From the IMG/VR virus record IMGVR_UViG_3300026484_000053, positions 129,701 to 193,700 of that record: a DNA stretch of 64,000 nucleotides; one strand, given 5' to 3'. The stretch is from a virus. The notes beneath the pieces were generated by a model. That model saw only the letters and a list, made by a program, of their open reading frames with translations, ran no database searches and was not told the origin of the DNA. Shown here piece by piece: positions 1 through 64,000 of this stretch. A program made the translations under genes and the position numbers. Position 1 is the first letter of the stretch, and the number at the start of each line of letters is the position of its first letter.

Positions 1-309
1 AAATAACGTAGCACTAGGTGCCTGACATTCAAGTAACTGCATAGGTTGAGTATAACTGTCACTTCCATCTGATGTTATTTTAACTACGCAGCATTGCGTA
101 TCCGTCCAACAATGAAGCAGTATAGTATCTCCATCAGCAAACACTACTCCTTGACCATCCCAGTCAGCGTCTTCTGAATCGAAGCTGACTTGTTGGTTTT
201 CTGTTGCATGGTCATCGCTTGTATTACCGGTTTCGTAATGGAAACCATTATAATCACAATCTAACGCTACCTCGTCCTTGTCTACTATATCACTAACAAA
301 ACTAGACAT
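1..309 (-). CDS. Partial virion structural protein (runs off window end)
   Basis: Hand-translated open frame MSSFVSDIVDKDEVALDCDY...; not in ORF track; acidic like its neighbours. Confidence 0.75.
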   Translation of the reverse strand, partial: MSSFVSDIVDKDEVALDCDYNGFHYETGNTSDDHATENQQVSFDSEDADWDGQGVVFADGDTILLHCWTDTQCCVVKITSDGSDSYTQPMQLLECQAPSATLF

Positions 310-403
310 TATAAGTCCTGTCTAAACCAATAAGTACTAATAACACTATTAAAGTGCTGCCTATGTTTAATGCCATCATTTTCAAAAATATTAAAAAACT
401 CAT
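302..403 (-). CDS. 33-aa hydrophobic small protein
   Basis: MSFLIFLKMMALNIGSTLIVLLVLIGLDRTYNV; AGGAG SD upstream; stop overlaps next start. Confidence 0.55.
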   Translation of the reverse strand: MSFLIFLKMMALNIGSTLIVLLVLIGLDRTYNV

Positions 404-411
404 CTTATCTC

Positions 412-1677
412 CTATTCTCCATCTGCGAAGTCCCATGGTACTTCTATTGTACCATCGAATTCTTTAGTCTTAACGTAGAACGCTGTAATTTCTTTAGCGT
501 CGCCATCTATCTGCATTAATTCGAAGTTCGTGCTACTATCTGGGTTAGTAAGATCAGGTACAAATACTTGGAATTTCTTTTCAGAAACGTCACTACTTGG
601 GTATGATTTAACTAATTCTATAACAGTACTAGCATCATCTCCTATAATCTCAGCTACTTTATCTAAGAAGTATTCTTTAACTTTTAATCCAGGTACAGGT
701 ATAGCAACCATTTGGAATCGGTTAGGTTGAAGTATAATAGTACCAGCTCCTCCACCTTCTGCACCTGATCCACAAACATCGAATGTAATAGTAAAGTCTT
801 CTGTTTTTTCATGCCAGTCGTCTTCATCATCAGTAGTTCTAAGAACTAATCTATAATCTCCCTCGTATTGGAATGGATATTCATATGTTATTTCTGTACC
901 ACTATCTATTTCTTCCCAAGTATCGTCTGTATCATCGTCTGGAGTGTCGTTGTCATCTTTTTTATATAATTTCCAAGTATAAGTTAATTCGTCTATCGCA
1001 TCATCTGTATCAGTACTTGTAGCTGTCCACTTATACGCAGGTATACATACACCTGCATCTTCTCTCGTGCTATCACTAACAGGTGGTATATTACTCATAT
1101 TCATTATTTTAGTCACGTCTGCATTCTGGGTTTGCCAACCATCCCAGTATTCTACTTTTAAGTGAAGTTCAATGCCGTCTTCTTTAGTTTCAAAAACGTG
1201 ACTAAACGTACTATCGTCTTCAACATCTACTACTTCATCAGTACCGTCTTTATAGTAATCTACATCTACTCTGTCTATTCTACCGTATTGTTTTGGTATC
1301 GTGTCGTCTCTAATATCATCGTGTTCTTGCGTAAATTCGACAGTATCTAGAACAGTTGGAGCTGCTGGAGTCCAACTAAAATCCAATACAGGTGTTTCAT
1401 ATACAAGAGCTTCTACATCTAAGTTTGTCTCGTGTTGGTATATATTATCCCATCCATCATTAAAATCTACTTCTGTATGTATGTGTTTAGCACCAGAACT
1501 TTCGTATATTTTATTTTGCGTATCTGTATTTACTTCATCTGTTAACGTAGTATCGTTATTAGAACCATCTAAAAGAGTATCTTCTATTAACCAATCAAGA
1601 GTATCTATTTGCACAGCTGTGTTGTCGTCTTGAACGTTCCAAGTATATCGTACCGTTTCTCTACCGTATATTGCCAT
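412..1677 (-). CDS. Virion protein with PKD/Ig-like domains
   Basis: PVLDFSWTP..P..LDTVEFT and YTW...GDYRLVLRTTD PKD-like strands; D/T-rich; structural operon. Confidence 0.6.
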   Translation of the reverse strand: MAIYGRETVRYTWNVQDDNTAVQIDTLDWLIEDTLLDGSNNDTTLTDEVNTDTQNKIYESSGAKHIHTEVDFNDGWDNIYQHETNLDVEALVYETPVLDFSWTPAAPTVLDTVEFTQEHDDIRDDTIPKQYGRIDRVDVDYYKDGTDEVVDVEDDSTFSHVFETKEDGIELHLKVEYWDGWQTQNADVTKIMNMSNIPPVSDSTREDAGVCIPAYKWTATSTDTDDAIDELTYTWKLYKKDDNDTPDDDTDDTWEEIDSGTEITYEYPFQYEGDYRLVLRTTDDEDDWHEKTEDFTITFDVCGSGAEGGGAGTIILQPNRFQMVAIPVPGLKVKEYFLDKVAEIIGDDASTVIELVKSYPSSDVSEKKFQVFVPDLTNPDSSTNFELMQIDGDAKEITAFYVKTKEFDGTIEVPWDFADGE

Positions 1678-4202
1678 TAGTGTGTGTACCCCTCTACATT
1701 AGTCTCATAAGTTATAGCTGAGCTGAGCTCAAATGGCGTTGCTTCAAAATCTCTATCTGTTTCATAGTAAACTACTCCACCATTACCAGATGTATTGTCT
1801 TCTCCAATCGTAGCGTCATCAGTATCATCTCTCCAACCGGTATCTATTCTAACTTGTAAATGAACATTTTTATTCAGGTTAGACGACGTAGCGCCATCTA
1901 TAGCTGTGTAAGGTTTTCTACTTGGTGTCTGCCAAGTAAACGCTTGATCTGCTCTTACTTGTTCATCATCTCTAATTGTAATTACGTCGTTATCAGTACC
2001 GAACTCAACGTCATTAAAAGTCCACTTTTCGTCTAGCTCTCTAGACGTATCTCCTGTACTATCATTTGTATAGAGTACTTCCATCTTACCAATTGTTTCA
2101 GTATTATTAGCTATAACAGGCGTAAGTAAATAATCCATTTTTGTCACTACTTTAGTTAAATGCACTTCTCTCTCGCAATAACCGTCATCGTAGTAATAAG
2201 TCATTGTAACGTTTTCATCAGTATTATCTTGGAACTTATGAGTAGGTTGTAAATCCTTATCTGTATCGTGAGATATAGTTTGTGTATTATCAACTATATC
2301 GTTACCGTAATCTGAGCTGTCAGGATTCCATTTATTATAATGATCTTCTATAGTCCAACTATAAGATCTAAATCTGTTATCGTCATCAGTACTTTCGTTA
2401 GTAAATGTAACTACCTGCGTTCTATCAGTAGGAGTAATGTCCCAAGAGAATTTAGCTTCTAATCCTTCGTACACTATTGGAGTTAACGTATGAGATATTC
2501 TTTTAGTTTGCATCTGATATCCATCATCGTATCGTATAGTTAATTCTACTGTATGCTCGTCTGTGTTTTGGTAATTATGCGACAATAAAGTATCTTTATC
2601 AAGGTCAAGATTAGTTTCGGAGTTATCTGTATCTGCTCCTGGGTTTGGGTTGTCTAGATTGCATGCCTTATATTCGTCATCCGTACTCCAGTCTATTGTA
2701 TATCCTATATCAAAACCATCTTGGGAATATTCAGAACTTGTGTTAGTACAGTCTACTTGTACTGCTCTACCTTGTGGAGCAACGTCGCTAATAGTAAATG
2801 AAGGCGTTACGTCATATTTTACAGGTGTAACTGTGTGAGTAATTGTATCTGTAACGTCTTTCCATCCATCACTGTAAGTTATTACTACAGTAACTTGTTT
2901 AGTATCTAATGAATGAAATTTAACAACTGGTTTTTCTGTATCGCCTATATCATAAGCATTATCTACTGATTGTGTATTATCTGAACTTCCTTCATCGAAT
3001 AAACTAGTTTCGTCTACGTCGAATGTATATAAGTCAGTATCTGGTGCTGGATAGTTATCTTCCATAGTCCAATCATATCTAGATATTTTATCTGTATCTC
3101 CTGAAGTATTAGCAGGATCAAACGTTACGTCTTGGTTTCTATTTCTAGGTTCTGCATCCCATGTGAACTCAGGAACTATAGTAAAAGGATAGATATCTAT
3201 ATATTGTACATCTTGAACTTCTAGGTCGTCAAATCCGTCATTCCAATAACATATAAGAGTTATCTTCTTAGTACCTTCACTCTGGAAAGCATGAGTTGGT
3301 TCGTCAGCGTATTCAGCATCTATGGTTTGAGTATTGTCACTTCCATCTTGGTTTTCATCTTCAATTATCCACTTGTAGTAATAAGGATCACTAAGTCTAT
3401 CATCTAAACAAGTCGTATCGTTATGGAAAGTTATTAGCTCTTGACCTTTTATTTTACTTCCATCCCAGTCATTAGTTTCTGTTGGTGTCCAACTAAAATC
3501 CATTATAGGTTCGTTATACTTTATAGTTATATCTTTACTTACTTCTGTAAATGTATCCCATTTTTCCTTAACTCTCATCTTAAGAGTATAATTTCCACTA
3601 GCTAAAAACGAATACGAATCGTTAGTGTTGTTAGTAATTTCTCTATCTTCTATTTCGTGCCATGTGTATGTAGTATCTATTAGTTGATGACCATCAAACA
3701 TTGCTACGTTATCATATGTTAGTTTTTGACTTGTGTCTTCTCCATAGTCATGCTCTAACCAAGATGTATTTGTATAACTATCTTCTGTCATAGTATAATT
3801 ATGCTGAGTAAGAGTTGCGTCTGGAAATGAGTAAGAGTCTATAATAGGTACTCTTTTAGGTTCCATTGTTATGTTTATTTCTAGGTCATCATCATTAGGT
3901 ATAACGTGTTGATGAAATACAGCGTCTGTTAAGTCAAGAGAGTCTATATTTTCTCCACCGCCTAACATATACGCTGTGTAGAATTTATCAGATGTTTTCT
4001 TGTAAATTCCTTCAGAACCAAGGATATTATCATCTTCACATGAGTAAGTGTAATATCCATTAGCATCTGAAGTGTATTTCTCTGTACTCCATCTACTATC
4101 GTCTGATCCACTATCCACTTTCTGGAAATACGGTAAAACTGTAACGCCGTCAAGTTTGTTTCCAGCTTCGTCTTTTATAACGCCGTATACTGAGTATCCC
4201 AT
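1677..4202 (-). CDS. Virion protein with tandem PKD-like repeats (841 aa)
   Basis: At least 4-5 repeats of P.F(S/T)W.P....V.F...S.....Y.W...D....HxF.....VTL.Y.DG. Confidence 0.65.
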   Translation of the reverse strand: MGYSVYGVIKDEAGNKLDGVTVLPYFQKVDSGSDDSRWSTEKYTSDANGYYTYSCEDDNILGSEGIYKKTSDKFYTAYMLGGGENIDSLDLTDAVFHQHVIPNDDDLEINITMEPKRVPIIDSYSFPDATLTQHNYTMTEDSYTNTSWLEHDYGEDTSQKLTYDNVAMFDGHQLIDTTYTWHEIEDREITNNTNDSYSFLASGNYTLKMRVKEKWDTFTEVSKDITIKYNEPIMDFSWTPTETNDWDGSKIKGQELITFHNDTTCLDDRLSDPYYYKWIIEDENQDGSDNTQTIDAEYADEPTHAFQSEGTKKITLICYWNDGFDDLEVQDVQYIDIYPFTIVPEFTWDAEPRNRNQDVTFDPANTSGDTDKISRYDWTMEDNYPAPDTDLYTFDVDETSLFDEGSSDNTQSVDNAYDIGDTEKPVVKFHSLDTKQVTVVITYSDGWKDVTDTITHTVTPVKYDVTPSFTISDVAPQGRAVQVDCTNTSSEYSQDGFDIGYTIDWSTDDEYKACNLDNPNPGADTDNSETNLDLDKDTLLSHNYQNTDEHTVELTIRYDDGYQMQTKRISHTLTPIVYEGLEAKFSWDITPTDRTQVVTFTNESTDDDNRFRSYSWTIEDHYNKWNPDSSDYGNDIVDNTQTISHDTDKDLQPTHKFQDNTDENVTMTYYYDDGYCEREVHLTKVVTKMDYLLTPVIANNTETIGKMEVLYTNDSTGDTSRELDEKWTFNDVEFGTDNDVITIRDDEQVRADQAFTWQTPSRKPYTAIDGATSSNLNKNVHLQVRIDTGWRDDTDDATIGEDNTSGNGGVVYYETDRDFEATPFELSSAITYETNVEGYTH

Positions 4203-4224
4203 ATATTCCTCCTTGTTTTTATTT

Positions 4225-4232
4225 TATTTATA
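4225..4232 (-). promoter_or_regulatory. T4-type late promoter TATAAATA
   Basis: Exact gp55 consensus 23 nt upstream of the 4202 start. Confidence 0.6.
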
Positions 4233-4240
4233 AAGACTAG

Positions 4241-5125
4241 TTATATTTCTCTAAAAGGTATTATAGCTCCATCTGTGTTGTTTATAGTTTCTAAAGATTG
4301 CAGCAATAACATACTAACACCTTTAACTACTAAGTTATCATCTTCATCTGTTTGCATTAATGAAAAGTTAGCATCATTATCATCTGGTGTTTTATAAGGC
4401 TTATAATACCTAATTTTACCAGCATTTTCTTCGTAAGATCTAATGTACTTTATATAGTTACCTATCCAATTATCATCGTCTTTATCGTCCCAGACAAGAT
4501 TATACTTAAAACAAACAGCTTTAGCAAGATCTGATGCTTTAGCTTCTATCGTGTCGTCATTAATCCATTTTCCTTGATCTAAGTCAAAATAACTATATCT
4601 TTCACCTAGGAAACCAAACATATTAAATCCAAGATTCTGAAATATCTTGTCTGCTGTTATTCCACCTTCTCCACCAGAATTAGATGCTACTAAATAAGGT
4701 ACGACAAGTGTTTTAATTAGTCCGTCATTTAAGTCAAAATAACTTGGATCTAGACTTACTGGTTCAACGTAATAAAAACCTTCGCCAATTTGTGTCATAG
4801 TACCACTGTCTAACTCTTCTCCGTCTAAGTCAAATTGTTTGTATGGATTATCTTGGTCTAATACTGATGTGTAAGCAATTACTAATACTTCAGGATCTCC
4901 GACTCTTAATATACTAGACACATCGCTTTGTTTAGCTAGTATAAAGCAATCTGTACTTGGAGTACTTATTGTAGCACTATAGTAATCACCTATAGCACTT
5001 GGGGTAACAGTGTCTTTAGTTCCTAATCCGTCAGCTAAAGTAAATGTCCAGAAGTCAACGTCTGCTGAATCCTTTGAAATTATCTTAAATGATGAATCTG
5101 TAGCTCTAAAATTAGTATGTCTCAT
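4241..5125 (-). CDS. Putative virion structural protein
   Basis: 294-aa ORF; C-terminal domain resembles the C-terminus of 412..1677 (NFxLMQxDxD). Confidence 0.6.
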   Translation of the reverse strand: MRHTNFRATDSSFKIISKDSADVDFWTFTLADGLGTKDTVTPSAIGDYYSATISTPSTDCFILAKQSDVSSILRVGDPEVLVIAYTSVLDQDNPYKQFDLDGEELDSGTMTQIGEGFYYVEPVSLDPSYFDLNDGLIKTLVVPYLVASNSGGEGGITADKIFQNLGFNMFGFLGERYSYFDLDQGKWINDDTIEAKASDLAKAVCFKYNLVWDDKDDDNWIGNYIKYIRSYEENAGKIRYYKPYKTPDDNDANFSLMQTDEDDNLVVKGVSMLLLQSLETINNTDGAIIPFREI

Positions 5126-5153
5126 GATATGTCTTTGATTTTTATTTGTATAG

Positions 5154-5177
5154 AAAACGTACGGCGTAAACCGTACG
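5154..5177 (-). terminator. Rho-independent terminator
   Basis: CGTACGG-6 nt-CCGTACG hairpin followed by TTTT on the - strand, downstream of 5214..5828. Confidence 0.6.
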
Positions 5178-5213
5178 CAAGTGCGTAAGCCAATAAAGAC
5201 TTACAAGTGTCAA

Positions 5214-5828
5214 CTACGATATTGCTATCATTGTTGAAGTTGCACCCATTGACTTTAATTTGTTGTCAATTTCGTCGAATCTTGAGTTACTATTAGTAAC
5301 AGCGTCATCTAATGTGTTTGTTACAACATTATACTTAAGTGCAATGTGTCCAAATTCTGGATGTGCAACAGTTACCATATACTCACCTTCAGCAGCAATT
5401 TGTGCTTCAGCTTTGTAAAGTCCTGTGTTACCAACAGCATTAAGTGTAGTAGCATCAGCGATATCAGCAACTAATGGTTTTTTAAGACCAATAACGTCAC
5501 CACTTACAGAAGTAATGTAGTAGAAGTTACCTGCACCGTCATCAAAAGCTTCACCAACAACTAGTGTAGAACCAGCAGCTAAAGTTAAAGTTTGATCACC
5601 AATTACAGCAGCACCAGCAGTATCACCTGTGTTACCAGAAGCAGTATTTAATAACTCTTCAAATGTTCCAGCACCGTCATTAACAACGTCAGAACCATCA
5701 ATCATTGATTTAATAACCATTGAGAAGTTAGATGCATCACCTAATCTATCAAATTCGGTATCAACACCAGGGTAGAAGCTTACGCCTTTTTTTATATCTC
5801 TTGCCATAAGAAATCCTTGTTTACTCAT
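5214..5828 (-). CDS. Putative virion structural protein
   Basis: 204 aa, A/G/T-rich beta-strand pattern. Confidence 0.6.
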   Translation of the reverse strand: MSKQGFLMARDIKKGVSFYPGVDTEFDRLGDASNFSMVIKSMIDGSDVVNDGAGTFEELLNTASGNTGDTAGAAVIGDQTLTLAAGSTLVVGEAFDDGAGNFYYITSVSGDVIGLKKPLVADIADATTLNAVGNTGLYKAEAQIAAEGEYMVTVAHPEFGHIALKYNVVTNTLDDAVTNSNSRFDEIDNKLKSMGATSTMIAIS

Positions 5829-5883
5829 CAGAGTAATTCTTGCCTTTTTTTGTCATACTTTTCAGGACATATAATCTTTCTAA

Positions 5884-5891
5884 TATTTATA
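5884..5891 (-). promoter_or_regulatory. T4-type late promoter TATAAATA
   Basis: Exact consensus in the intergenic gap upstream of 5828. Confidence 0.55.
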
Positions 5892-5895
5892 TCTA

Positions 5896-6405
5896 CTAGT
5901 AGATGGCTCTCCAACCATTTTTAAGGTCAACAATTTCTTGAGATTGTTTAGATTCTGCAGCTTGCACATCTCCAAGAGCAGCAAGTGTATCAGTCATCAT
6001 ATTACACATATCAGCCATAGAACATGCTTTTAATATAATCTTAACATGTTTCTGAAATAATAAGTCGCTTTCATCACTGTGTAACTTAAGAATAGCTCTT
6101 GTCTCTCTCCATAACGTGTCGCCTACTGATGTTTCGTTTTCCGGTATATCTATATCAAATTTCCATAATCCTGTTTTGTCTTGAAATACACCCTCAGCGT
6201 TTTCTAAAAGATACTCGTCCATTATTGGATCTACTATACTTAGTAAAGGCGTGCCGCTACCGTATTTTGCGAATGCGAAGTATTTTGCATCCATTTCTAT
6301 TTCGTCAGCTGTCTCTACTATACCGTCTTCTAGAACGTGACTAAACCTAGCACATTCTGCTAAATCCAAATCTTCTATAGTATCATATGATTCTGGATAT
6401 GCCAT
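5896..6405 (-). CDS. Hypothetical structural protein
   Basis: 169-aa ORF with AGGAG SD; tiles the operon. Confidence 0.6.
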   Translation of the reverse strand: MAYPESYDTIEDLDLAECARFSHVLEDGIVETADEIEMDAKYFAFAKYGSGTPLLSIVDPIMDEYLLENAEGVFQDKTGLWKFDIDIPENETSVGDTLWRETRAILKLHSDESDLLFQKHVKIILKACSMADMCNMMTDTLAALGDVQAAESKQSQEIVDLKNGWRAIY

Positions 6406-6416
6406 TTAATTCTCCT

Positions 6417-7205
6417 TTAGTAATCAATTATATCACCTATATAACCTTTTATTATAACTTTACCATTATAATAGTCCATCTCTAACTGGCCTAATTTACT
6501 GTGCTTACCAATTAATAGTCCACCTTCGTAATACCAATCTTGGGCTAATATTAACGTGTCTGTAACATGTTGAGGCAATTCTGCTCTAAGTATTTTCTTA
6601 CGTTTTGAATAGAACACGTAGTCTATACTCTGTATTTCATTACCAGTTTGTTGTACATCTATAGTTGTATCTATACTAGATACAACTCCTGTAGTATCAT
6701 TAATAGACCATTGTCTTATTATATGCTCTCCTAATTCCTTAGGAGTATATATTAGTCTATGTGTATCTGCTCCATATACTCGTTCATCATTAAACAATAC
6801 CTCGAAATAAGTATATAAGCTACTTGACAGCTCGTGCATTATTATAGATTTAACTATTGTGTTAGTACTTTCGTCTTGTGCTTGTGCTTCGTCTGAGTTT
6901 TGCACTAAACTTCCATCGTCTATAATATTATGCTCGTAATAGTTATTTCCATCAAACACAATTCTAGCACTGTACGTGTCGTCATTACTTATTATTACTA
7001 CATCGTCTTTGTTAGTGTCTTCACTTAAAGTTAATAAATTACTATCTCCTAAATTAAACTGATAAGCACCAGTCTGATTATCGTAATCTTGTTCTAACAC
7101 ATTACTAAAATCGTATTTAACATATTTCATGTTAACTGTCGTGTTCGTAATAATAGTATCGCTGCCGTCTTTAACAGTACCGTATATACAAGTGTTATGT
7201 ATCAT
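6417..7205 (-). CDS. Hypothetical structural protein (N-terminal beta-sandwich)
   Basis: IYGTVKD...TGAYQFNLGD resembles the N-terminus of 1677..4202. Confidence 0.6.
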   Translation of the reverse strand: MIHNTCIYGTVKDGSDTIITNTTVNMKYVKYDFSNVLEQDYDNQTGAYQFNLGDSNLLTLSEDTNKDDVVIISNDDTYSARIVFDGNNYYEHNIIDDGSLVQNSDEAQAQDESTNTIVKSIIMHELSSSLYTYFEVLFNDERVYGADTHRLIYTPKELGEHIIRQWSINDTTGVVSSIDTTIDVQQTGNEIQSIDYVFYSKRKKILRAELPQHVTDTLILAQDWYYEGGLLIGKHSKLGQLEMDYYNGKVIIKGYIGDIIDY

Positions 7206-7211
7206 ATTCGT

Positions 7212-7877
7212 TTACTTAGTATATCTATATTTAATAGCAAATCCAAGTTGAACATGACCAGAACCTTCAATATCGTCAGGCATTTTAATACTTAGACCTA
7301 ATCTGGCTTCATCTCCTACTTTACCAAGTTTGTTTTCATCTATAGGCTCAGAGTATATATAGCCATCTCTTGCTTCGTCATCAGTAGCACTAACATCTAA
7401 ACATGTGGATTGTGTTTTTATAGCACTAAAATTAAGACCTTGATTGTCATAACCAAGTCCATTAGTTCTTATAAGATCATCTTCTCTATCGTAATGAACT
7501 CTAAGACCCATTTCACCATTATTTTTAGCACTTAATCTAAGTAACTCATAATCAGCTGTACTTGATGTAGGAGCACCATCGTCAGTAACGCCGCCGTTTT
7601 TAAACCAGTTAGGGTTATATGGTTCATGTGCGTCTTCTTCACTAGCAACATATCCTCCCCATTCAATACCTACAGTACGTATGTAATACGCTACATTATA
7701 GATTGGATCTAGCCCATCGTGTCTTAAATAAACAAACCTAGGCAGGTACTCAGTACCTGTTTCTATATCACCAAAGTCTATACCTTGTAAGTTAGTACTT
7801 CCATCATTTTTGTAAAGTGGTTCTATCCAGTCTTCACCATATGATTGATCAGATATTTTAAGTGTTACTGTAGACAT
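7212..7877 (-). CDS. Structural protein, paralog of 7888..8595
   Basis: Shared G(I/L)D(F/L)G, NV.(Y/F)Y, D(Y/F).(E)L, G(L/M)R motifs and C-terminal strands. Confidence 0.6.
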   Translation of the reverse strand: MSTVTLKISDQSYGEDWIEPLYKNDGSTNLQGIDFGDIETGTEYLPRFVYLRHDGLDPIYNVAYYIRTVGIEWGGYVASEEDAHEPYNPNWFKNGGVTDDGAPTSSTADYELLRLSAKNNGEMGLRVHYDREDDLIRTNGLGYDNQGLNFSAIKTQSTCLDVSATDDEARDGYIYSEPIDENKLGKVGDEARLGLSIKMPDDIEGSGHVQLGFAIKYRYTK

Positions 7878-7887
7878 TTAAGCACCT

Positions 7888-8595
7888 TTAAAAAGTATAT
7901 GTAAGTCTCATAGTTAAAGCTACAGATCTTATACCAGCAGCTTCTATATCTGGAATACTTAAAGAAGTTTTTAATACTGCAGCATCGTTGCTAAGATAAT
8001 CAGTCCAAGGTTCTATCCAAGCTTCTTCACCACTAGGAGAATTACCAGCAGTACCAACAGATCCTGCCCATTTACCGTCGTTGTTCAGTAATTTAGAACT
8101 GTCTAACTTGTCCATTACATCAGTAGCTAGTGGAGTTGGATCTACTTCATTCCAAAATCTTAATCTCATACCGTAAAGATAATCGTCGTTATCCACAACA
8201 ACGTCGCCGTCTTCAGTTAATTTACCATCTCCCCAAGCAACTAATTCTCCAAAATCTTTGTCGACTCCATCTCTAGATCCATCTGCTTCGTCTTCATTAG
8301 CAAATCCTGTAGCGTCGCCACGCACGTTTGTACTAACTGTATAATAAAATTGAACGTTAGTAACTGGTTCAGTAGCTGTGTGAGATACAAGTAAAGGAAA
8401 ATCATCACCCTCTTGTAAGTTAGTCATAGCTCCTAAATCAAGTCCTACGCTAGCGTTATCTGCATCACCTACAAATTTAGTACCTAGGTGAGTTGTGTTA
8501 TCTGCGTCTGGTTCTTTATTCCATAAAAACGAGTCTTGCTCTGTAGGAGTTTCGTCTCCGTTCATACTCTGCCAGTAGATAATTGGTTTTGACAT
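7888..8595 (-). CDS. Structural protein, paralog of 7212..7877
   Basis: Motifs shared with 7212..7877; AAGGAAGG SD. Confidence 0.6.
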   Translation of the reverse strand: MSKPIIYWQSMNGDETPTEQDSFLWNKEPDADNTTHLGTKFVGDADNASVGLDLGAMTNLQEGDDFPLLVSHTATEPVTNVQFYYTVSTNVRGDATGFANEDEADGSRDGVDKDFGELVAWGDGKLTEDGDVVVDNDDYLYGMRLRFWNEVDPTPLATDVMDKLDSSKLLNNDGKWAGSVGTAGNSPSGEEAWIEPWTDYLSNDAAVLKTSLSIPDIEAAGIRSVALTMRLTYTF

Positions 8596-8652
8596 TTGCC
8601 TTCCTTATTGTTTATTTTCTTAGTACTTATTATATTACTATTTTTATGTTAT

Positions 8653-8660
8653 TATTTATA
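8653..8660 (-). promoter_or_regulatory. T4-type late promoter TATAAATA
   Basis: Exact consensus in the intergenic gap upstream of 8595. Confidence 0.55.
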
Positions 8661-8671
8661 CTTAGATATTT

Positions 8672-11200
8672 CTATCTGTTAATGCTAATAGAGCAATCTT
8701 CTGTAACATTAACAATAAACACATAAGGCATAGGCATTTCTTTCCCATCTATATCTTCATAAAAATAAACTTCAGTGTCTTCAGTAAATCTATTCCATTT
8801 ACCAGTTTGTGGCAGCCATTTTAAAGTGTGCGTAATTTTATCTTCTATTTGATCACGTACAGCTGCGTTAAACGTCTCTTCTAGACCATCGTAAAAGAAA
8901 ACATTATCTCCTTCTGCAAACTCAAACGTATCGCTCTTATCTCTTTTAGATTTACCTAAAGTAAGATATTTCTTTTCGTTCTTATTGATTAATTTAAGAA
9001 CTCTATTGTCTAATCTGCAATTCATAAACTCTCTATAGTACATAAAGTTCTTAGTACCAACGTCTAATGTTTCACCTACTTCAATATCAAGATCAAGGTT
9101 GTTTAGTTGTTCAACAAGATTATCTGCTGTAGTAAAGTCTGTATCTTCTTTATCCCAATTCTTATCTATAGACTGATCCCAGTGGCCTTTACCATCACTC
9201 CACCAAGGTAGTAAGTTGTAACCTTCATACATCATATAATAAACAAGATCTAGAATATCAAATTGCAATTCTAAGTTTTCGTCTTTGGTTATTTCAGTAA
9301 CTGTATGTTGCATGTCTAGATTATACTCTTTACATATTGCTACAAATGTTTGTAATTCTATAGGTGCACCTTTAGCCACTTCATTAAATACTGTTATTTC
9401 AAGTGAGCTATCCATTTCTATAACTGTCATGTTAGATACTTCCATACTCTCATCTATATCTTCTCTTAATACGTATTGTACGTCTAGATTACAGTTCTTA
9501 GTTATATTTTCTACAGGTATTTGTATAGGCATTGCATAGTTCATATTTACAGAAGCAAAAGACTGAGTATCTAAACTACTATCATGTTCTACACTTATAT
9601 TGAATGTTTTATCTAAATTAAAATTTTTACTAACTTCATTACTAAATTGAATCTCTAAAGGAGATTTAAGCGTACTAAGAAGTTTCATCTGCGCAGATGT
9701 TAAAGCATTACCTATAGGAATTATTCTACCTTGTATTTTAACAACACTCTCTATAAGTGTCATATATGATACATCTATAGTTCCTTCATATGCAGCACTT
9801 TGAATCCATTGCATGTTTAATTTAGCGTCGTTGATAAATTTATCAACATTATATTCTATTTCTTGGCTGTACGTCGTATTATAGTTAAGCTTAAACTGCA
9901 TTTCTAAATTAACATCGGCAGGAATTGGCGGCGTGGCAAAGAACTGATTTTCAACTTTATATAAAGTACTCATATTAGGTACGTCTACTTGTACATCTAA
10001 ATTTTCATTTGTCTTATACGCTCTCTTAAATTGCAATTCTACAGTAGACGTCGTAGGCCAACTAACAATATTTTGCATGTCAAGGCTGTAATTAACATTT
10101 GCGCTGTTAAAGAGCTGAATATCTAGCATTTCTTTTCTGTCTTTTAACACCTCGTTTTGAAGCTCTATGCTAGCATTATCTAAATAAGCTCTTTTAAATT
10201 GCAGCTCTATGTTAGTATTAAGTTTAAACTTGTCTATGTTGAACTGCTTTTCTATATTATCAAATTGTTCTTTATGAACTTTATGCTGCATTTCTAACGT
10301 GTCTTCGCCGCTTGCTATTAACATGTTTTGTAAATCTAGGCTATCTATTCTGTCATGTAATACTTCTAATTGATTTTCCATAACTCTATCTAATGTTTTA
10401 CCATCTCTAAGTTGTATTTCAAGATTGAACTTATCAAGTTCAATCTCAGATTGAAGTTCTAAATTAGCATCGTCGTCATGAGGTGGCGTGGCAAAGAACT
10501 GATTTTCTAGGTATTCTTTCTTACTAACGTCAGCTATATCGTATTGTATAGGCAAGTCCAGCTTGGGAAATCTTATACTAAACTGTAAATGATCTAATCC
10601 GAATCCCCATGGAATATTTCTAAATTGCAGCATAGCCTTAGTACTAGGTACTGAATTATCGAACCAATTAAATGTTAGTTCAGGCCATAGTAAGTCAGCT
10701 TTAATAGCATCGAAATTATACTCATCATATTGTAGAAGGCTAATATTGTTTTCTAGGTCAAATACGCCAACTGACCAGTTTCCTATAGCATATGCGAAAT
10801 TGCTCTCGTATGCATTATTAAACCATGCTTGCGTACTTGTTTTACCGACAGTAACTTTTGGCTTGTCGCCGCCATTATTATCCACTGAGTTATCAAACCA
10901 TGCAAATCCACTAGTTAGGTATCCCATCAATAGCGTCTGTTTTGTATTTGCTGCGCCATTATCATACCAAGCTACTGTACTTCCAATTCCTACAACAAGA
11001 GTAGTACGTGTAGTGCTTGGTATCATGCTGTTGTTAAACAACGACCAGCCTCCAGTAGTACCAATTAATAATTCTGACTTAGCAACTGTTATATTGTTAG
11101 TAAACGAGCTTATTGTAGCTGCTGATAACTCTTGTACAGGTACCTTATACGCCACTCGCGAGTTATTAAACTCACCAGTAGACGAGTAATGCATTTTCAT
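8672..11200 (-). CDS. Repeat-rich fibre/shaft-like virion protein (842 aa)
   Basis: About 30 repeats of ~14 aa ending [LIV][ED]xQ; N-terminal AW(F/Y)(D/N)N repeats. Confidence 0.6.
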   Translation of the reverse strand: MKMHYSSTGEFNNSRVAYKVPVQELSAATISSFTNNITVAKSELLIGTTGGWSLFNNSMIPSTTRTTLVVGIGSTVAWYDNGAANTKQTLLMGYLTSGFAWFDNSVDNNGGDKPKVTVGKTSTQAWFNNAYESNFAYAIGNWSVGVFDLENNISLLQYDEYNFDAIKADLLWPELTFNWFDNSVPSTKAMLQFRNIPWGFGLDHLQFSIRFPKLDLPIQYDIADVSKKEYLENQFFATPPHDDDANLELQSEIELDKFNLEIQLRDGKTLDRVMENQLEVLHDRIDSLDLQNMLIASGEDTLEMQHKVHKEQFDNIEKQFNIDKFKLNTNIELQFKRAYLDNASIELQNEVLKDRKEMLDIQLFNSANVNYSLDMQNIVSWPTTSTVELQFKRAYKTNENLDVQVDVPNMSTLYKVENQFFATPPIPADVNLEMQFKLNYNTTYSQEIEYNVDKFINDAKLNMQWIQSAAYEGTIDVSYMTLIESVVKIQGRIIPIGNALTSAQMKLLSTLKSPLEIQFSNEVSKNFNLDKTFNISVEHDSSLDTQSFASVNMNYAMPIQIPVENITKNCNLDVQYVLREDIDESMEVSNMTVIEMDSSLEITVFNEVAKGAPIELQTFVAICKEYNLDMQHTVTEITKDENLELQFDILDLVYYMMYEGYNLLPWWSDGKGHWDQSIDKNWDKEDTDFTTADNLVEQLNNLDLDIEVGETLDVGTKNFMYYREFMNCRLDNRVLKLINKNEKKYLTLGKSKRDKSDTFEFAEGDNVFFYDGLEETFNAAVRDQIEDKITHTLKWLPQTGKWNRFTEDTEVYFYEDIDGKEMPMPYVFIVNVTEDCSISINR
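9930..10507. repeat. 23-nt exact direct repeat inside the repeat protein
   Basis: ggcgtggcaaagaactgattttc at 9930-9952 and 10485-10507, encoding ENQFFATPP twice. Confidence 0.9.
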
Positions 11201-11204
11201 ACAA

Positions 11205-14200
11205 CTACCTCTTTAATCCGTTGTAAGCCGATACTCTCCAGTACCATTTACCTTTTGGTAAGCAATCTACTTTTACATGCGCGTATGTTTTCAATAAGTT
11301 AGTACTAGGTCTTGCTCCATTACCTTCAACAAACTCAGTTGGATTTGGTATACCAGTACCAAACTCTTCCCAATTCTGACTACTATCATCAGTAGTGTCT
11401 ATTGGCATATATGGATTCCACGTACCGTCATTAAGGTAGTGCCATTCGTACTCACTGTGGTAATAACTACCTGGCTCTTTCCATGAATCAATTATTCTTG
11501 GACCATTCTTAAGTACTTTGTGACTAATTATGTTTGGTGTAACTGCATTATCGTCTGTTATTAAATACGTTCTTAGTATAGTATCTGTAGTATCTCCAAA
11601 TCCACCAGTTACAGCAACGCTATCAGTTACAGCATATAAGTCAGCATCGCTCATTCCATCGTCTTTAATAGTATTAATTTCTGTATCTGCTAACACTGCC
11701 CATGTAGCGTTCTCACTATCATAACTCTTCCACTCTTCGCCGCCATCAAAACTAATTATTGACTTAACGCTAGTCATTGCTGATCTAATCTCACTAATTA
11801 TATCCATTCTTATTATGTTGTACGTTAAACCTGCAGGTAATCTTTTCTCTATAAAGTACGAGTCTACATATCCATTATCTCTTGTAACAACACTTTCTGA
11901 ATCTAAACAAGTCATACCAATTAAGGCAAACTCTCTATCAATACTTGTTATGATAGTACTAACATCAACCCAATCACCACTTTTAGTATCTACTGCTACG
12001 TCTGAGTAATTAGATGTAATAAACCCTACGTTATTGTCATTATATCCATAACTCTCAGCTGAACTAAATAATATTTTATTATCTATATACGCGTCGTTAG
12101 TTTTACTGTATAATTTAACTAATACATTATCCTGGAATGAGCCATCTACAGGAACGAATGATAACGTGTATCTATGACCTGGTTCGAAGTTAGGTAACTC
12201 AATACTATATGTAGTAACATTAATATCCACTTTTAAATAATACGTAAGATCTGTACGTCTAAATATAATAGCATAGTACTTGTTAGAGTTACTAACACTA
12301 TGTATACCGTAAGCTATACCTATTGCAGCTTGAGTTGTTCTATCTCTATATTTATCTGTATGTATGAATTCTATTTCTGTAGCTGTATTTTGTTTATTAA
12401 TTCTACCACTTTTAATCATTGCATGCCAATTAGATGTGTAGTTCTGCTCTATTGTATTGTTAGAGTGTAGCGAGTACTGACCCATGTTATTCATACCATA
12501 CCAGTCATTATTATAGAAGCTGTAACCCATTATCATATGTTTAGTAGCATTTACGCTTTTAAAATTGTCTTTTGCTGCAAGTTTTGCACTATATCTACCA
12601 AGTAGTAGTGTTTCGTTATTACTATCGAATCCTTTATTAGTAGGATTAGCTAACATATGATTAGCAAAATGATTTAATTGTCTCACATTATTACCAAACG
12701 ACTCTCCCCATAACTCATTATCGTACATTAATTCTGTACAAGTATATGGATATTGTAATAACTTTAATGTATCGTCTCTTAAGTCATGACGTAAATGATA
12801 TACAGGTAGCTTTGATATAGCCATTACTTCATCAGCTGTTTTAGCATGGTCATACATTATGAACTCATGTATTGATCCGTAAAATGGCTCATTACCATCT
12901 TCATAGTTTCTACCAAGACATATACCAACGTCACAAACTAAGTCATCACTTTCGTCATCGTCTTCACCATCGATATATGTTGTGTAGTTATTGTACACAA
13001 TATCTTCAATAACCTTAAATCCATTATAGTACACATCACATCTATTAGTATCATACACTACAACTGTAACAGTTTGCTCTTCATCTAATGCTATTCTTTC
13101 TTGTTCTAAGTAGTTACCAGCATAGAAATATGACCACGTACCATTTACACAAAGTGCATCAGCAGTGATATCAATATAGAACATTATAGTGCTACTATAA
13201 TCTCGTCTGAAGTTAAACAAACACGATCTACCTGGCATAATTTTAGGATTGAATTTAATATGAATAGTTCTTTCTTGATGTAACTTAGTCAATGGATGTT
13301 CTTTCTTATCATCATGTGGCACAAGTTCACTCATACTAGCGTCTCCATTAAAATAAGCTATATTACCTAGATAACTGTATGGTTTAATTGCAACGTTATT
13401 ATTAGTCCATACTACGTTATTACTAACGTCGCCAAAGTCATCTTCGCTTGCATTATCACTTAACTTATAAGCAATAGTCATACCAGCATCTCCTGAGTTT
13501 GATCTTAATGGAGCATCAGTTGCCATATCAGGAACACTAACTGAACCGCTTGGTATTTGTTTAGCTTCACCTTTCACAAAGAACGTGTCTCCATGGTAAA
13601 CGATACTATCTTGCGCGTCATTTAATTCAGCACTTGTCTTACTCTCATCGTATGTACTCTCTGGTAGTACTCCTTTAACCATTAAATATGGTAGTACTAA
13701 GTCACTAACACTATTTACTCTATTATCGACTAGTTTTGACACATACGGTAGGTGTAACTTAGCTTCACTTGAACTATAGCCGCCATTTACAATGTCCAGC
13801 TCATCTACTTTCGGTTCGAAGTTACTAGTTGGGCTAATCTCTAATCTATTCTGTAACGAACCGAATCTTTGTAATGGCTCCATCCATACAAAGTCAACAA
13901 ACTCTCTATCGAACTCCTCTTCATGGTATGGTAGTATTCTTATAGGAGCATCAGGTACTTCTATTCCATTATAGTTGAATAAGAACTTATCAATACTTGG
14001 TGTCTTGTACTGTTTACTAGTTTTCATACCAACTGCTACGTCTATAGTCTTGCCATCATTATTTGCAACTAATAGTCCTGTTAGCGCTATTGTATCACTA
14101 AAACCTAATAATTCATTAATAGTATTACCGCTTGTACCTATATCAGCCAAATCTACTGAACTCGCACTTCCATCATCTACATTTATTTTAAACCAGTTTT

Positions 14201-15941
14201 CTCCTTGATCTCTACTAAGTAATACTTTCATCTCAGTATCTTCTGGTACATCAGCTTCTATCTCGAATCCATTTACTCCACTCCATAAACCAACATCTAC
14301 ATTATGTAGTCCTTTAGTGTATACTTTGTAGTATTTACCTGTCTCGTATTCTGCCATTGATGTAGTAGGTGCATTAACTTTTGTATCACTCTCGTTTATG
14401 TCAGGATATGCAGCATCTCTAACTAAGTTTTCTTTTGTAAATATTTCATACTCATTACCATCATCATCTACACCTACTGGCATATTAGCTAAGAATTCAT
14501 AGTCACTAAATATAAGTGATTTAAAACTATCGAAGTCATCCTGTACTTCTTGAAATGTACTTGTAACACCGTTTATTGTAATATCTTCAAACTCCATTAT
14601 ACTAACACCATGATTACTTAATCCGTAATACTTGATGAACTCTTCATCTCTGTTTACATAAGTATCTTGCGCATGCTGAGCTATTGTAGCAATTGGTGCT
14701 TTTGAACAATTCAATGTTATGTTTGGACACTTAACTATTGTAGTACCACCAGCACCTGTTCTAGTAGGTTGCGACGCATACCCAATAGCGTGTCGTCTAA
14801 CTGCAGGAGTAGTTATTATAGTATTCTCTTCCATTATTAATTCTTTAGTTTGCAGTACAATAATACCTCCACCATCACTACCAAATCCCCAGTACGATGA
14901 GTACATAGGGTACGATGTAGGCATACCCATGAACATCTTATCCAGATCTCCATTCGTACCTTTATATTCTTCAGGTATTTGCATAGCTGTGTATAAGTTA
15001 TCAGCATGTCTATCACCTTCAGCGTTGAATGATGAACCACCCGATGATAAGTAACCAGCATAGTCGCATAGTTCACTAGCAGCTAATGGATCGTCATTAG
15101 AACTTAAGCCATCAGATGGACTTGGTAGAAACCCACATGGAGGAACATGGTAATCATGTCTCTTTACAGTATCATCCAGTTCATCACCAGTTCTAGCCTG
15201 GTATGCGTATCCACCAAATGTACCAACATGGTTGAATATCTTACTATCTTCTAACATAGTAGTTTTATCCCTTACTTTAATGTACATAATCCCTCTAGGA
15301 TTACCTAACATCTTATTACCCCAGATATCAGACTCTGGATGTCTTACACTATCTCTCCAGTTGTATGTATTAACACCCATTGTATCATGAGCATCCATAT
15401 CTGGTTGTAGTGACAACGTAGCACCTATAGTAAGTCTATCAAATTGCATAACAAGTGTAGCTGTATTAACTGTTTCCGATCCTATATAATCATTATTAGG
15501 TGCTTTATCTAGTACATATCTATTAATACCTTCTTGATCTTCTATTACATCTACTATCTTAACTATGTCCCATTTACCAACCTCATCATATAGGTCTTTA
15601 CTAGCACAGTGTTTCTTGTATAGTATTACTTCGTCACCAGCATTGAATACACTAGTCTCAGCAAAGACACCTTGTAAGTGCGTACCGTATAACGTGTCAT
15701 TTATTATTAGCGATTGGAAGTAACAACAAGTTGGACTTAGCATCTTGTCATTAATGTACGTTTGCGAACCTAGTCTACCATCTCCGAAGAAGTTATCACT
15801 CTTTGGGTTAGTATTAATGTTACGTAATGTAGCCATACCATTATCAAAATCTATACTTAATCCATCATTAACATCGTAGTTATCAATGTTGTAAAGTAGT
15901 TTATTTTCTTTGCTGTATTCGTAATTTCGTTCTATAGACAT
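11205..15941 (-). CDS. Large tail/receptor-binding-like protein with Gly-rich, LamG and Fn3-like regions (1578 aa)
   Basis: GSDGGGIIVL and GAGGTTIV; LamG-like YFNG..TIHIKF..VYYNG..FYGSIHEFIMYD; C-terminal KGKWYWRVSAYN. Confidence 0.6.
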   Translation of the reverse strand: MSIERNYEYSKENKLLYNIDNYDVNDGLSIDFDNGMATLRNINTNPKSDNFFGDGRLGSQTYINDKMLSPTCCYFQSLIINDTLYGTHLQGVFAETSVFNAGDEVILYKKHCASKDLYDEVGKWDIVKIVDVIEDQEGINRYVLDKAPNNDYIGSETVNTATLVMQFDRLTIGATLSLQPDMDAHDTMGVNTYNWRDSVRHPESDIWGNKMLGNPRGIMYIKVRDKTTMLEDSKIFNHVGTFGGYAYQARTGDELDDTVKRHDYHVPPCGFLPSPSDGLSSNDDPLAASELCDYAGYLSSGGSSFNAEGDRHADNLYTAMQIPEEYKGTNGDLDKMFMGMPTSYPMYSSYWGFGSDGGGIIVLQTKELIMEENTIITTPAVRRHAIGYASQPTRTGAGGTTIVKCPNITLNCSKAPIATIAQHAQDTYVNRDEEFIKYYGLSNHGVSIMEFEDITINGVTSTFQEVQDDFDSFKSLIFSDYEFLANMPVGVDDDGNEYEIFTKENLVRDAAYPDINESDTKVNAPTTSMAEYETGKYYKVYTKGLHNVDVGLWSGVNGFEIEADVPEDTEMKVLLSRDQGENWFKINVDDGSASSVDLADIGTSGNTINELLGFSDTIALTGLLVANNDGKTIDVAVGMKTSKQYKTPSIDKFLFNYNGIEVPDAPIRILPYHEEEFDREFVDFVWMEPLQRFGSLQNRLEISPTSNFEPKVDELDIVNGGYSSSEAKLHLPYVSKLVDNRVNSVSDLVLPYLMVKGVLPESTYDESKTSAELNDAQDSIVYHGDTFFVKGEAKQIPSGSVSVPDMATDAPLRSNSGDAGMTIAYKLSDNASEDDFGDVSNNVVWTNNNVAIKPYSYLGNIAYFNGDASMSELVPHDDKKEHPLTKLHQERTIHIKFNPKIMPGRSCLFNFRRDYSSTIMFYIDITADALCVNGTWSYFYAGNYLEQERIALDEEQTVTVVVYDTNRCDVYYNGFKVIEDIVYNNYTTYIDGEDDDESDDLVCDVGICLGRNYEDGNEPFYGSIHEFIMYDHAKTADEVMAISKLPVYHLRHDLRDDTLKLLQYPYTCTELMYDNELWGESFGNNVRQLNHFANHMLANPTNKGFDSNNETLLLGRYSAKLAAKDNFKSVNATKHMIMGYSFYNNDWYGMNNMGQYSLHSNNTIEQNYTSNWHAMIKSGRINKQNTATEIEFIHTDKYRDRTTQAAIGIAYGIHSVSNSNKYYAIIFRRTDLTYYLKVDINVTTYSIELPNFEPGHRYTLSFVPVDGSFQDNVLVKLYSKTNDAYIDNKILFSSAESYGYNDNNVGFITSNYSDVAVDTKSGDWVDVSTIITSIDREFALIGMTCLDSESVVTRDNGYVDSYFIEKRLPAGLTYNIIRMDIISEIRSAMTSVKSIISFDGGEEWKSYDSENATWAVLADTEINTIKDDGMSDADLYAVTDSVAVTGGFGDTTDTILRTYLITDDNAVTPNIISHKVLKNGPRIIDSWKEPGSYYHSEYEWHYLNDGTWNPYMPIDTTDDSSQNWEEFGTGIPNPTEFVEGNGARPSTNLLKTYAHVKVDCLPKGKWYWRVSAYNGLKR

Positions 15942-15981
15942 TCTTGTTCCTTAAACCTTTATAGGTAGCTTTGTTTATTGA

Positions 15982-15989
15982 TATTTATA
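15982..15989 (-). promoter_or_regulatory. T4-type late promoter TATAAATA
   Basis: Exact consensus 41 nt upstream of the 15941 start. Confidence 0.55.
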
Positions 15990-15992
15990 AGA

Positions 15993-16433
15993 CTAGATAC
16001 CCTTTCTAATAAGTTCTTTGTCTTCTATGTTTATAAAGGCTCTTGTTTCATAACCTATTTCTTTGCTTGACATAACAGTACGTTCAGTGTCGCCATTCAT
16101 ATGAACTGTAACTACGTCCCATATTTGTAATTTTTTATCTCGTAATGAACATATACTTCTAGATGTATGTTTAGGTATACTTTGACCAGCTAGAACTATC
16201 ATTTCTTCAAATGTCCAGTACTCGTCATGTGGAGATTCTGCAGCAAATATTTTTTTACCGCTTGGTATTAATTGAAAGCACAAAGCTTTCAAATTATTAA
16301 ATTCTTGTTTATATACTTTTTTCCAAGTGATACCTTGGTTATGATTTTCAGTAATTAGTTTACCGTTTTTAGTGAATAGCATCCATCTGCATTTAGACAA
16401 GTTTATTTCTATTTCTTTGGATTTTTTAGTCAT
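15993..16433 (-). CDS. Hypothetical protein
   Basis: 146-aa ORF with AAGGA SD. Confidence 0.6.
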   Translation of the reverse strand: MTKKSKEIEINLSKCRWMLFTKNGKLITENHNQGITWKKVYKQEFNNLKALCFQLIPSGKKIFAAESPHDEYWTFEEMIVLAGQSIPKHTSRSICSLRDKKLQIWDVVTVHMNGDTERTVMSSKEIGYETRAFINIEDKELIRKGI

Positions 16434-16494
16434 TATATTCCTTTTAGAGATATTTATCCTATATTGTCTATTTGCTATGCCTGCTCTATATGCT

Positions 16495-17205
16495 CTATCC
16501 TAATCTATTTCTAATTTCCATTTTAACAGTTGCACTACCTGTAATTTTAAGCCTGTGGTTAAAATCTTCTTCATCTACAGTACGTTTATGTTCTGTTTCT
16601 ATAGTTTCTTCAGTATAGTCTGTGCTATCATCTGAATTTTCCCATTTTAGAACGCATGTGTCAGCTTCGTCGTCATCGTCTTCTCCATCTATAGGGGTTA
16701 TAGTGAATATTACCCTATAAACTGTACCTCCAAGGTCTGCTAAGTTGTAAACCTCTGCTTCATCTACGTCTATATACTCAAACTCTAAGAATGTTATTTT
16801 AACAGCATAAAGGTACGTTACAGTACAAAACCAGCCATCGTAGTTGTTTGTACCTAGTGATCCTACGTTTTCTTCAAAAGTAACTTGACCTACTACTTCC
16901 CAAACTTCTAAATCGTCAGGATTCTGGACTTGGACTTCTCGATTTATACAGCCACCTATCGGCCAATACTCGGTTGTTATTTTGCCGTCTTCAATAACTA
17001 AATCATGCTCTACCTTCATACGTGATATATTAGTTTCAGTAGGATCAGAACTGATTGTACTTTCTTCTAATGCCTTAATTCTACCCGTAAGAGTTTCTTC
17101 TGAACTGTCATCACTGTACAGACCAGCATTCTTCTGCATGTTTGTAACTGAAGTGCTAAGTTCGTTTAATTTAGCAGTTAGTTTACAAAGATAATCGTTA
17201 GCCAT
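16495..17205 (-). CDS. Structural protein sharing a YDG..TVTY domain with 20906..21739
   Basis: N-terminal coiled coil; NNYDGWFCTVTYLY vs GDYDGLDATVTYAY. Confidence 0.6.
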   Translation of the reverse strand: MANDYLCKLTAKLNELSTSVTNMQKNAGLYSDDSSEETLTGRIKALEESTISSDPTETNISRMKVEHDLVIEDGKITTEYWPIGGCINREVQVQNPDDLEVWEVVGQVTFEENVGSLGTNNYDGWFCTVTYLYAVKITFLEFEYIDVDEAEVYNLADLGGTVYRVIFTITPIDGEDDDDEADTCVLKWENSDDSTDYTEETIETEHKRTVDEEDFNHRLKITGSATVKMEIRNRLG

Positions 17206-17808
17206 CTATATAGTCCTTTCTCTGTATAGTTCCATCGCTACGCTTATAACTATATCTTTATTAGAAGTAGGCGATGTTAGAGATATTTTTAATACAAGTT
17301 CCTTAGGTATAAACGCTGCATCAGACGATTCCATAACCATACCTGTAGTGTTTGTACCTAAAAGATGTAGTTTATTAACGAATCTACTTACTGCAACGTC
17401 TACAGGTGCTATAATATGAGTACCTATCCAAGAATCGTCTGCTGATGGAGAAGCTGTTATATACTGAGCTTCTCCATCTACTGTTATAATACAGTTACCA
17501 CTATTAGTTTCACTCTTAAGTGGAGTGTTAGCAGGTAATATAAGTTCTAGTGATATGCTGTCTCCAGGTATTGCACTTAACCAAGTAACGTATCCATCTT
17601 TAATATAAACGTCATCTATAAACTTGCCAGTTACGAAAGTTTCGTCAAGACCATCTGCATTTATTATAAGAAACTTTTCACCTTCTCCAACCGTTTGATT
17701 AATTATGTCATCAGCTGCACCAGTTATATATAAGTACGTGTCGTCTTGTTTTGGTGATGTAAACACTTTAGGAGATCCATCACTGTATATGTTAGTTAGT
17801 TTTATCAT
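17206..17808 (-). CDS. Hypothetical structural protein
   Basis: 200-aa beta-rich ORF tiling the operon. Confidence 0.6.
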   Translation of the reverse strand: MIKLTNIYSDGSPKVFTSPKQDDTYLYITGAADDIINQTVGEGEKFLIINADGLDETFVTGKFIDDVYIKDGYVTWLSAIPGDSISLELILPANTPLKSETNSGNCIITVDGEAQYITASPSADDSWIGTHIIAPVDVAVSRFVNKLHLLGTNTTGMVMESSDAAFIPKELVLKISLTSPTSNKDIVISVAMELYRERTI

Positions 17809-17838
17809 TAGTATTCCTTTATATTCTTTTATATTCTT

Positions 17839-20142
17839 TTATATAGTTTCTTTTAGATATTCGTGTTTTACTTCTTCAGCTGTTGTATGAACATCCTTAT
17901 AAGTCATTTTTCTCATCTGATAATTAGATTCGTCCATCCATCTAGGTAACGTACCGTCAGGTAAAGCATTAATAAAAAACTTAGTTCCTCTATAATCGTC
18001 TCTATCATCAAAATCCATACCTTTAACTAAAGCTCCATTAATATAGAATTTTATTACACTACCGTCTGAGCATATGTCGATTTTATTCCATTCATACGTA
18101 AGAATTACTTTCTTAGAACTAACTGACTTCCTATTAAAATACACTTTAGCTACTTTGTTATCTACCTCTAGCGCTAACCAAGAACTCCAGTTATTATCTC
18201 CACTTCCTATGCTAAATATTCTTGACTCTTTATAGTTTCTAACATTAAGCCACAACGATATTGTAAATTCTCTAGCGTTATATCTGTCATCTGATTGAAG
18301 TTGAATTTTTTCTTTGTTTCTAACGTCTATTATGCCATCTGTAATAGAACAACTGTTACTTAAAGGACTTGGGTACATATTAGACGCTAACGTTTCGTGT
18401 ACTATATGATTTGTGTCTGAATTATCCTTTAATTCTCCAACTATATTTTCAAATTCTGACGAGCCAGGTTTTTTAACTAGGCATTTATACGAAGTTCCAC
18501 CAGAACCTTGGTAATGTCTGAATCTTAACTTATATGTCTTGCTAGAGTCTAGAAATTCCATCCCGGATTTCATAGCGTTTACGCCATGTCCACCATAATC
18601 TGCTACTATAACTTTGTTATCTATACTTAACTCTACTGCGTCGTCGCCTTGAAGTTCAAATTCATAATAACCATCTACAGAAGGGCAATATGTAGTCTGT
18701 ATAATAGTTATATAGTTTCTGTATGTCTTGAAATTGTTCCATTGTGTTAATTCAGAATTAACACCTTGTTGTACTTCATTAAACAAACAATTATTTTTAG
18801 TACCGTAAATTTTTTCAACACTGTCAAACTCAGCAAAATTGTCTATATGGTTAGTACCTCTTGTACCTGTGCTATAATATGACACCATACAACCAGGCAC
18901 AGTTGCACTTTCAGTGTTTTCTATTAGTAACTTTTCGTAAAGACCGGCTACCATACCTCCACTCATAGAATAATTAAATTCGTTAAGAGCATATATTTTA
19001 CCTCTAAGGCCGTAGTTAGAATTATATCTGTTATTACCGACTACCATAGAGTATCCGTAGTTTCGTATCTTAATAGCTCTATTAATAGTGCATACATACA
19101 GACCGTTTAAGTAAACAGTAATATGTTCTTTATCTCCGTTATATGTAATAATCAGATTGTTTACTACGCCTTCTCTTATTGTGCATATTTTAGTTGTACT
19201 TGAAGCAAAATTAAGATATAAGCTGCCATTACTAGCGTATAGATAATATTGCCCTAACTTGTATAGTATATATTGTATACTATGTTTGTCTGTTTGTTCA
19301 AAAATAATAGACATTGTAAACGGTTCTTCAGGATTGATACTTATACCTGGATCAAATTCTACGCTTGTTTTACCAGTAAACGAAGCGTCAATGTTATTCT
19401 CGAATCCTTTACATATACCAATACTCTTAGCTACAGTGTCTCTGACTTGTCCAGAAATTAAAGATAACGCGTCGTCAAATCTTGCACTAAAAAATAATCC
19501 TTTTTCAGTTTTGTCTTCTATAGGTACTTCAACTACACTGTCATCACTATAAATCTCTTGTAAGTATTGAGTTTTACTTTTTCTTTCGTTAACGTCGTAT
19601 AAACCATCCATCATTAACGTAGCGCTAACCGCTGTTACTGCTGTTATTCTAATTATTGGATCTTTAATTTGATTTTTAGCATCGAAATTAAATGTATTTA
19701 AAGAATGAACAGTTATTTTAGTCATTTTTGGTTCTATTATTTGAAATTCTATAGTACCAGATGCTGAAGTTATTACGACATTATCAAGAAATCCCTTAAA
19801 AATTATATCTTTAGTCTCTCCCCTAGTCATCGTAGCGCTTATGTTTTGGTAGTAATACATATTACTAGCTGCTGGAGCACTTCCGTCACCAGAATCTACA
19901 GTAACATTAGTTTGGGTTACCTTGTTATCAAGTATGTCAACGATTTTCTGAACAGAAGTCTCAGATACACCGTCTGCGTACATCATAGAAATGTTGCCAT
20001 CACTTATAGCTTTAACAATTTCATCTGTACCTTGTCTTAGCTGAGTAGCAGTACCCATATCTGAAATAGCCATCTCCTCGCCGCTATCTAAAGAAAGTCC
20101 CATCACGTCAAATTCTGCATCAGTTATGTTTTTAATAATCAT
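17839..20142 (-). CDS. LamG-PA14-LamG carbohydrate-binding-like virion protein
   Basis: PA14-like GYYEFELQGDDAVELSIDNKVI..GGHG..G...L..YKLRFRHYQGSGG; two LamG-like FT(M/I)S(I/L).. / .YLNG or YING blocks. Confidence 0.65.
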   Translation of the reverse strand: MIIKNITDAEFDVMGLSLDSGEEMAISDMGTATQLRQGTDEIVKAISDGNISMMYADGVSETSVQKIVDILDNKVTQTNVTVDSGDGSAPAASNMYYYQNISATMTRGETKDIIFKGFLDNVVITSASGTIEFQIIEPKMTKITVHSLNTFNFDAKNQIKDPIIRITAVTAVSATLMMDGLYDVNERKSKTQYLQEIYSDDSVVEVPIEDKTEKGLFFSARFDDALSLISGQVRDTVAKSIGICKGFENNIDASFTGKTSVEFDPGISINPEEPFTMSIIFEQTDKHSIQYILYKLGQYYLYASNGSLYLNFASSTTKICTIREGVVNNLIITYNGDKEHITVYLNGLYVCTINRAIKIRNYGYSMVVGNNRYNSNYGLRGKIYALNEFNYSMSGGMVAGLYEKLLIENTESATVPGCMVSYYSTGTRGTNHIDNFAEFDSVEKIYGTKNNCLFNEVQQGVNSELTQWNNFKTYRNYITIIQTTYCPSVDGYYEFELQGDDAVELSIDNKVIVADYGGHGVNAMKSGMEFLDSSKTYKLRFRHYQGSGGTSYKCLVKKPGSSEFENIVGELKDNSDTNHIVHETLASNMYPSPLSNSCSITDGIIDVRNKEKIQLQSDDRYNAREFTISLWLNVRNYKESRIFSIGSGDNNWSSWLALEVDNKVAKVYFNRKSVSSKKVILTYEWNKIDICSDGSVIKFYINGALVKGMDFDDRDDYRGTKFFINALPDGTLPRWMDESNYQMRKMTYKDVHTTAEEVKHEYLKETI

Positions 20143-20163
20143 TATTGTTCCTTATACTTATAT

Positions 20164-20826
20164 TTATTGAGGTGTATATATTTTTCTTAGTTCTAATATC
20201 AGTACAGGGTTATCTAGTTTAGTACTAAGAATTCTACCAGCTAACCATACACCTGACGATAAGTCTATATTTAATGAATCTGCGTAGAAGTAGTCAGTAG
20301 CAGTACTACCTAGGTTTACTGTAGCCAGTACGTCTACACCATCACTTATGTCTCGTATCTCCATAACTTCACCACTATTCTCGTCTGTAGTGTAGTATTC
20401 TGCTGCAACTAAGCAGTAGTCTTCATTGTCTTGTATTTTAAACGGTACCCTGTCACTTCTAATTTCCGGTATATAATTCATATACCTTCTTCTCTTACCA
20501 GTGCCATTCTCATAGAAGTTTATCTTTATGCTTTGATTAGCTAAGTATTTCTGCCTTGCCTCATCCCAGTAGTACGGTAACGATATAACTGTTAATCCTT
20601 CTACTGGATCATCTGCTTTAACTACTTTCCATTTTATCGTACCTGCATCGTCGTATGACTTTAGTATTGAGTTACCTTCTACTGGTACGGGTAGTAGTCC
20701 CTCTGGCGAGTGTTCGTTATTCGTATGCTCAGTAAATGCATCTTCCATTTCTTTCTGTGTAGCAACACCTTGCAGATTCAATTCCTCAACATACTCTCGT
20801 TTAACGCCTCTACTTCTTACAGCCAT
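20164..20826 (-). CDS. Putative fibre-associated protein
   Basis: 220-aa ORF; YYWDEARQKYL motif. Confidence 0.55.
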   Translation of the reverse strand: MAVRSRGVKREYVEELNLQGVATQKEMEDAFTEHTNNEHSPEGLLPVPVEGNSILKSYDDAGTIKWKVVKADDPVEGLTVISLPYYWDEARQKYLANQSIKINFYENGTGKRRRYMNYIPEIRSDRVPFKIQDNEDYCLVAAEYYTTDENSGEVMEIRDISDGVDVLATVNLGSTATDYFYADSLNIDLSSGVWLAGRILSTKLDNPVLILELRKIYTPQ

Positions 20827-20872
20827 CTTATTTCCTTATACAATCTATATCGTTTAAATAATTTATTTAAAG

Positions 20873-20900
20873 ATCTGGAGTTACGAAAGTAACTCCAGAT
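20873..20900 (-). terminator. Terminator-like hairpin
   Basis: Perfect 12-bp stem atctggagttac/gtaactccagat with 4-nt loop just after the 20906 stop. Confidence 0.65.
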
Positions 20901-20905
20901 TGTTA

Positions 20906-21739
20906 CTACGCGTTGTATGCGTAAGTAACTGTAGCGTCAAGTCCGTCGTAATCGCCAGCATTATCAACTGCTAGTGTAACTTCTTTAGCGTCATCAACTG
21001 TACATTCTACTAAGTCAAACGTACCGTCACCATTGTTTATACTAGCAACACCTGTAAATATACAATTATCTAATGGTTGGTTAGTTAATGTAAACTTATC
21101 AGAAGAAACTGACTTAGTTTCATTTATAAACTTAGTACTTACTGTACTAACTGCGTCATCAACATAAGTTTTAATTGTAGCTCTATCAGATAACTTAGTA
21201 GTTTCTAATGTCCAATCAGCTTCAGTTGTAACGTCACCATCTCTTAATAAGTCAGCACTTTCAGTATTATCAATCTTATCGAAATCAGTACCTGCAGTTG
21301 CTCCAACTACTGTAGCATTAGCGTAGATAGTATCATTAACTTCCATTTCAAGGCCATCAATTGTCCCCGCTACTGTTACTTTGTATAACCAACCTTTAGT
21401 TACGTCAGCTGGTAGTGCTCCACTTGATGCATCAAATCCACCTTTATAAACAACTCCACCACTAAGTCCATCTAGTAAATCTTTTAACGATTTAACTGCC
21501 TTACTTGATGCAACGTTTGTTTCACTGTCTAAATCTAAATCATTACTGATACTAGTTTTGTCTATTTTTAAGTCGTTACCAACTTTGAATGCATTAGCAC
21601 CTATGAATTTATCATCAAATGCTGCTGTACCATCTACTGTAGTAACGTCAGTTACAATGTCATTCGCTCTGTGAATTCTATCATCTAGTTCTGTCTGTAA
21701 ACCTTTTACAAAGGCTACTCTTCTTTTAATTGCTGCCAT
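20906..21739 (-). CDS. Putative head/tail fibre-like structural protein
   Basis: GGVVYKGGFDASSGALP...GWLYKVTVAGT motif of the kind seen in phage fibre proteins; AGGAG SD. Confidence 0.55.
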   Translation of the reverse strand: MAAIKRRVAFVKGLQTELDDRIHRANDIVTDVTTVDGTAAFDDKFIGANAFKVGNDLKIDKTSISNDLDLDSETNVASSKAVKSLKDLLDGLSGGVVYKGGFDASSGALPADVTKGWLYKVTVAGTIDGLEMEVNDTIYANATVVGATAGTDFDKIDNTESADLLRDGDVTTEADWTLETTKLSDRATIKTYVDDAVSTVSTKFINETKSVSSDKFTLTNQPLDNCIFTGVASINNGDGTFDLVECTVDDAKEVTLAVDNAGDYDGLDATVTYAYNA

Positions 21740-21837
21740 AATTTTTCTCCTATTATTTTAGTATATGCGCTCTGATTAACGCGAATCTTCTCCCTTTATC
21801 CAAAGCACATGCTCCCCACTCCAGGTATTTTATTATT

Positions 21838-23070
21838 TTATTTTTTCAGTTTTGCAGGTATTCTTATTTCAAAAGTAGTGCCCTTAGGTGTAGACTCAAC
21901 TATTTTAACATCGCCTTTTACTTCATTAAGCAAATACTTACTTAAATACATACCATTACCTCTAGTTTCGCCAACTCCTGCTTTAGTACTAAAATTAGCA
22001 TCGAATACTTTCTTCCATATATTTTTCTTTATACCATTACCGTTATCCATAAACCTAACTGTTAAATAGCCTTTATCAAAGTCTATAAAGGCTACATGTA
22101 TTCTGTTAGCGTTAGCCTCTATTGAGTTCTTAATATAGTTAATGAATATGCTCATTAAATCTGCGTTTTTCATCTTTTCAAGTCCATAATTAGCAAGTTC
22201 ACTATCAGTGGTAAACGTAAAGTTACTTTCTATAACAGACATTGTTTTAAATGAGCCTTTCATTATATTGGCAATTGACTTATTACCGTTACTGTATCTA
22301 AGATGCTTAAATCCTTTCATTTTTTCAAGGATGGCATATATTTGTTCAGATGAAGTTTTAATATACTCAAAATCTTCGTCAAGTTTTTTAAACGTATCGT
22401 ATCTTGTTATTCTGTCTTCACTAGCGTTGTCGAGAGCGTCGATACGTGCCTTTTCTTCTTTTAAAGTCTTTATCATAACGTTATGAACTTTCTCAATCTT
22501 GTTATCTATTACTTCTAATGGTGTATTTAGTTCATGATGTATGTTTTCTGTGATGTTTATCATTGTTTTGTTGGCTAGTAACGCTTCGTTACCAGATTGG
22601 CTTACTATATTTGATAGCTTCTCGTCTTTCATAATAATGATACTTATTATCATTAAGTAAAACAATAGAAAAGGTAGAGACAGCATAAATACGAATAACA
22701 ATTTTTCTTTTTGCGCTGCTACGTCAAAAGTTATAATGTATTGTGAACATCTAAAAAATAGCTCAAAAGTCTTGAAGTCAAAACCGTAGTCGTTATATTC
22801 TACGCTAGAAGATATATTAGAGCGTGTTATCCTTTTAAGCTCTTTCTTATCGTATATATACATTTTATCCTTAAAACTTATACTTTTACATTGAAATAGT
22901 TTACAAGTATCGTCAACGCTTATAGGATGACCTTGTTTTGCTGACATGTAAAGCATTTCTTGCTTTAATTCATTTATGTCGTAAATTTTTGACATAAAGA
23001 ATATAACACCAAAAGAAGCGAGAAGCATTATTAATGATCCAAGCATTCTTTCTATTATTTTAATTACCAT
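21838..23070 (-). CDS. Membrane sensor histidine kinase
   Basis: 2 TM segments; H-box IHHELNTPL; N-box IKNSIEA; G1 DNGNGI; F-box FDANFSTK; G2 GNGMYL. Confidence 0.92.
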   Translation of the reverse strand: MVIKIIERMLGSLIMLLASFGVIFFMSKIYDINELKQEMLYMSAKQGHPISVDDTCKLFQCKSISFKDKMYIYDKKELKRITRSNISSSVEYNDYGFDFKTFELFFRCSQYIITFDVAAQKEKLLFVFMLSLPFLLFYLMIISIIIMKDEKLSNIVSQSGNEALLANKTMINITENIHHELNTPLEVIDNKIEKVHNVMIKTLKEEKARIDALDNASEDRITRYDTFKKLDEDFEYIKTSSEQIYAILEKMKGFKHLRYSNGNKSIANIMKGSFKTMSVIESNFTFTTDSELANYGLEKMKNADLMSIFINYIKNSIEANANRIHVAFIDFDKGYLTVRFMDNGNGIKKNIWKKVFDANFSTKAGVGETRGNGMYLSKYLLNEVKGDVKIVESTPKGTTFEIRIPAKLKK

Positions 23071-23091
23071 ATCTAGGCTCTGTTTAGTTAC

Positions 23092-23688
23092 TTAATAAAA
23101 TATTACAGAATAAAGAGCTGCTACTATAAAACTACCAACTATAGCAAATATAGCACTGTTAAAATACGTCATAGACTCGTCGTGTTGAGCACCTTGACCA
23201 AGAGTATATATGTTATCCTTAATCTTAAACTGTTTAAAAGAAACGTATTCTACACTCTCGTCAAACAGCCATTCAGTATTACCAGTCTTATCAGTCTGTG
23301 CAGATAAAAATTCATTAACAGCGTTAATACAAGTTTCAGGTTTTTTAAACAATTTACAAACACTTTCACTAGTCATGAATAACGCGTCAATATTGTTTAG
23401 TTTACAGTCAGTACTAGAATCCCATATTAACATTTTATCAAAATGTCTAATTACAAAAACATCACCAGTTATTCCCATACTTCTAGAACCTTTAGCACAA
23501 ACATCAAGAGCGTTTATAAAATTACGTTCGTCTTCCAGAGAACCAGGTATACCTTCTATACATACTTTTATGTTATGTATATTAAGTTCATTTTGTGATA
23601 CAGCTGTGTTTTTAACACTATATTGTAACGTGGAAATTGTAACATAACATAACGCTACTAAAATAATTATACCAGATATTTTCTTCAT
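23092..23688 (-). CDS. Two-TM extracytoplasmic sensor-like protein (Cache-like?)
   Basis: Hydrophobic N- and C-termini around a ~140-aa Cys-containing loop. Confidence 0.6.
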   Translation of the reverse strand: MKKISGIIILVALCYVTISTLQYSVKNTAVSQNELNIHNIKVCIEGIPGSLEDERNFINALDVCAKGSRSMGITGDVFVIRHFDKMLIWDSSTDCKLNNIDALFMTSESVCKLFKKPETCINAVNEFLSAQTDKTGNTEWLFDESVEYVSFKQFKIKDNIYTLGQGAQHDESMTYFNSAIFAIVGSFIVAALYSVIFY

Positions 23689-23709
23689 ATTCTACCTCTG
23701 TTTTATGAT

Positions 23710-23721
23710 TATTTATAAATA
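23710..23721. promoter_or_regulatory. Overlapping divergent late promoters (palindrome TATTTATAAATA)
   Basis: TATAAATA on both strands, 22-23 nt from the starts of 23688 (-) and 23744 (+). Confidence 0.6.
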
Positions 23722-23743
23722 ATTATAAACTTAAGGATGTAGA

Positions 23744-24049
23744 ATGATTTACTGTATAGCTGAATTTGAAGCAAAAGAAGGACGAGCTGATGAGTTATTT
23801 AACGCTCTTAAGCAATTAGAAAAAGAAACCAGGGTAGAACAAGGGTGTATTCAGTATATCGTTATGCGGAAAATATTAAATAATTACGCTAAAGGAGATC
23901 ATAAAGGTATTATATTTAATGAAATATGGGAAACTGAACAAGATTTTAATGCGCATAATGAAAGTAATCATGTACAAAAATTCTTTAAAGAACAATGCTT
24001 AAACGAAAACGGATCTACATTATCTTGGAATGTTAACTGCTTCAGCTAA
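23744..24049 (+). CDS. ABM-family protein (putative quinol monooxygenase, YgiN-like)
   Basis: A.F.AKEG..DEL...L..L...TR.EQGC..Y; F.EIWE....F.AH..S.H; AAGGA SD. Confidence 0.85.
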   Translation: MIYCIAEFEAKEGRADELFNALKQLEKETRVEQGCIQYIVMRKILNNYAKGDHKGIIFNEIWETEQDFNAHNESNHVQKFFKEQCLNENGSTLSWNVNCFS

Positions 24050-24075
24050 CAGAGCCTGTTAGGATTCTATATAGC

Positions 24076-24834
24076 TTACTGCTTTGAATCCTTGTGCCAA
24101 CCAAATTTAGTGCTTATAAACTTTCTTCTAGAATCCATGTCTAGCGACGTTTTATAAAGCACATACTTATTAATATTATCTCCATTCTTAGCATTAAAAC
24201 GATCAATTAAAATTTGGTTAGTTTTAATGTAAGGATTAAGATTATTTCCTGTGTAAAATAGGAAATTCACATCTGGGTTTTTATCAATCATGTCACAATA
24301 TATGTCAACACCATTTAATTTTAAATTGCCATCAGCGGTCATTGTACTTCCACCTATAGTAATATCTATTATAGCGTATTTAATGTTCAAATTATGCGTC
24401 TGTTGAAGAATTCTATATCTGAATGCAGCAAGCTTAGAGCTTATGCAAAGCACGTTAAAATCACTTAATTTTATTCTGCCCTCTTCATCAAAGTACTCTA
24501 AGTCATCTTTTAGAAATGAAACAACACCTTCATTGTCATCTATAAGTAATATAGTTTTCTTTCCTTCTTTAAATTCTTTGCCAAGTTTAAAATTCCATCT
24601 ACAACTCTTCCAACACTGTTTTGATGTACAAGACGCATCAAACTCACAGTCGTATTTACTTTCTTTGTCGTCTTTAAATAGCTGACTAGAAGTTGGTTTT
24701 TGGGTATTACGTTTCTTATCTATTAATGTTTTAGCAGTTTTAGCAGTTTTAGCAGTTTTTGATACCACTACACTTTTAATAGAAGTAATCCAGTCTTTAA
24801 TTGTTTTAAATGTTTTATAAACGTATTTCATCAT
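24076..24834 (-). CDS. Response-regulator receiver protein with N-terminal Cys cluster
   Basis: TILLIDDNE, AIIDITIG (phospho-Asp), FYTGN, LYKT; CEFDASCTSKQCWKSC; no output domain. Confidence 0.8.
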   Translation of the reverse strand: MMKYVYKTFKTIKDWITSIKSVVVSKTAKTAKTAKTLIDKKRNTQKPTSSQLFKDDKESKYDCEFDASCTSKQCWKSCRWNFKLGKEFKEGKKTILLIDDNEGVVSFLKDDLEYFDEEGRIKLSDFNVLCISSKLAAFRYRILQQTHNLNIKYAIIDITIGGSTMTADGNLKLNGVDIYCDMIDKNPDVNFLFYTGNNLNPYIKTNQILIDRFNAKNGDNINKYVLYKTSLDMDSRRKFISTKFGWHKDSKQ

Positions 24835-24848
24835 TTCTCCTTTATACT

Positions 24849-25307
24849 TTAAATTATGAATTTTCCAACAGCAGTTATAACTTTAATAAACGCGTCTGGT
24901 GCAAATATTGCAGCAGCAGCTAAAGTTATAATAGCAGCGTACATCATAAGAACTTTAACATCTTTTAGATTTTTAGCCTTATTGAGCACGGCACTAAACG
25001 AATTTTGATTAGTATTTGCTTGTGTTGTTTTAGATTTAATCATTTCCTTCACTATTTTTTCTTTCTGATCTATTAATTGGTTAAAAGAGTCTACAATAAT
25101 GTCACTAAACATTGATTGATTGGTTTCTAATTTATCGTTAATAAAGACTATGAATTGTATTAATTCTTGGTGTTCTGGATACTTACTAGTAAGTAAAATT
25201 AAAGAATTATGAAAATCTTGTGTACTAGAACCTATGATTTCAAGTTGGTTATTAAAATCATGTTTAAGTTCATGTAAAGACTTTTCTATATCTTTTAAAT
25301 TTTCCAT
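24849..25307 (-). CDS. Coiled-coil protein with H-box-like motif and C-terminal TM
   Basis: LHELKHDFNNQLEII; helical; hydrophobic tail LMMYAAIITLAAAAIFAP. Confidence 0.6.
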   Translation of the reverse strand: MENLKDIEKSLHELKHDFNNQLEIIGSSTQDFHNSLILLTSKYPEHQELIQFIVFINDKLETNQSMFSDIIVDSFNQLIDQKEKIVKEMIKSKTTQANTNQNSFSAVLNKAKNLKDVKVLMMYAAIITLAAAAIFAPDAFIKVITAVGKFII

Positions 25308-25361
25308 GCAAACTCCTTTATATTTTAGTATTATTTATCTACTAAGTTACACATATTCTGT

Positions 25362-25395
25362 TTTAATATAAATTTAATCTAAATAATGTTATAAT
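25362..25395 (+). promoter_or_regulatory. RpoD-type promoter
   Basis: TTTAAT at 25362 and 25373, TGTTATAAT at 25387. Confidence 0.7.
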
Positions 25396-25427
25396 GTATT
25401 ATAAACAAGACAAAATAAAGGTTAAAA

Positions 25428-25646
25428 ATGATTAAAGTGTTAGAAGAAAGATTAAAATACGAGTTAAATAATATAGAGTCTCCAGGTAAATATGCAGAAG
25501 CATTAATGCTTGTTAATATAGTACAAGATTCAAAAAGTATAGATGAAGCACTTGCGTTCGTTGCAAATATGCAAAAACGAGCTAAATCACCAGCTTACGT
25601 ATTGCAATATAAAGCTTATGAAAAAAGATTAAATGCAGCTAAGTAG
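25428..25646 (+). CDS. Hypothetical protein (72 aa)
   Basis: Promoter and AAGG SD upstream. Confidence 0.65.
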   Translation: MIKVLEERLKYELNNIESPGKYAEALMLVNIVQDSKSIDEALAFVANMQKRAKSPAYVLQYKAYEKRLNAAK

Positions 25647-25682
25647 CGTACTAACATAACTAATCGTAATAATTAATATTGT

Positions 25683-25704
25683 TTTAATATTAATGTGTTA
25701 TAAT
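25683..25704 (+). promoter_or_regulatory. RpoD-type promoter
   Basis: TTTAAT at 25683, TGTTATAAT at 25696. Confidence 0.7.
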
Positions 25705-25782
25705 TATATATGATTTTAATCAGTTACTTTACATCAGTGTAAATGTACTATTATTAAACAAAGTTAAATAAAGAGAGACAAA

Positions 25783-26817
25783 ATGGCATCAGAATACGCA
25801 TCAGAAATAGTAGAAGTACAACTTGAACAAGAGGTTCAAACAACATCGATGGACGAATTAGAGTCGTCGTTTAACATTTTTATGGAAGATATTACTAAAG
25901 AGACTCAAAACACATCAAGCAATCTTCAAATGAACGAATTAGAAGAAATAGGTCAAAGTATTATCGATGCGCAAGTATACTTAAGTTCATTTTCAAAAGG
26001 CGAGAAGATGGATTATAAACAAAAAGCTTTTTCTCATTTAAGTAATATGCCTCTTATCGGTAATTATGCTAAAAAGAAAATTGAAGACATTAAAGAAACA
26101 AACCTTAAAAATTCAAGTGTCGTAGATGTTGTTAATAAAATGTTTAATGACTTTGAAGACAAGAAGAAAAAATTATACCAATTAACTGACACAGCAGACG
26201 CTATGCAGAAAAACATGAAAGAGCAAGAAGTTGAACTTCTTAAGTATATCAAGAAACTAGATTATATAGTTCAAAACACGGCAGTACCAAGTGAAAAGCT
26301 AAGAGCATTGTCTTTATCAAGTATGGCAGAAGTACAACAAAAACAAATACAAGAACTTGTATACAACAGAATTGCTTTTATTATGGAGCTAAACCAAGAA
26401 CTTATAGTAAAATTAAGTAAAGTTCTTCCAACTATGAAAAATCAATTATTAAATGAAACTAGCATCGCTGCAATGATTAATGCCATTAAAGATACAATTG
26501 AAATGACTAATGGATTACAAAATCTTACGAACGAGATAGCGATGAACTCAAGTGAAAAAGTTGGTAAAGTAATTATCGAAGGTACTAAAATGCTTTCTAA
26601 TAACGAAGATCAAATTAAATTCCTTGAGACTTCTCAAAAGAGAAATATAGAATATCATAAAGATCTGGCTAGTGCAAGAAAAGAGCATATTACTAAAACA
26701 GTAGAACAATACGCCCAAATAAAGAATGTTAACGCTAATAATACTAAAATGTTAGAACAAATGTCTAAAGACGAAGCTGAATTACTTCAAATTAGTCTAG
26801 AAAAAACACTAGCGTAA
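25783..26817 (+). CDS. Coiled-coil protein, possibly TelA/KlaA-like
   Basis: All-helical 344 aa with TelA-like layout; family call is inference. Confidence 0.45.
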   Translation: MASEYASEIVEVQLEQEVQTTSMDELESSFNIFMEDITKETQNTSSNLQMNELEEIGQSIIDAQVYLSSFSKGEKMDYKQKAFSHLSNMPLIGNYAKKKIEDIKETNLKNSSVVDVVNKMFNDFEDKKKKLYQLTDTADAMQKNMKEQEVELLKYIKKLDYIVQNTAVPSEKLRALSLSSMAEVQQKQIQELVYNRIAFIMELNQELIVKLSKVLPTMKNQLLNETSIAAMINAIKDTIEMTNGLQNLTNEIAMNSSEKVGKVIIEGTKMLSNNEDQIKFLETSQKRNIEYHKDLASARKEHITKTVEQYAQIKNVNANNTKMLEQMSKDEAELLQISLEKTLA

Positions 26818-26843
26818 GCACAAAGACAATAAAGGACAATAAA

Positions 26844-27344
26844 ATGAAACCAAATTTCTATACAAGAGCAGACATTCTTAGAATGCCTAAAGAAGAGTTC
26901 TATCACTTATGTAACTATAAAGACATACTACTAGAGGATATCCTTACAATAGATATTTACTCGAATAAGATAAACATGAAAGATGGTACTTCTATAAATA
27001 TATCTTCTGAAGAAAGCGCGAAAGCAATTGTTAATGCGAAAAACGTATATGATATGAGTAAGAGTTCTATTAAAGATAACGACACGATAAGCAAAACTCT
27101 TAAGGAAGTAACTGATAAACTAACTCAAACATTTAAAGAAGTTCATGAAGAGCAAGTTGAGTCTCATAATAGACAATTAGAAATAATGAGTAATTATGTA
27201 GAAGAGATGAGTAATAAGCTTACTAAAACGCAAACTAAATACAATAGTGTGGTTGAAGAGATGCAAAGTAAGTCAAAAGAATTAGATACACTTATGACTA
27301 AGGTTGATAAAATTATGAACGTGTTTGCTAAGCTTATCGATTAG
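26844..27344 (+). CDS. Hypothetical coiled-coil protein
   Basis: 166 aa; AAGGA SD. Confidence 0.65.
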   Translation: MKPNFYTRADILRMPKEEFYHLCNYKDILLEDILTIDIYSNKINMKDGTSINISSEESAKAIVNAKNVYDMSKSSIKDNDTISKTLKEVTDKLTQTFKEVHEEQVESHNRQLEIMSNYVEEMSNKLTKTQTKYNSVVEEMQSKSKELDTLMTKVDKIMNVFAKLID

Positions 27345-27352
27345 GAGATATT

Positions 27353-28054
27353 ATGTTCGATTTTATTAAAAAGACGTGTTATAACGTTACTAAAGAAGGT
27401 AGAGAAGAACGTGTAAAATTAAAGACTATAGAAGAGATTAAAAACAAAAGGTCTGAATTAGACGTTTTATATTCTAAACATTTAACTATGGTAAATAAAC
27501 TTAAAGACAATAATCTATTAGAAGAAAACAAAGCAGAAGTACAGTTACAATATAAAATAATAGAAGACGACTACTTTAGTACAGCACAAGTGCTGTCAGA
27601 GTTAGAACCACATGAAAGAGAATATGTAGGAGCTAAATTCAAAATACAAGAAGCACTGCCTAAAAATGCTGAACTAAGAATGCAACGTAATAAGAACGTT
27701 AAATTAGATCCCGTACTGTTAAAATTAGAAGAGTTCAGCAAAACAACCAAACTTAAGAGTAAAGTACGTGACTTTATTAGAAGTAAGTCGTTAAACTTAC
27801 TAAGAGAAGAATTAAAAGACGAGATTACGTTAAGTGAAGGATTTTCTAGTATATTAAGCAAACGTGCCGACAATGCTGGCAATATTAATGAAATAAAAGC
27901 ACTGCTGCTTTATTTAAACGCCTCGTTGAATATAATAGAAATAGAAGACGAAACGATGATACTAGGATTTAAATTTTATATAAACATCAGTAATAAGGGT
28001 TTTTTAGAAATCCTTAAAGAATACGATAGCGTGAAATTTAATGTCATATATTAA
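27353..28054 (+). CDS. Hypothetical protein
   Basis: 233 aa; AGGAG SD. Confidence 0.65.
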   Translation: MFDFIKKTCYNVTKEGREERVKLKTIEEIKNKRSELDVLYSKHLTMVNKLKDNNLLEENKAEVQLQYKIIEDDYFSTAQVLSELEPHEREYVGAKFKIQEALPKNAELRMQRNKNVKLDPVLLKLEEFSKTTKLKSKVRDFIRSKSLNLLREELKDEITLSEGFSSILSKRADNAGNINEIKALLLYLNASLNIIEIEDETMILGFKFYINISNKGFLEILKEYDSVKFNVIY

Positions 28055-28592
28055 CACTAACACTCTAGTAGAGGTAAGTACTACAAGTGGAATGGTTTTA
28101 ATAAACCCTTCAGAAATATTAAGCGTTGAATGCACTAAAACTCCTAAAGATAGTAAATTTAAATTATATTCAAGTAATTATGAATATGTTATAGCATCAA
28201 GTACTAAATATTTTAGATGCAAAAGCACAGATTTAGATGATATAAACTATTCTGTTCTTGATACAACGGCTAATGAAGTGATGTCTAAAAATGAATATGC
28301 TAGTATAAACTATGCTGGTAAAAACTATGCTAGTATAAACGGTACAGAATACGAAGTGCATACTAAAGTTATAGGCGAGACAGAATACGAACATTTTATT
28401 ACGCTGCATTTTAAAAGTAATAAAGGTAATAAAGGTACTTATACGTGCAAAGTACCTGATTATACTACGTTTTGTAGTATAAATCACAAAAATGAAGATG
28501 TAACTGAAAAATACTCGACTGTAGTTCAAGACGAAATAAACATAAGAGAAAAGTTTAATAAGGTTTTTAAGACAAAAGAGAGGAACATATAA
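28041..28592 (+). CDS. Hypothetical protein
   Basis: 183 aa; overlaps the upstream stop. Confidence 0.6.
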   Translation: MSYINTNTLVEVSTTSGMVLINPSEILSVECTKTPKDSKFKLYSSNYEYVIASSTKYFRCKSTDLDDINYSVLDTTANEVMSKNEYASINYAGKNYASINGTEYEVHTKVIGETEYEHFITLHFKSNKGNKGTYTCKVPDYTTFCSINHKNEDVTEKYSTVVQDEINIREKFNKVFKTKERNI

Positions 28593-28879
28593 TGAAAACG
28601 CTAACATTTGGTAACGATACGTTAAGCATAAACGGTTTTGTTATGAGAATATCTAAAATTGACTATTTCCATTCTGTATACGAAGGTAAGTATGGTCATG
28701 GACACAAATACACCTTACGTGTATCGATTAATAGCATGGAGCATGCACTTTTGAGTAAACATTATGATGATGATGTTGATGCTGAAGCCATTATGAAGAG
28801 AAAAGATGTATTTCATAAAGAATGTATGGAAGAAATTGGAAACTTAACTGAAGAACATACTGATAATAGAGAAATTTAA
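28592..28879 (+). CDS. Hypothetical protein
   Basis: 95 aa; TAATG coupling. Confidence 0.6.
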   Translation: MKTLTFGNDTLSINGFVMRISKIDYFHSVYEGKYGHGHKYTLRVSINSMEHALLSKHYDDDVDAEAIMKRKDVFHKECMEEIGNLTEEHTDNREI

Positions 28880-28907
28880 TACTCGTTTAAAATAGTTATG
28901 ATATAAT
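28875..28907 (+). promoter_or_regulatory. RpoD-type promoter
   Basis: TTTAA at 28875 and 28886, TGATATAAT at 28899. Confidence 0.7.
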
Positions 28908-28966
28908 TATACATGATAAACACTTACAGTTGTAAGATTTATCAAATATTAAACAAACGAGACAAA

Positions 28967-29679
28967 ATGGCTAAGAAAAAGAAAACAACTTATATATTTT
29001 TTTTGATGGTAGTTCTAAAGAGAACTACACTGGATGTGGTATATACGACATGACAAATGACGTTAAAGTACACAAAAGTAACAATAAGACAGCAAATTCA
29101 GGATACGCAGAAAAAGCAGCACTAATATTTGCTATGCAATACGCATTTGATAACAACATCAATCAACCAATGTTCTTTACAGATAGGAAAGATCTTGCAA
29201 AAACAGGTATAGCTAAGAACTTTTTAAATAAGTTTAATTTTAGGCATCCAACAGACGCAAGGTGGCAACCAGAATTACATTGGATACCAAGAGAATTAAA
29301 CAAAGAAGCAGATAAAATAGCATCTAAACCTCCTGTAGTAAACTCTATCCAAATGAAAACACCAGTACAAGATATAGTAGGTGATAAATTAAGATCTTAT
29401 TCTTTAGACAGAAGAATTAATTTATTACAGAGATTAGCTAAAACCAAACAAGAAATGGAAATGGTTATACTTATTAAAGAACAAGTTAAAGCTCAATACA
29501 ACTTCCAAATAAATAAAGATACTAAAAAATTTCAGAAGTTTATTAATACAATCATAAGTTATGATGAAATGAGTAATTATACATGGAAAAGACTTAATAA
29601 GAAAGCTCGCAAAGATACAGTAACAGAATTTAAAGGTGATGCTATAGAAAACTTCATCAGATCTAGAAACTTAATATAA
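28967..29679 (+). CDS. RNase H-like protein interrupted by a frameshift at a T8 tract
   Basis: ATG 28967 gives MAKKKKTTYIFF; the catalytic FDGSSK..GCG..AE..TD..WIPRELNKEAD continues in the -1 frame from 29005. Confidence 0.75.
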
Positions 29680-29688
29680 AGGATTAAA

Positions 29689-30942
29689 ATGAAATATTTT
29701 AAAACGCCGCATAAGCCGACAGCGTCGGAACTAGTAAACTGGTTCCAAATAGAATGCCCAGAAGAGGCAGAAGCAATGAAGGATTCTGATCATCATTATT
29801 TAGATACTGTACCTAATCCTTGGCACTACGAGTCGTCTGTTTGGACGCATACAATGATGGTACTTAAAGTAGCCGAAATACACAATGCGTCTAAGACTAA
29901 TCTTATTGCAGCATTGCTACACGATGTTGGTAAGCCTTTAGCTCAAGAATTTAAAGAACTAGAAGAACACCCATTCGGCAAATATAGATTTATAGGACAC
30001 GAAGGAATATCATTTCACTTAAGTATAAAGATACTTAATAAACTAGAAAAATTACAAGTACTGAACACAGAAGAAAAAATACACGTACTTAAGCTTATTT
30101 CATTGCATGGCTCGTTATTTGACTATATTAAAGACGGTAAAGAAACGTCTAATAGCTCTAAAGTATATAATATGTTTGAAAACACATTTAAAGGTAAACA
30201 ACAATTTATAGAACTAGTTAAGATGGTAAAATATGACCATATGGGTAGATTTTCTGTAGATATGGATAGCATTGACGATACGGCTGATAAGCTTGGTAGT
30301 AACAAGCCAGATGGTATATTTAACGATGCTAATTTTGGCACCAAACATACTAAAGATTTGGTGCACAAGAAGCAGCACAAAATGCAGCACAAAATGCAGC
30401 ACAAAATGCAGCAAACAAGTCAAATAGTAATATTTACAGGGTTACCTTGTAGTGGCAAAAGTACGCTTATAGAAAAGTATATAGAGTCGTCTACTATAGA
30501 TTACGAAGTTATTTCTAGAGATGTTATACTGATGCAATACGCTAATACTAATGCTTCGTTATCAGAAGAAATTACTTACTCTAAAATATGGCAAAACTTA
30601 TCTAAAGAAGATCATAAAGAAATCGATGATGAAACTAGAAAGGCTTTTATTGCAGCAATAAAACAGGATAAGAATATTATAATAGACATGACATCTATGA
30701 GTGCTAAAAGCAGAAGAAAATGGTATAGTTCTTTACCACCAAGATATTTTAAAAAGTCAGTAGTAATGTGTACTGATATAGATACGATAAAAGAAAGAAA
30801 TACTAAAAGAAATATTGATACAGGAAAACATATACCTCACAGAGCGTTTTTAGAAATGATGAAATCTTTTACTGTACCTACGTATGCTGAATTTGATGAA
30901 ATTAGCTTCATATTTGAAAACGAAACGAAACGAAATAATTAG
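29689..30942 (+). CDS. HD-domain / polynucleotide kinase (P-loop) fusion
   Basis: H..SVWTHT, LLHDVGKP, GHE; GLPCSGKST, IIDMT. Confidence 0.8.
   Translation: MKYFKTPHKPTASELVNWFQIECPEEAEAMKDSDHHYLDTVPNPWHYESSVWTHTMMVLKVAEIHNASKTNLIAALLHDVGKPLAQEFKELEEHPFGKYRFIGHEGISFHLSIKILNKLEKLQVLNTEEKIHVLKLISLHGSLFDYIKDGKETSNSSKVYNMFENTFKGKQQFIELVKMVKYDHMGRFSVDMDSIDDTADKLGSNKPDGIFNDANFGTKHTKDLVHKKQHKMQHKMQHKMQQTSQIVIFTGLPCSGKSTLIEKYIESSTIDYEVISRDVILMQYANTNASLSEEITYSKIWQNLSKEDHKEIDDETRKAFIAAIKQDKNIIIDMTSMSAKSRRKWYSSLPPRYFKKSVVMCTDIDTIKERNTKRNIDTGKHIPHRAFLEMMKSFTVPTYAEFDEISFIFENETKRNN
30373..30413 (+). repeat. 12-nt in-frame tandem repeat (QHKM x3)
   Basis: cagcacaaaatg x3 in the HD-PNK linker. Confidence 0.9.
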
Positions 30943-31028
30943 CGCGTGCGCACAGCTTGCCCCTTGCCTTTCGCCTCTTCCCCTAGGTCTTTCCTAAATA
31001 TGATAAGAAACGCATCCTTATATTAATG

Positions 31029-31052
31029 GATTATAGCTTAAAAGCTATAATC
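31029..31052. repeat. Perfect 11-bp inverted repeat
   Basis: gattatagctt-aa-aagctataatc. Confidence 0.9.
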
Positions 31053-31081
31053 ACAAACGTACGTTAACACATACGTGTGTT

Positions 31082-31144
31082 CCTAATAAAGTATATCTAT
31101 CTTAATCTATCTTAGTACCTAATAAAGTATATCTATCTTAATCT
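31082..31144. repeat. 27-nt direct repeat x2
   Basis: cctaataaagtatatctatcttaatct at 31082 and 31118. Confidence 0.9.
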
Positions 31145-31321
31145 GTGTTATATTAATGTAATTATAATTTTTTGATGGGTTAGCTTGGGTTAGCTTGGGT
31201 ATTTCCTGGTAACAAGTCCTCCTAGACCCTTATAAAAAAAGCCTCTAAAAGTCCTAAAACTTTATACTGTTAAGTATCATTTACTGTAATTAATTACACG
31301 TCGAGCCAAGGAGTTCTGAAT

Positions 31322-31501
31322 ATGACGCACTGTCGCCAGTGTAAATGTAGAGTTTGGTACACATGTTTTTTGCAGAGCGACGGCTTTTTATACCGTAATA
31401 GTTATAAAAACTATATATTTGAGACATCAAACTCAAATTTCTGCTGGGGCTTATCTCTGCAAAAAACATCTAAACCAAACTCGGTCATGGTGATACAATA
31501 A
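31322..31501 (+). CDS. Possible 59-aa Cys-rich peptide inside the structured region
   Basis: AAGGAG SD then MTHCRQCKCRVWYTCF...; below the ORF-track cutoff; may be non-coding. Confidence 0.35.
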   Translation: MTHCRQCKCRVWYTCFLQSDGFLYRNSYKNYIFETSNSNFCWGLSLQKTSKPNSVMVIQ

Positions 31502-31620
31502 CTATTTGTACCAGTTTATCTTGTTCTGAGCAACCTTCTTATAAAGACGATATTTCAGCCAGCCTAATTAAATGGCCATCCTTTTTTTAATTTGGAGAAT
31601 TTTCTGACGCCCAGCAGAAA
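31350..31620. ncRNA. Candidate large structured RNA/DNA element
   Basis: 28-nt IR 31350-31377/31455-31482 enclosing 3 hairpins; crossing 11-bp IR 31438-31448/31610-31620. Confidence 0.4.
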
Positions 31621-31745
31621 ACTTAATTCTTTATCCAAACTTTCTTTTTATACATAGATATTTTTTGAAAAGGGTAAGTAGTTATTAATTACTTTCTAAA
31701 CTATGTGTGACGATTGTTTATTATATTTATTTAACACCGACGTGT

Positions 31746-31791
31746 TTTAATACCGTTTTAATCTTAATATGTTATAATATACTATCTAAAA
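31746..31791 (+). promoter_or_regulatory. RpoD-type promoter, TATAATATACTATCTAAAA class
   Basis: TTTAAT at 31746 and 31757, TGTTATAAT at 31770. Confidence 0.7.
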
Positions 31792-31805
31792 CAAAAGGAA
31801 ATAAT

Positions 31806-33116
31806 ATGAAAAATTTAGAATTTACAATCAACAACCAGAAATACGAGCTAATGGTTCTAATGATAAGCGGTAGCAAACTATACGGCAATTCAACTCCAGA
31901 ATCAGATATCGATTACAGAGGAATTTTTAAAGCCCATAACTGCACTAAACTTGGTTTATTAAACAAAGTAGAAAAACTTGATAGTTCGTTATTAATACCT
32001 GCTTTAAGAGAAGCTGGATTAGAATTAGAAGATACAGACGACATTATGTTACATGAAGTAAACAAGTTTACAGAAATGTGTTTAGACAACAACCCAAATA
32101 TACTTGACTTACTTTGCCATGATTTTATGAGTGACAACAACTTGTTCATATCAGATATGGGTCAATTATTTTTGCAAAGTCGTAATCTGTTCTTGTCTAA
32201 AAAGATTAAGTTCACATTTAGTGGTTATGCAATCGCTCAACTAAAGAAGATTAAGTCAAGAGATAAATGGATTAACAACTATCCAGATGCTAAGAAAATA
32301 CTTAATTTATTGTCTGAACAACATGATATACAAAATATAGACTTTAACTGGATATGCGATAACTTTGGAGGCCAAGTTGCTGAAAAGATTACAGGCGAAA
32401 CACCACGGAAGAATACTTCAATAAGTTCTCTTATAACATGGGATGCATTTAACACGCTTGCATGCAGTACTATAGCTGGACTCAAAGATATACCTTTAGA
32501 GTCTTACAGAATGCCTAGAATAATACATTATTGTACAATTAAAGACTTATCAGCTAAGACATCTACTATAACTCCATTCTTAGAGGATTTTCTTAACAAT
32601 AAGGCATCGTTCAGAACTATTAGTCCAAGTATGCTTATTGTATACGACCAAGGTAAAGGTTTATTTTCGAAAGAAGGTAAGTTAAAAGTTAACGATCCTG
32701 AGAAGATTGGAGAATTCAAGTTCATGCTTAGTATCAATTATCTACAACATAAACACGATAAAGATAATATTACTAAAATGTGGCATTGGCGATGTAATAG
32801 AAATGAAAAACGATCTGTACTAGAAGAGCAAGTTGGATACGACACTAAAAACGCATCGCATTTATTTAGATTGCTACTTAGCTGTAAAGACGTTCTTCAA
32901 ACAGGTGTATATCATCCAGAGCTAAAAGCTGAGACTCTTCAGCTAGTTAAAGACGTACGTGCTGGCAAGTATACGTATGGATGCATACTAGAAGAAAGTA
33001 CTAAACTTGATAATGAGTTATCTGAACTATACAAGACAAGCGCATTACAGCCTAAGCCAAATATAAAAGCAGCTAACGATTTACTTTTATTAATATTAGG
33101 AGCTGATTGTGAGTAA
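31806..33116 (+). CDS. Pol-beta-superfamily nucleotidyltransferase
   Basis: SGSKLYG.STPESD.DYRG; YDTKNASHLFRL; start moved from 31707 to the SD-supported ATG at 31806. Confidence 0.8.
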   Translation: MKNLEFTINNQKYELMVLMISGSKLYGNSTPESDIDYRGIFKAHNCTKLGLLNKVEKLDSSLLIPALREAGLELEDTDDIMLHEVNKFTEMCLDNNPNILDLLCHDFMSDNNLFISDMGQLFLQSRNLFLSKKIKFTFSGYAIAQLKKIKSRDKWINNYPDAKKILNLLSEQHDIQNIDFNWICDNFGGQVAEKITGETPRKNTSISSLITWDAFNTLACSTIAGLKDIPLESYRMPRIIHYCTIKDLSAKTSTITPFLEDFLNNKASFRTISPSMLIVYDQGKGLFSKEGKLKVNDPEKIGEFKFMLSINYLQHKHDKDNITKMWHWRCNRNEKRSVLEEQVGYDTKNASHLFRLLLSCKDVLQTGVYHPELKAETLQLVKDVRAGKYTYGCILEESTKLDNELSELYKTSALQPKPNIKAANDLLLLILGADCE

Positions 33117-33837
33117 AATAGACAAAGTAGAAACAAACGCACCGACAATATTAAAGAAAAAGCTTAGGTCTACTGGATTAAGAAAGGTAGCATCTAAAAT
33201 TGATAAAGTTCTACCTCAGCATAGAAAAGTTAAAGCTCAAAAGCTTTCACCTGAAAGGGGAATAATACTTAACGGTATGCCGTATATTTGTTCTAATCAT
33301 GTTTTACAAAGAAGAGAAAACTTTCCTGTTCTTAACGTTCAAGTAATAAACAGAATATCTAAAAAGATAGAGCAATTATTACAACTTAGTACTAAAGCTG
33401 ATGGTAAATATAAAGTAACGTTTAGAGGAGCTGTAGTTGTTTTATCTAAGCAAGATGGAAAGATAGTTATTATAACAGCTTACGAATATGATAAGTTAGA
33501 CGTACATATGATTAAGTCTATGCAGCTTTACAAAGTAACTGATCCAGACGAAGAAAAAGGCATAGAATATAGCACAGAACTTATAAATGGCTATTTTATC
33601 CCTTTAAGAAGACTTAACTCTAAAGGAAGACTACGAAAAGTTGGCCAAGTGTTTATGTCTAATGAAGGTAATGGCGACGTTAGATTTTTTGAATATATAC
33701 TTGAAAGATATATTATTAGACCAGATATTAACTGGTTAGACTTCGCTACTTTAGAAGATATTGAGTGGCTTTGTACGCTTGATTTTAATACTAATGAAAT
33801 GCTAATGCAGCAATTGATGAAGAAGATAGAAGAGTAA
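33109..33837 (+). CDS. Hypothetical basic protein
   Basis: 242 aa; AGGAG SD. Confidence 0.6.
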   Translation: MSKIDKVETNAPTILKKKLRSTGLRKVASKIDKVLPQHRKVKAQKLSPERGIILNGMPYICSNHVLQRRENFPVLNVQVINRISKKIEQLLQLSTKADGKYKVTFRGAVVVLSKQDGKIVIITAYEYDKLDVHMIKSMQLYKVTDPDEEKGIEYSTELINGYFIPLRRLNSKGRLRKVGQVFMSNEGNGDVRFFEYILERYIIRPDINWLDFATLEDIEWLCTLDFNTNEMLMQQLMKKIEE

Positions 33838-33935
33838 CGCACTAAGATGATAACGCAAGCAGTTAGAAGCCTTGTGTTATAATAAACGTATACAAGCAAA
33901 CGTACAAACGATACACAAACATATAAAGGAGTTTA

Positions 33936-36263
33936 ATGACAAATGTACTAAACACAAAACCACAATGGGAAGAAGTAATTTCAAATACTAATAGATATCT
34001 ATATGAGCATTCTTACGAGTATGCAAAAAGACTATATGTAAGAGTATTTGATAACGATTTAAAAGATTCATATTTGTATGACCTAGGAACTCATTCATAC
34101 CAGCCTGAAATATTTGTTAGATGTACTGAAAAGACAGAATTTAAATCATTTGATAGGAAATATTATCTTAAGCAGTATCCATTTAATTCTATAGATGACA
34201 TGAAAAAAGAAGTACAGTACAATAAACGTGACAATGTTGTGTATTATGGTAATACATCAAGAATACAAAAAGTAATCAGAGACCACTGGAGTGATTCTCT
34301 TAAAGCTAACCACAAATTTAAGACGATGTGGTTAGATATTGAAACGTTATCAGGTGATATATATGCTAATGAAACTATAACTATAAAAGATAACGTTATA
34401 CAATGTAAAGATTTAGTTAAAATGGCTAGAAAGAAACAAAGTACTCTAACCAAAGGACAGAAATTAATACTTGAAGAAGAAGTTTTTGACCCTGAAGAAA
34501 ATAAAAAAGTAAAACTTAAAAACTCTTGCTTTTACAGAAAGCCTGGCTTTCCTAATTCAGATACTGCTAATTATCAAATTACGATGCTGCAAATGTACGA
34601 CACGCACACTAAAGAGTTTACAATATATGGTCTTAAAGAGTGGAATGGAACATATAAATCAAAATTTGGTAAAGTTAATTATTTCAAGTTCAGCAAAGAA
34701 AAAGATATGTTAAAAGCATTTATTAATCATTTCAGATTTACTAATCCTACAGCAGTTAACTCTTATAATGGATACGCATTCGATTACCCGTATATAGTTA
34801 ACAGAATGGAAAGAATTGGCGTAGACGCGTTAGCTCTGTCTCCAGTACGAAGTATAAAGAAAACAGAAAATATATCTACTAATGGCATGACGTATAAAGG
34901 CGTAGATATTAAAGGTGTATTCCTTTTAGATAGTATGGAATTCGTTATGAAGTACAGCTTTCTTAAAATACCATCTTTTAGCCTTAATGGAGTTGCTGCA
35001 GCGTTTAGACTTAATCCTAAAAAAGATACAAGTACATACCTGTCTTTCCAAGGATTTCAAGATGGTCATGGGTATGTATTTCCTAAAGAAGCACCGTCAG
35101 AGCCTGAAGCATTAAGAGTATATAAAACCCAATGTGATTACAGAGATGGTAAAATAAGTAAAGAAGAATTTAATTTAGTTATTTATGATAACTTCATGCA
35201 ATATTCTATCAGAGATGTCGAATTAATGTTAGAAATAGAAGAAAAAGCAAAAGTACAAGGTACAGCGCAGCTTATTGGATACATTTGTGGCGTTAATATG
35301 ACTGATGTGCAAGGTACTCTTAAGCAGTGGCTGAGTTATATGTATAATGACTGTATTAAAGATAATGTAGTTCTGCCTATAAAACAGCAAGACGCTAAAG
35401 ACGTAGTATATAAAGCTGGATGGACTACTTACTTTACTGGTAAAATTCATAAAGACGTAGTTTCATTTGATTATGCTGCACTTTATCCAAGTTGTATTAT
35501 ATCATGGAATATTGGAGCAGATACTTTAGTACCATTTGAAAAGTTGCCAGAAGAATTACAGTTAAAGTGTAAAGATAATTTTTATACAGAAGAAAACTTT
35601 GGTGAGCAAGGTCAATACACTTTAAAATATAAAAACGCTACAAATGATATACCTGAAGAGTTAGCATTCTTTTATAGACTTTATAACGATACTGAACTAC
35701 ATGATATGCTTAAGAAATATAATCTTAGTATGACTCCTAACTATCAATTCTATAGAAGAGATATAGAATCGTTCTCGGCCAAAGCAATGTCAGAGAATCT
35801 TGCTCTAAGAAATAAAGCTAAATATTCAGCCCAAGATCTTAATGCAAAATTAGAAGATATGAAAGCTAATAATTTAAAAGAAAAAGAACCGCAAAAATAC
35901 GACGAAATATTTGAAGAAGCGCAGTATCAAGAAGGATTATCAAACGCAGTTAAAACATTTAACAACTCGTATTATGGTAGTACTGCACTAAGCTCTAATC
36001 CTTTTAGTAATGGTAAACTTACGGCAGCAAGTATTACAACTGCTGGGAGATTAGCAGATATGATAGTTGCGTATGAGGTGCAGTCATATCTGCACGACAT
36101 TACAGCGACTGCTACTGTACGATTTGATGGATATTCTTATAGATGTAATGCATCTACTATTTTTACATGCGAAGATGGAGATAAAAGCATACTAACTTTA
36201 AATAACAATGATACGATAAAATGTATTACAAAATACATAAAAAAGGATAAAAATGCAGGGTAA
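33936..36263 (+). CDS. gp43: Family B DNA polymerase, N-terminal part (exonuclease plus motifs A and B)
   Basis: DIET, YNGYAFDYPY, YSIRDV; SFDYAALYPS; KTFNNSYYG; lacks DTDS. Confidence 0.92.
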   Translation: MTNVLNTKPQWEEVISNTNRYLYEHSYEYAKRLYVRVFDNDLKDSYLYDLGTHSYQPEIFVRCTEKTEFKSFDRKYYLKQYPFNSIDDMKKEVQYNKRDNVVYYGNTSRIQKVIRDHWSDSLKANHKFKTMWLDIETLSGDIYANETITIKDNVIQCKDLVKMARKKQSTLTKGQKLILEEEVFDPEENKKVKLKNSCFYRKPGFPNSDTANYQITMLQMYDTHTKEFTIYGLKEWNGTYKSKFGKVNYFKFSKEKDMLKAFINHFRFTNPTAVNSYNGYAFDYPYIVNRMERIGVDALALSPVRSIKKTENISTNGMTYKGVDIKGVFLLDSMEFVMKYSFLKIPSFSLNGVAAAFRLNPKKDTSTYLSFQGFQDGHGYVFPKEAPSEPEALRVYKTQCDYRDGKISKEEFNLVIYDNFMQYSIRDVELMLEIEEKAKVQGTAQLIGYICGVNMTDVQGTLKQWLSYMYNDCIKDNVVLPIKQQDAKDVVYKAGWTTYFTGKIHKDVVSFDYAALYPSCIISWNIGADTLVPFEKLPEELQLKCKDNFYTEENFGEQGQYTLKYKNATNDIPEELAFFYRLYNDTELHDMLKKYNLSMTPNYQFYRRDIESFSAKAMSENLALRNKAKYSAQDLNAKLEDMKANNLKEKEPQKYDEIFEEAQYQEGLSNAVKTFNNSYYGSTALSSNPFSNGKLTAASITTAGRLADMIVAYEVQSYLHDITATATVRFDGYSYRCNASTIFTCEDGDKSILTLNNNDTIKCITKYIKKDKNAG

Positions 36264-37215
36264 AAATTTTACTTTCACAAGAGATAAGCAAGAGAGGTTA
36301 TTACTAAATTCAGACACAGACAGTTTTTACATCTCTATAGCTCCTCTGATGGACGTATGGGACAGCAGGAACACTTCTGCAAGTGAAGAAAAAAGAATTG
36401 AAGTTCTTCTTAAGATAGTTAATACGAAAATACAACCAGTTATCGATAAAGTAGTTGATAACATTAACGATAGATTGAACTTATATGATAAAACTAGACT
36501 TATAGCTGAGAATGAAATAGTTGCAACTAGGTTTGTTAGTGCTGCTAGTAAAAGATATTTCGCACTCCAAGTAGCCAAAGATGGTACTATTCTTGCTAAG
36601 CCAAAGATAAAAGCTACTGGTATTTCTCTTATTGGTAAAGCTACGCCGCCAGAGGTTAAAGCCATACTTGAGCCGTTAACTAAGCTTATTCTTACCGAAG
36701 ATAATGACACGTTATTAACCTACATTAAAGAGAACAAAGATAGATTTTTAGCGTTAGATCCTTCTCAAGTAAGCAAAACACAAAGTGTTAATTCTCTTGA
36801 TTATCATTTCTGTAAAGCAGATAATACAGCTTGTGACTTCAAAATGGCTGTTAAAGGTACTAAAAGAGACGAAGAAAAGAATAAAAATCTTACAGCTCCT
36901 ATGAATAGTAAAGCAGCAATGGTGCATAACGCTATAGTAGATGAATTAGAGCTACAAAATATTTATGATTACGTGCATGAAGGTGATAACATTAAAATGT
37001 GTTATCTAAAAGTACCTAATCCTATTACTTACTCTTTAGACGTAGTAGGTTATAAAGATCCTAAATTTTTGGAAGACAGCGGTTTAACAAAATATGTTGA
37101 TTACGAGATACAATGGACAAAAGAATTTATAGCTAAGATTCTTCCAATTACTAATTCTCTTAAATGGACAGCAAATATAGAAGATATGTCTAATATTGAC
37201 GAAGACGAATGGTAG
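36253..37215 (+). CDS. gp43: Family B DNA polymerase, C-terminal part (motif C and thumb)
   Basis: NSDTDSFY, KRYF, KATGI; own AAGGA SD. Confidence 0.9.
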   Translation: MQGKNFTFTRDKQERLLLNSDTDSFYISIAPLMDVWDSRNTSASEEKRIEVLLKIVNTKIQPVIDKVVDNINDRLNLYDKTRLIAENEIVATRFVSAASKRYFALQVAKDGTILAKPKIKATGISLIGKATPPEVKAILEPLTKLILTEDNDTLLTYIKENKDRFLALDPSQVSKTQSVNSLDYHFCKADNTACDFKMAVKGTKRDEEKNKNLTAPMNSKAAMVHNAIVDELELQNIYDYVHEGDNIKMCYLKVPNPITYSLDVVGYKDPKFLEDSGLTKYVDYEIQWTKEFIAKILPITNSLKWTANIEDMSNIDEDEW

Positions 37216-37230
37216 GAGTTAAAGTAGATA

Positions 37231-37274
37231 TTTAATACTACTTTAATACTACTTTAATATTAATATGATATAAT
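37231..37274 (+). promoter_or_regulatory. RpoD-type promoter
   Basis: TTTAAT at 37231, 37242 and 37253; TGATATAAT at 37266. Confidence 0.75.
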
Positions 37275-37303
37275 ATACTATCTAAAAAAAATAAAGGTAT
37301 AAA

Positions 37304-37585
37304 ATGAAAACATTTACAGAAAGACAACTTAGAAGATATGAAAGAAATGGAACTATCGAACAAAAATTAGAAGAACTTAGAATTCAAAATCATTTTGATG
37401 ATGCAGTAAAATTAGAAGAACTTAGCGTTACATCTAAAGATTGTATAATAGAATTAATTAAGTTAAGAACTCAAAAAGTTCAAGGTGTTAAGGAGCAAAA
37501 CGTTAAAGAATATATAGCATCTCAAAGAGTGCTTAAAAGATTAGAAGAATCCAAATCTTCTGAAAGTGAGCAAAAATCATGTTAG
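37304..37585 (+). CDS. Hypothetical protein
   Basis: 93 aa; promoter and SD upstream. Confidence 0.65.
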   Translation: MKTFTERQLRRYERNGTIEQKLEELRIQNHFDDAVKLEELSVTSKDCIIELIKLRTQKVQGVKEQNVKEYIASQRVLKRLEESKSSESEQKSC

Positions 37586-37932
37586 AAACTAAAATAGTAG
37601 AAGATATTAAGGTAGTACTTAAAATGGATGGAGATTATGTAGCATTTCATGAAGTGTGCTTAAGATTTAATTACGTGTTTGGAGAAACGAGCGCATTAGA
37701 GATCGTAGAGTTAATTATAGATGACGATAACACTACAGAGCTTGTTAGAGAGCAGTGTATTACGTTCCTTAATAAAAAAGACTTAAGTAAAGAAGAACAA
37801 GAGCAATTAGACATTATAGTTAAGGGATTTGTAGACGATGTTAATTTTGAAGACGGTTGCGATTACGGTGATTATGAAGTAAGAGATGCAATAAGAATAG
37901 ACAATAAAATTTATATTAACGTAAGAGGATAA
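37579..37932 (+). CDS. Hypothetical protein
   Basis: 117 aa, acidic. Confidence 0.6.
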   Translation: MLETKIVEDIKVVLKMDGDYVAFHEVCLRFNYVFGETSALEIVELIIDDDNTTELVREQCITFLNKKDLSKEEQEQLDIIVKGFVDDVNFEDGCDYGDYEVRDAIRIDNKIYINVRG

Positions 37933-37934
37933 AC

Positions 37935-38267
37935 ATGACAAACATAACAAATGTGACAAACGACGCAATGCAAACGACGCAAACAGAATTAATAGAAGAT
38001 CAAGAACTTACTCTTGATTATGCAAAGAGAATGCTTAGAACAGAATTACAAATAAAGCAGATTCAAAATGACAGAAGATTAATCACAGCAGAAGCTAAAG
38101 ATGACGGTATTCAAATTGGTACAATTAAAAAAACAATCGCAGACCTTAAAAAGCAAAAGAAACTTGATGATTTAGAAAAACAAGAATTAAATAATTTCTT
38201 CGCTGTTTTTGAGCAAGACGTTGAACTAAACCAATTATTAGAACAACTTACACAAAAGGATGATTAG
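37935..38267 (+). CDS. GapR/DsbA-like dsDNA-binding protein
   Basis: I..D...I.AEAK.DG.....IKK.I...KK pattern. Confidence 0.55.
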   Translation: MTNITNVTNDAMQTTQTELIEDQELTLDYAKRMLRTELQIKQIQNDRRLITAEAKDDGIQIGTIKKTIADLKKQKKLDDLEKQELNNFFAVFEQDVELNQLLEQLTQKDD

Positions 38268-38464
38268 TGAAAACATCAGAAAATTTATATAAAAACCCAG
38301 AATTATACACAATTATAGCTGCTACAAATCTAGAAAAGTTTCAATATCTTATTAATAGTTATGCTCAAGCGAATCCAAATCATGAGTTTATAAAACACGA
38401 ATCTAAAGAGTGGAGTCATTCATGTATAATGAAGTTGCTGCCTGATTATAAAAATGAAGTTTAA
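38267..38464 (+). CDS. Hypothetical protein
   Basis: 65 aa, GTG start, translationally coupled. Confidence 0.55.
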   Translation: MKTSENLYKNPELYTIIAATNLEKFQYLINSYAQANPNHEFIKHESKEWSHSCIMKLLPDYKNEV

Positions 38465-39233
38465 TCCATACAGCATAAGCAAGATTGGATGCTTTAACCA
38501 ATGCCCTTTTCAGTTCAAGCTGAAGTATATAGACAAAATAAGAGTACCGTTTAAAGCTAGTAAAGCTCTTTATAAAGGTAATCACTTACACGAGATGTTA
38601 GAACATAACTTCGACTATGATACAAGCTTTGATACTAATGAAGTTTATACTGAAAAAGATAAAGAACAAACTAAAGAGATACTTAAAATATTTAAAGATT
38701 CTGAAATGGGTATGAAGTATAAGAAACTTATTAAAATAGGTACATCTGAAGAGCAATTCGGTATCAAGATAATAGATTCTAAACTACAAATATGCGATTA
38801 CTGGGATAAAGAATGCTGGTATAGAGGCGCAATGGATTTAATTTTTAAAGCACCGTCTGTTGTATATAATATAGACTGGAAGTCAGGTAAAGATAAGTCT
38901 AACGATGAAGATTTTGGTATAGAACAATCATTAGCTTACTCAATATATCTTATGCTTAAATATCCAGATATAGACACGTTTTTATCTGTATTTGTATTCG
39001 TAGAACATGGTACTGAAAAGAAAATTACTTATACTAGAGATAAGTTAAATGAGTACATTAGGTTTATGTTTAATAGAACAAAACAAGTGGAAAGTGCAGA
39101 ACACTATCCAGCTATTATAAACGGATTATGCAACTTCTGCGATTATTACAAACACGGCCATTGCGACGAACCAAATATCTTGAAAAATAAAATGCAAGAT
39201 ACTCAAAACACTAAAATATCGTTAGACTTTTAG
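38454..39233 (+). CDS. PD-(D/E)XK (Cas4/RecB-like) exonuclease
   Basis: CP.Q(F/Y).L.Y, G..LH, GAMDL, IDWKSGK, Q..AY, C..C...C Fe-S ligands. Confidence 0.85.
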   Translation: MKFNPYSISKIGCFNQCPFQFKLKYIDKIRVPFKASKALYKGNHLHEMLEHNFDYDTSFDTNEVYTEKDKEQTKEILKIFKDSEMGMKYKKLIKIGTSEEQFGIKIIDSKLQICDYWDKECWYRGAMDLIFKAPSVVYNIDWKSGKDKSNDEDFGIEQSLAYSIYLMLKYPDIDTFLSVFVFVEHGTEKKITYTRDKLNEYIRFMFNRTKQVESAEHYPAIINGLCNFCDYYKHGHCDEPNILKNKMQDTQNTKISLDF

Positions 39234-39273
39234 ATTATAACAAATCAAACGAAGGCAAGTAAAGGAAAAAAAC

Positions 39274-39771
39274 ATGATAGAAAACATGATAGAAAAAAGA
39301 GACACTGATTTTTTAAAAGAAATTAAACGTGACGCCTTACAGGCAAGAAAGATAAAAGATCCTAAAGCTAGAATTTTAGTTACTCTTATAGGTGAAGCGT
39401 CTATGATAGGCAAGAACGATGGTAATAGAGATACTACTGACGATGAAGTTCTTAAAGTTATTCAGAAATTCGTTAAGAACTGTGATGAGAACATCATACA
39501 AAGAAAAAAGAATAACGAAGACTTAGAAGACTTCAAGTTCGAACTTGAAGTATTATCAGAGTACTTACCTAAGCAACTTGCTGAACACGATCTAAGAATG
39601 AAAATTGTGAATTACGTCGTTTTGAACGACTTAAGCTCAATGAGAGATATGGGTAAAGTAATGCAGATGCTACAGAAGCTCTTACCTGGCCAATATGAAG
39701 GCAAAATGGCCTCTAGACTCGTTAAAGAAGAATTAAAGAACATGGAAACTCTGCAAAAGGGTAGAAGATGA
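39274..39771 (+). CDS. GatB/YqeY-domain protein
   Basis: TD.EVL.VI.K; E..VL..YLP.QL; MG.VM..L......YEGK..S..V. Confidence 0.85.
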   Translation: MIENMIEKRDTDFLKEIKRDALQARKIKDPKARILVTLIGEASMIGKNDGNRDTTDDEVLKVIQKFVKNCDENIIQRKKNNEDLEDFKFELEVLSEYLPKQLAEHDLRMKIVNYVVLNDLSSMRDMGKVMQMLQKLLPGQYEGKMASRLVKEELKNMETLQKGRR

Positions 39772-40238
39772 AAACTAAACATAATCATAAACTTCACGTA
39801 CCGCCTCAGCGTAGTGCAGGTATAGAATACGGAGAAGATATGTATTTTGTAGACTATAATCTTCTAAGAACTAACTATAGTACAGTAATGTACTATCTGT
39901 TTAACTCTAACTTTGAAGTACTGTCCAAGAATACATGTTACAAAGATATTTTAAACGTTAAATTAATAGAGGAACATCCTAGTAACGTACTTAGAGTTTT
40001 ACAAAAACATTCCAACAAGCCGTCTAAGATTGAGACGTTCGATATGGACGAAAAGTATATCAATCGCTTATGTAAGAAAGTTACATCGACATGCGTAGAA
40101 AATATTTTAGCTAGAGAAATATTGCAACGTCACGAGTATAACGAGTTATTGCACTTCGAGATGATAAAAGTTGTTAAAATACAAGACGTATACAGAGTAA
40201 GTTATAGACATACGTTAATAGGAGATTGGAGTGCCTAG
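39768..40238 (+). CDS. Hypothetical protein
   Basis: 156 aa; ATGA overlap. Confidence 0.6.
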   Translation: MKTKHNHKLHVPPQRSAGIEYGEDMYFVDYNLLRTNYSTVMYYLFNSNFEVLSKNTCYKDILNVKLIEEHPSNVLRVLQKHSNKPSKIETFDMDEKYINRLCKKVTSTCVENILAREILQRHEYNELLHFEMIKVVKIQDVYRVSYRHTLIGDWSA

Positions 40239-40479
40239 CGTATGCTGCGCTAAGTGCTGGGATTACGATTGCGAATGCTCACCTGAAGAAATAGATGAGT
40301 ACAATAAAATGCAAAAGAACGTAGCGTTATATAGGAGAGTGACTGAAGCTAAGCTTGGAGATTACTCTAAAGAGCAGCTAGATAGTTACTATAAGTTTAC
40401 TGAAAATAAATTTTACAGCGAGACTATCGACATAGATAACTATCTCAACCGTTACGAATTAAATGGAACAGACAAATAA
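40231..40479 (+). CDS. Small protein with N-terminal Cys cluster
   Basis: CCAKCWDYDCEC; AGGAG upstream. Confidence 0.55.
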   Translation: MPSVCCAKCWDYDCECSPEEIDEYNKMQKNVALYRRVTEAKLGDYSKEQLDSYYKFTENKFYSETIDIDNYLNRYELNGTDK

Positions 40480-40505
40480 GCTGCGCAAAGCTGCGCAAAG
40501 CTGCA
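40478..40505. repeat. 10-nt tandem repeat upstream of the parM-like gene
   Basis: aagctgcgca x2 plus a partial third copy. Confidence 0.85.
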
Positions 40506-40553
40506 CTAAAGTTTAGTGAATAAGTAATATAATAAAATAAACAAAGGATAAAA

Positions 40554-41468
40554 ATGGAAAGTATATCAATAGACATTGGATATGGTTCAACGAAAGTTTC
40601 CTATAGTGGAAAAGTAGTGCAAGTACCTACAGCTGTAGCATTTTCAACAGATGTAGGAATGTCAGTAGGTGACAATAAAAACGTATATGAATACAAAGGT
40701 GATTCTTACATAGTAGGTAAAGAGGCAATTAATTCTGCTTTTGATACAACAAGCTTTAACTTTATAAAAGATTACGCTGGACTAATAATTTACCATATTT
40801 TAAGTAAATTTGAAGACACAGACTTCGATAGACCAATTCAAGTTAACACTGGATTAGCTATTACAGACTACGGCAGAAGACAAGAGTTCTTAGATGCTAT
40901 ATCTGTAATAGAAGTAGATGGTAGAACTATTCATATAGATGCAACATGCGTACCTCAAGGTGCAGGTATTGCTATAGATTGGACTACAAACAATAATAAC
41001 GGCGAATACCCAGAATTATTAACAGTAATTGACATTGGATTTAACACTGTTGGATTAATCTGTTTTGAAGATGGAAGACCTGTTAAGTCAAATATTAAAG
41101 GATTCCCAGGTGCTGGAGTAACAACTATTGTAGCTCCATTAAAAGACTACCTAGAGAATACGTACAGTATGAAATACACTACGCAAGAAGCTCTTAAAAT
41201 CCTTAAAAAGGGTAAATATAAGTTTAACGGCGAAGATCAGCCTGAAATTACTACTAAGATTGAAGAGTTTAAAAGAAAGTTTATTAAGACTTTATTTAAT
41301 TCAATTCTTGTATCTGAAAAGAAATTACTTGCTACGTCAGACGCAGTTGTTATCGGCGGCGGTGGAGCATACTTTATCGAATCAGTACCTACACCACCAA
41401 ATGTTGTATTAGCTAACAGCCCTTACGAATTTTCAAATGTTAGTGGCTATTCTATAGGAGGAAAATAA
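40554..41468 (+). CDS. ParM/StbA-like actin-fold ATPase
   Basis: SIDIGYGSTK, PQGAG, VIDIGFNT, GGGGA actin-fold motifs. Confidence 0.88.
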   Translation: MESISIDIGYGSTKVSYSGKVVQVPTAVAFSTDVGMSVGDNKNVYEYKGDSYIVGKEAINSAFDTTSFNFIKDYAGLIIYHILSKFEDTDFDRPIQVNTGLAITDYGRRQEFLDAISVIEVDGRTIHIDATCVPQGAGIAIDWTTNNNNGEYPELLTVIDIGFNTVGLICFEDGRPVKSNIKGFPGAGVTTIVAPLKDYLENTYSMKYTTQEALKILKKGKYKFNGEDQPEITTKIEEFKRKFIKTLFNSILVSEKKLLATSDAVVIGGGGAYFIESVPTPPNVVLANSPYEFSNVSGYSIGGK

Positions 41469-41785
41469 TGAGTATTGAAGAAAGTAAAGAAATAAACATC
41501 CCGTTAGACGATGAGTCTATTGAGATTTTAAAGAAAGTGCCAGTAATTCACAGAAATAGTATTATTAATGTTGCTATTAGGCTTGTTGCTAAAACAGATA
41601 TGTACAAAGAACTAAATACAGATAAAGACGTGCAAGTAGAGCCGTCTACAGCAGCAGACTTAGGTAATACAGACGCAGATAACGTAAAAGCTTCAGATGG
41701 CGTAAGTAACGCTAAGGTTACTAATAAAGTTGCTGTTGCTAAGGCAGAACCTGCTAAAAAAGTAAGTAGTTGGGATGACTTTTAG
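41468..41785 (+). CDS. ParR-like ribbon-helix-helix adaptor
   Basis: EINIPLD strand plus two helices, disordered tail ending SSWDDF; coupled to the parM-like gene. Confidence 0.55.
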   Translation: MSIEESKEINIPLDDESIEILKKVPVIHRNSIINVAIRLVAKTDMYKELNTDKDVQVEPSTAADLGNTDADNVKASDGVSNAKVTNKVAVAKAEPAKKVSSWDDF

Positions 41786-42072
41786 TGCAATACATTAGTG
41801 GAAAAATAGTTGACTTAAACAATAATATAGTACCTGCTAAATATGGTGCTGTATATGTAGATATTAATACTGAGTCAGATATATTTGAATCCACCAACGG
41901 CTTGTATAAAATACCGTTTATGGAAGATTCAACTGCTATAGTGTGGTTTAAAACTAAAAAGGGTAAGATTAAAGTGCTTGGGTTCGATTATACATCTGAT
42001 TTAGAGTGTGATTGCATAATCAGAGAAGATGAAGACGATAAAGAGCTATTATCATCGATAATAATCACGTAG
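41785..42072 (+). CDS. Hypothetical protein
   Basis: 95 aa, GTG start, coupled. Confidence 0.55.
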   Translation: MQYISGKIVDLNNNIVPAKYGAVYVDINTESDIFESTNGLYKIPFMEDSTAIVWFKTKKGKIKVLGFDYTSDLECDCIIREDEDDKELLSSIIIT

Positions 42073-42093
42073 AAAGAAGAATAAAGAAAAATA

Positions 42094-42261
42094 ATGAAAA
42101 ATAAAATTAAAGATCTAGAAAGGGAAATGTTGCGAAAATATAAGCATTTGAATAACATTAAGATACTTCCAGGAGTTACATCAGCTAATGGTTTAAAAGG
42201 AATATTACTTAAAGGTAACGACAAAAGTGCAGGAGCTGAAGAACACTTCAGAGCGTATTAA
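42094..42261 (+). CDS. 55-aa hypothetical protein
   Basis: Hand-translated MKNKIKDLEREML...; TAATG coupling to the next gene. Confidence 0.5.
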   Translation: MKNKIKDLEREMLRKYKHLNNIKILPGVTSANGLKGILLKGNDKSAGAEEHFRAY

Positions 42262-43247
42262 TGGATTTATGTATACTATCTCATAATGACCTTGACGGTA
42301 TAGGATGCGTCTTTAGTTTAGAAGAGTATTATAACACTAAAGCTTACAGAATACACACTAGTTATTCTAAACTTGATGAAAAATTAGAAGAATTACAGAA
42401 TTACATAGCAAGAGTAAGACCAGGCTTTGTTTACATTACAGATATAAGCCTTGAAAAGCATCAACTTGTTAAGATATCTGAATTAGCTCGTAATTACCCA
42501 GGTATTGAGTTTATAGTAATAGACCATCATCCTATAAAAAACATGACTGCTGCAGAAATATCCTCATTTAGGTCTGATAATTTAAAAATTATGATAACTG
42601 ATAAACACAGCGCTACTAAACTAACGTTTTTGTATCTTAAAAGTCTTGGATTTAAAGCAAGCGAAGAACTTGCAAAGTTCTTGTCGTATATAAACGCTTA
42701 CGACATCTGGTTAAATGAAACGCCAGAGTTTAAGCCAGGATTTATGCTAAGCGAACTGTTTTATTTTTATGGCAAAGATTCATTTAAAAGAAAGCAATGT
42801 ATAACAACAGAATTTTACAACAAGTTCTCAGGTAATTATAAAATATCATCTAAAAACAAAGAAGACTATGTAGAAATTGTTAGAAAGAAAGACAAACTAT
42901 TCAAGAAGCTTGATGAAAGTGGAAGAATAATGAGAACTACAGATAAAAGAATTCTAATGATATTTTTAGATGAGTATCAAAGCCATTTAACAATAGATTA
43001 TCCTGGTTATAAAAGCTACGTTATAGTGAAGTCATATGGCGGCGTATCTATTAGATTAGCTAACGATGTAGAAGATGCCGAGCAAGTTAAGAATAACATT
43101 GTAAAATGTATAGAAATGCATGATAATGTTAAAGTAGTTGGCGGTCATGTACATGCATTTGGTACAGCTCTGGTAGATACAGATGCTGCAAAAATAATAG
43201 AATTTAGCAGGTATATTATAAACTGCTTAGATAAGGAGATAAAATAA
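42261..43247 (+). CDS. DHH-family phosphoesterase
   Basis: HNDLDG, TDIS, IDHH, GGH. Confidence 0.88.
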   Translation: MDLCILSHNDLDGIGCVFSLEEYYNTKAYRIHTSYSKLDEKLEELQNYIARVRPGFVYITDISLEKHQLVKISELARNYPGIEFIVIDHHPIKNMTAAEISSFRSDNLKIMITDKHSATKLTFLYLKSLGFKASEELAKFLSYINAYDIWLNETPEFKPGFMLSELFYFYGKDSFKRKQCITTEFYNKFSGNYKISSKNKEDYVEIVRKKDKLFKKLDESGRIMRTTDKRILMIFLDEYQSHLTIDYPGYKSYVIVKSYGGVSIRLANDVEDAEQVKNNIVKCIEMHDNVKVVGGHVHAFGTALVDTDAAKIIEFSRYIINCLDKEIK

Positions 43248-43738
43248 TGAGTGTTAGTGCAGATAAAAATAAAACAAGAAGACCTAAGTCAGGACGACCA
43301 GAGCTTACTTTAGAAGAAAAAATGAGTTTAATACAGATGCCTGCAGGACCATTAGATGCAGGTATGGCGTTTAGTATTATAAACGAGAAGATTCAAGAGC
43401 AAAAATTAAGAGCCAATCTTATGTTAAAAATAATTGACTTCCAAAAAACATGCAAACACGAACATTGGAATCAAATAGGTAAAGATAGATATTGTGAAGA
43501 ATGTAGGTTAGATTTAACAGCTGCAGAGTTAAAAAAAGAGCAGGCAGATATGTTCAGGAAGAAAAGACAAGAAGCTAAAGAAGCTGCAAAAGCTGCACAA
43601 GCCAAAGCACAAGCTAAAGAAGCCAAAAATGCAGCAGAAAATAAACTTAAACAAGCTGAAGAAGCCCTTATCTTAGCAAAGAAACAAGCTGATGAGGCTA
43701 TAAGGGAAATAAAAGCATTAGGCGATAACGTGTTATGA
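43247..43738 (+). CDS. Hypothetical protein (CxH/CxxC, A/K-rich tail)
   Basis: 163 aa; AAGGAG SD. Confidence 0.6.
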   Translation: MSVSADKNKTRRPKSGRPELTLEEKMSLIQMPAGPLDAGMAFSIINEKIQEQKLRANLMLKIIDFQKTCKHEHWNQIGKDRYCEECRLDLTAAELKKEQADMFRKKRQEAKEAAKAAQAKAQAKEAKNAAENKLKQAEEALILAKKQADEAIREIKALGDNVL

Positions 43739-44268
43739 AAGTAATTAACTTATTTGCTGGTCCAGGAGCTGGTAAAAGCACTACTGCTGCAGGTTTGTTT
43801 TATCAAATGAAGAAAGATGGATACAAAGTAGAATTACTATCAGAGTATGCTAAGAAATTAGTATACCAAGACAACATGACAGTACTTGGTGATCAGTTAA
43901 TGATTTTAGCTAAACAACACCACATGCAATTAGTACTTGACGATCAAGTCGACTACTTGATAACAGACAGCCCGTTTATTATGGGTACTGTTTATACGCA
44001 AGAGACTAAGCATATGCCAAAAGTTCAGTATGACGATCTAGTTATGTGTATGTACAACTCATATGATAACGTTAACATCTTTCTAGAAAGAAACCTTAAT
44101 GAGTATGGATACAAACAAGAAGGTAGAACGCAAACATTAGAAGAAGCTCAAGAAAAAGATAACGAAATAAAAGATATGCTAAAAGAGTTTAACGTACCGT
44201 ATTATAGTGTTTTAATGAATGATAAAACGCTGCATAAAATCATGCAAGTAGCTTGCGTAAGCTATTAA
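43735..44268 (+). CDS. P-loop kinase/ATPase (AAA_28/NadR-like)
   Basis: GPGAGKST, EYAK, ITDSP, R.QT.EEA. Confidence 0.8.
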   Translation: MKVINLFAGPGAGKSTTAAGLFYQMKKDGYKVELLSEYAKKLVYQDNMTVLGDQLMILAKQHHMQLVLDDQVDYLITDSPFIMGTVYTQETKHMPKVQYDDLVMCMYNSYDNVNIFLERNLNEYGYKQEGRTQTLEEAQEKDNEIKDMLKEFNVPYYSVLMNDKTLHKIMQVACVSY

Positions 44269-44278
44269 TTTACTACAC

Positions 44279-44323
44279 TTTAATACACCTTTAATACACC
44301 TTTAATAATTGATATGTTATAAT
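44279..44323 (+). promoter_or_regulatory. RpoD-type promoter
   Basis: TTTAAT at 44279, 44290 and 44301; TGTTATAAT at 44315. Confidence 0.75.
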
Positions 44324-44357
44324 GTATTATATTTACATAAAAGAATAAAGGAATAAA

Positions 44358-45056
44358 ATGACAGAATCAGATATAGATTTAGAACACACTATAGTTAGGT
44401 CGCTTATGAGTAACTCAGAATTCTTTACTAAAACAGTGACTCAATTTGAGCCAAAATTGTTTGAAAGTACAGGTTCTGTAGCTATAATAGACCAAATAAA
44501 GAAGCACTTTATACAGTTTGATACCATGGGTACTTTTAAAGAGATTGGACTTGCTATTAAAGAAAATGTTAAAATGAACAAGCAATTAAAAGAGCAAGTA
44601 TTAGCAGAATTTAAGATGATCGCTAGAGACTCTGCAGTTAAAGACACAGACTTCTTGTTAGATATATCACTTAACTGGATAAAAAGAAGAAAATTAACGC
44701 TTGCTATATACAGCGCTGCTGACGTAATGCAACAAGGCGGCGAATTTGCACCTATTATAAAAGAAGTTGAAGAAGCAGTATCTGTGGATTTTTCTGGTAC
44801 TGAGAGTATAACATTTGATAAAGCTGTACAAGACAGAATAGATTACTACCAGAAGAAAGATGTGGTAATACCTTCAGGACTAGATACACTTGACAAGAAA
44901 ATGGGAGGAGGTTTTAGGCCTTCTTCACTTATTATGTTAGTATCACAAAGTCATGGAGGTAAATGCAGTGAATATAACGAAGAACTTGAGCTATATATAT
45001 CAGATGAAGAACTTGAGAGAATTAAAGCTTCTGGAGTACCCTATGAAGTCTTATAA
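44358..45056 (+). CDS. gp41: gp41/DnaB-like helicase N-part fused to split-intein N fragment
   Basis: GLDTLDKKMGGGFRP..L.M; Walker A SQSHGGK followed by C1 (44964) and a 30-aa IntN. Confidence 0.88.
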   Translation: MTESDIDLEHTIVRSLMSNSEFFTKTVTQFEPKLFESTGSVAIIDQIKKHFIQFDTMGTFKEIGLAIKENVKMNKQLKEQVLAEFKMIARDSAVKDTDFLLDISLNWIKRRKLTLAIYSAADVMQQGGEFAPIIKEVEEAVSVDFSGTESITFDKAVQDRIDYYQKKDVVIPSGLDTLDKKMGGGFRPSSLIMLVSQSHGGKCSEYNEELELYISDEELERIKASGVPYEVL

Positions 45057-45151
45057 TTACTTGCACAGATTACGCAGATTGCACAGATTACGCAGTATAA
45101 TTTTTAATCATAAAATTAAGACAAACTTAGATAAGAATATAAAGGAAAACA

Positions 45152-46372
45152 ATGAATAAATCTAACGATACGCATAGCCAACATACTCAACATACTCAGC
45201 ATAAGCCTAAATTAAACAAGATAAAGATAAAGATAGGCGACTACTTCAAGTGCAAGAATCTAGACGGCACAGATGAGATTAATGTATTTAAAAAACAAAA
45301 TGAAGAAACATTTGTAAACACACCTACTGGATTAGCTCCTGTTCTTTCTATGGTTAAAAAAGAAAAGAACAGAATAATCGAAATTAAGACTAAGAACAGA
45401 AGTGCTAAAATAGCTGAAAGACACATATTTCCTCAAAAAGATGGCTCAAATGAATATGCTATAGATGCTGAATTTATAATGACTATAGACGGCGAAGAAA
45501 AGATTATAAGTAAACAATTTATAAAAGAAGATTACGTGTATGACATTAGTATACCTAAACCGCATGTTTATTATTCTGCTAATGGTATTTTACATCATAA
45601 TACCGCTCTTAAAGTATTCTTTGCTAGACAAATGTTATTTAAAAAGAAAAATGTACTATTCATATCCCTTGAAATGCCTAAATATGAAATTATGAAAAGA
45701 ATAGACGCCTCAATACTTGGCTGCGAAATTGGTGATTTACAAACTATGGACCAAGAACTTCTTTCTAAGAAAATAAACGATGCAGCACCTTTACTTGGAG
45801 ATTTAAGAGTAGTAGATTATAATGCTGGTACTCTTAACAGTAACGGTATTAAGTCACTTCTAGATGACTTAAAGATAAAAGAAGGATTTGTACCAGATTG
45901 CATATTTGTTGATTATATTGGACTTATGACTTCGGCAAAAGTATCAGATGCAGCAAACTCTTATGATAAAGGCGGCGCAGTTGCTGAAGATCTGCATGGT
46001 ATAGCTAAAAGCACCTACGATAGTAATGGCAATAAGGGTGTTATGCTATTTACGTCTACGCAAACAAATAGAGCATCGTATAATACAGTAGAAGCTGATG
46101 CAGCAAATATTAGTGAAAGTATGAAAATATTTATGACTGCAGATTATGCTATGATGCTGTTAAGTACAGATGTTATGAAAGATCAGAATCAACAAATGTG
46201 GAAAATCATCAAGAACAGATGGTCTGGTGACATGAGTACTATGATAGTACAACCAGACTTTGCAAGAGTAAACTATACAGAATATAACGACGCTGCAACA
46301 ACAGAGATTCAGATGGATAAAATTGAAGAGCAAGTATTTGATACTGGGCTTGATTTTGGATCTATTGGCTAA
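45152..46372 (+). CDS. gp41: Split-intein C fragment fused to helicase C-part
   Basis: VYDISIP..HVYYSANGILHHN|T junction at 45601/45602; ISLEM, IFVDYIGL, STQTNR, KNRW. Confidence 0.92.
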   Translation: MNKSNDTHSQHTQHTQHKPKLNKIKIKIGDYFKCKNLDGTDEINVFKKQNEETFVNTPTGLAPVLSMVKKEKNRIIEIKTKNRSAKIAERHIFPQKDGSNEYAIDAEFIMTIDGEEKIISKQFIKEDYVYDISIPKPHVYYSANGILHHNTALKVFFARQMLFKKKNVLFISLEMPKYEIMKRIDASILGCEIGDLQTMDQELLSKKINDAAPLLGDLRVVDYNAGTLNSNGIKSLLDDLKIKEGFVPDCIFVDYIGLMTSAKVSDAANSYDKGGAVAEDLHGIAKSTYDSNGNKGVMLFTSTQTNRASYNTVEADAANISESMKIFMTADYAMMLLSTDVMKDQNQQMWKIIKNRWSGDMSTMIVQPDFARVNYTEYNDAATTEIQMDKIEEQVFDTGLDFGSIG

Positions 46373-46390
46373 GCAATATTAGTTCAAATC

Positions 46391-46423
46391 TTTAATCATC
46401 ATTTAATATTAATGTGTTATAAT
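46391..46423 (+). promoter_or_regulatory. RpoD-type promoter
   Basis: TTTAAT at 46391 and 46402; TGTTATAAT at 46415. Confidence 0.7.
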
Positions 46424-46488
46424 TATACATGATAAAGCATTATACTCAAGTTATAAAATTTATTAAATTTAAAACAAACGAGGCAAAA

Positions 46489-46560
46489 ATGGAAAACGTA
46501 GAGCAAGATTATGTATATGTTTGCAAAATTAAGAATAGATGCTGTGGATGTGTAGCATGA
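46489..46560 (+). CDS. 23-aa Cys-rich leader-like peptide
   Basis: MENVEQDYVYVCKIKNRCCGCVA; ATGA overlap with the next gene. Confidence 0.45.
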   Translation: MENVEQDYVYVCKIKNRCCGCVA

Positions 46561-47057
46561 TATACATTTTCAACAATCAAATAATTAATTTAGCACCTGT
46601 AAAGGTCATAACTTTGCATGTAGACACTAATACTACCCCAGTGTGCAGCGTATGTACTAGCGCCGACGGAAGACACATTCTTACTGATAGAGGCATGCAG
46701 AGATACATACGTTTAGAAGGCGATTATGAGAAATATATAAACGACTTGTCGATAGATGAAAGTCGTAATATTATGCTTAATGCAGAACGCACCGTTAAAG
46801 CAGATAATACAGCCTATTACTATAAAACAATAATACACGGAATAGAATATAATGGAGCTTCTTCATTATATATGACCGAATCGAGTTATTATTTACTTAT
46901 TGATGACGTTAAAATACACATAAAATCTATTAAGTGCTCGTCTAAATTAGTTAAAGGAAAGGTGCGCCAAGATAATGAAGAACTGTCTTTAACAGACTGT
47001 ATGGACATATTGACTGCTAATCCTTATATACCTAAATCACATCGAAGGATAATTTAA
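46557..47057 (+). CDS. Hypothetical protein
   Basis: In frame with track ORF 46539; start moved to the coupled ATG at 46557. Confidence 0.55.
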   Translation: MIYIFNNQIINLAPVKVITLHVDTNTTPVCSVCTSADGRHILTDRGMQRYIRLEGDYEKYINDLSIDESRNIMLNAERTVKADNTAYYYKTIIHGIEYNGASSLYMTESSYYLLIDDVKIHIKSIKCSSKLVKGKVRQDNEELSLTDCMDILTANPYIPKSHRRII

Positions 47058-47440
47058 TGAAATACGTAGCAGGAATATACAGAATTAGTTGGGAAAATAA
47101 AAACTCAAGTATATTGCAAACTTCTACAGTAGAGTTGAAGAAAGGTTGTAAATCGAATAAGCAATTATTACAAGAATTATCTTTTAAGTTAGATAATTTC
47201 GATAAAGTCTATAGAGGCGAATGCACTAAAGAGCATATTAAACTAATAGAGCAATATTATGATAGCGAGCACATTACAAAGCAAATTCATGATGGAGTAT
47301 CTGTAATAAGTGCGTCTGCAGACGATATGGAAAGCATAAACGTGTTATACGATGCTGGATACGAAATTAGTCACTTCCACGAAGACAAATGCTATCTTAA
47401 ACTACCAAGAAGTAACGCAATGCTTAACAGAGCAATTTAA
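47057..47440 (+). CDS. Hypothetical protein
   Basis: 127 aa; TAATG coupling. Confidence 0.6.
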   Translation: MKYVAGIYRISWENKNSSILQTSTVELKKGCKSNKQLLQELSFKLDNFDKVYRGECTKEHIKLIEQYYDSEHITKQIHDGVSVISASADDMESINVLYDAGYEISHFHEDKCYLKLPRSNAMLNRAI

Positions 47441-47468
47441 TACTAGTTTAATATTAAGATGATATAAT
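47436..47468 (+). promoter_or_regulatory. RpoD-type promoter
   Basis: TTTAAT at 47436 and 47447; TGATATAAT at 47460. Confidence 0.7.
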
Positions 47469-47496
47469 ATAATATGAATAAAATAAAGGATTTTAA

Positions 47497-48855
47497 ATGA
47501 CAACGAACACACCAAGCGTACAGGAAATATTAGAAGAATTAAACATAGAAAATGGAAGTAACTATAAAATTACTGTTCTTAAAAAATATCAAGATCATGA
47601 ACTACTAAAAAGAGTTTTTAAAATGACTTTTGACAGAGTAGAATATGTATACGGTATCACTATGAAAAACGTTTCATACGCAAAAGGATGCCCTGTAGTA
47701 ATGAAATTAGAAGAAGCATTAGACAGGCTATTAGACCTTAATTCTAGAAAGTATACAGGTAATGCTGCTATAAAACATTTGTGCGTTACGTTAGAAGCAC
47801 TAAGCGACGAAGATCAAGAACTTCTTAAAAAGATACTTAAAAGAGACCTTAAGATAAATTTAGGTAGAACTTCTATTAATAAAGTGCATAAAAATCTTAT
47901 ATCGAAAGAGCCATATAAACGCTGCGCTATTGCTACAAAAGCTACAATAGCAAAGAATATAAACTTTAAAGAAGGTGTTTATTCTCAAGTTAAAATGGAT
48001 GGTACTTATAGATCGTGTACAATCGATGGAGATGACGTAACTTTTAAATCAAGATCAGGTAAAGAGCAGTTCTTCCCAATTCTTAAAGAGCAAATACTTA
48101 AATTAGAATTACCAAACGGTGTTCTAACAGGTGAATTAACTCTTAGAGGAGAGCAAAATAGAAATACTGGTAATGGTAATATTAACTCATCTGAACCGAA
48201 TCATGAGAATATCATATTTACTGTATGGGAATTTGTAGAAAGTGACGAATATAAACTTAAGAAAGGAACTCTTAAATATAAAGACACTTTTAAATCGCTA
48301 GCTAACAAATTATATAATGCCAACGATGCTAACGATGCCAACGCTACAAACATAGAACTTGTAGAGTATAAGATGGTTTATAGCCTTAAAGAAGCATACG
48401 AACACTTTCAAATAATAACTGCTAGAGGAGACGAAGGTACAGTTATTAAATCTCAAGATATGATATGGATGGATGGGACATCAAAACAACAGCTTAAATT
48501 AAAATTAGAGATATCTCTTGAAATGCGAATAACTTCTTTTAATGCTGGAAATGTTGGTTCTAAAAACGAAGCGTATTTTAGCGGTATTAATTTCTCTAAC
48601 GACGAAGGTACTATACAAGGTACGATTGGCGTAACGTCAATGGATGAGAAAACAAGAGATTGGTTTCACGATAATAGAGATAATGTTATAGGAAAAGTAA
48701 TTGAAATTCAGTGTAATGACTTAACGCAAGCACGAGGCAGAGAAGAATACGCTTTAAGTCATCCTAGGTATACTTGTATTAGAGAAGATAAAGATAGTAC
48801 AGATACTCTAGAGCGATCATTAGAACTTAAGCAATTAGCAATGGAATTATCGTAA
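47497..48855 (+). CDS. gp30: ATP-dependent DNA ligase (T4 gp30-like)
   Basis: QVKMDG, GEL, EGTVIK, LKLK, LSHPR. Confidence 0.92.
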   Translation: MTTNTPSVQEILEELNIENGSNYKITVLKKYQDHELLKRVFKMTFDRVEYVYGITMKNVSYAKGCPVVMKLEEALDRLLDLNSRKYTGNAAIKHLCVTLEALSDEDQELLKKILKRDLKINLGRTSINKVHKNLISKEPYKRCAIATKATIAKNINFKEGVYSQVKMDGTYRSCTIDGDDVTFKSRSGKEQFFPILKEQILKLELPNGVLTGELTLRGEQNRNTGNGNINSSEPNHENIIFTVWEFVESDEYKLKKGTLKYKDTFKSLANKLYNANDANDANATNIELVEYKMVYSLKEAYEHFQIITARGDEGTVIKSQDMIWMDGTSKQQLKLKLEISLEMRITSFNAGNVGSKNEAYFSGINFSNDEGTIQGTIGVTSMDEKTRDWFHDNRDNVIGKVIEIQCNDLTQARGREEYALSHPRYTCIREDKDSTDTLERSLELKQLAMELS

Positions 48856-49000
48856 ACTGTGTAGCGTTAACGCACGTTAGTGCACGTACTATGCTGCTTT
48901 AAAGTAGATATTACAGACAGAAGTCGTGGTAATAAGTATTTAGCTAAAACTAAATACAATACATCATATAAACACACACACAAACAAATAAAGGAAATAA

Positions 49001-49705
49001 ATGTTAAATCAAAACACAAGAAAAGTTATTAGCTCGTTAGCTCAAATTAATAACAGTCAAATTATATCTTACCCGGTAACTCTGGTAAAGAGCGGCACTA
49101 ATATGCAGGCGTTCTTAGATATGACAAAGTTAGATGAAGAAGAATTTAATAAAGTAGGTTTCTTCTCTGTTACAGAGTTTTTATCAATTACAGACATTGT
49201 AGAAGACGCACAAATTGAAGCAAATGAGGCTGGTACTATTACTATTAAGAACAGCAATACTTCTGTTACTTACAACAGTACTAACATTAAAATGCTTGAA
49301 GAAGCTGGATGTAGTGGTAATTTTGACTTAATCGATAAAATTAAATCGAACGAAACAATCGCATCGTTTAAGTTACTTAATGTAGAGCTTAATAAGATTA
49401 AAAAAATGTCAGGTTTATTAAAATCAATGATAATCTTTAGACTTACTGGTAATGGTTCTGATGTAGTAGTATCTTTAGAAGGAACTGAAAAAAGTTCAAA
49501 TAATTACGCTGTTACATTTGACGACGAAGCGTCATCTTCAGAGTTTGTTATGGACGTTAATATGTCTAATATTAATAAATTACCTGGTTCAGATTATGAC
49601 GTTACAGTACACAGAAGTACTAAAGGTTCTATTATCGTAGTATTTAGTTCTATTAATGTACCTGGCTTAAATATTTTCTGTACTGAAAAAGTTAAAAACA
49701 AATGA
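49001..49705 (+). CDS. gp45: Sliding clamp (T4 gp45-like)
   Basis: N-terminus LNQNTRKVISSLAQINNSQII parallels gp45; MSNINKLPGSDYDV; 234 aa. Confidence 0.75.
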   Translation: MLNQNTRKVISSLAQINNSQIISYPVTLVKSGTNMQAFLDMTKLDEEEFNKVGFFSVTEFLSITDIVEDAQIEANEAGTITIKNSNTSVTYNSTNIKMLEEAGCSGNFDLIDKIKSNETIASFKLLNVELNKIKKMSGLLKSMIIFRLTGNGSDVVVSLEGTEKSSNNYAVTFDDEASSSEFVMDVNMSNINKLPGSDYDVTVHRSTKGSIIVVFSSINVPGLNIFCTEKVKNK

Positions 49706-49962
49706 AAAAAATAGTATTCGCCGTAACGGCGTTAATTTTAACTTCTGAGCTTTATGCTGGAGGTATTTGGGACATGGTTAAGAATGCGTCAAGCGACGGA
49801 ACGATAAAGACTAAACAGTACACGATGGAAGTAGCTGGAGTAGATACTAGAGCATATGTATTTTACGTAAAAGAAATGGATTCAGTTTGCGTTCAGACTT
49901 ATAGTTCTCATGGTATACCAGCTATTAGTTGTAAAACGATGAAAGAAATTAAAGCAAACTAA
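49702..49962 (+). CDS. Small exported protein
   Basis: Signal peptide MKKIVFAVTALILTSELYA; two Cys. Confidence 0.65.
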   Translation: MKKIVFAVTALILTSELYAGGIWDMVKNASSDGTIKTKQYTMEVAGVDTRAYVFYVKEMDSVCVQTYSSHGIPAISCKTMKEIKAN

Positions 49963-50003
49963 AGCAAACTAAAGCAAAGCAAACTAAAGCAAATACAAAA
50001 GAA

Positions 50004-50147
50004 ATGACACTTAAAAGAGCTAGAAAGCTAATTAAGAAGTGCACTACTGAAATTGTTAATACAACAGATGAAGGTAAAATTGATAGAATAGAAAGAAAAG
50101 TGCATATTCTTAGAGACTTTATAGTTTTTGAAATTAACGACTTTTAA
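50004..50147 (+). CDS. 47-aa hypothetical protein
   Basis: Hand-translated MTLKRARKLIKK...; weak SD. Confidence 0.35.
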   Translation: MTLKRARKLIKKCTTEIVNTTDEGKIDRIERKVHILRDFIVFEINDF

Positions 50148-50336
50148 GAACTATAGGTGTTCATATCTACCTAGCTTTTAGCTGAAACGATTGACGAGGG
50201 ATTTTACGGTTGCACATCGAAAAGAATGCTAACCGTACAAACGCGTAAGTATGTATTTAGCGCACTTACCGCACTTACAGCACTTACAGCATTTAGCAAA
50301 TATTTGTTATAATACACTTATAAATAGATCAAATAC

Positions 50337-50418
50337 GTATCTTTAGCTCAGTTGGTAGAGCACCTTCATTTAATTACTCAGAAGGTTGTCCGAAGTTCAA
50401 ATCTTTGAAGGTACACCA
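50337..50418 (+). tRNA. tRNA-like gene with a 13-nt anticodon loop (undetermined or pseudo)
   Basis: Acceptor GTATCTT/AAGGTAC, D-arm GCTC/GAGC, stem CCTTC/GAAGG, T-arm with TTCAAAT, encoded CCA; 82 nt. Confidence 0.8.
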
Positions 50419-50427
50419 TTAATATAC

Positions 50428-50503
50428 GCTTCCATAGCTCAGCTGGTAGAGCAGCTGTTTTGTAAACAGCAGGTCATCCGTTCGAATCGGATTGGAAGCT
50501 CCA
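50428..50503 (+). tRNA. trnT: tRNA-Thr(UGU)
   Basis: Canonical 76-nt cloverleaf; anticodon TGT at 50461-50463; encoded CCA. Confidence 0.97.
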
Positions 50504-50633
50504 TTTAAATAGTCGCTGATTGCGTACAAAAGGTAATTATACCTACTTAGCCTGGCTAGGCAAAATAGTTGATTGGTTAAGACTACCGTTACCTTTAATT
50601 AGGTTGTACCTTCATATAACATATGGTACAGAT

Positions 50634-51021
50634 GGGCACGAACAGGTATCGACTAGAGAGCAAGAGAAATATCGTTCAAGTAGTCATGTAGACTTAAAGT
50701 ACAAACAGACGTAACTGCAAACAACACAAATGCACCTCAAGAGGTAGCAGCTGCTTAAACCAGCTATCTAGCTAAGCTAGACAAGGTAAAGTACTTCCTT
50801 GATTACCCAATCGTACGACCAGATGGCGATCTTAAAGCGTGATAGATGATGGTTATAATCTAACTTCGGTAATATCTAACTAGATGTACTAACGTACGTA
50901 ATTGGAGAATTATTATGGTATCTTAAACCATTAAAACAACTCAACTCAAACTTGTAGCCATTCGGCACACGTTATAATCAAACTTTTTAGCACTCCGGTT
51001 CAATTCCGGACGTGTCCACCA
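50634..51021 (+). ncRNA. ssrA: tmRNA
   Basis: 5' GGGCACGAACAGGTATCGAC; 3' T-arm plus CGTGTCCACCA; G3.U70 pair; tag ORF 50717-50758 encodes ANNTNAPQEVAAA. Confidence 0.93.
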
Positions 51022-51047
51022 TTATTAATCTAAAACTAATCCAAATC

Positions 51048-51091
51048 TTTAATGCTATTTTAATACTATTTTAATATTAATATGTTATAAT
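51048..51091 (+). promoter_or_regulatory. RpoD-type promoter
   Basis: TTTAAT at 51048, 51059 and 51070; TGTTATAAT at 51083. Confidence 0.7.
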
Positions 51092-51251
51092 ACGTATAAT
51101 ACGCATAACGCATAAAGGAAAATATCAATGAAAATATCAATAACGAGAGAAGAATACAAGAAGAACTTTAAAATGCGTTGTAAAGACGTAAAGACTATAT
51201 AATGCCAGATAAAGATACAGATTATAAAAATAATAAGCACCCATATCTATT

Positions 51252-51284
51252 TTTAATACTCGTTTAACAATATTATGTTATAAT
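51252..51284 (+). promoter_or_regulatory. RpoD-type promoter
   Basis: TTTAA at 51252 and 51263; TGTTATAAT at 51276. Confidence 0.7.
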
Positions 51285-51308
51285 CTATAAATAAAATAAA
51301 GGATAAAA

Positions 51309-53231
51309 ATGGATAAAGAATTAAAAGACCAAGTTGTTAAAAAACTATCTGAAAAAGATCACATTCTCCAAAGAAGTGGAATGTACTTAGGTTCAAGTAC
51401 GACAGAGATAAAAGATGAATATATTTTAATTAAAGAAGATAATATCAGAAAGTTTAAACAAGTTAAACTTTCATACGTTCCTGGTTTAATAAAAATAATG
51501 AATGAGCTGATAGATAATTCTATAGATGAATACGTTAGAACTAACGGAACTTTTGCCACTAAAATAGATATTACACTTGACAACTCAACATTCTCTATAA
51601 GAGATAATGGAAGAGGTATTCCAGTTACCGAAGTAGAAGACGAACATAAAAACGTGCTGTACCAACCTGAATTAGCTTGGTGTCATGCGAGAGCTGGTTC
51701 AAATTTTGATGACGAAGTTTCAACTACTATAGGAACATACGGCGTAGGAAGTATGATATCTTCAGTTTTTAGTACAGAATTTACTGGTGTTTCAAACGAC
51801 GGTAAATTAAAATGCACAGTTAATTGCAAAGATAATAATAATACTATTAAAACTACTACAGCTAAAGCTGCAGGCCAAAGAGGCGTAGCTGTAACTATTA
51901 AGCCAGATTTAAAGAGATTTGGCTTGGATAAAATAGATGAAAGTCATATAAAGATGATAGAGAGAAGATTATACTATCTAAGTGTTTCATACCCACAAAT
52001 AACTTTTAAAATGAATGGCGAAAAAATCAGAGTTAAAGGAAAAGACTTCTTTAAAATGTTTGGTAATGAAGATGAAATTACTATTGAAGAAAATGAAAAT
52101 TTCTTAATAGCAATAATGCCAAGCGTTAACGACGAATTCCAACACTTTAGTTTAATGAACGGTTTAAATCTTGACGGCGGCGGCTCGCATATAGAATACA
52201 TATCTAACAGTATAACTTACCAAGTAAGAGAAAAACTTTTAAAGAAGCATAAAACTATTAAGCCCGCAGATGTTAAACGTAAATTATTTGTTCTAACTAT
52301 AATGAAAAACTTCGCTGCTCCTAAGTACGATAGTCAAACAAAAGAACGATTAACTAATAGTACTAAAGAAATTACAGATTATTTCACTGATCTTGATATG
52401 GACAGGTTAGTTAAAAAAGTACAGTATAATAAAACAATTATATCTTCTATTACTGATTACTTTAAAATAGCTGAAGCTTTTAAAAAGCAACAAGAGTTAA
52501 AAGCTATGGATAAGAAAACAACTAAAAAACCTAAAGACGATAATCTTATACCGCCAATTGGTCAATGGAATAGATTATTTTTAAGTGAAGGTCTATCAGC
52601 TAATGACTCTATAGCAAGTATACTTGGTAGAGAAGGTAACGGATTCTATGCTATGATGGGCTTACCTGTTAATGCTTACAGTGCACCAATTGAAACCATT
52701 ATTAAATCTGATAAATTAAAAGCGCTGCAAGCGATCATCGGATTGAAATATGGTGCAGAACATCAGCAAGATATTAACTTTAACGAGATAATACTTGCTA
52801 CCGATCAGGATCTAGCCGGATATAATATACGTGCTTTACTAATCGGTACATTCTATAGGTTTGCCAGAAACCTAATAGAAGACGGTAAGATAAAAATACT
52901 TAACACACCACTGTTCGTTTGTACTAAGAAAAGCGACAGGTCTGAAAAGCTTCAAGATTGGTTCTATAGCTTTGAAGAGCAAAGAGCACATGAGAAAAAG
53001 CACGGAGACAAGTTTATATACGCTTATAAAAAAGGTCTATCATCTTGGGATGCAAAAGGTGAACTTGATGTAGTAATCGAGAAAGCAGGTTTAGAGCCAA
53101 TGCTGCAGATACTTACGATAGAAGATGCAGAGAAAGATGCAGAGACTATAGATAACTGGTTAAGTGGATTAAACGCTGATATAAGAAAAGAAATGCTAGA
53201 AGGCTATGAGTTTTCTATCAATGCAATGTAG
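51309..53231 (+). CDS. gp39: Type IIA topoisomerase, ATPase/TOPRIM subunit (gp39+gp60-like)
   Basis: ELIDNSIDE, DNGRGIP, AGSNFDD, G.YGVG, SEGLSA, DQD, KKGL. Confidence 0.95.
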   Translation: MDKELKDQVVKKLSEKDHILQRSGMYLGSSTTEIKDEYILIKEDNIRKFKQVKLSYVPGLIKIMNELIDNSIDEYVRTNGTFATKIDITLDNSTFSIRDNGRGIPVTEVEDEHKNVLYQPELAWCHARAGSNFDDEVSTTIGTYGVGSMISSVFSTEFTGVSNDGKLKCTVNCKDNNNTIKTTTAKAAGQRGVAVTIKPDLKRFGLDKIDESHIKMIERRLYYLSVSYPQITFKMNGEKIRVKGKDFFKMFGNEDEITIEENENFLIAIMPSVNDEFQHFSLMNGLNLDGGGSHIEYISNSITYQVREKLLKKHKTIKPADVKRKLFVLTIMKNFAAPKYDSQTKERLTNSTKEITDYFTDLDMDRLVKKVQYNKTIISSITDYFKIAEAFKKQQELKAMDKKTTKKPKDDNLIPPIGQWNRLFLSEGLSANDSIASILGREGNGFYAMMGLPVNAYSAPIETIIKSDKLKALQAIIGLKYGAEHQQDINFNEIILATDQDLAGYNIRALLIGTFYRFARNLIEDGKIKILNTPLFVCTKKSDRSEKLQDWFYSFEEQRAHEKKHGDKFIYAYKKGLSSWDAKGELDVVIEKAGLEPMLQILTIEDAEKDAETIDNWLSGLNADIRKEMLEGYEFSINAM

Positions 53232-53269
53232 TACTTGCTAAGTATAATATACACAAATAAAGGATAAAA

Positions 53270-54616
53270 ATGGAAGATAAATCATTATCATTAACAAATT
53301 TCTTCGCTGAGTATTACAAACCGTTTGCTCAGAACAAGAACTTCTCAAGTATAGCGTCGTTAGTAGATGGATTAAAGCCAACTGCTAGAAAAGCTGTGCA
53401 TACAGTACAAGATAATAATATAACAACTTGGATGAAAGTTGAAGGACTTGCTAACTTAACAGCTGGTAAAACAGAATATTTAGGTGGTGCAGGAAATATA
53501 TCAGGAGTAATTGCTGGTATAACGAAAACATATACTGGTTCAAATAACTACCCAATGTTTGAAGGTAAAGGTAACTTTGGTAGAAGACTTATACCTAGAC
53601 CAGGCGAACCAAGATATATTTTAGCTAGAAAGAATGCTAAAGACGGAATGTTTATTGATACCGATAAGAATATTCTTATAGAGCAAATATTTGAAGGTAC
53701 TGTGATTGAACCAAGATTTTACGTACCTACTTTACCACTAATTCTTATTAACTCAAATGAAGGATTGGGATCAGGACATAGCCAGAATATTTATTGTAGA
53801 TTAATGAAAGATATTAAAAAAGCTACTATTAGCTTCATTAAAACAGGTAAAGTAGCTATACCTGTTCCTAATTGGAATGGATTTACTGGAACAGTAAAAA
53901 GAGGCGAAAGACAGAATCAGTATATTGTAACTGGTTGCTTTAGCTTAACTAAGAATATTGTTAAAGTATCTGAAATACCAGTAGGATTAAGTTTACTGCA
54001 ATACACAAAGAAACTTGATAAATTAGTAGAGAAAAGGGTTATACAGAGTTACTCTGACAAGTCTTGTACTAAGAAGGATATATTTAATATAGAAGTAAAA
54101 CTGCCGAAAGGCTTTGACGTAAGTGACGAAAATATTATAAAAGTTTTAGGTTTAAGCGCGTCAATAACAGAAAATCTTACTTGTATAGACGAGAATAATG
54201 CTGTTAAAAGATTCGAATCTCCTGAAGATGTTTTCTTGCAGTATGCTGATGTTAAGCTTAAATTTATCCAAAAGAGAAAGGATTTTCTTATAGATCAACT
54301 TCAACGAAAGATAAATGTAAACGCTGCAAAATACGTGTTTATATCAGCAGTTGTTAACGATAAAATAATAATTTCAAAAAAGACTAAAGAGCAAATAAAC
54401 TTGCAAATTGAGAAAAATGAAAACGTTGATAAAATAGTGAAAATAGACGGCTCTTGGGATTACTTGCTTAGAATGCCTATGCACAGTCTTACTAATGAGA
54501 AGATTAAATCACTTAAAGAAGAAATCCAAATAGGAAAAGCAGAGCTTAAAGAAATGAAGATTAAAGATACTAAAGATATTTGGTTAGAAGAAGTACAAGC
54601 TGTAAAAGTTAGCTAG
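53270..54616 (+). CDS. gp52: Type IIA topoisomerase, breakage-reunion subunit (gp52-like)
   Basis: DGLKPTARK, GNFG, PRY catalytic Tyr, YLLRMP. Confidence 0.93.
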   Translation: MEDKSLSLTNFFAEYYKPFAQNKNFSSIASLVDGLKPTARKAVHTVQDNNITTWMKVEGLANLTAGKTEYLGGAGNISGVIAGITKTYTGSNNYPMFEGKGNFGRRLIPRPGEPRYILARKNAKDGMFIDTDKNILIEQIFEGTVIEPRFYVPTLPLILINSNEGLGSGHSQNIYCRLMKDIKKATISFIKTGKVAIPVPNWNGFTGTVKRGERQNQYIVTGCFSLTKNIVKVSEIPVGLSLLQYTKKLDKLVEKRVIQSYSDKSCTKKDIFNIEVKLPKGFDVSDENIIKVLGLSASITENLTCIDENNAVKRFESPEDVFLQYADVKLKFIQKRKDFLIDQLQRKINVNAAKYVFISAVVNDKIIISKKTKEQINLQIEKNENVDKIVKIDGSWDYLLRMPMHSLTNEKIKSLKEEIQIGKAELKEMKIKDTKDIWLEEVQAVKVS

Positions 54617-54625
54617 CTTAGACAC

Positions 54626-54658
54626 TTTAATATTACTTTAATCTTAATGTGTTATAAT
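54626..54658 (+). promoter_or_regulatory. RpoD-type promoter
   Basis: TTTAAT at 54626 and 54637; TGTTATAAT at 54650. Confidence 0.7.
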
Positions 54659-54697
54659 ACTTATAGATGAACATTAAAAAAATAAAGGATTATAAAG

Positions 54698-54838
54698 ATG
54701 AACATTAAAAAATATACAAGAATAATTAATATGGCTGCACTTGATAAAGCAATGACAAGAAAATACGGTGTAAATTGGAGAGAATTACCTCAAATGATTA
54801 ATACTTATGGTAGAGAACAATTAGGACTAGGTAAGTAG
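54698..54838 (+). CDS. 46-aa hypothetical protein
   Basis: Hand-translated MNIKKYTRIINMAALDKAM...; AAGGA SD. Confidence 0.55.
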   Translation: MNIKKYTRIINMAALDKAMTRKYGVNWRELPQMINTYGREQLGLGK

Positions 54839-54839
54839 T

Positions 54840-55313
54840 ATGTTAAAAGATTACGTACTAGCTCAAGAAATGAGTGCTTTAAGTGGCCTGTCTATGAGTA
54901 ATTTTAGTCAATACATTAACAACAGTAATCTTCAAGAAGGATATCATTATCTTAAATTTGGACCTGTTGTAATGTTTAATAAGAAAAATTGTGACTTTCC
55001 AAATGGATTAAAGTTTGTTAACGAAAGAGAAGATGAGTTTACAGACTTAAGCGATCTTTACCCTATGAACTATTTTCAGAATATGTTTGAGAATAACATT
55101 AGTAATATTAAAGACATGTATGAAGTTGTATTTGTTGAAGGTAAAAAGTTTATTAAGCCAAATGAAGAATTAAAAAATATTCTTAGCGAAGAATACGTTA
55201 AAAGCGTTGTAATGAATTGCGAGATTGAAGAGCTTTACGCTAAAGACTACATTGTAGGTCATATAGAGCTTACTCCTAAAAAGAGTATTTGCTGGTACGA
55301 GACAATATCATGA
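54840..55313 (+). CDS. Hypothetical protein
   Basis: 157 aa, coupled. Confidence 0.6.
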   Translation: MLKDYVLAQEMSALSGLSMSNFSQYINNSNLQEGYHYLKFGPVVMFNKKNCDFPNGLKFVNEREDEFTDLSDLYPMNYFQNMFENNISNIKDMYEVVFVEGKKFIKPNEELKNILSEEYVKSVVMNCEIEELYAKDYIVGHIELTPKKSICWYETIS

Positions 55314-55915
55314 AAACTCTTATTTTAATAAACGGTAAGAAAAGACATGGCAAAGATTACTTATGTGATCTTTTAATTAAATTGTTAAGTACTAAATATG
55401 GAATAACAGCAGCAAGAGTAGCCTTTGCAGATCCTATTAAAGAGATTATAGCTGATACTTTTAACGTTTCTTTAGAAGAATTAGAAGACTTTAAAAATAA
55501 CGGCGACGTACTTTATGAAGGAAATGATAAATTAGAAATATCTTTTAGAACTATCTTACAAAGATTTGGTACTGAAGCGATGAAAAAGCAATTTGGTGAA
55601 AATGTTTGGGCTGATTTAGGCATTAACAGCGCTATAGAAATTGATAAAGATGTTGTTATTATACCTGATTTTAGGTTTGAAAGCGAGTATAACGCTGCTA
55701 TAACAAAAGCTTGTAAAGATGGAGCCTTTAATATTATAACTGTTAAAATTTATAACGACGATATAGTAAGTACAGATACTCATGCTAGCGAAACTGAATT
55801 AGATTCATTTAATTTTGACTTTAAAATTAATAATACAGCTAAACCGAAATTAACGCATTTAACACATGGCATTAACGCTATCTCTCAGTTGTGCTGTACT
55901 TCTGATTGTATTTAA
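55310..55915 (+). CDS. gp1: Deoxynucleoside monophosphate kinase (T4 gp1-like)
   Basis: GKKRHGKD, FADPIK, R..LQ.FGTE, DFRFESE; start moved to the ATGA overlap. Confidence 0.85.
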   Translation: MKTLILINGKKRHGKDYLCDLLIKLLSTKYGITAARVAFADPIKEIIADTFNVSLEELEDFKNNGDVLYEGNDKLEISFRTILQRFGTEAMKKQFGENVWADLGINSAIEIDKDVVIIPDFRFESEYNAAITKACKDGAFNIITVKIYNDDIVSTDTHASETELDSFNFDFKINNTAKPKLTHLTHGINAISQLCCTSDCI

Positions 55916-55956
55916 TCTTCGCTTAATCTTATTATGTTATAATATATCTATAAATA
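55911..55956 (+). promoter_or_regulatory. Dual RpoD-type and late (TATAAATA) promoter
   Basis: TGTTATAAT at 55935; TATAAATA at 55949. Confidence 0.6.
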
Positions 55957-55986
55957 ATAATAATAATAAAATAGATAGGAACTAAT

Positions 55987-56730
55987 ATGAGAACATTTAG
56001 AAGTATAATACAAGAACATGAGCAAGAGAAAGAAGATAACAGATTCAGTGAGGAATTAGCTAATTGGTTAAACGAATTCCAAGAACCAGAATTCGTTTTT
56101 AAGACGTTTCGTGAGTATTTAAGAGAGTCGCCGCAATGGAACAATACAGACTGTAACTTCGGTCAGGAAACATTGCAAAAGATGATGGGTAATGAGGATT
56201 TCTTAGACGAATTTAGATGGAGTGCTATACAAGATCATAGAACTTTAGTAAATAAAGGAGATAGAAGAGCTAATAAGTTTATTATACAAACAAATGATTT
56301 AAGTAAAGCGTTTTTAGGACATTGTGACGATGGAATGTTTAAAATATTATCTGAATTAACTCACATGCAACCAAAAACGTATAAGGGAATTGGTACTGTT
56401 ACTGAAATTAAGACTGTTAATACGCATTCTAAGTTTAGGAATAATGGATTCGCCGCAGCTATATACAAAAGTGTACTATATGAAGGGACAGTATTAATGT
56501 CAGATGCTTTACAATATAAAGGTGCTGTTAAGATATGGAAGTCATTTGTAAACACTGAAGAAGGTAAGGAATGGCAATCTATGATAGACGATAAAAAAAT
56601 TAAAGTATCCTTATACGATAAATTAAAAAGCAAAGTGATATATGACGATATTACTGGTATGAAAGATGAAGACATATGGAGTTCGGACGCAAGTAAATCT
56701 GAATATAGGTTAGTAGCCGAATGGAAATAA
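55987..56730 (+). CDS. GNAT-like protein with a T4 internal-protein-like N-terminus
   Basis: MRTFRSIIQE; FRNNGFAAAIY...LMSDALQYKGAVKIW. Confidence 0.55.
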   Translation: MRTFRSIIQEHEQEKEDNRFSEELANWLNEFQEPEFVFKTFREYLRESPQWNNTDCNFGQETLQKMMGNEDFLDEFRWSAIQDHRTLVNKGDRRANKFIIQTNDLSKAFLGHCDDGMFKILSELTHMQPKTYKGIGTVTEIKTVNTHSKFRNNGFAAAIYKSVLYEGTVLMSDALQYKGAVKIWKSFVNTEEGKEWQSMIDDKKIKVSLYDKLKSKVIYDDITGMKDEDIWSSDASKSEYRLVAEWK

Positions 56731-56740
56731 AGGACATAAT

Positions 56741-57205
56741 ATGGAAAGACTAAAATTAATAGCATTAATGATGTTTATACTAATAATGCTAGGTATAGAC
56801 TTATACTCTAAAGATCGTAAAGAGCTATTAAAAGAGAATTTTAGTGTTAAGGAAATAATATCGGTATACGATGGCGACACGTTTAGAGCAGAACTTAACT
56901 GTAAGACTAAGTTCTTTTGCAATAACATGTCTATACGAGTGTACGGAATAGATACACCTGAGAAAAGAGGTGGTACAAAGACTGGAAGAGAAAAACACTT
57001 AGCACACCAAGCGCAACAGATAACAGAAGCTTTTGTTACAAGTGCTAATCCATTGTACTTAGATGATTGCATTAAAGGTAAATATTTTAGGCTCGTATGT
57101 AAAGTACGAAACGAAAAAGGAATTTATCTATCAGATATACTTTTAAAATATAACCTAGCCGTGCCGTATTTTGGAGGTACAAAAGTAAGAGACTGGAGCA
57201 GATAA
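56741..57205 (+). CDS. Thermonuclease (SNase-like)
   Basis: VYDGDTF, IRVYGIDTPE; N-terminal hydrophobic anchor. Confidence 0.88.
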   Translation: MERLKLIALMMFILIMLGIDLYSKDRKELLKENFSVKEIISVYDGDTFRAELNCKTKFFCNNMSIRVYGIDTPEKRGGTKTGREKHLAHQAQQITEAFVTSANPLYLDDCIKGKYFRLVCKVRNEKGIYLSDILLKYNLAVPYFGGTKVRDWSR

Positions 57206-57355
57206 TCTTTAGTTCTGCAAACGGTTTAGACATTTAATGTTATAATACCTTAGATTTAAAATATAACATATGTACCTCTTAGCATATCAATATTTTAAAT
57301 CAAACTCTGGCAATGAGTATAAATAATAATAAATTAACACAAATAAACTTAAGAG

Positions 57356-57418
57356 GTTTTAACGATGTAGATAGCTTTTGTAATGGCTCTATCTACATCG
57401 TTAAAACAGCCATTACAA
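57356..57418 (+). promoter_or_regulatory. Crossing inverted repeats in a gene leader
   Basis: 19-bp perfect IR 57356-57374/57389-57407; loop 57378-57388 complementary to 57408-57418. Confidence 0.6.
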
Positions 57419-57444
57419 GCGACTCTTATTAATAGGAGAAACAA

Positions 57445-59496
57445 ATGAATCAAACAAACCAAACCAAACAAACAAACCAAAAAATCAATCTTATAGCATC
57501 ACCACAATTCTTATACAACTCTCTTATCACATGTTCAAACCAAAACTCAAAAATTATAAACTCACAATCAATCAAATCAAATCAAAGAAAATCAACTGTA
57601 ATTAACAATATTAGTACTAACATAATTGACGTGTTTAATATACAGTTAAAAATGCGTTTAGATCGTACAATATACGCAAACGTTACTGATACTAATAGCC
57701 CATTTTATATAGATAACGAATACGAAAAAGCATATTCTGTAGATGATATAAAAGCAAATCTAACAAACGTTACAAACGGTATGAATATGTTTAATAACCT
57801 TTCTAAAAGAACAAGAATAGGTAATAATCTTGACAAAATAGGAGTATCTAGATATGTACTAGATGAGAGCATATACCTTTTAGAAACTAAAGATACTGTA
57901 TTCTTAAGATGCGACTCTAAAGAATACGCATATATATTAAAATTAATATCTTCATTAGTTAAAATTCAGCATAATAACGAGCTTAAAGAAGAGCACCTTA
58001 ACGAATACACTAAGATATATGATGAATTAGTGCAATCTAAAAACGACTTTAGTAGAAATTTAAGTCCTCAAAAGCAAAAATCAATTACAGTTAAGACTAA
58101 TAACGATATGCTTTTACAAGATCTTGAAGCTCAAATGCGTAAAAAGAGAAATTCTAAACGCAGTGTTGGTAAAACTTATTCTAAACATACTTTTATATAC
58201 GATAAAGACACATATAACGAACTAGCGCAGTATGTGAATACTTTAAGTGAAAGGGACGAAAGCGACGCAAAGAGACAGATATCTGAGATAACTAAAATAC
58301 TTAATCAGTCATATATTGAAGGTGGTAAGGCTCATCTTGATGTAATAAGAAGTACATCGTCTAAAAGTACTAGACAATTTGATCTTACAAACCAGATGTC
58401 TAAGTCTACAAGAAAAATTATGTTCAAAAACTATTATGAAATTGACTATAATAATTTTGCTTACAGCGTAATATACCATGAATTAAAAGCTGTTCTTGAT
58501 AAAAAGTACTTAAAATTAATTAAAAGCTACATTAATAACAGAGACATTTTATTTGATAAAGATAGTATGTTTGTAAGAACTATACTAAACCAATTTAAGA
58601 CCCAAGATGTATATAAAACAAGTGAATTAAATGACGACGAAATTATACAAAAGATAAGAGGTGACCTTAAACAAAATACTCTTTCTTATATGGCTGTAAC
58701 AGCTAAAAGCACAATAAACAAACACGGTCTTGGTCTTTCACTACACGACTCTGTACTTATAGATATTATTAATAATGCTATTAAAAGTACGCAGCAGTTT
58801 AAAGTTTTAAACCAAACTATGACTATTATTGATAAAGAACTAAGAAAATTAAACCTTATTAGTGATAGCGAAAACATGATGACTCTTTTCATGAAATACG
58901 AGACAAATCACAGAAAAAGACTAATAAAATCAATAAAAGAGTCATGTAATGGATTTATGAGCAATTCTATTATAGAAATACATGACGCAATCCTTGTTAA
59001 CGCACCGATAGATTTAATTAAAAAGGGTGTAGCTAACTATACTAAAGACGGTATATCTGTTTCAATCGAAAAAATAACAACACAAGAGGCGCAAGAGGCG
59101 CAAGAATCGAAAGGGACGGAAAAAAACAAAAAAACAAAAAAAATTCAAATCATTAAACCGTCACTAGCCCATGTTAAAGGGACAACAATGTCAGACAAGC
59201 TGACATTATTAAGCACCGCTGGAAAGACAAGCCTTTCCACCGCTGCTTTTAACCATAAATATAGTAATGATAATAGTAATGGTAATAGCAATAAAGATAA
59301 TAAAGATAATAAAGATATTTTATCTAATTGTATTATGCTTAATAAAGACCTAATAAGTATCTATTCTATAGTAACCCATAGTTCGAAAACAGAGTTTGAT
59401 GTATATAAATTTAATGCAGCGCAAGTTTTCGTTAAAAGTAAGTTCCAAAAGGTAGTAAATAAAGTCAAAAAAGAAAGCCTTTTATTTTTAAATTGA
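57445..59496 (+). CDS. Divergent family-A polymerase-like protein (TV-Pol-like)
   Basis: YEIDYNN (motif A-like), RGDLKQNTLSY (B-like), IHDAILV (C-like); low-complexity termini. Confidence 0.55.
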   Translation: MNQTNQTKQTNQKINLIASPQFLYNSLITCSNQNSKIINSQSIKSNQRKSTVINNISTNIIDVFNIQLKMRLDRTIYANVTDTNSPFYIDNEYEKAYSVDDIKANLTNVTNGMNMFNNLSKRTRIGNNLDKIGVSRYVLDESIYLLETKDTVFLRCDSKEYAYILKLISSLVKIQHNNELKEEHLNEYTKIYDELVQSKNDFSRNLSPQKQKSITVKTNNDMLLQDLEAQMRKKRNSKRSVGKTYSKHTFIYDKDTYNELAQYVNTLSERDESDAKRQISEITKILNQSYIEGGKAHLDVIRSTSSKSTRQFDLTNQMSKSTRKIMFKNYYEIDYNNFAYSVIYHELKAVLDKKYLKLIKSYINNRDILFDKDSMFVRTILNQFKTQDVYKTSELNDDEIIQKIRGDLKQNTLSYMAVTAKSTINKHGLGLSLHDSVLIDIINNAIKSTQQFKVLNQTMTIIDKELRKLNLISDSENMMTLFMKYETNHRKRLIKSIKESCNGFMSNSIIEIHDAILVNAPIDLIKKGVANYTKDGISVSIEKITTQEAQEAQESKGTEKNKKTKKIQIIKPSLAHVKGTTMSDKLTLLSTAGKTSLSTAAFNHKYSNDNSNGNSNKDNKDNKDILSNCIMLNKDLISIYSIVTHSSKTEFDVYKFNAAQVFVKSKFQKVVNKVKKESLLFLN

Positions 59497-59561
59497 CTTT
59501 AAATTGACTTTAAATGTAAATATTTGCAAATACTTATGCATAAAAGGCTATAGAAGGGTAA

Positions 59562-59594
59562 TTTAATCTCTTTTTAATCCTACTGTGTTATAAT
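59562..59594 (+). promoter_or_regulatory. RpoD-type promoter
   Basis: TTTAAT at 59562 and 59573; TGTTATAAT at 59586. Confidence 0.7.
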
Positions 59595-59635
59595 ATAAAT
59601 AATACTTAAATATTATTTAAATAAAGGATTATAAT

Positions 59636-60553
59636 ATGCCGCAAATGTACTGTGATTTCGCACCAAAACTATTCAAAGAATTTACTTCTATGAAAGTAAA
59701 AATAAAACCTCAAATATCAGATGATTGGAAGATTATTCCGCAAAGATATGGTAAAATAGGTGGATTTTCTCTTAAATCTAATAAACTTAATCAACAAGTA
59801 GCTGATATAGATGTTTTAAGATTTCTTAAATTCTGCGAAAGACAAGATGTGCTTATTAAAGGATTAAACTTAAAAGGCGAATACATCATAGGTAATGACC
59901 GTTCTGTTTACACAAAAGATATGTATAACGATTGGAAAGAGAAATATCATAAAAGAACAGAAATAATTATCCCTAAAAAGGATTATATTGCAGGTCACGA
60001 ATATCTCACAGCGTGCGGAGCTAAAGTTACATATCTTGGTAAACGTTACGTGTCTAGTATGAAGCCACCTAGTAACTCAAACTCAAACCCAATTGACAGT
60101 ATTTCTAAGATAGCATTAAAATACTATGTTATTAGTGGAAATTACGTAACAGAACTTAAACAAAAATTAATAATGGATCTTACTATTGAAGGAAACGCTA
60201 CGCCGTTTCCTGATGCAGATGAAGAACTTCAAACGAGACTTGAATCAAATAAGCAATTTGTTTATATAGGCATTACGAAACCTAGTTTAGAAGAATACGA
60301 GACGTATGAAAAAGAACTTAATGAAAATGCGACATTTTATTATTTTGATACTAAAACCCAAAAAATGCAGTACAGAGATACTTATAACTCGTTTTTATGT
60401 AAGTGTTGCTTCTTTTCAAATGAGAAGCACGCTAGAACAAGAACTTATAATAGAGGTAACTTTTCAGTCCAGTATGATTGTTATTATTTACAAGGATATT
60501 ATAACAGGGTAGAAATAACTAATATTTATGGTATAAGAATTAAGGAGCAATAA
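59636..60553 (+). CDS. Hypothetical protein
   Basis: 305 aa; AAGGA SD. Confidence 0.65.
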   Translation: MPQMYCDFAPKLFKEFTSMKVKIKPQISDDWKIIPQRYGKIGGFSLKSNKLNQQVADIDVLRFLKFCERQDVLIKGLNLKGEYIIGNDRSVYTKDMYNDWKEKYHKRTEIIIPKKDYIAGHEYLTACGAKVTYLGKRYVSSMKPPSNSNSNPIDSISKIALKYYVISGNYVTELKQKLIMDLTIEGNATPFPDADEELQTRLESNKQFVYIGITKPSLEEYETYEKELNENATFYYFDTKTQKMQYRDTYNSFLCKCCFFSNEKHARTRTYNRGNFSVQYDCYYLQGYYNRVEITNIYGIRIKEQ

Positions 60554-60626
60554 GCTATGTATAAAAATTATTATTTTAACTCAATAGAAGTACAAATTTA
60601 AACTTCACAGTGACAAACAACACAGT

Positions 60627-60653
60627 GTCTCGTTACTATATTGATAACGAGAC
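60627..60653. other. Perfect 9-bp hairpin (possible terminator or processing site)
   Basis: gtctcgtta-9 nt-taacgagac; no U-tract. Confidence 0.45.
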
Positions 60654-60753
60654 GTAAAGTAATATGATTTAGGCTTGTGCAGTACAGACAAGTTAGACTA
60701 TAGTACTTCATATCAAATAGATTAAAATAGATCTTATAGATTGATAAGTGCTC

Positions 60754-60786
60754 TTTAATACCCCTTTAATACTAAAATGATATAAT
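60754..60786 (+). promoter_or_regulatory. RpoD-type promoter
   Basis: TTTAAT at 60754 and 60765; TGATATAAT at 60778. Confidence 0.7.
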
Positions 60787-60842
60787 ATACTATCTAAAAA
60801 GTTAGATACAACAACACAACAATACAATAAGAAAGATACAAC

Positions 60843-61079
60843 ATGACAATTAACCCAGAAATTACAAACGACTTTAAAAACGAAATAGAAACATTTGCTA
60901 AAACACTTTTATTTACTATTGAAACAGGTGGTAAATTACCAAAGCATAACACGCAAGATATACTTAAAAAGTATATCCAAAGAAGCACAATAGAACTTAA
61001 AAAACACCACGTACCTCACAACAGAGCTAAAGCACTTTCAAAGCAAACTTTAGAAGATGTTTTAAAAGAAATAATGTAA
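60843..61079 (+). CDS. Hypothetical protein (78 aa)
   Basis: Downstream of a promoter. Confidence 0.55.
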   Translation: MTINPEITNDFKNEIETFAKTLLFTIETGGKLPKHNTQDILKKYIQRSTIELKKHHVPHNRAKALSKQTLEDVLKEIM

Positions 61080-61342
61080 ACATGTAAACATGTCAAAAGC
61101 TAAAATAAAACAAGTAACTAAATTCGAGTATAATGGAAAAATTATACGACAGTGTAGAAGAAGCAAATGCTGAGCACAAAATGCTTTGTAATTAAAAAAT
61201 TACGAGCAAGTTTAATAACGACAAAGAAATAATACATAATATTACATCACTAAGTAATAATGAATTAAACTTGCTTAGACAATATATTCACAACAACCAT
61301 AACGATTGTAAGAACTACAGTGATTCTAGTAAATGATAAAAT

Positions 61343-61810
61343 ATGAGCAAAATGCACTCCCCGATTGAGCTTTTTAAAGGACTAAATGATCTTTGCCAAA
61401 GCGACGAAGCGTTTTACTTCTCAGAACAAGATTATGCTGAAGACTATGTAATTAGATCTTATTCGTACAGACTTGCTTCTTGGACTCAATTCGAACAGCC
61501 ATTTGCTAAAGAATGTAGAGGTACAGCGTTTATACTTAACAAGAAAACACAAGACTGGACTTTATTCTGTAGAGCGTACCCAAAGTTCTTTAATCTTAAC
61601 GAGGGAATACCTAAAGAAGAATACATGCAAGACAATGTAAACAATCTTAAGTCGTTAGTTAACCTTATACTTGAAGATGATATAGACCATGTATTAGGAT
61701 TATTTGAAGGTGACGAAGAGACTATAAAGTATATTAACAAAATGCAAGACAAAATAAGTGAATCCTTAGTAGACGATTTATTTGATGAAAGGATTAACTC
61801 AAAGGATTAA
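61343..61810 (+). pseudogene. T4 Rnl1-like RNA ligase with the catalytic core deleted in frame
   Basis: ELF..L..LC, ECRG..F, KFFNLNE, then jumps to the C-terminal helical domain; no KxDGS motif. Confidence 0.75.
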
Positions 61811-61818
61811 CTCAAAGG

Positions 61819-61862
61819 TTTAATACGCATTTAATACACATTTAATATTAAAATGTTATAAT
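61819..61862 (+). promoter_or_regulatory. RpoD-type promoter
   Basis: TTTAAT at 61819, 61830 and 61841; TGTTATAAT at 61854. Confidence 0.75.
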
Positions 61863-61915
61863 ATTAATAGAAGTACTGAAGTACTAATATACTATTTAAA
61901 AATAAAGGATAAAAC

Positions 61916-63907
61916 ATGTCAGAATTTCAAAAATACGCAAAGGTAATCGGAGACAACTTCGATAACATGGCGCAACAAGATTTACATGTAGTAGATCTAC
62001 CAAAGAATGCTTTATGGAATGCTTATCAAGCAGCATTTCCTGAAGGAACAAACGAGCTTTATAAAGAGAATCTTATTCACGATTGTAATACTTGTAAGAA
62101 CTATATTAGAAACATTGGTTCTGCGATTTCTATACAAGACGGCACAATTAGAACTATTTGGGATAATACAGAAGATAAAGACATTGCACCTGAGTACAAA
62201 ATAGTATCAGAAGTAATGAGAAAACTTGTTCAATCAGCTCCTATCTACTCTCCATTTATTAGATCAGAGAGAAAATACGGACATTTACAACATAAAGTAC
62301 TTCAAGAAGACAATTCGATAGTTACATTCGACCATTTTGAAGCTAAAATACCTACTATTTGTTTTAGTACAGAACCTAGTTCAGAGATATCTAAGAAAGT
62401 ATCTAGTTTTAAAGTATTTGAAAGAGGTATGAAAGAACTTTCATACGAAAATGTAGATATGATTATCGAACTTATCGAAAATAACTCAATTTACAATGCA
62501 CTTAAAGATTACGAAGCTATTAAGACTTATAGAGGTCTTTTACAAGAATTTTCTACAATAACAGACGATAGAGATAAAGAAATCTGGTTATGGAAAAACA
62601 GCACGTCTCCAGCAGCTAGACTTAGAAACTCTGTTATAGGTACGCTTATTATTGATCTTGAAGAAGGTAAAGCATTAGAAGAAGCAGTTAAATCTTATGA
62701 GGCTAAAGTAGCTCCTAGTAACTATAAAAGACCTAAAGCACTTGCAACTGAAAAAATGAAGAAAGATGCTATTAAAGCGATTGACAAAGCGCAAATAAGA
62801 GACTCTTTACCAAGACGACACGCTGTAACATCTGATGTGTCTATAAACGATGTGCTATTTGCAGATAGAAATACTAAGTTAAAAGATAAAGATCCGTTAT
62901 TAGATGCTCTTGGAGCATCAGAAAACCTTAAGATTAATTACAAATCTATACAGAACGCACCGCATGTTGGTATAGAAGAGTTCGTAAAAGATTATCTGCC
63001 TGGAAGTAAGAAACTTAGTATAGTAGCGCAATCATCTCTACAATCAAATATTGTTAATATTTCTGCACCTGTAAATTCAGATGCTCCAAATATTCTTAAA
63101 TGGGATAATAACTTTTCATGGAGTTATAATGGTAATCTAGCTGATTCAGACATATCTAGAAACGTGCAAAAAGCAGGTGGATCTTTAGAAGGTGTACTTA
63201 GATTCTCATTACAATGGAATGAAGAGGGACAAGATAATACTGACCTTGATGCACATTGTTTAGAAAAATGCTCTGGTGTGACTAAGGAAATATATTATAA
63301 TGAAAAACGCTCTATTATTAATAACGCTACGTTAGACATTGATGTTACAAGACCAAATGGAGAAGTAGCTGTAGAGAATATCGTTTGGAAAGACATTACA
63401 GACGGAGAATACCATATGTTTGTACGAGATTATTCTGGTAATGGTACTGCAAATGGATTTAGAGCAGAAGTAGTATTTAATGATATTACATATTCTTGCA
63501 ATAAGCAAGGTAATATTTCTAAAGACACCAACGTTTGTACAGTTACTGTAAAAAATGGAGAAATGAAAATAGAACACCACATGCCGTGTAATGCCCAGCA
63601 TGACACTGAACTTGTACCTGTTAAACTTATGTGCCTTTCACCTAACTACTGGTCTGATAATGCTGTAGGAAACAAACACTACTTCTTTATTTGCAACGAT
63701 AACAACGCGACAGTTCCATTTAGAGGCTTTTATAACGAGTTCCTTAGAAATGACTTCAATGGCATTAGAAAAGCAATGGATATGTTAGCTGATAATATGC
63801 AAGTAGAACCACTAGAAGATGGTCTACGTGGATATGGATTTAGCTCAAGCAAAAGGACGTCATTTACAGTTAAGTTGGATGATAAACTAATTAATATAGA
63901 CGTTTAA
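61916..63907 (+). CDS. Large phage protein with a C-terminal YfaP/TerD-like domain
   Basis: LRFSLQW..DLDAH..LDIDV..VENIVW..GEYH.FV..Y. Confidence 0.6.
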   Translation: MSEFQKYAKVIGDNFDNMAQQDLHVVDLPKNALWNAYQAAFPEGTNELYKENLIHDCNTCKNYIRNIGSAISIQDGTIRTIWDNTEDKDIAPEYKIVSEVMRKLVQSAPIYSPFIRSERKYGHLQHKVLQEDNSIVTFDHFEAKIPTICFSTEPSSEISKKVSSFKVFERGMKELSYENVDMIIELIENNSIYNALKDYEAIKTYRGLLQEFSTITDDRDKEIWLWKNSTSPAARLRNSVIGTLIIDLEEGKALEEAVKSYEAKVAPSNYKRPKALATEKMKKDAIKAIDKAQIRDSLPRRHAVTSDVSINDVLFADRNTKLKDKDPLLDALGASENLKINYKSIQNAPHVGIEEFVKDYLPGSKKLSIVAQSSLQSNIVNISAPVNSDAPNILKWDNNFSWSYNGNLADSDISRNVQKAGGSLEGVLRFSLQWNEEGQDNTDLDAHCLEKCSGVTKEIYYNEKRSIINNATLDIDVTRPNGEVAVENIVWKDITDGEYHMFVRDYSGNGTANGFRAEVVFNDITYSCNKQGNISKDTNVCTVTVKNGEMKIEHHMPCNAQHDTELVPVKLMCLSPNYWSDNAVGNKHYFFICNDNNATVPFRGFYNEFLRNDFNGIRKAMDMLADNMQVEPLEDGLRGYGFSSSKRTSFTVKLDDKLINIDV

Positions 63908-63935
63908 CATTAGTTTAATATTATTATGTTATAAT
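63903..63935 (+). promoter_or_regulatory. RpoD-type promoter
   Basis: TTTAA at 63903 and 63914; TGTTATAAT at 63927. Confidence 0.7.
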
Positions 63936-63964
63936 ATACTATCTAAAAAATAAAGGTAAATAAT

Positions 63965-64000
63965 ATGACAAACAGAAACAGAGAAATAAAGACTATTACA
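63965..64000 (+). CDS. Partial CDS (5' end only)
   Basis: Promoter plus AAGG SD plus ATG MTNRNREIKTIT at the window edge. Confidence 0.6.
   Translation, partial: MTNRNREIKTIT

Follow-up and report, generated by a model that had tools for sequence, protein, structure and literature searches.

Why should a lytic virus carry a histidine kinase of its own, and what would such a kinase control? The question is raised by five adjacent genes in the complete 193.7-kb genome of a large, uncultured T4-like phage from a deep-sea vent, of which a 64,000-nt stretch (the window) was analysed. A sequence-only reading had described these genes as a phosphorelay at the hinge between late and early genes. All five ORFs were found again within 21838-25307 (Table 1), and the hinge was likewise recovered, with minus-strand virion genes to the left and, to the right from 25682 on, an early-type promoter motif that recurs 11 times along the plus strand (1.0 expected). 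A 42.6-kb contig, probably the source data, spans the whole cluster with zero differences. Comparison with related loci indicates that the conserved unit is three genes (G5, receiver and kinase), not a five-part phosphorelay. We propose, at a probability of roughly 0.5, that this cassette is a phage-owned, late-expressed inner-membrane two-component circuit that would tune lysis timing.

Table 1. Features of the cluster, numbered by window position, and lysis genes of the source genome (C1 coordinates).
Feature	Position	Strand	Description
Kinase, core gene 3	21838..23070	-	410 aa; HATPase_c Pfam match, boxes, 2 TM
Cache gene, accessory	23092..23688	-	198 aa, 2 TM; directly before kinase; structure match
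Palindrome TATTTATAAATA	23710..23721	both	T4 late promoter TATAAATA on each strand
ABM gene, passenger	23744..24049	+	101 aa; ABM Pfam match
Terminator-like hairpin	24046..24062	+	Between convergent ABM and receiver genes; consensus match only
Receiver, core gene 2	24076..24834	-	252 aa; conserved residues and receiver fold
G5, core gene 1	24849..25307	-	152 aa; helical bundle, C-terminal TM
Late-promoter variant GATAAATA	25332..25339	-	32 nt before G5
Holin candidate and spanins	C1:17304-18833		Holin candidate C1:17304-17597
M15 endolysin	C1:68862-69443		

The kinase combines two transmembrane (TM) helices and a periplasmic loop of ~95 aa, which bears a conserved C-x4-C (C56, C61), with a HisKA-type DHp followed by a HATPase domain. 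The latter matches Pfam HATPase_c (PF02518) above cut-off at E 2.6e-14; the Pfam HisKA profile gave E 0.1 only. The intact protein described earlier, with its H, N, G1, F and G2 boxes, is present in full (H178/H179, N311, D342, F356/F360 and G371/G373). Among 52 aligned homologs, HHELNTP (178-184), N311, D342, G371 and G373 are invariant, and an H-box motif was found in 79 of 81. Position 178 is Ser in three loci (L064, L066 and L067), where the second His is retained, and H179 is the predicted phospho-acceptor. In sequence terms this is a HisKA-type sensor histidine kinase with predicted activity.

Pfam Response_reg did not match the receiver by sequence; its fold was recognized by structure search (Spo0F, E 1.3e-5), the best matches being single-domain receivers. 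D99, D100 and D157 are invariant, and T195 and K228 are kept in at least 90% of relatives. Helix 5 is the last element of the structure model, ending at residue 244 of 252, and there is no output domain, neither DNA-binding nor enzymatic. Alignment and fold therefore bear out the receiver as first read, with its DD pair, phospho-Asp, Thr and Lys, and its output must be exerted at the protein level, as had been guessed. The C-x5-C-x4-C-x3-C cluster to which attention had been drawn was not borne out as meaningful on comparison: its exact spacing occurs in 1 of 63 receivers, and N-terminal Cys residues number zero in 20 and four or more in 30 of the 63. The N-terminus of the receiver forms an amphipathic helix, its Cys-rich linker varies, and a beta-hairpin inserted past D157 is conserved. 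Very probably, the kinase would autophosphorylate on H179 and pass the phosphate to D157 of the receiver.

Of 55 distinct related loci in phages, 49 have the three core genes together, and in 53 the receiver precedes the kinase. Carriers include Gp23-bearing T4-like phages as well as a complete 187.7-kb phage without a Gp23 match. The trio is under purifying selection (dN/dS 0.05-0.34 in ten locus pairs), the pairwise distances of its members correlate at 0.69-0.81, and its divergence within phages is deep. Apart from two short MAG contigs, a scan of 185,579 genomes yielded no bacterial orthologue, and no orthologue of the core genes was found in 301 Campylobacterota genomes, where the receiver gave marginal matches only. 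The kinase and the receiver had no match among 50,697 GenBank phage records. In a quick tree, the phage kinases fell on one side of a branch from 21 host kinases with a support of 81, a split that is not conclusive. Synteny, purifying selection and the lack of host orthologues in these searches agree with the earlier view that the cluster is maintained by phages and is not a raw host capture. Recent capture or neutral cargo would account for the G+C content of the cluster (27-31%, slightly under the ~35% of the virion arm) and for an ABM gene that looks host-derived. It is extremely improbable overall and, on sequence grounds, already refuted for the three core genes by the lack of orthologues in both genome sets, by purifying selection and by deep divergence inside phages.

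The ABM gene does carry the domain first assigned to it (PF03992, E 9e-16). As to a closer kinship with YgiN or a quinol activity, its only relatives of solved structure, 2bbe and 4dpo, are uncharacterised ABM proteins. It lies antisense, inserted between the receiver and Cache genes, was found in 0 of 101 related loci, and encodes a protein 43-46% identical to products of bacterial chromosomal genes. Its pattern of occurrence marks it as a one-off insertion, a passenger outside the conserved module, and its supposed role as a quinol or redox part of the circuit finds no support. The same absence bears on a five-gene relay, in which phosphate would pass from kinase to receiver and on to the His of an HDFNN motif in G5, with the ABM protein supplying a quinol or redox input. 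A weak SPOB_a match to G5 residues 2-25 (E 0.002, below cut-off) and a generic helical-bundle likeness of G5 to HPt domains (Z ~7) point that way, but conservation makes such a relay very improbable and largely refutes the multi-step scheme read from the sequence: position 16 is His in 1% of 143 G5 relatives, the column richest in His has it in 43%, and in 12 relatives the first 100 residues contain no His at all. G5 was rejected as an HPt or Spo0B phosphotransferase on the same figures, the invariant His of such proteins being absent.

In T4-like carriers, the cassette is usually fronted by a T4 late promoter. The palindrome TATTTATAAATA sits ~30 nt before both the Cache gene on the minus strand and the ABM gene on the plus strand, and with the variant GATAAATA upstream of G5 it substantiates the late-type promoters noticed at the outset. 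The exact motif TATAAATA precedes G5 in 24 of 46 relatives, compared with 73 of 768 other genes. It is found before the receiver in four loci lacking G5, and before the kinase in L063, a locus without G5 and receiver. About half of the relatives, mostly divergent lineages, have no T4 late motif. Scans of the region for sigma-70 promoters and terminators returned chance levels, and terminator-like sites were not above chance.

G5 is predicted to form a bundle of helices in the cytoplasm, followed toward the C-terminus by a single TM helix (117-135), and 140 of 142 relatives likewise have one TM. The membrane-tailed helical protein of the sequence-only reading is thus retained; its HDFNN motif as an H-box is not. 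The family is undescribed and comprises at least 182 clusters at 50% identity. Fold searches returned generic helical bundles only, the best (Z 9.4) being a designed protein, with nothing below E 0.29 among viral proteins and feature scores of 0.87 or less in the ESM Atlas. Holins and antiholins gave no match in Pfam, PHROG, NCBIfam or fold searches, and plasmids none. A conserved D58-x3-T62 lies on a helix and loosely resembles phosphatase motifs. G5 is a candidate output or modulator. In L011, L047, L050, L051 and L073 the receiver has no G5 next to it, so G5 is not always needed. A rule that loci without G5 also lack the amphipathic helix of the receiver was considered; it holds in L011, L047, L050 and L051 and fails in L049 and L073. 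Prediction of a receiver-G5 complex gave a score of 0.00, which is no answer and weighs neither way. Somewhat more probably than not, the receiver would be kept at the membrane by its amphipathic helix and there act through protein contacts, on G5 or together with it.

The 198-aa protein encoded before the kinase has no Pfam match. Its TM helices (4-22 and 179-197) flank a PDC fold, and its model resembles Cache/PDC proteins (ESM Atlas feature score 0.96; TM 0.72-0.78). Structural modelling therefore presents the separate two-TM extracytoplasmic protein of the first description as a stand-alone Cache (PDC-fold) sensor, a candidate input module. A Cache gene occupies the same position in L053, L058 (weakly), L065, L068, L071 and L178. 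In about half of the related loci, the kinase is instead followed by genes for a small secreted protein (32 of 67 loci) and a DUF3373 outer-membrane porin (29 of 67). Since this pair was found beside the kinase in 0 of 7 Cache-bearing genomes or loci, the source genome included, the two modules are apparently swapped for one another. The pair belongs to a family with members in Campylobacterota, its likely source; there, DUF3373 porin genes immediately precede membrane sensors of the GGDEF-EAL type or have MCP sensors close by, whereas the phage pair is wired to a histidine kinase. Among host genes, only one in L128 matched the secreted-protein family (E 5e-8); a link between this family and a 77-aa host gene in L129 was unsupported (probability 3%). 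A periplasmic or envelope input would probably be read by the C-x4-C loop of the kinase, helped by whichever module is present.

A rival explanation is a takeover of host signalling, in which a CheY- or Spo0F-like receiver would act on the flagellar motor, a c-di-GMP enzyme or a host response regulator and G5 would be a membrane scaffold or phosphatase. The single-domain receivers closest in structure, the sensors adjoining host porins, the D58-x3-T62 motif and the contents of some loci (two further receivers in L017, a PAS protein in L073, a GGDEF gene upstream in L058) are all in keeping with it. The receiver, however, has diverged so far from host receivers, as its Pfam and Campylobacterota searches indicate, that a phage partner fits better than a conserved host target, and the takeover leaves linkage to lysis genes unexplained; we regard it as quite unlikely.

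That linkage is what supports a role in lysis. By strict count, lysis genes occur no farther than two genes from the cassette in 7 of 36 kinase clusters, and in 11 of 36 when probable holins are admitted. Against a chance baseline of ~5%, the share of gene boundaries in the source genome, the strict tally gives P 0.002; against 10%, allowing for late-gene clustering, it gives P 0.06, and the clusters are not fully independent. For example, the cassette is flanked by lysozyme and spanins in L187 and followed by a 2-TM gene, two spanins and an endolysin in L085. A GTA_holin_3TM holin lies directly upstream in L064 and L066, together with a GH108 endolysin. Spanins in L077 and an endolysin in L089 are directly upstream, and an M15 endolysin is two genes up in L017 and L178. 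That the endolysin or holin contexts are of four different kinds argues that the cassette was placed there several times independently. A holin candidate distinct from G5 is present in most lysis-linked loci (L064, L077, L085, L175, L178 and L187), in keeping with a regulatory role for G5. In the source genome, the lysis genes are remote from the cassette. The early guess of an effect on lysis timing thus gains from the relatives' neighborhoods, while nothing was found toward the lytic/carrier-state decision offered with it.

No lysis gene was recognised at this distance from the cassette in some 70-80% of lineages, which speaks against the lysis reading and for a role in envelope remodelling or superinfection exclusion. 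The circuit would then respond to the state of the envelope or to a second adsorption event; G5, joined by the porin in loci that have it, would alter the membrane or block further entry instead of acting on a holin. Every part being a membrane or envelope protein, and the frequency of the porin and secreted protein, would suit this explanation. Superinfection-exclusion functions are usually early, however, whereas the cassette carries late promoters, and repeated insertion into lysis cassettes would be left unexplained; we regard this explanation as unlikely. Another neighbor suggests regulated proteolysis, with the receiver serving the phage-encoded ClpX(P) as a CpdR-like adaptor: a divergent phage ClpX gene stands beside G5 in many loci (cluster c6), and the source genome has ClpX- and ClpP-like ORFs (ClpX by similarity to an L004 protein). 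The ClpX-adjacent loci are mostly of one kinase clade, and a search of five other carrier genomes, the complete one included, gave no ClpX match, which renders this role improbable.

Under the lysis-timing reading, G5 would be an antiholin-like modulator of the holin and not a holin, its partner's phosphorylation state delaying or releasing lysis; we consider the odds on this step even. Phosphotransfer would thereby achieve what lysis inhibition achieves in T4. Extended to large vent phages of several unrelated lineages, the proposal becomes somewhat less likely than even: an own His-Asp circuit would control host lysis, with envelope or environmental signals entering through interchangeable host-borrowed inputs, leading to phosphorylation of a membrane-bound receiver and to gating of the holin by a new family of single-TM regulators.

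If true, a lytic virus would compute its burst time from conditions in or around the infected cell, by a new means of lysis control unrelated to that of T4 or N4. In vent biofilms, this could determine how large bursts are and how much carbon the dominant primary producers release. The topoisomerase of the source phage matched no close cultured relative (best ~35%), so its host can be named by inference only. Three small genes and natural lysis cassettes (L085, L187 and L064) make the idea testable without culturing the phage.

Lysis inhibition relies on holin T with antiholin RI in phage T4 (PMC11413866) and on gp63/gp62 in phage N4 (PMC12642591). The proposed job is alike in being a membrane-level, post-translational adjustment of lysis time to an outside signal, and G5 resembles class III holins in its single TM and N-in layout. 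Unlike the vent-phage cassette, neither system has a kinase or phospho-receiver, the N4 'Receiver domain' being the name of a holin segment, and the large domain of G5 is cytoplasmic, not periplasmic. RIII is also part of T4 lysis inhibition. A search of the source genome with PF11031 (Phage_holin_T) gave no match, and its controls were silent too. Described phage sensing is mostly transcriptional (e.g., arbitrium and phage LuxR/VqmA receptors); another described route is direct holin-antiholin contact, as in T4.

A phage histidine kinase is transcribed during infection in the agr3 cassette (AgrD/AgrB/AgrC) of C. difficile phage phiCDHM1, which has no response regulator and was proposed to signal through the host (PMC3901668). 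That locus is a quorum-sensing system common to phage and host, whereas the vent phage has a kinase as well as a receiver, each of them phage-specific. An agr-type identity was rejected for the cassette: the neighbors of the kinase are receiver, G5, Cache and ABM genes, not AgrD and AgrB, and the phage has its own receiver. A literature search on phage kinases, lysis and vent viruses, with most subscription journals outside its coverage, returned no paper on the cassette. Kinase boxes, receiver residues and fold are shared with HisKA/HATPase_c systems using single-domain receivers (Spo0F, CheY, DivK and CpdR). Compared with these classical systems, the cassette is phage-specific, with no host orthologue found, its receiver adds an amphipathic N-terminus and a beta-hairpin insert, and the whole adds a TM-anchored third gene and a T4 late promoter. 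Annotated viral kinases and receivers, none with G5 or such a cassette, match at the fold level only (11-17% identity); receiver folds occur in proteins of Ectocarpus siliculosus virus 1, Hokovirus, Alteromonas phage PT11-V22 and uncultured Caudovirales.

Judged by its sequence, the cassette is real and phage-specific, a new form of two-component signaling with a three-gene core of G5, a receiver and a histidine kinase. It appears to work in the manner of classical two-component systems that use a single-domain receiver, and both parts show the sequence features of such systems. No description of this cassette was found in the literature, in which phage phiCDHM1 carries a kinase without a regulator (PMC3901668). 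The kinase-receiver pair is intact, under selection and phage-specific; a TM-anchored third gene accompanies it, the promoters are of the late type, and there is no transcriptional output.

All five ORFs described in the sequence-only reading are present, and the kinase has its two TM helices and every catalytic box, the boxes being nearly invariant across 52 homologs. In three divergent homologs, H178 is replaced by Ser and the adjacent His is retained, which points to H179 as the probable phospho-acceptor. A C-x4-C loop occurs in 63 of 81 kinases. The protein collection holds 168 kinase relatives, almost all metagenomic, with 33-56% identity among the 120 matches listed. The 252-aa protein has no Pfam match; structure modeling (pLDDT 85) gives it a receiver fold, closest to Spo0F, that stops after helix 5. 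Across 63 sequences, D99, D100 and D157 never vary and T195 and K228 are each conserved in more than 90%, so that conservation and model bear out the DD, phospho-Asp, Thr and Lys motifs and the missing output domain. The cysteine cluster proved variable, with the exact spacing in 1/63 sequences and no Cys at that place in 20/63. At its N-terminus the receiver usually forms an amphipathic helix, with a hydrophobic moment (median) of 0.61 there vs. 0.38 elsewhere.

About 100 loci were collected from viral, metagenome and genome collections, with more added afterwards; synteny was counted in 55 distinct loci having sufficient upstream DNA. The receiver is present in 53 of these and the receiver plus G5 in 49, and loci with all three genes always keep the order G5, receiver, kinase. 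The proposed five-gene system therefore survives as this core, with the ABM and Cache genes outside it. The ABM gene runs antisense, is missing from all 101 related loci and shares 43-46% identity with chromosomal genes; rather than a member of the circuit, it is by these features a passenger. At 50% identity, the G5 family splits into at least 182 clusters, with a single C-terminal TM helix in 140/142 relatives. At the position of the histidine in its H-box-like HDFNN motif, 1% of 143 sequences have His, and His reaches at most 43% in any column, which rules out G5 as a phosphotransfer protein. A relay through all five genes is accordingly very improbable. Kinases without an adjoining receiver or G5 occur in four loci (L020, L063, L079, L053), three with the secreted-protein/porin pair described below; their partners may lie elsewhere, the contigs being fragments, or be lost.

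Among the carriers are T4-like phages with Gp23, a complete 187.7-kb phage that gave no Gp23 match and one in which a neighboring gene encodes an RNA polymerase subunit; the module is thus common to several phage lineages. That it is no raw host capture holds up: dN/dS is 0.05-0.34, and a search through 185,579 prokaryote genomes yielded three weak generic kinases and two short MAG contigs, of which one is identical to a metagenomic locus found earlier. Neutral capture is the least credible reading. Against 301 Campylobacterota genomes, the kinase profile gave mainly ATPase-domain matches (E 1e-19 at best), and matches of the receiver and G5 were no more than marginal. A quick tree separated the phage kinases from 21 host kinases (support 81).

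The 198-aa gene encodes a stand-alone Cache sensor that immediately precedes the kinase in six other loci. In about half of loci, a small secreted protein (32/67) and an outer-membrane barrel of the DUF3373 family (29/67) follow the kinase. Neither gene is present in the phage's own genome, and no Cache-bearing locus has this pair beside the kinase; in these small numbers, the two are read as alternative input modules. Bacterial DUF3373 porins directly precede GGDEF-EAL proteins or lie near an MCP, one site also having a homolog of the phage secreted protein. Envelope remodeling or exclusion is a possible but unlikely role of the cassette, and takeover of host signaling slightly less likely again.

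The virus record (193,700 bp; completeness rated 100%) comes from a hydrothermal-vent metagenome and has T4-like gene content; the window is its final 64 kb. Left of 21.7 kb, large virion-type genes occupy the minus strand, and from 25.4 kb, replication genes lie on the plus strand behind early-type motif copies, which places the cluster at the hinge, as proposed. The host is inferred to be a member of Campylobacterota from habitat, ABM homologs and related phages' DUF3373 porins, the in-depth search being limited to that phylum and hence not comparing phyla. The tmRNA gene and the SmpB-like and ClpX/ClpP-like ORFs of this genome suggest that the phage encodes its own set for trans-translation and proteolysis; that the receiver acts as a ClpX adaptor is improbable.

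Late-type promoters were likewise found where expected. TATAAATA has 43 copies in the genome, 25 of them no more than 60 nt from a gene start, and [TG]ATAAATA precedes 21/79 structural-block genes vs. 10/138 others. G5 is fronted by GATAAATA, and a palindromic TATAAATA is common to the Cache and ABM genes. Among relatives, TATAAATA precedes G5 in 24/46 cases vs. 73/768 other genes. It precedes the receiver in four cases only, all without G5, and the kinase in L063, where neither upstream gene is present. Late expression thus appears to be conserved in T4-like carriers; in other lineages the motif is mostly absent.

The idea of lysis timing stands in part: lysis genes adjoin the cassette in some relatives, in contexts unrelated to one another, but lie far from it in its own genome. 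The cassette sits between lysozyme and a spanin pair in L187, and a 3-TM gene in L175 belongs to the PHROG of the gene preceding that lysozyme. In L085, a 2-TM gene comes next, then two spanins and an M15 endolysin; members of this 2-TM family likewise follow the cassette in L038, L040, L042, L072, L087, L188 and L191. Directly upstream lie a GTA_holin_3TM gene, with a GH108 endolysin next (L064, L066), spanins preceded by a homolog of the own genome's holin candidate (L077), or an endolysin (L089; two genes up in L017 and L178). Clustering kinases at 60% identity left 36 groups with enough flank, 7 strictly and 11 probably lysis-adjacent; the baseline of 5% of own-genome boundaries gives a strict P of 0.002, and a 10% baseline gives 0.06 (strict) and 6e-4 (probable). 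This signal is suggestive, short of decisive, and lysis control is likely but unproven. Periplasmic input would enter through the kinase C-x4-C loop plus the Cache partner, phosphate would pass from H179 to receiver D157, and the membrane-bound receiver would contact G5 and so modulate a separately encoded holin; this full chain has a probability of about 0.5. Its purpose would resemble T4 lysis inhibition, with no component detected in common; in T4, antiholin RI restrains holin T upon superinfection (PMC11413866).

Coordinates of the cassette and of features in its own genome (window or C1) and in related loci (L numbers)
Feature	Location	Strand	Remark
G5	window 25307-24849	-	152 aa
Receiver	window 24834-24076	-	252 aa
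ABM gene	window 23744-24049	+	
Cache gene	window 23688-23092	-	2 TM
Kinase	window 23070-21838	-	410 aa
Early-type promoter-like motif (TTTAAT, spacer, TGTTATAAT)	window 25682-63935	+ only	11 copies; 1.0 expected by chance
Long series of strongly acidic virion-arm proteins rich in Asp	window 412-20142		e.g., 841, 842, 1578 aa
Acidic virion-arm protein	window 17839-20142		Laminin_G and PA14 domains
tRNA-Thr(tgt) and tmRNA gene	window 50428-51021		tag APQEVAAA
SmpB-like ORF	C1:5514-5963		judged by eye
Cytochrome c553-like ORF	G000 C1:25816-26133		CKGCH; outside window; by eye
Nucleotide-sugar modification cluster	G000 C1:42892-49074		outside window; by eye
DUF3373 porin and small secreted K-S-x-x-G-W-x-R protein	L004:9284-10824		right after kinase; ~30 other loci; two porin copies in L090
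Two extra stand-alone receivers	L017:8174-8978		right after kinase; Response_reg E 2e-9, 9e-5
PAS_4 protein, amphipathic N-terminus	L073:8626-9246; also L086		right after kinase, G5 not nearby; may be a variant for cytoplasmic input or output
Small GGDEF-domain genes near cassette	L058:5402-5896; L014:13-486		phage genes
Stand-alone sCache_2 gene	L186:2146-3393		late promoter; right before GH108 endolysin; 2.5 kb from cassette
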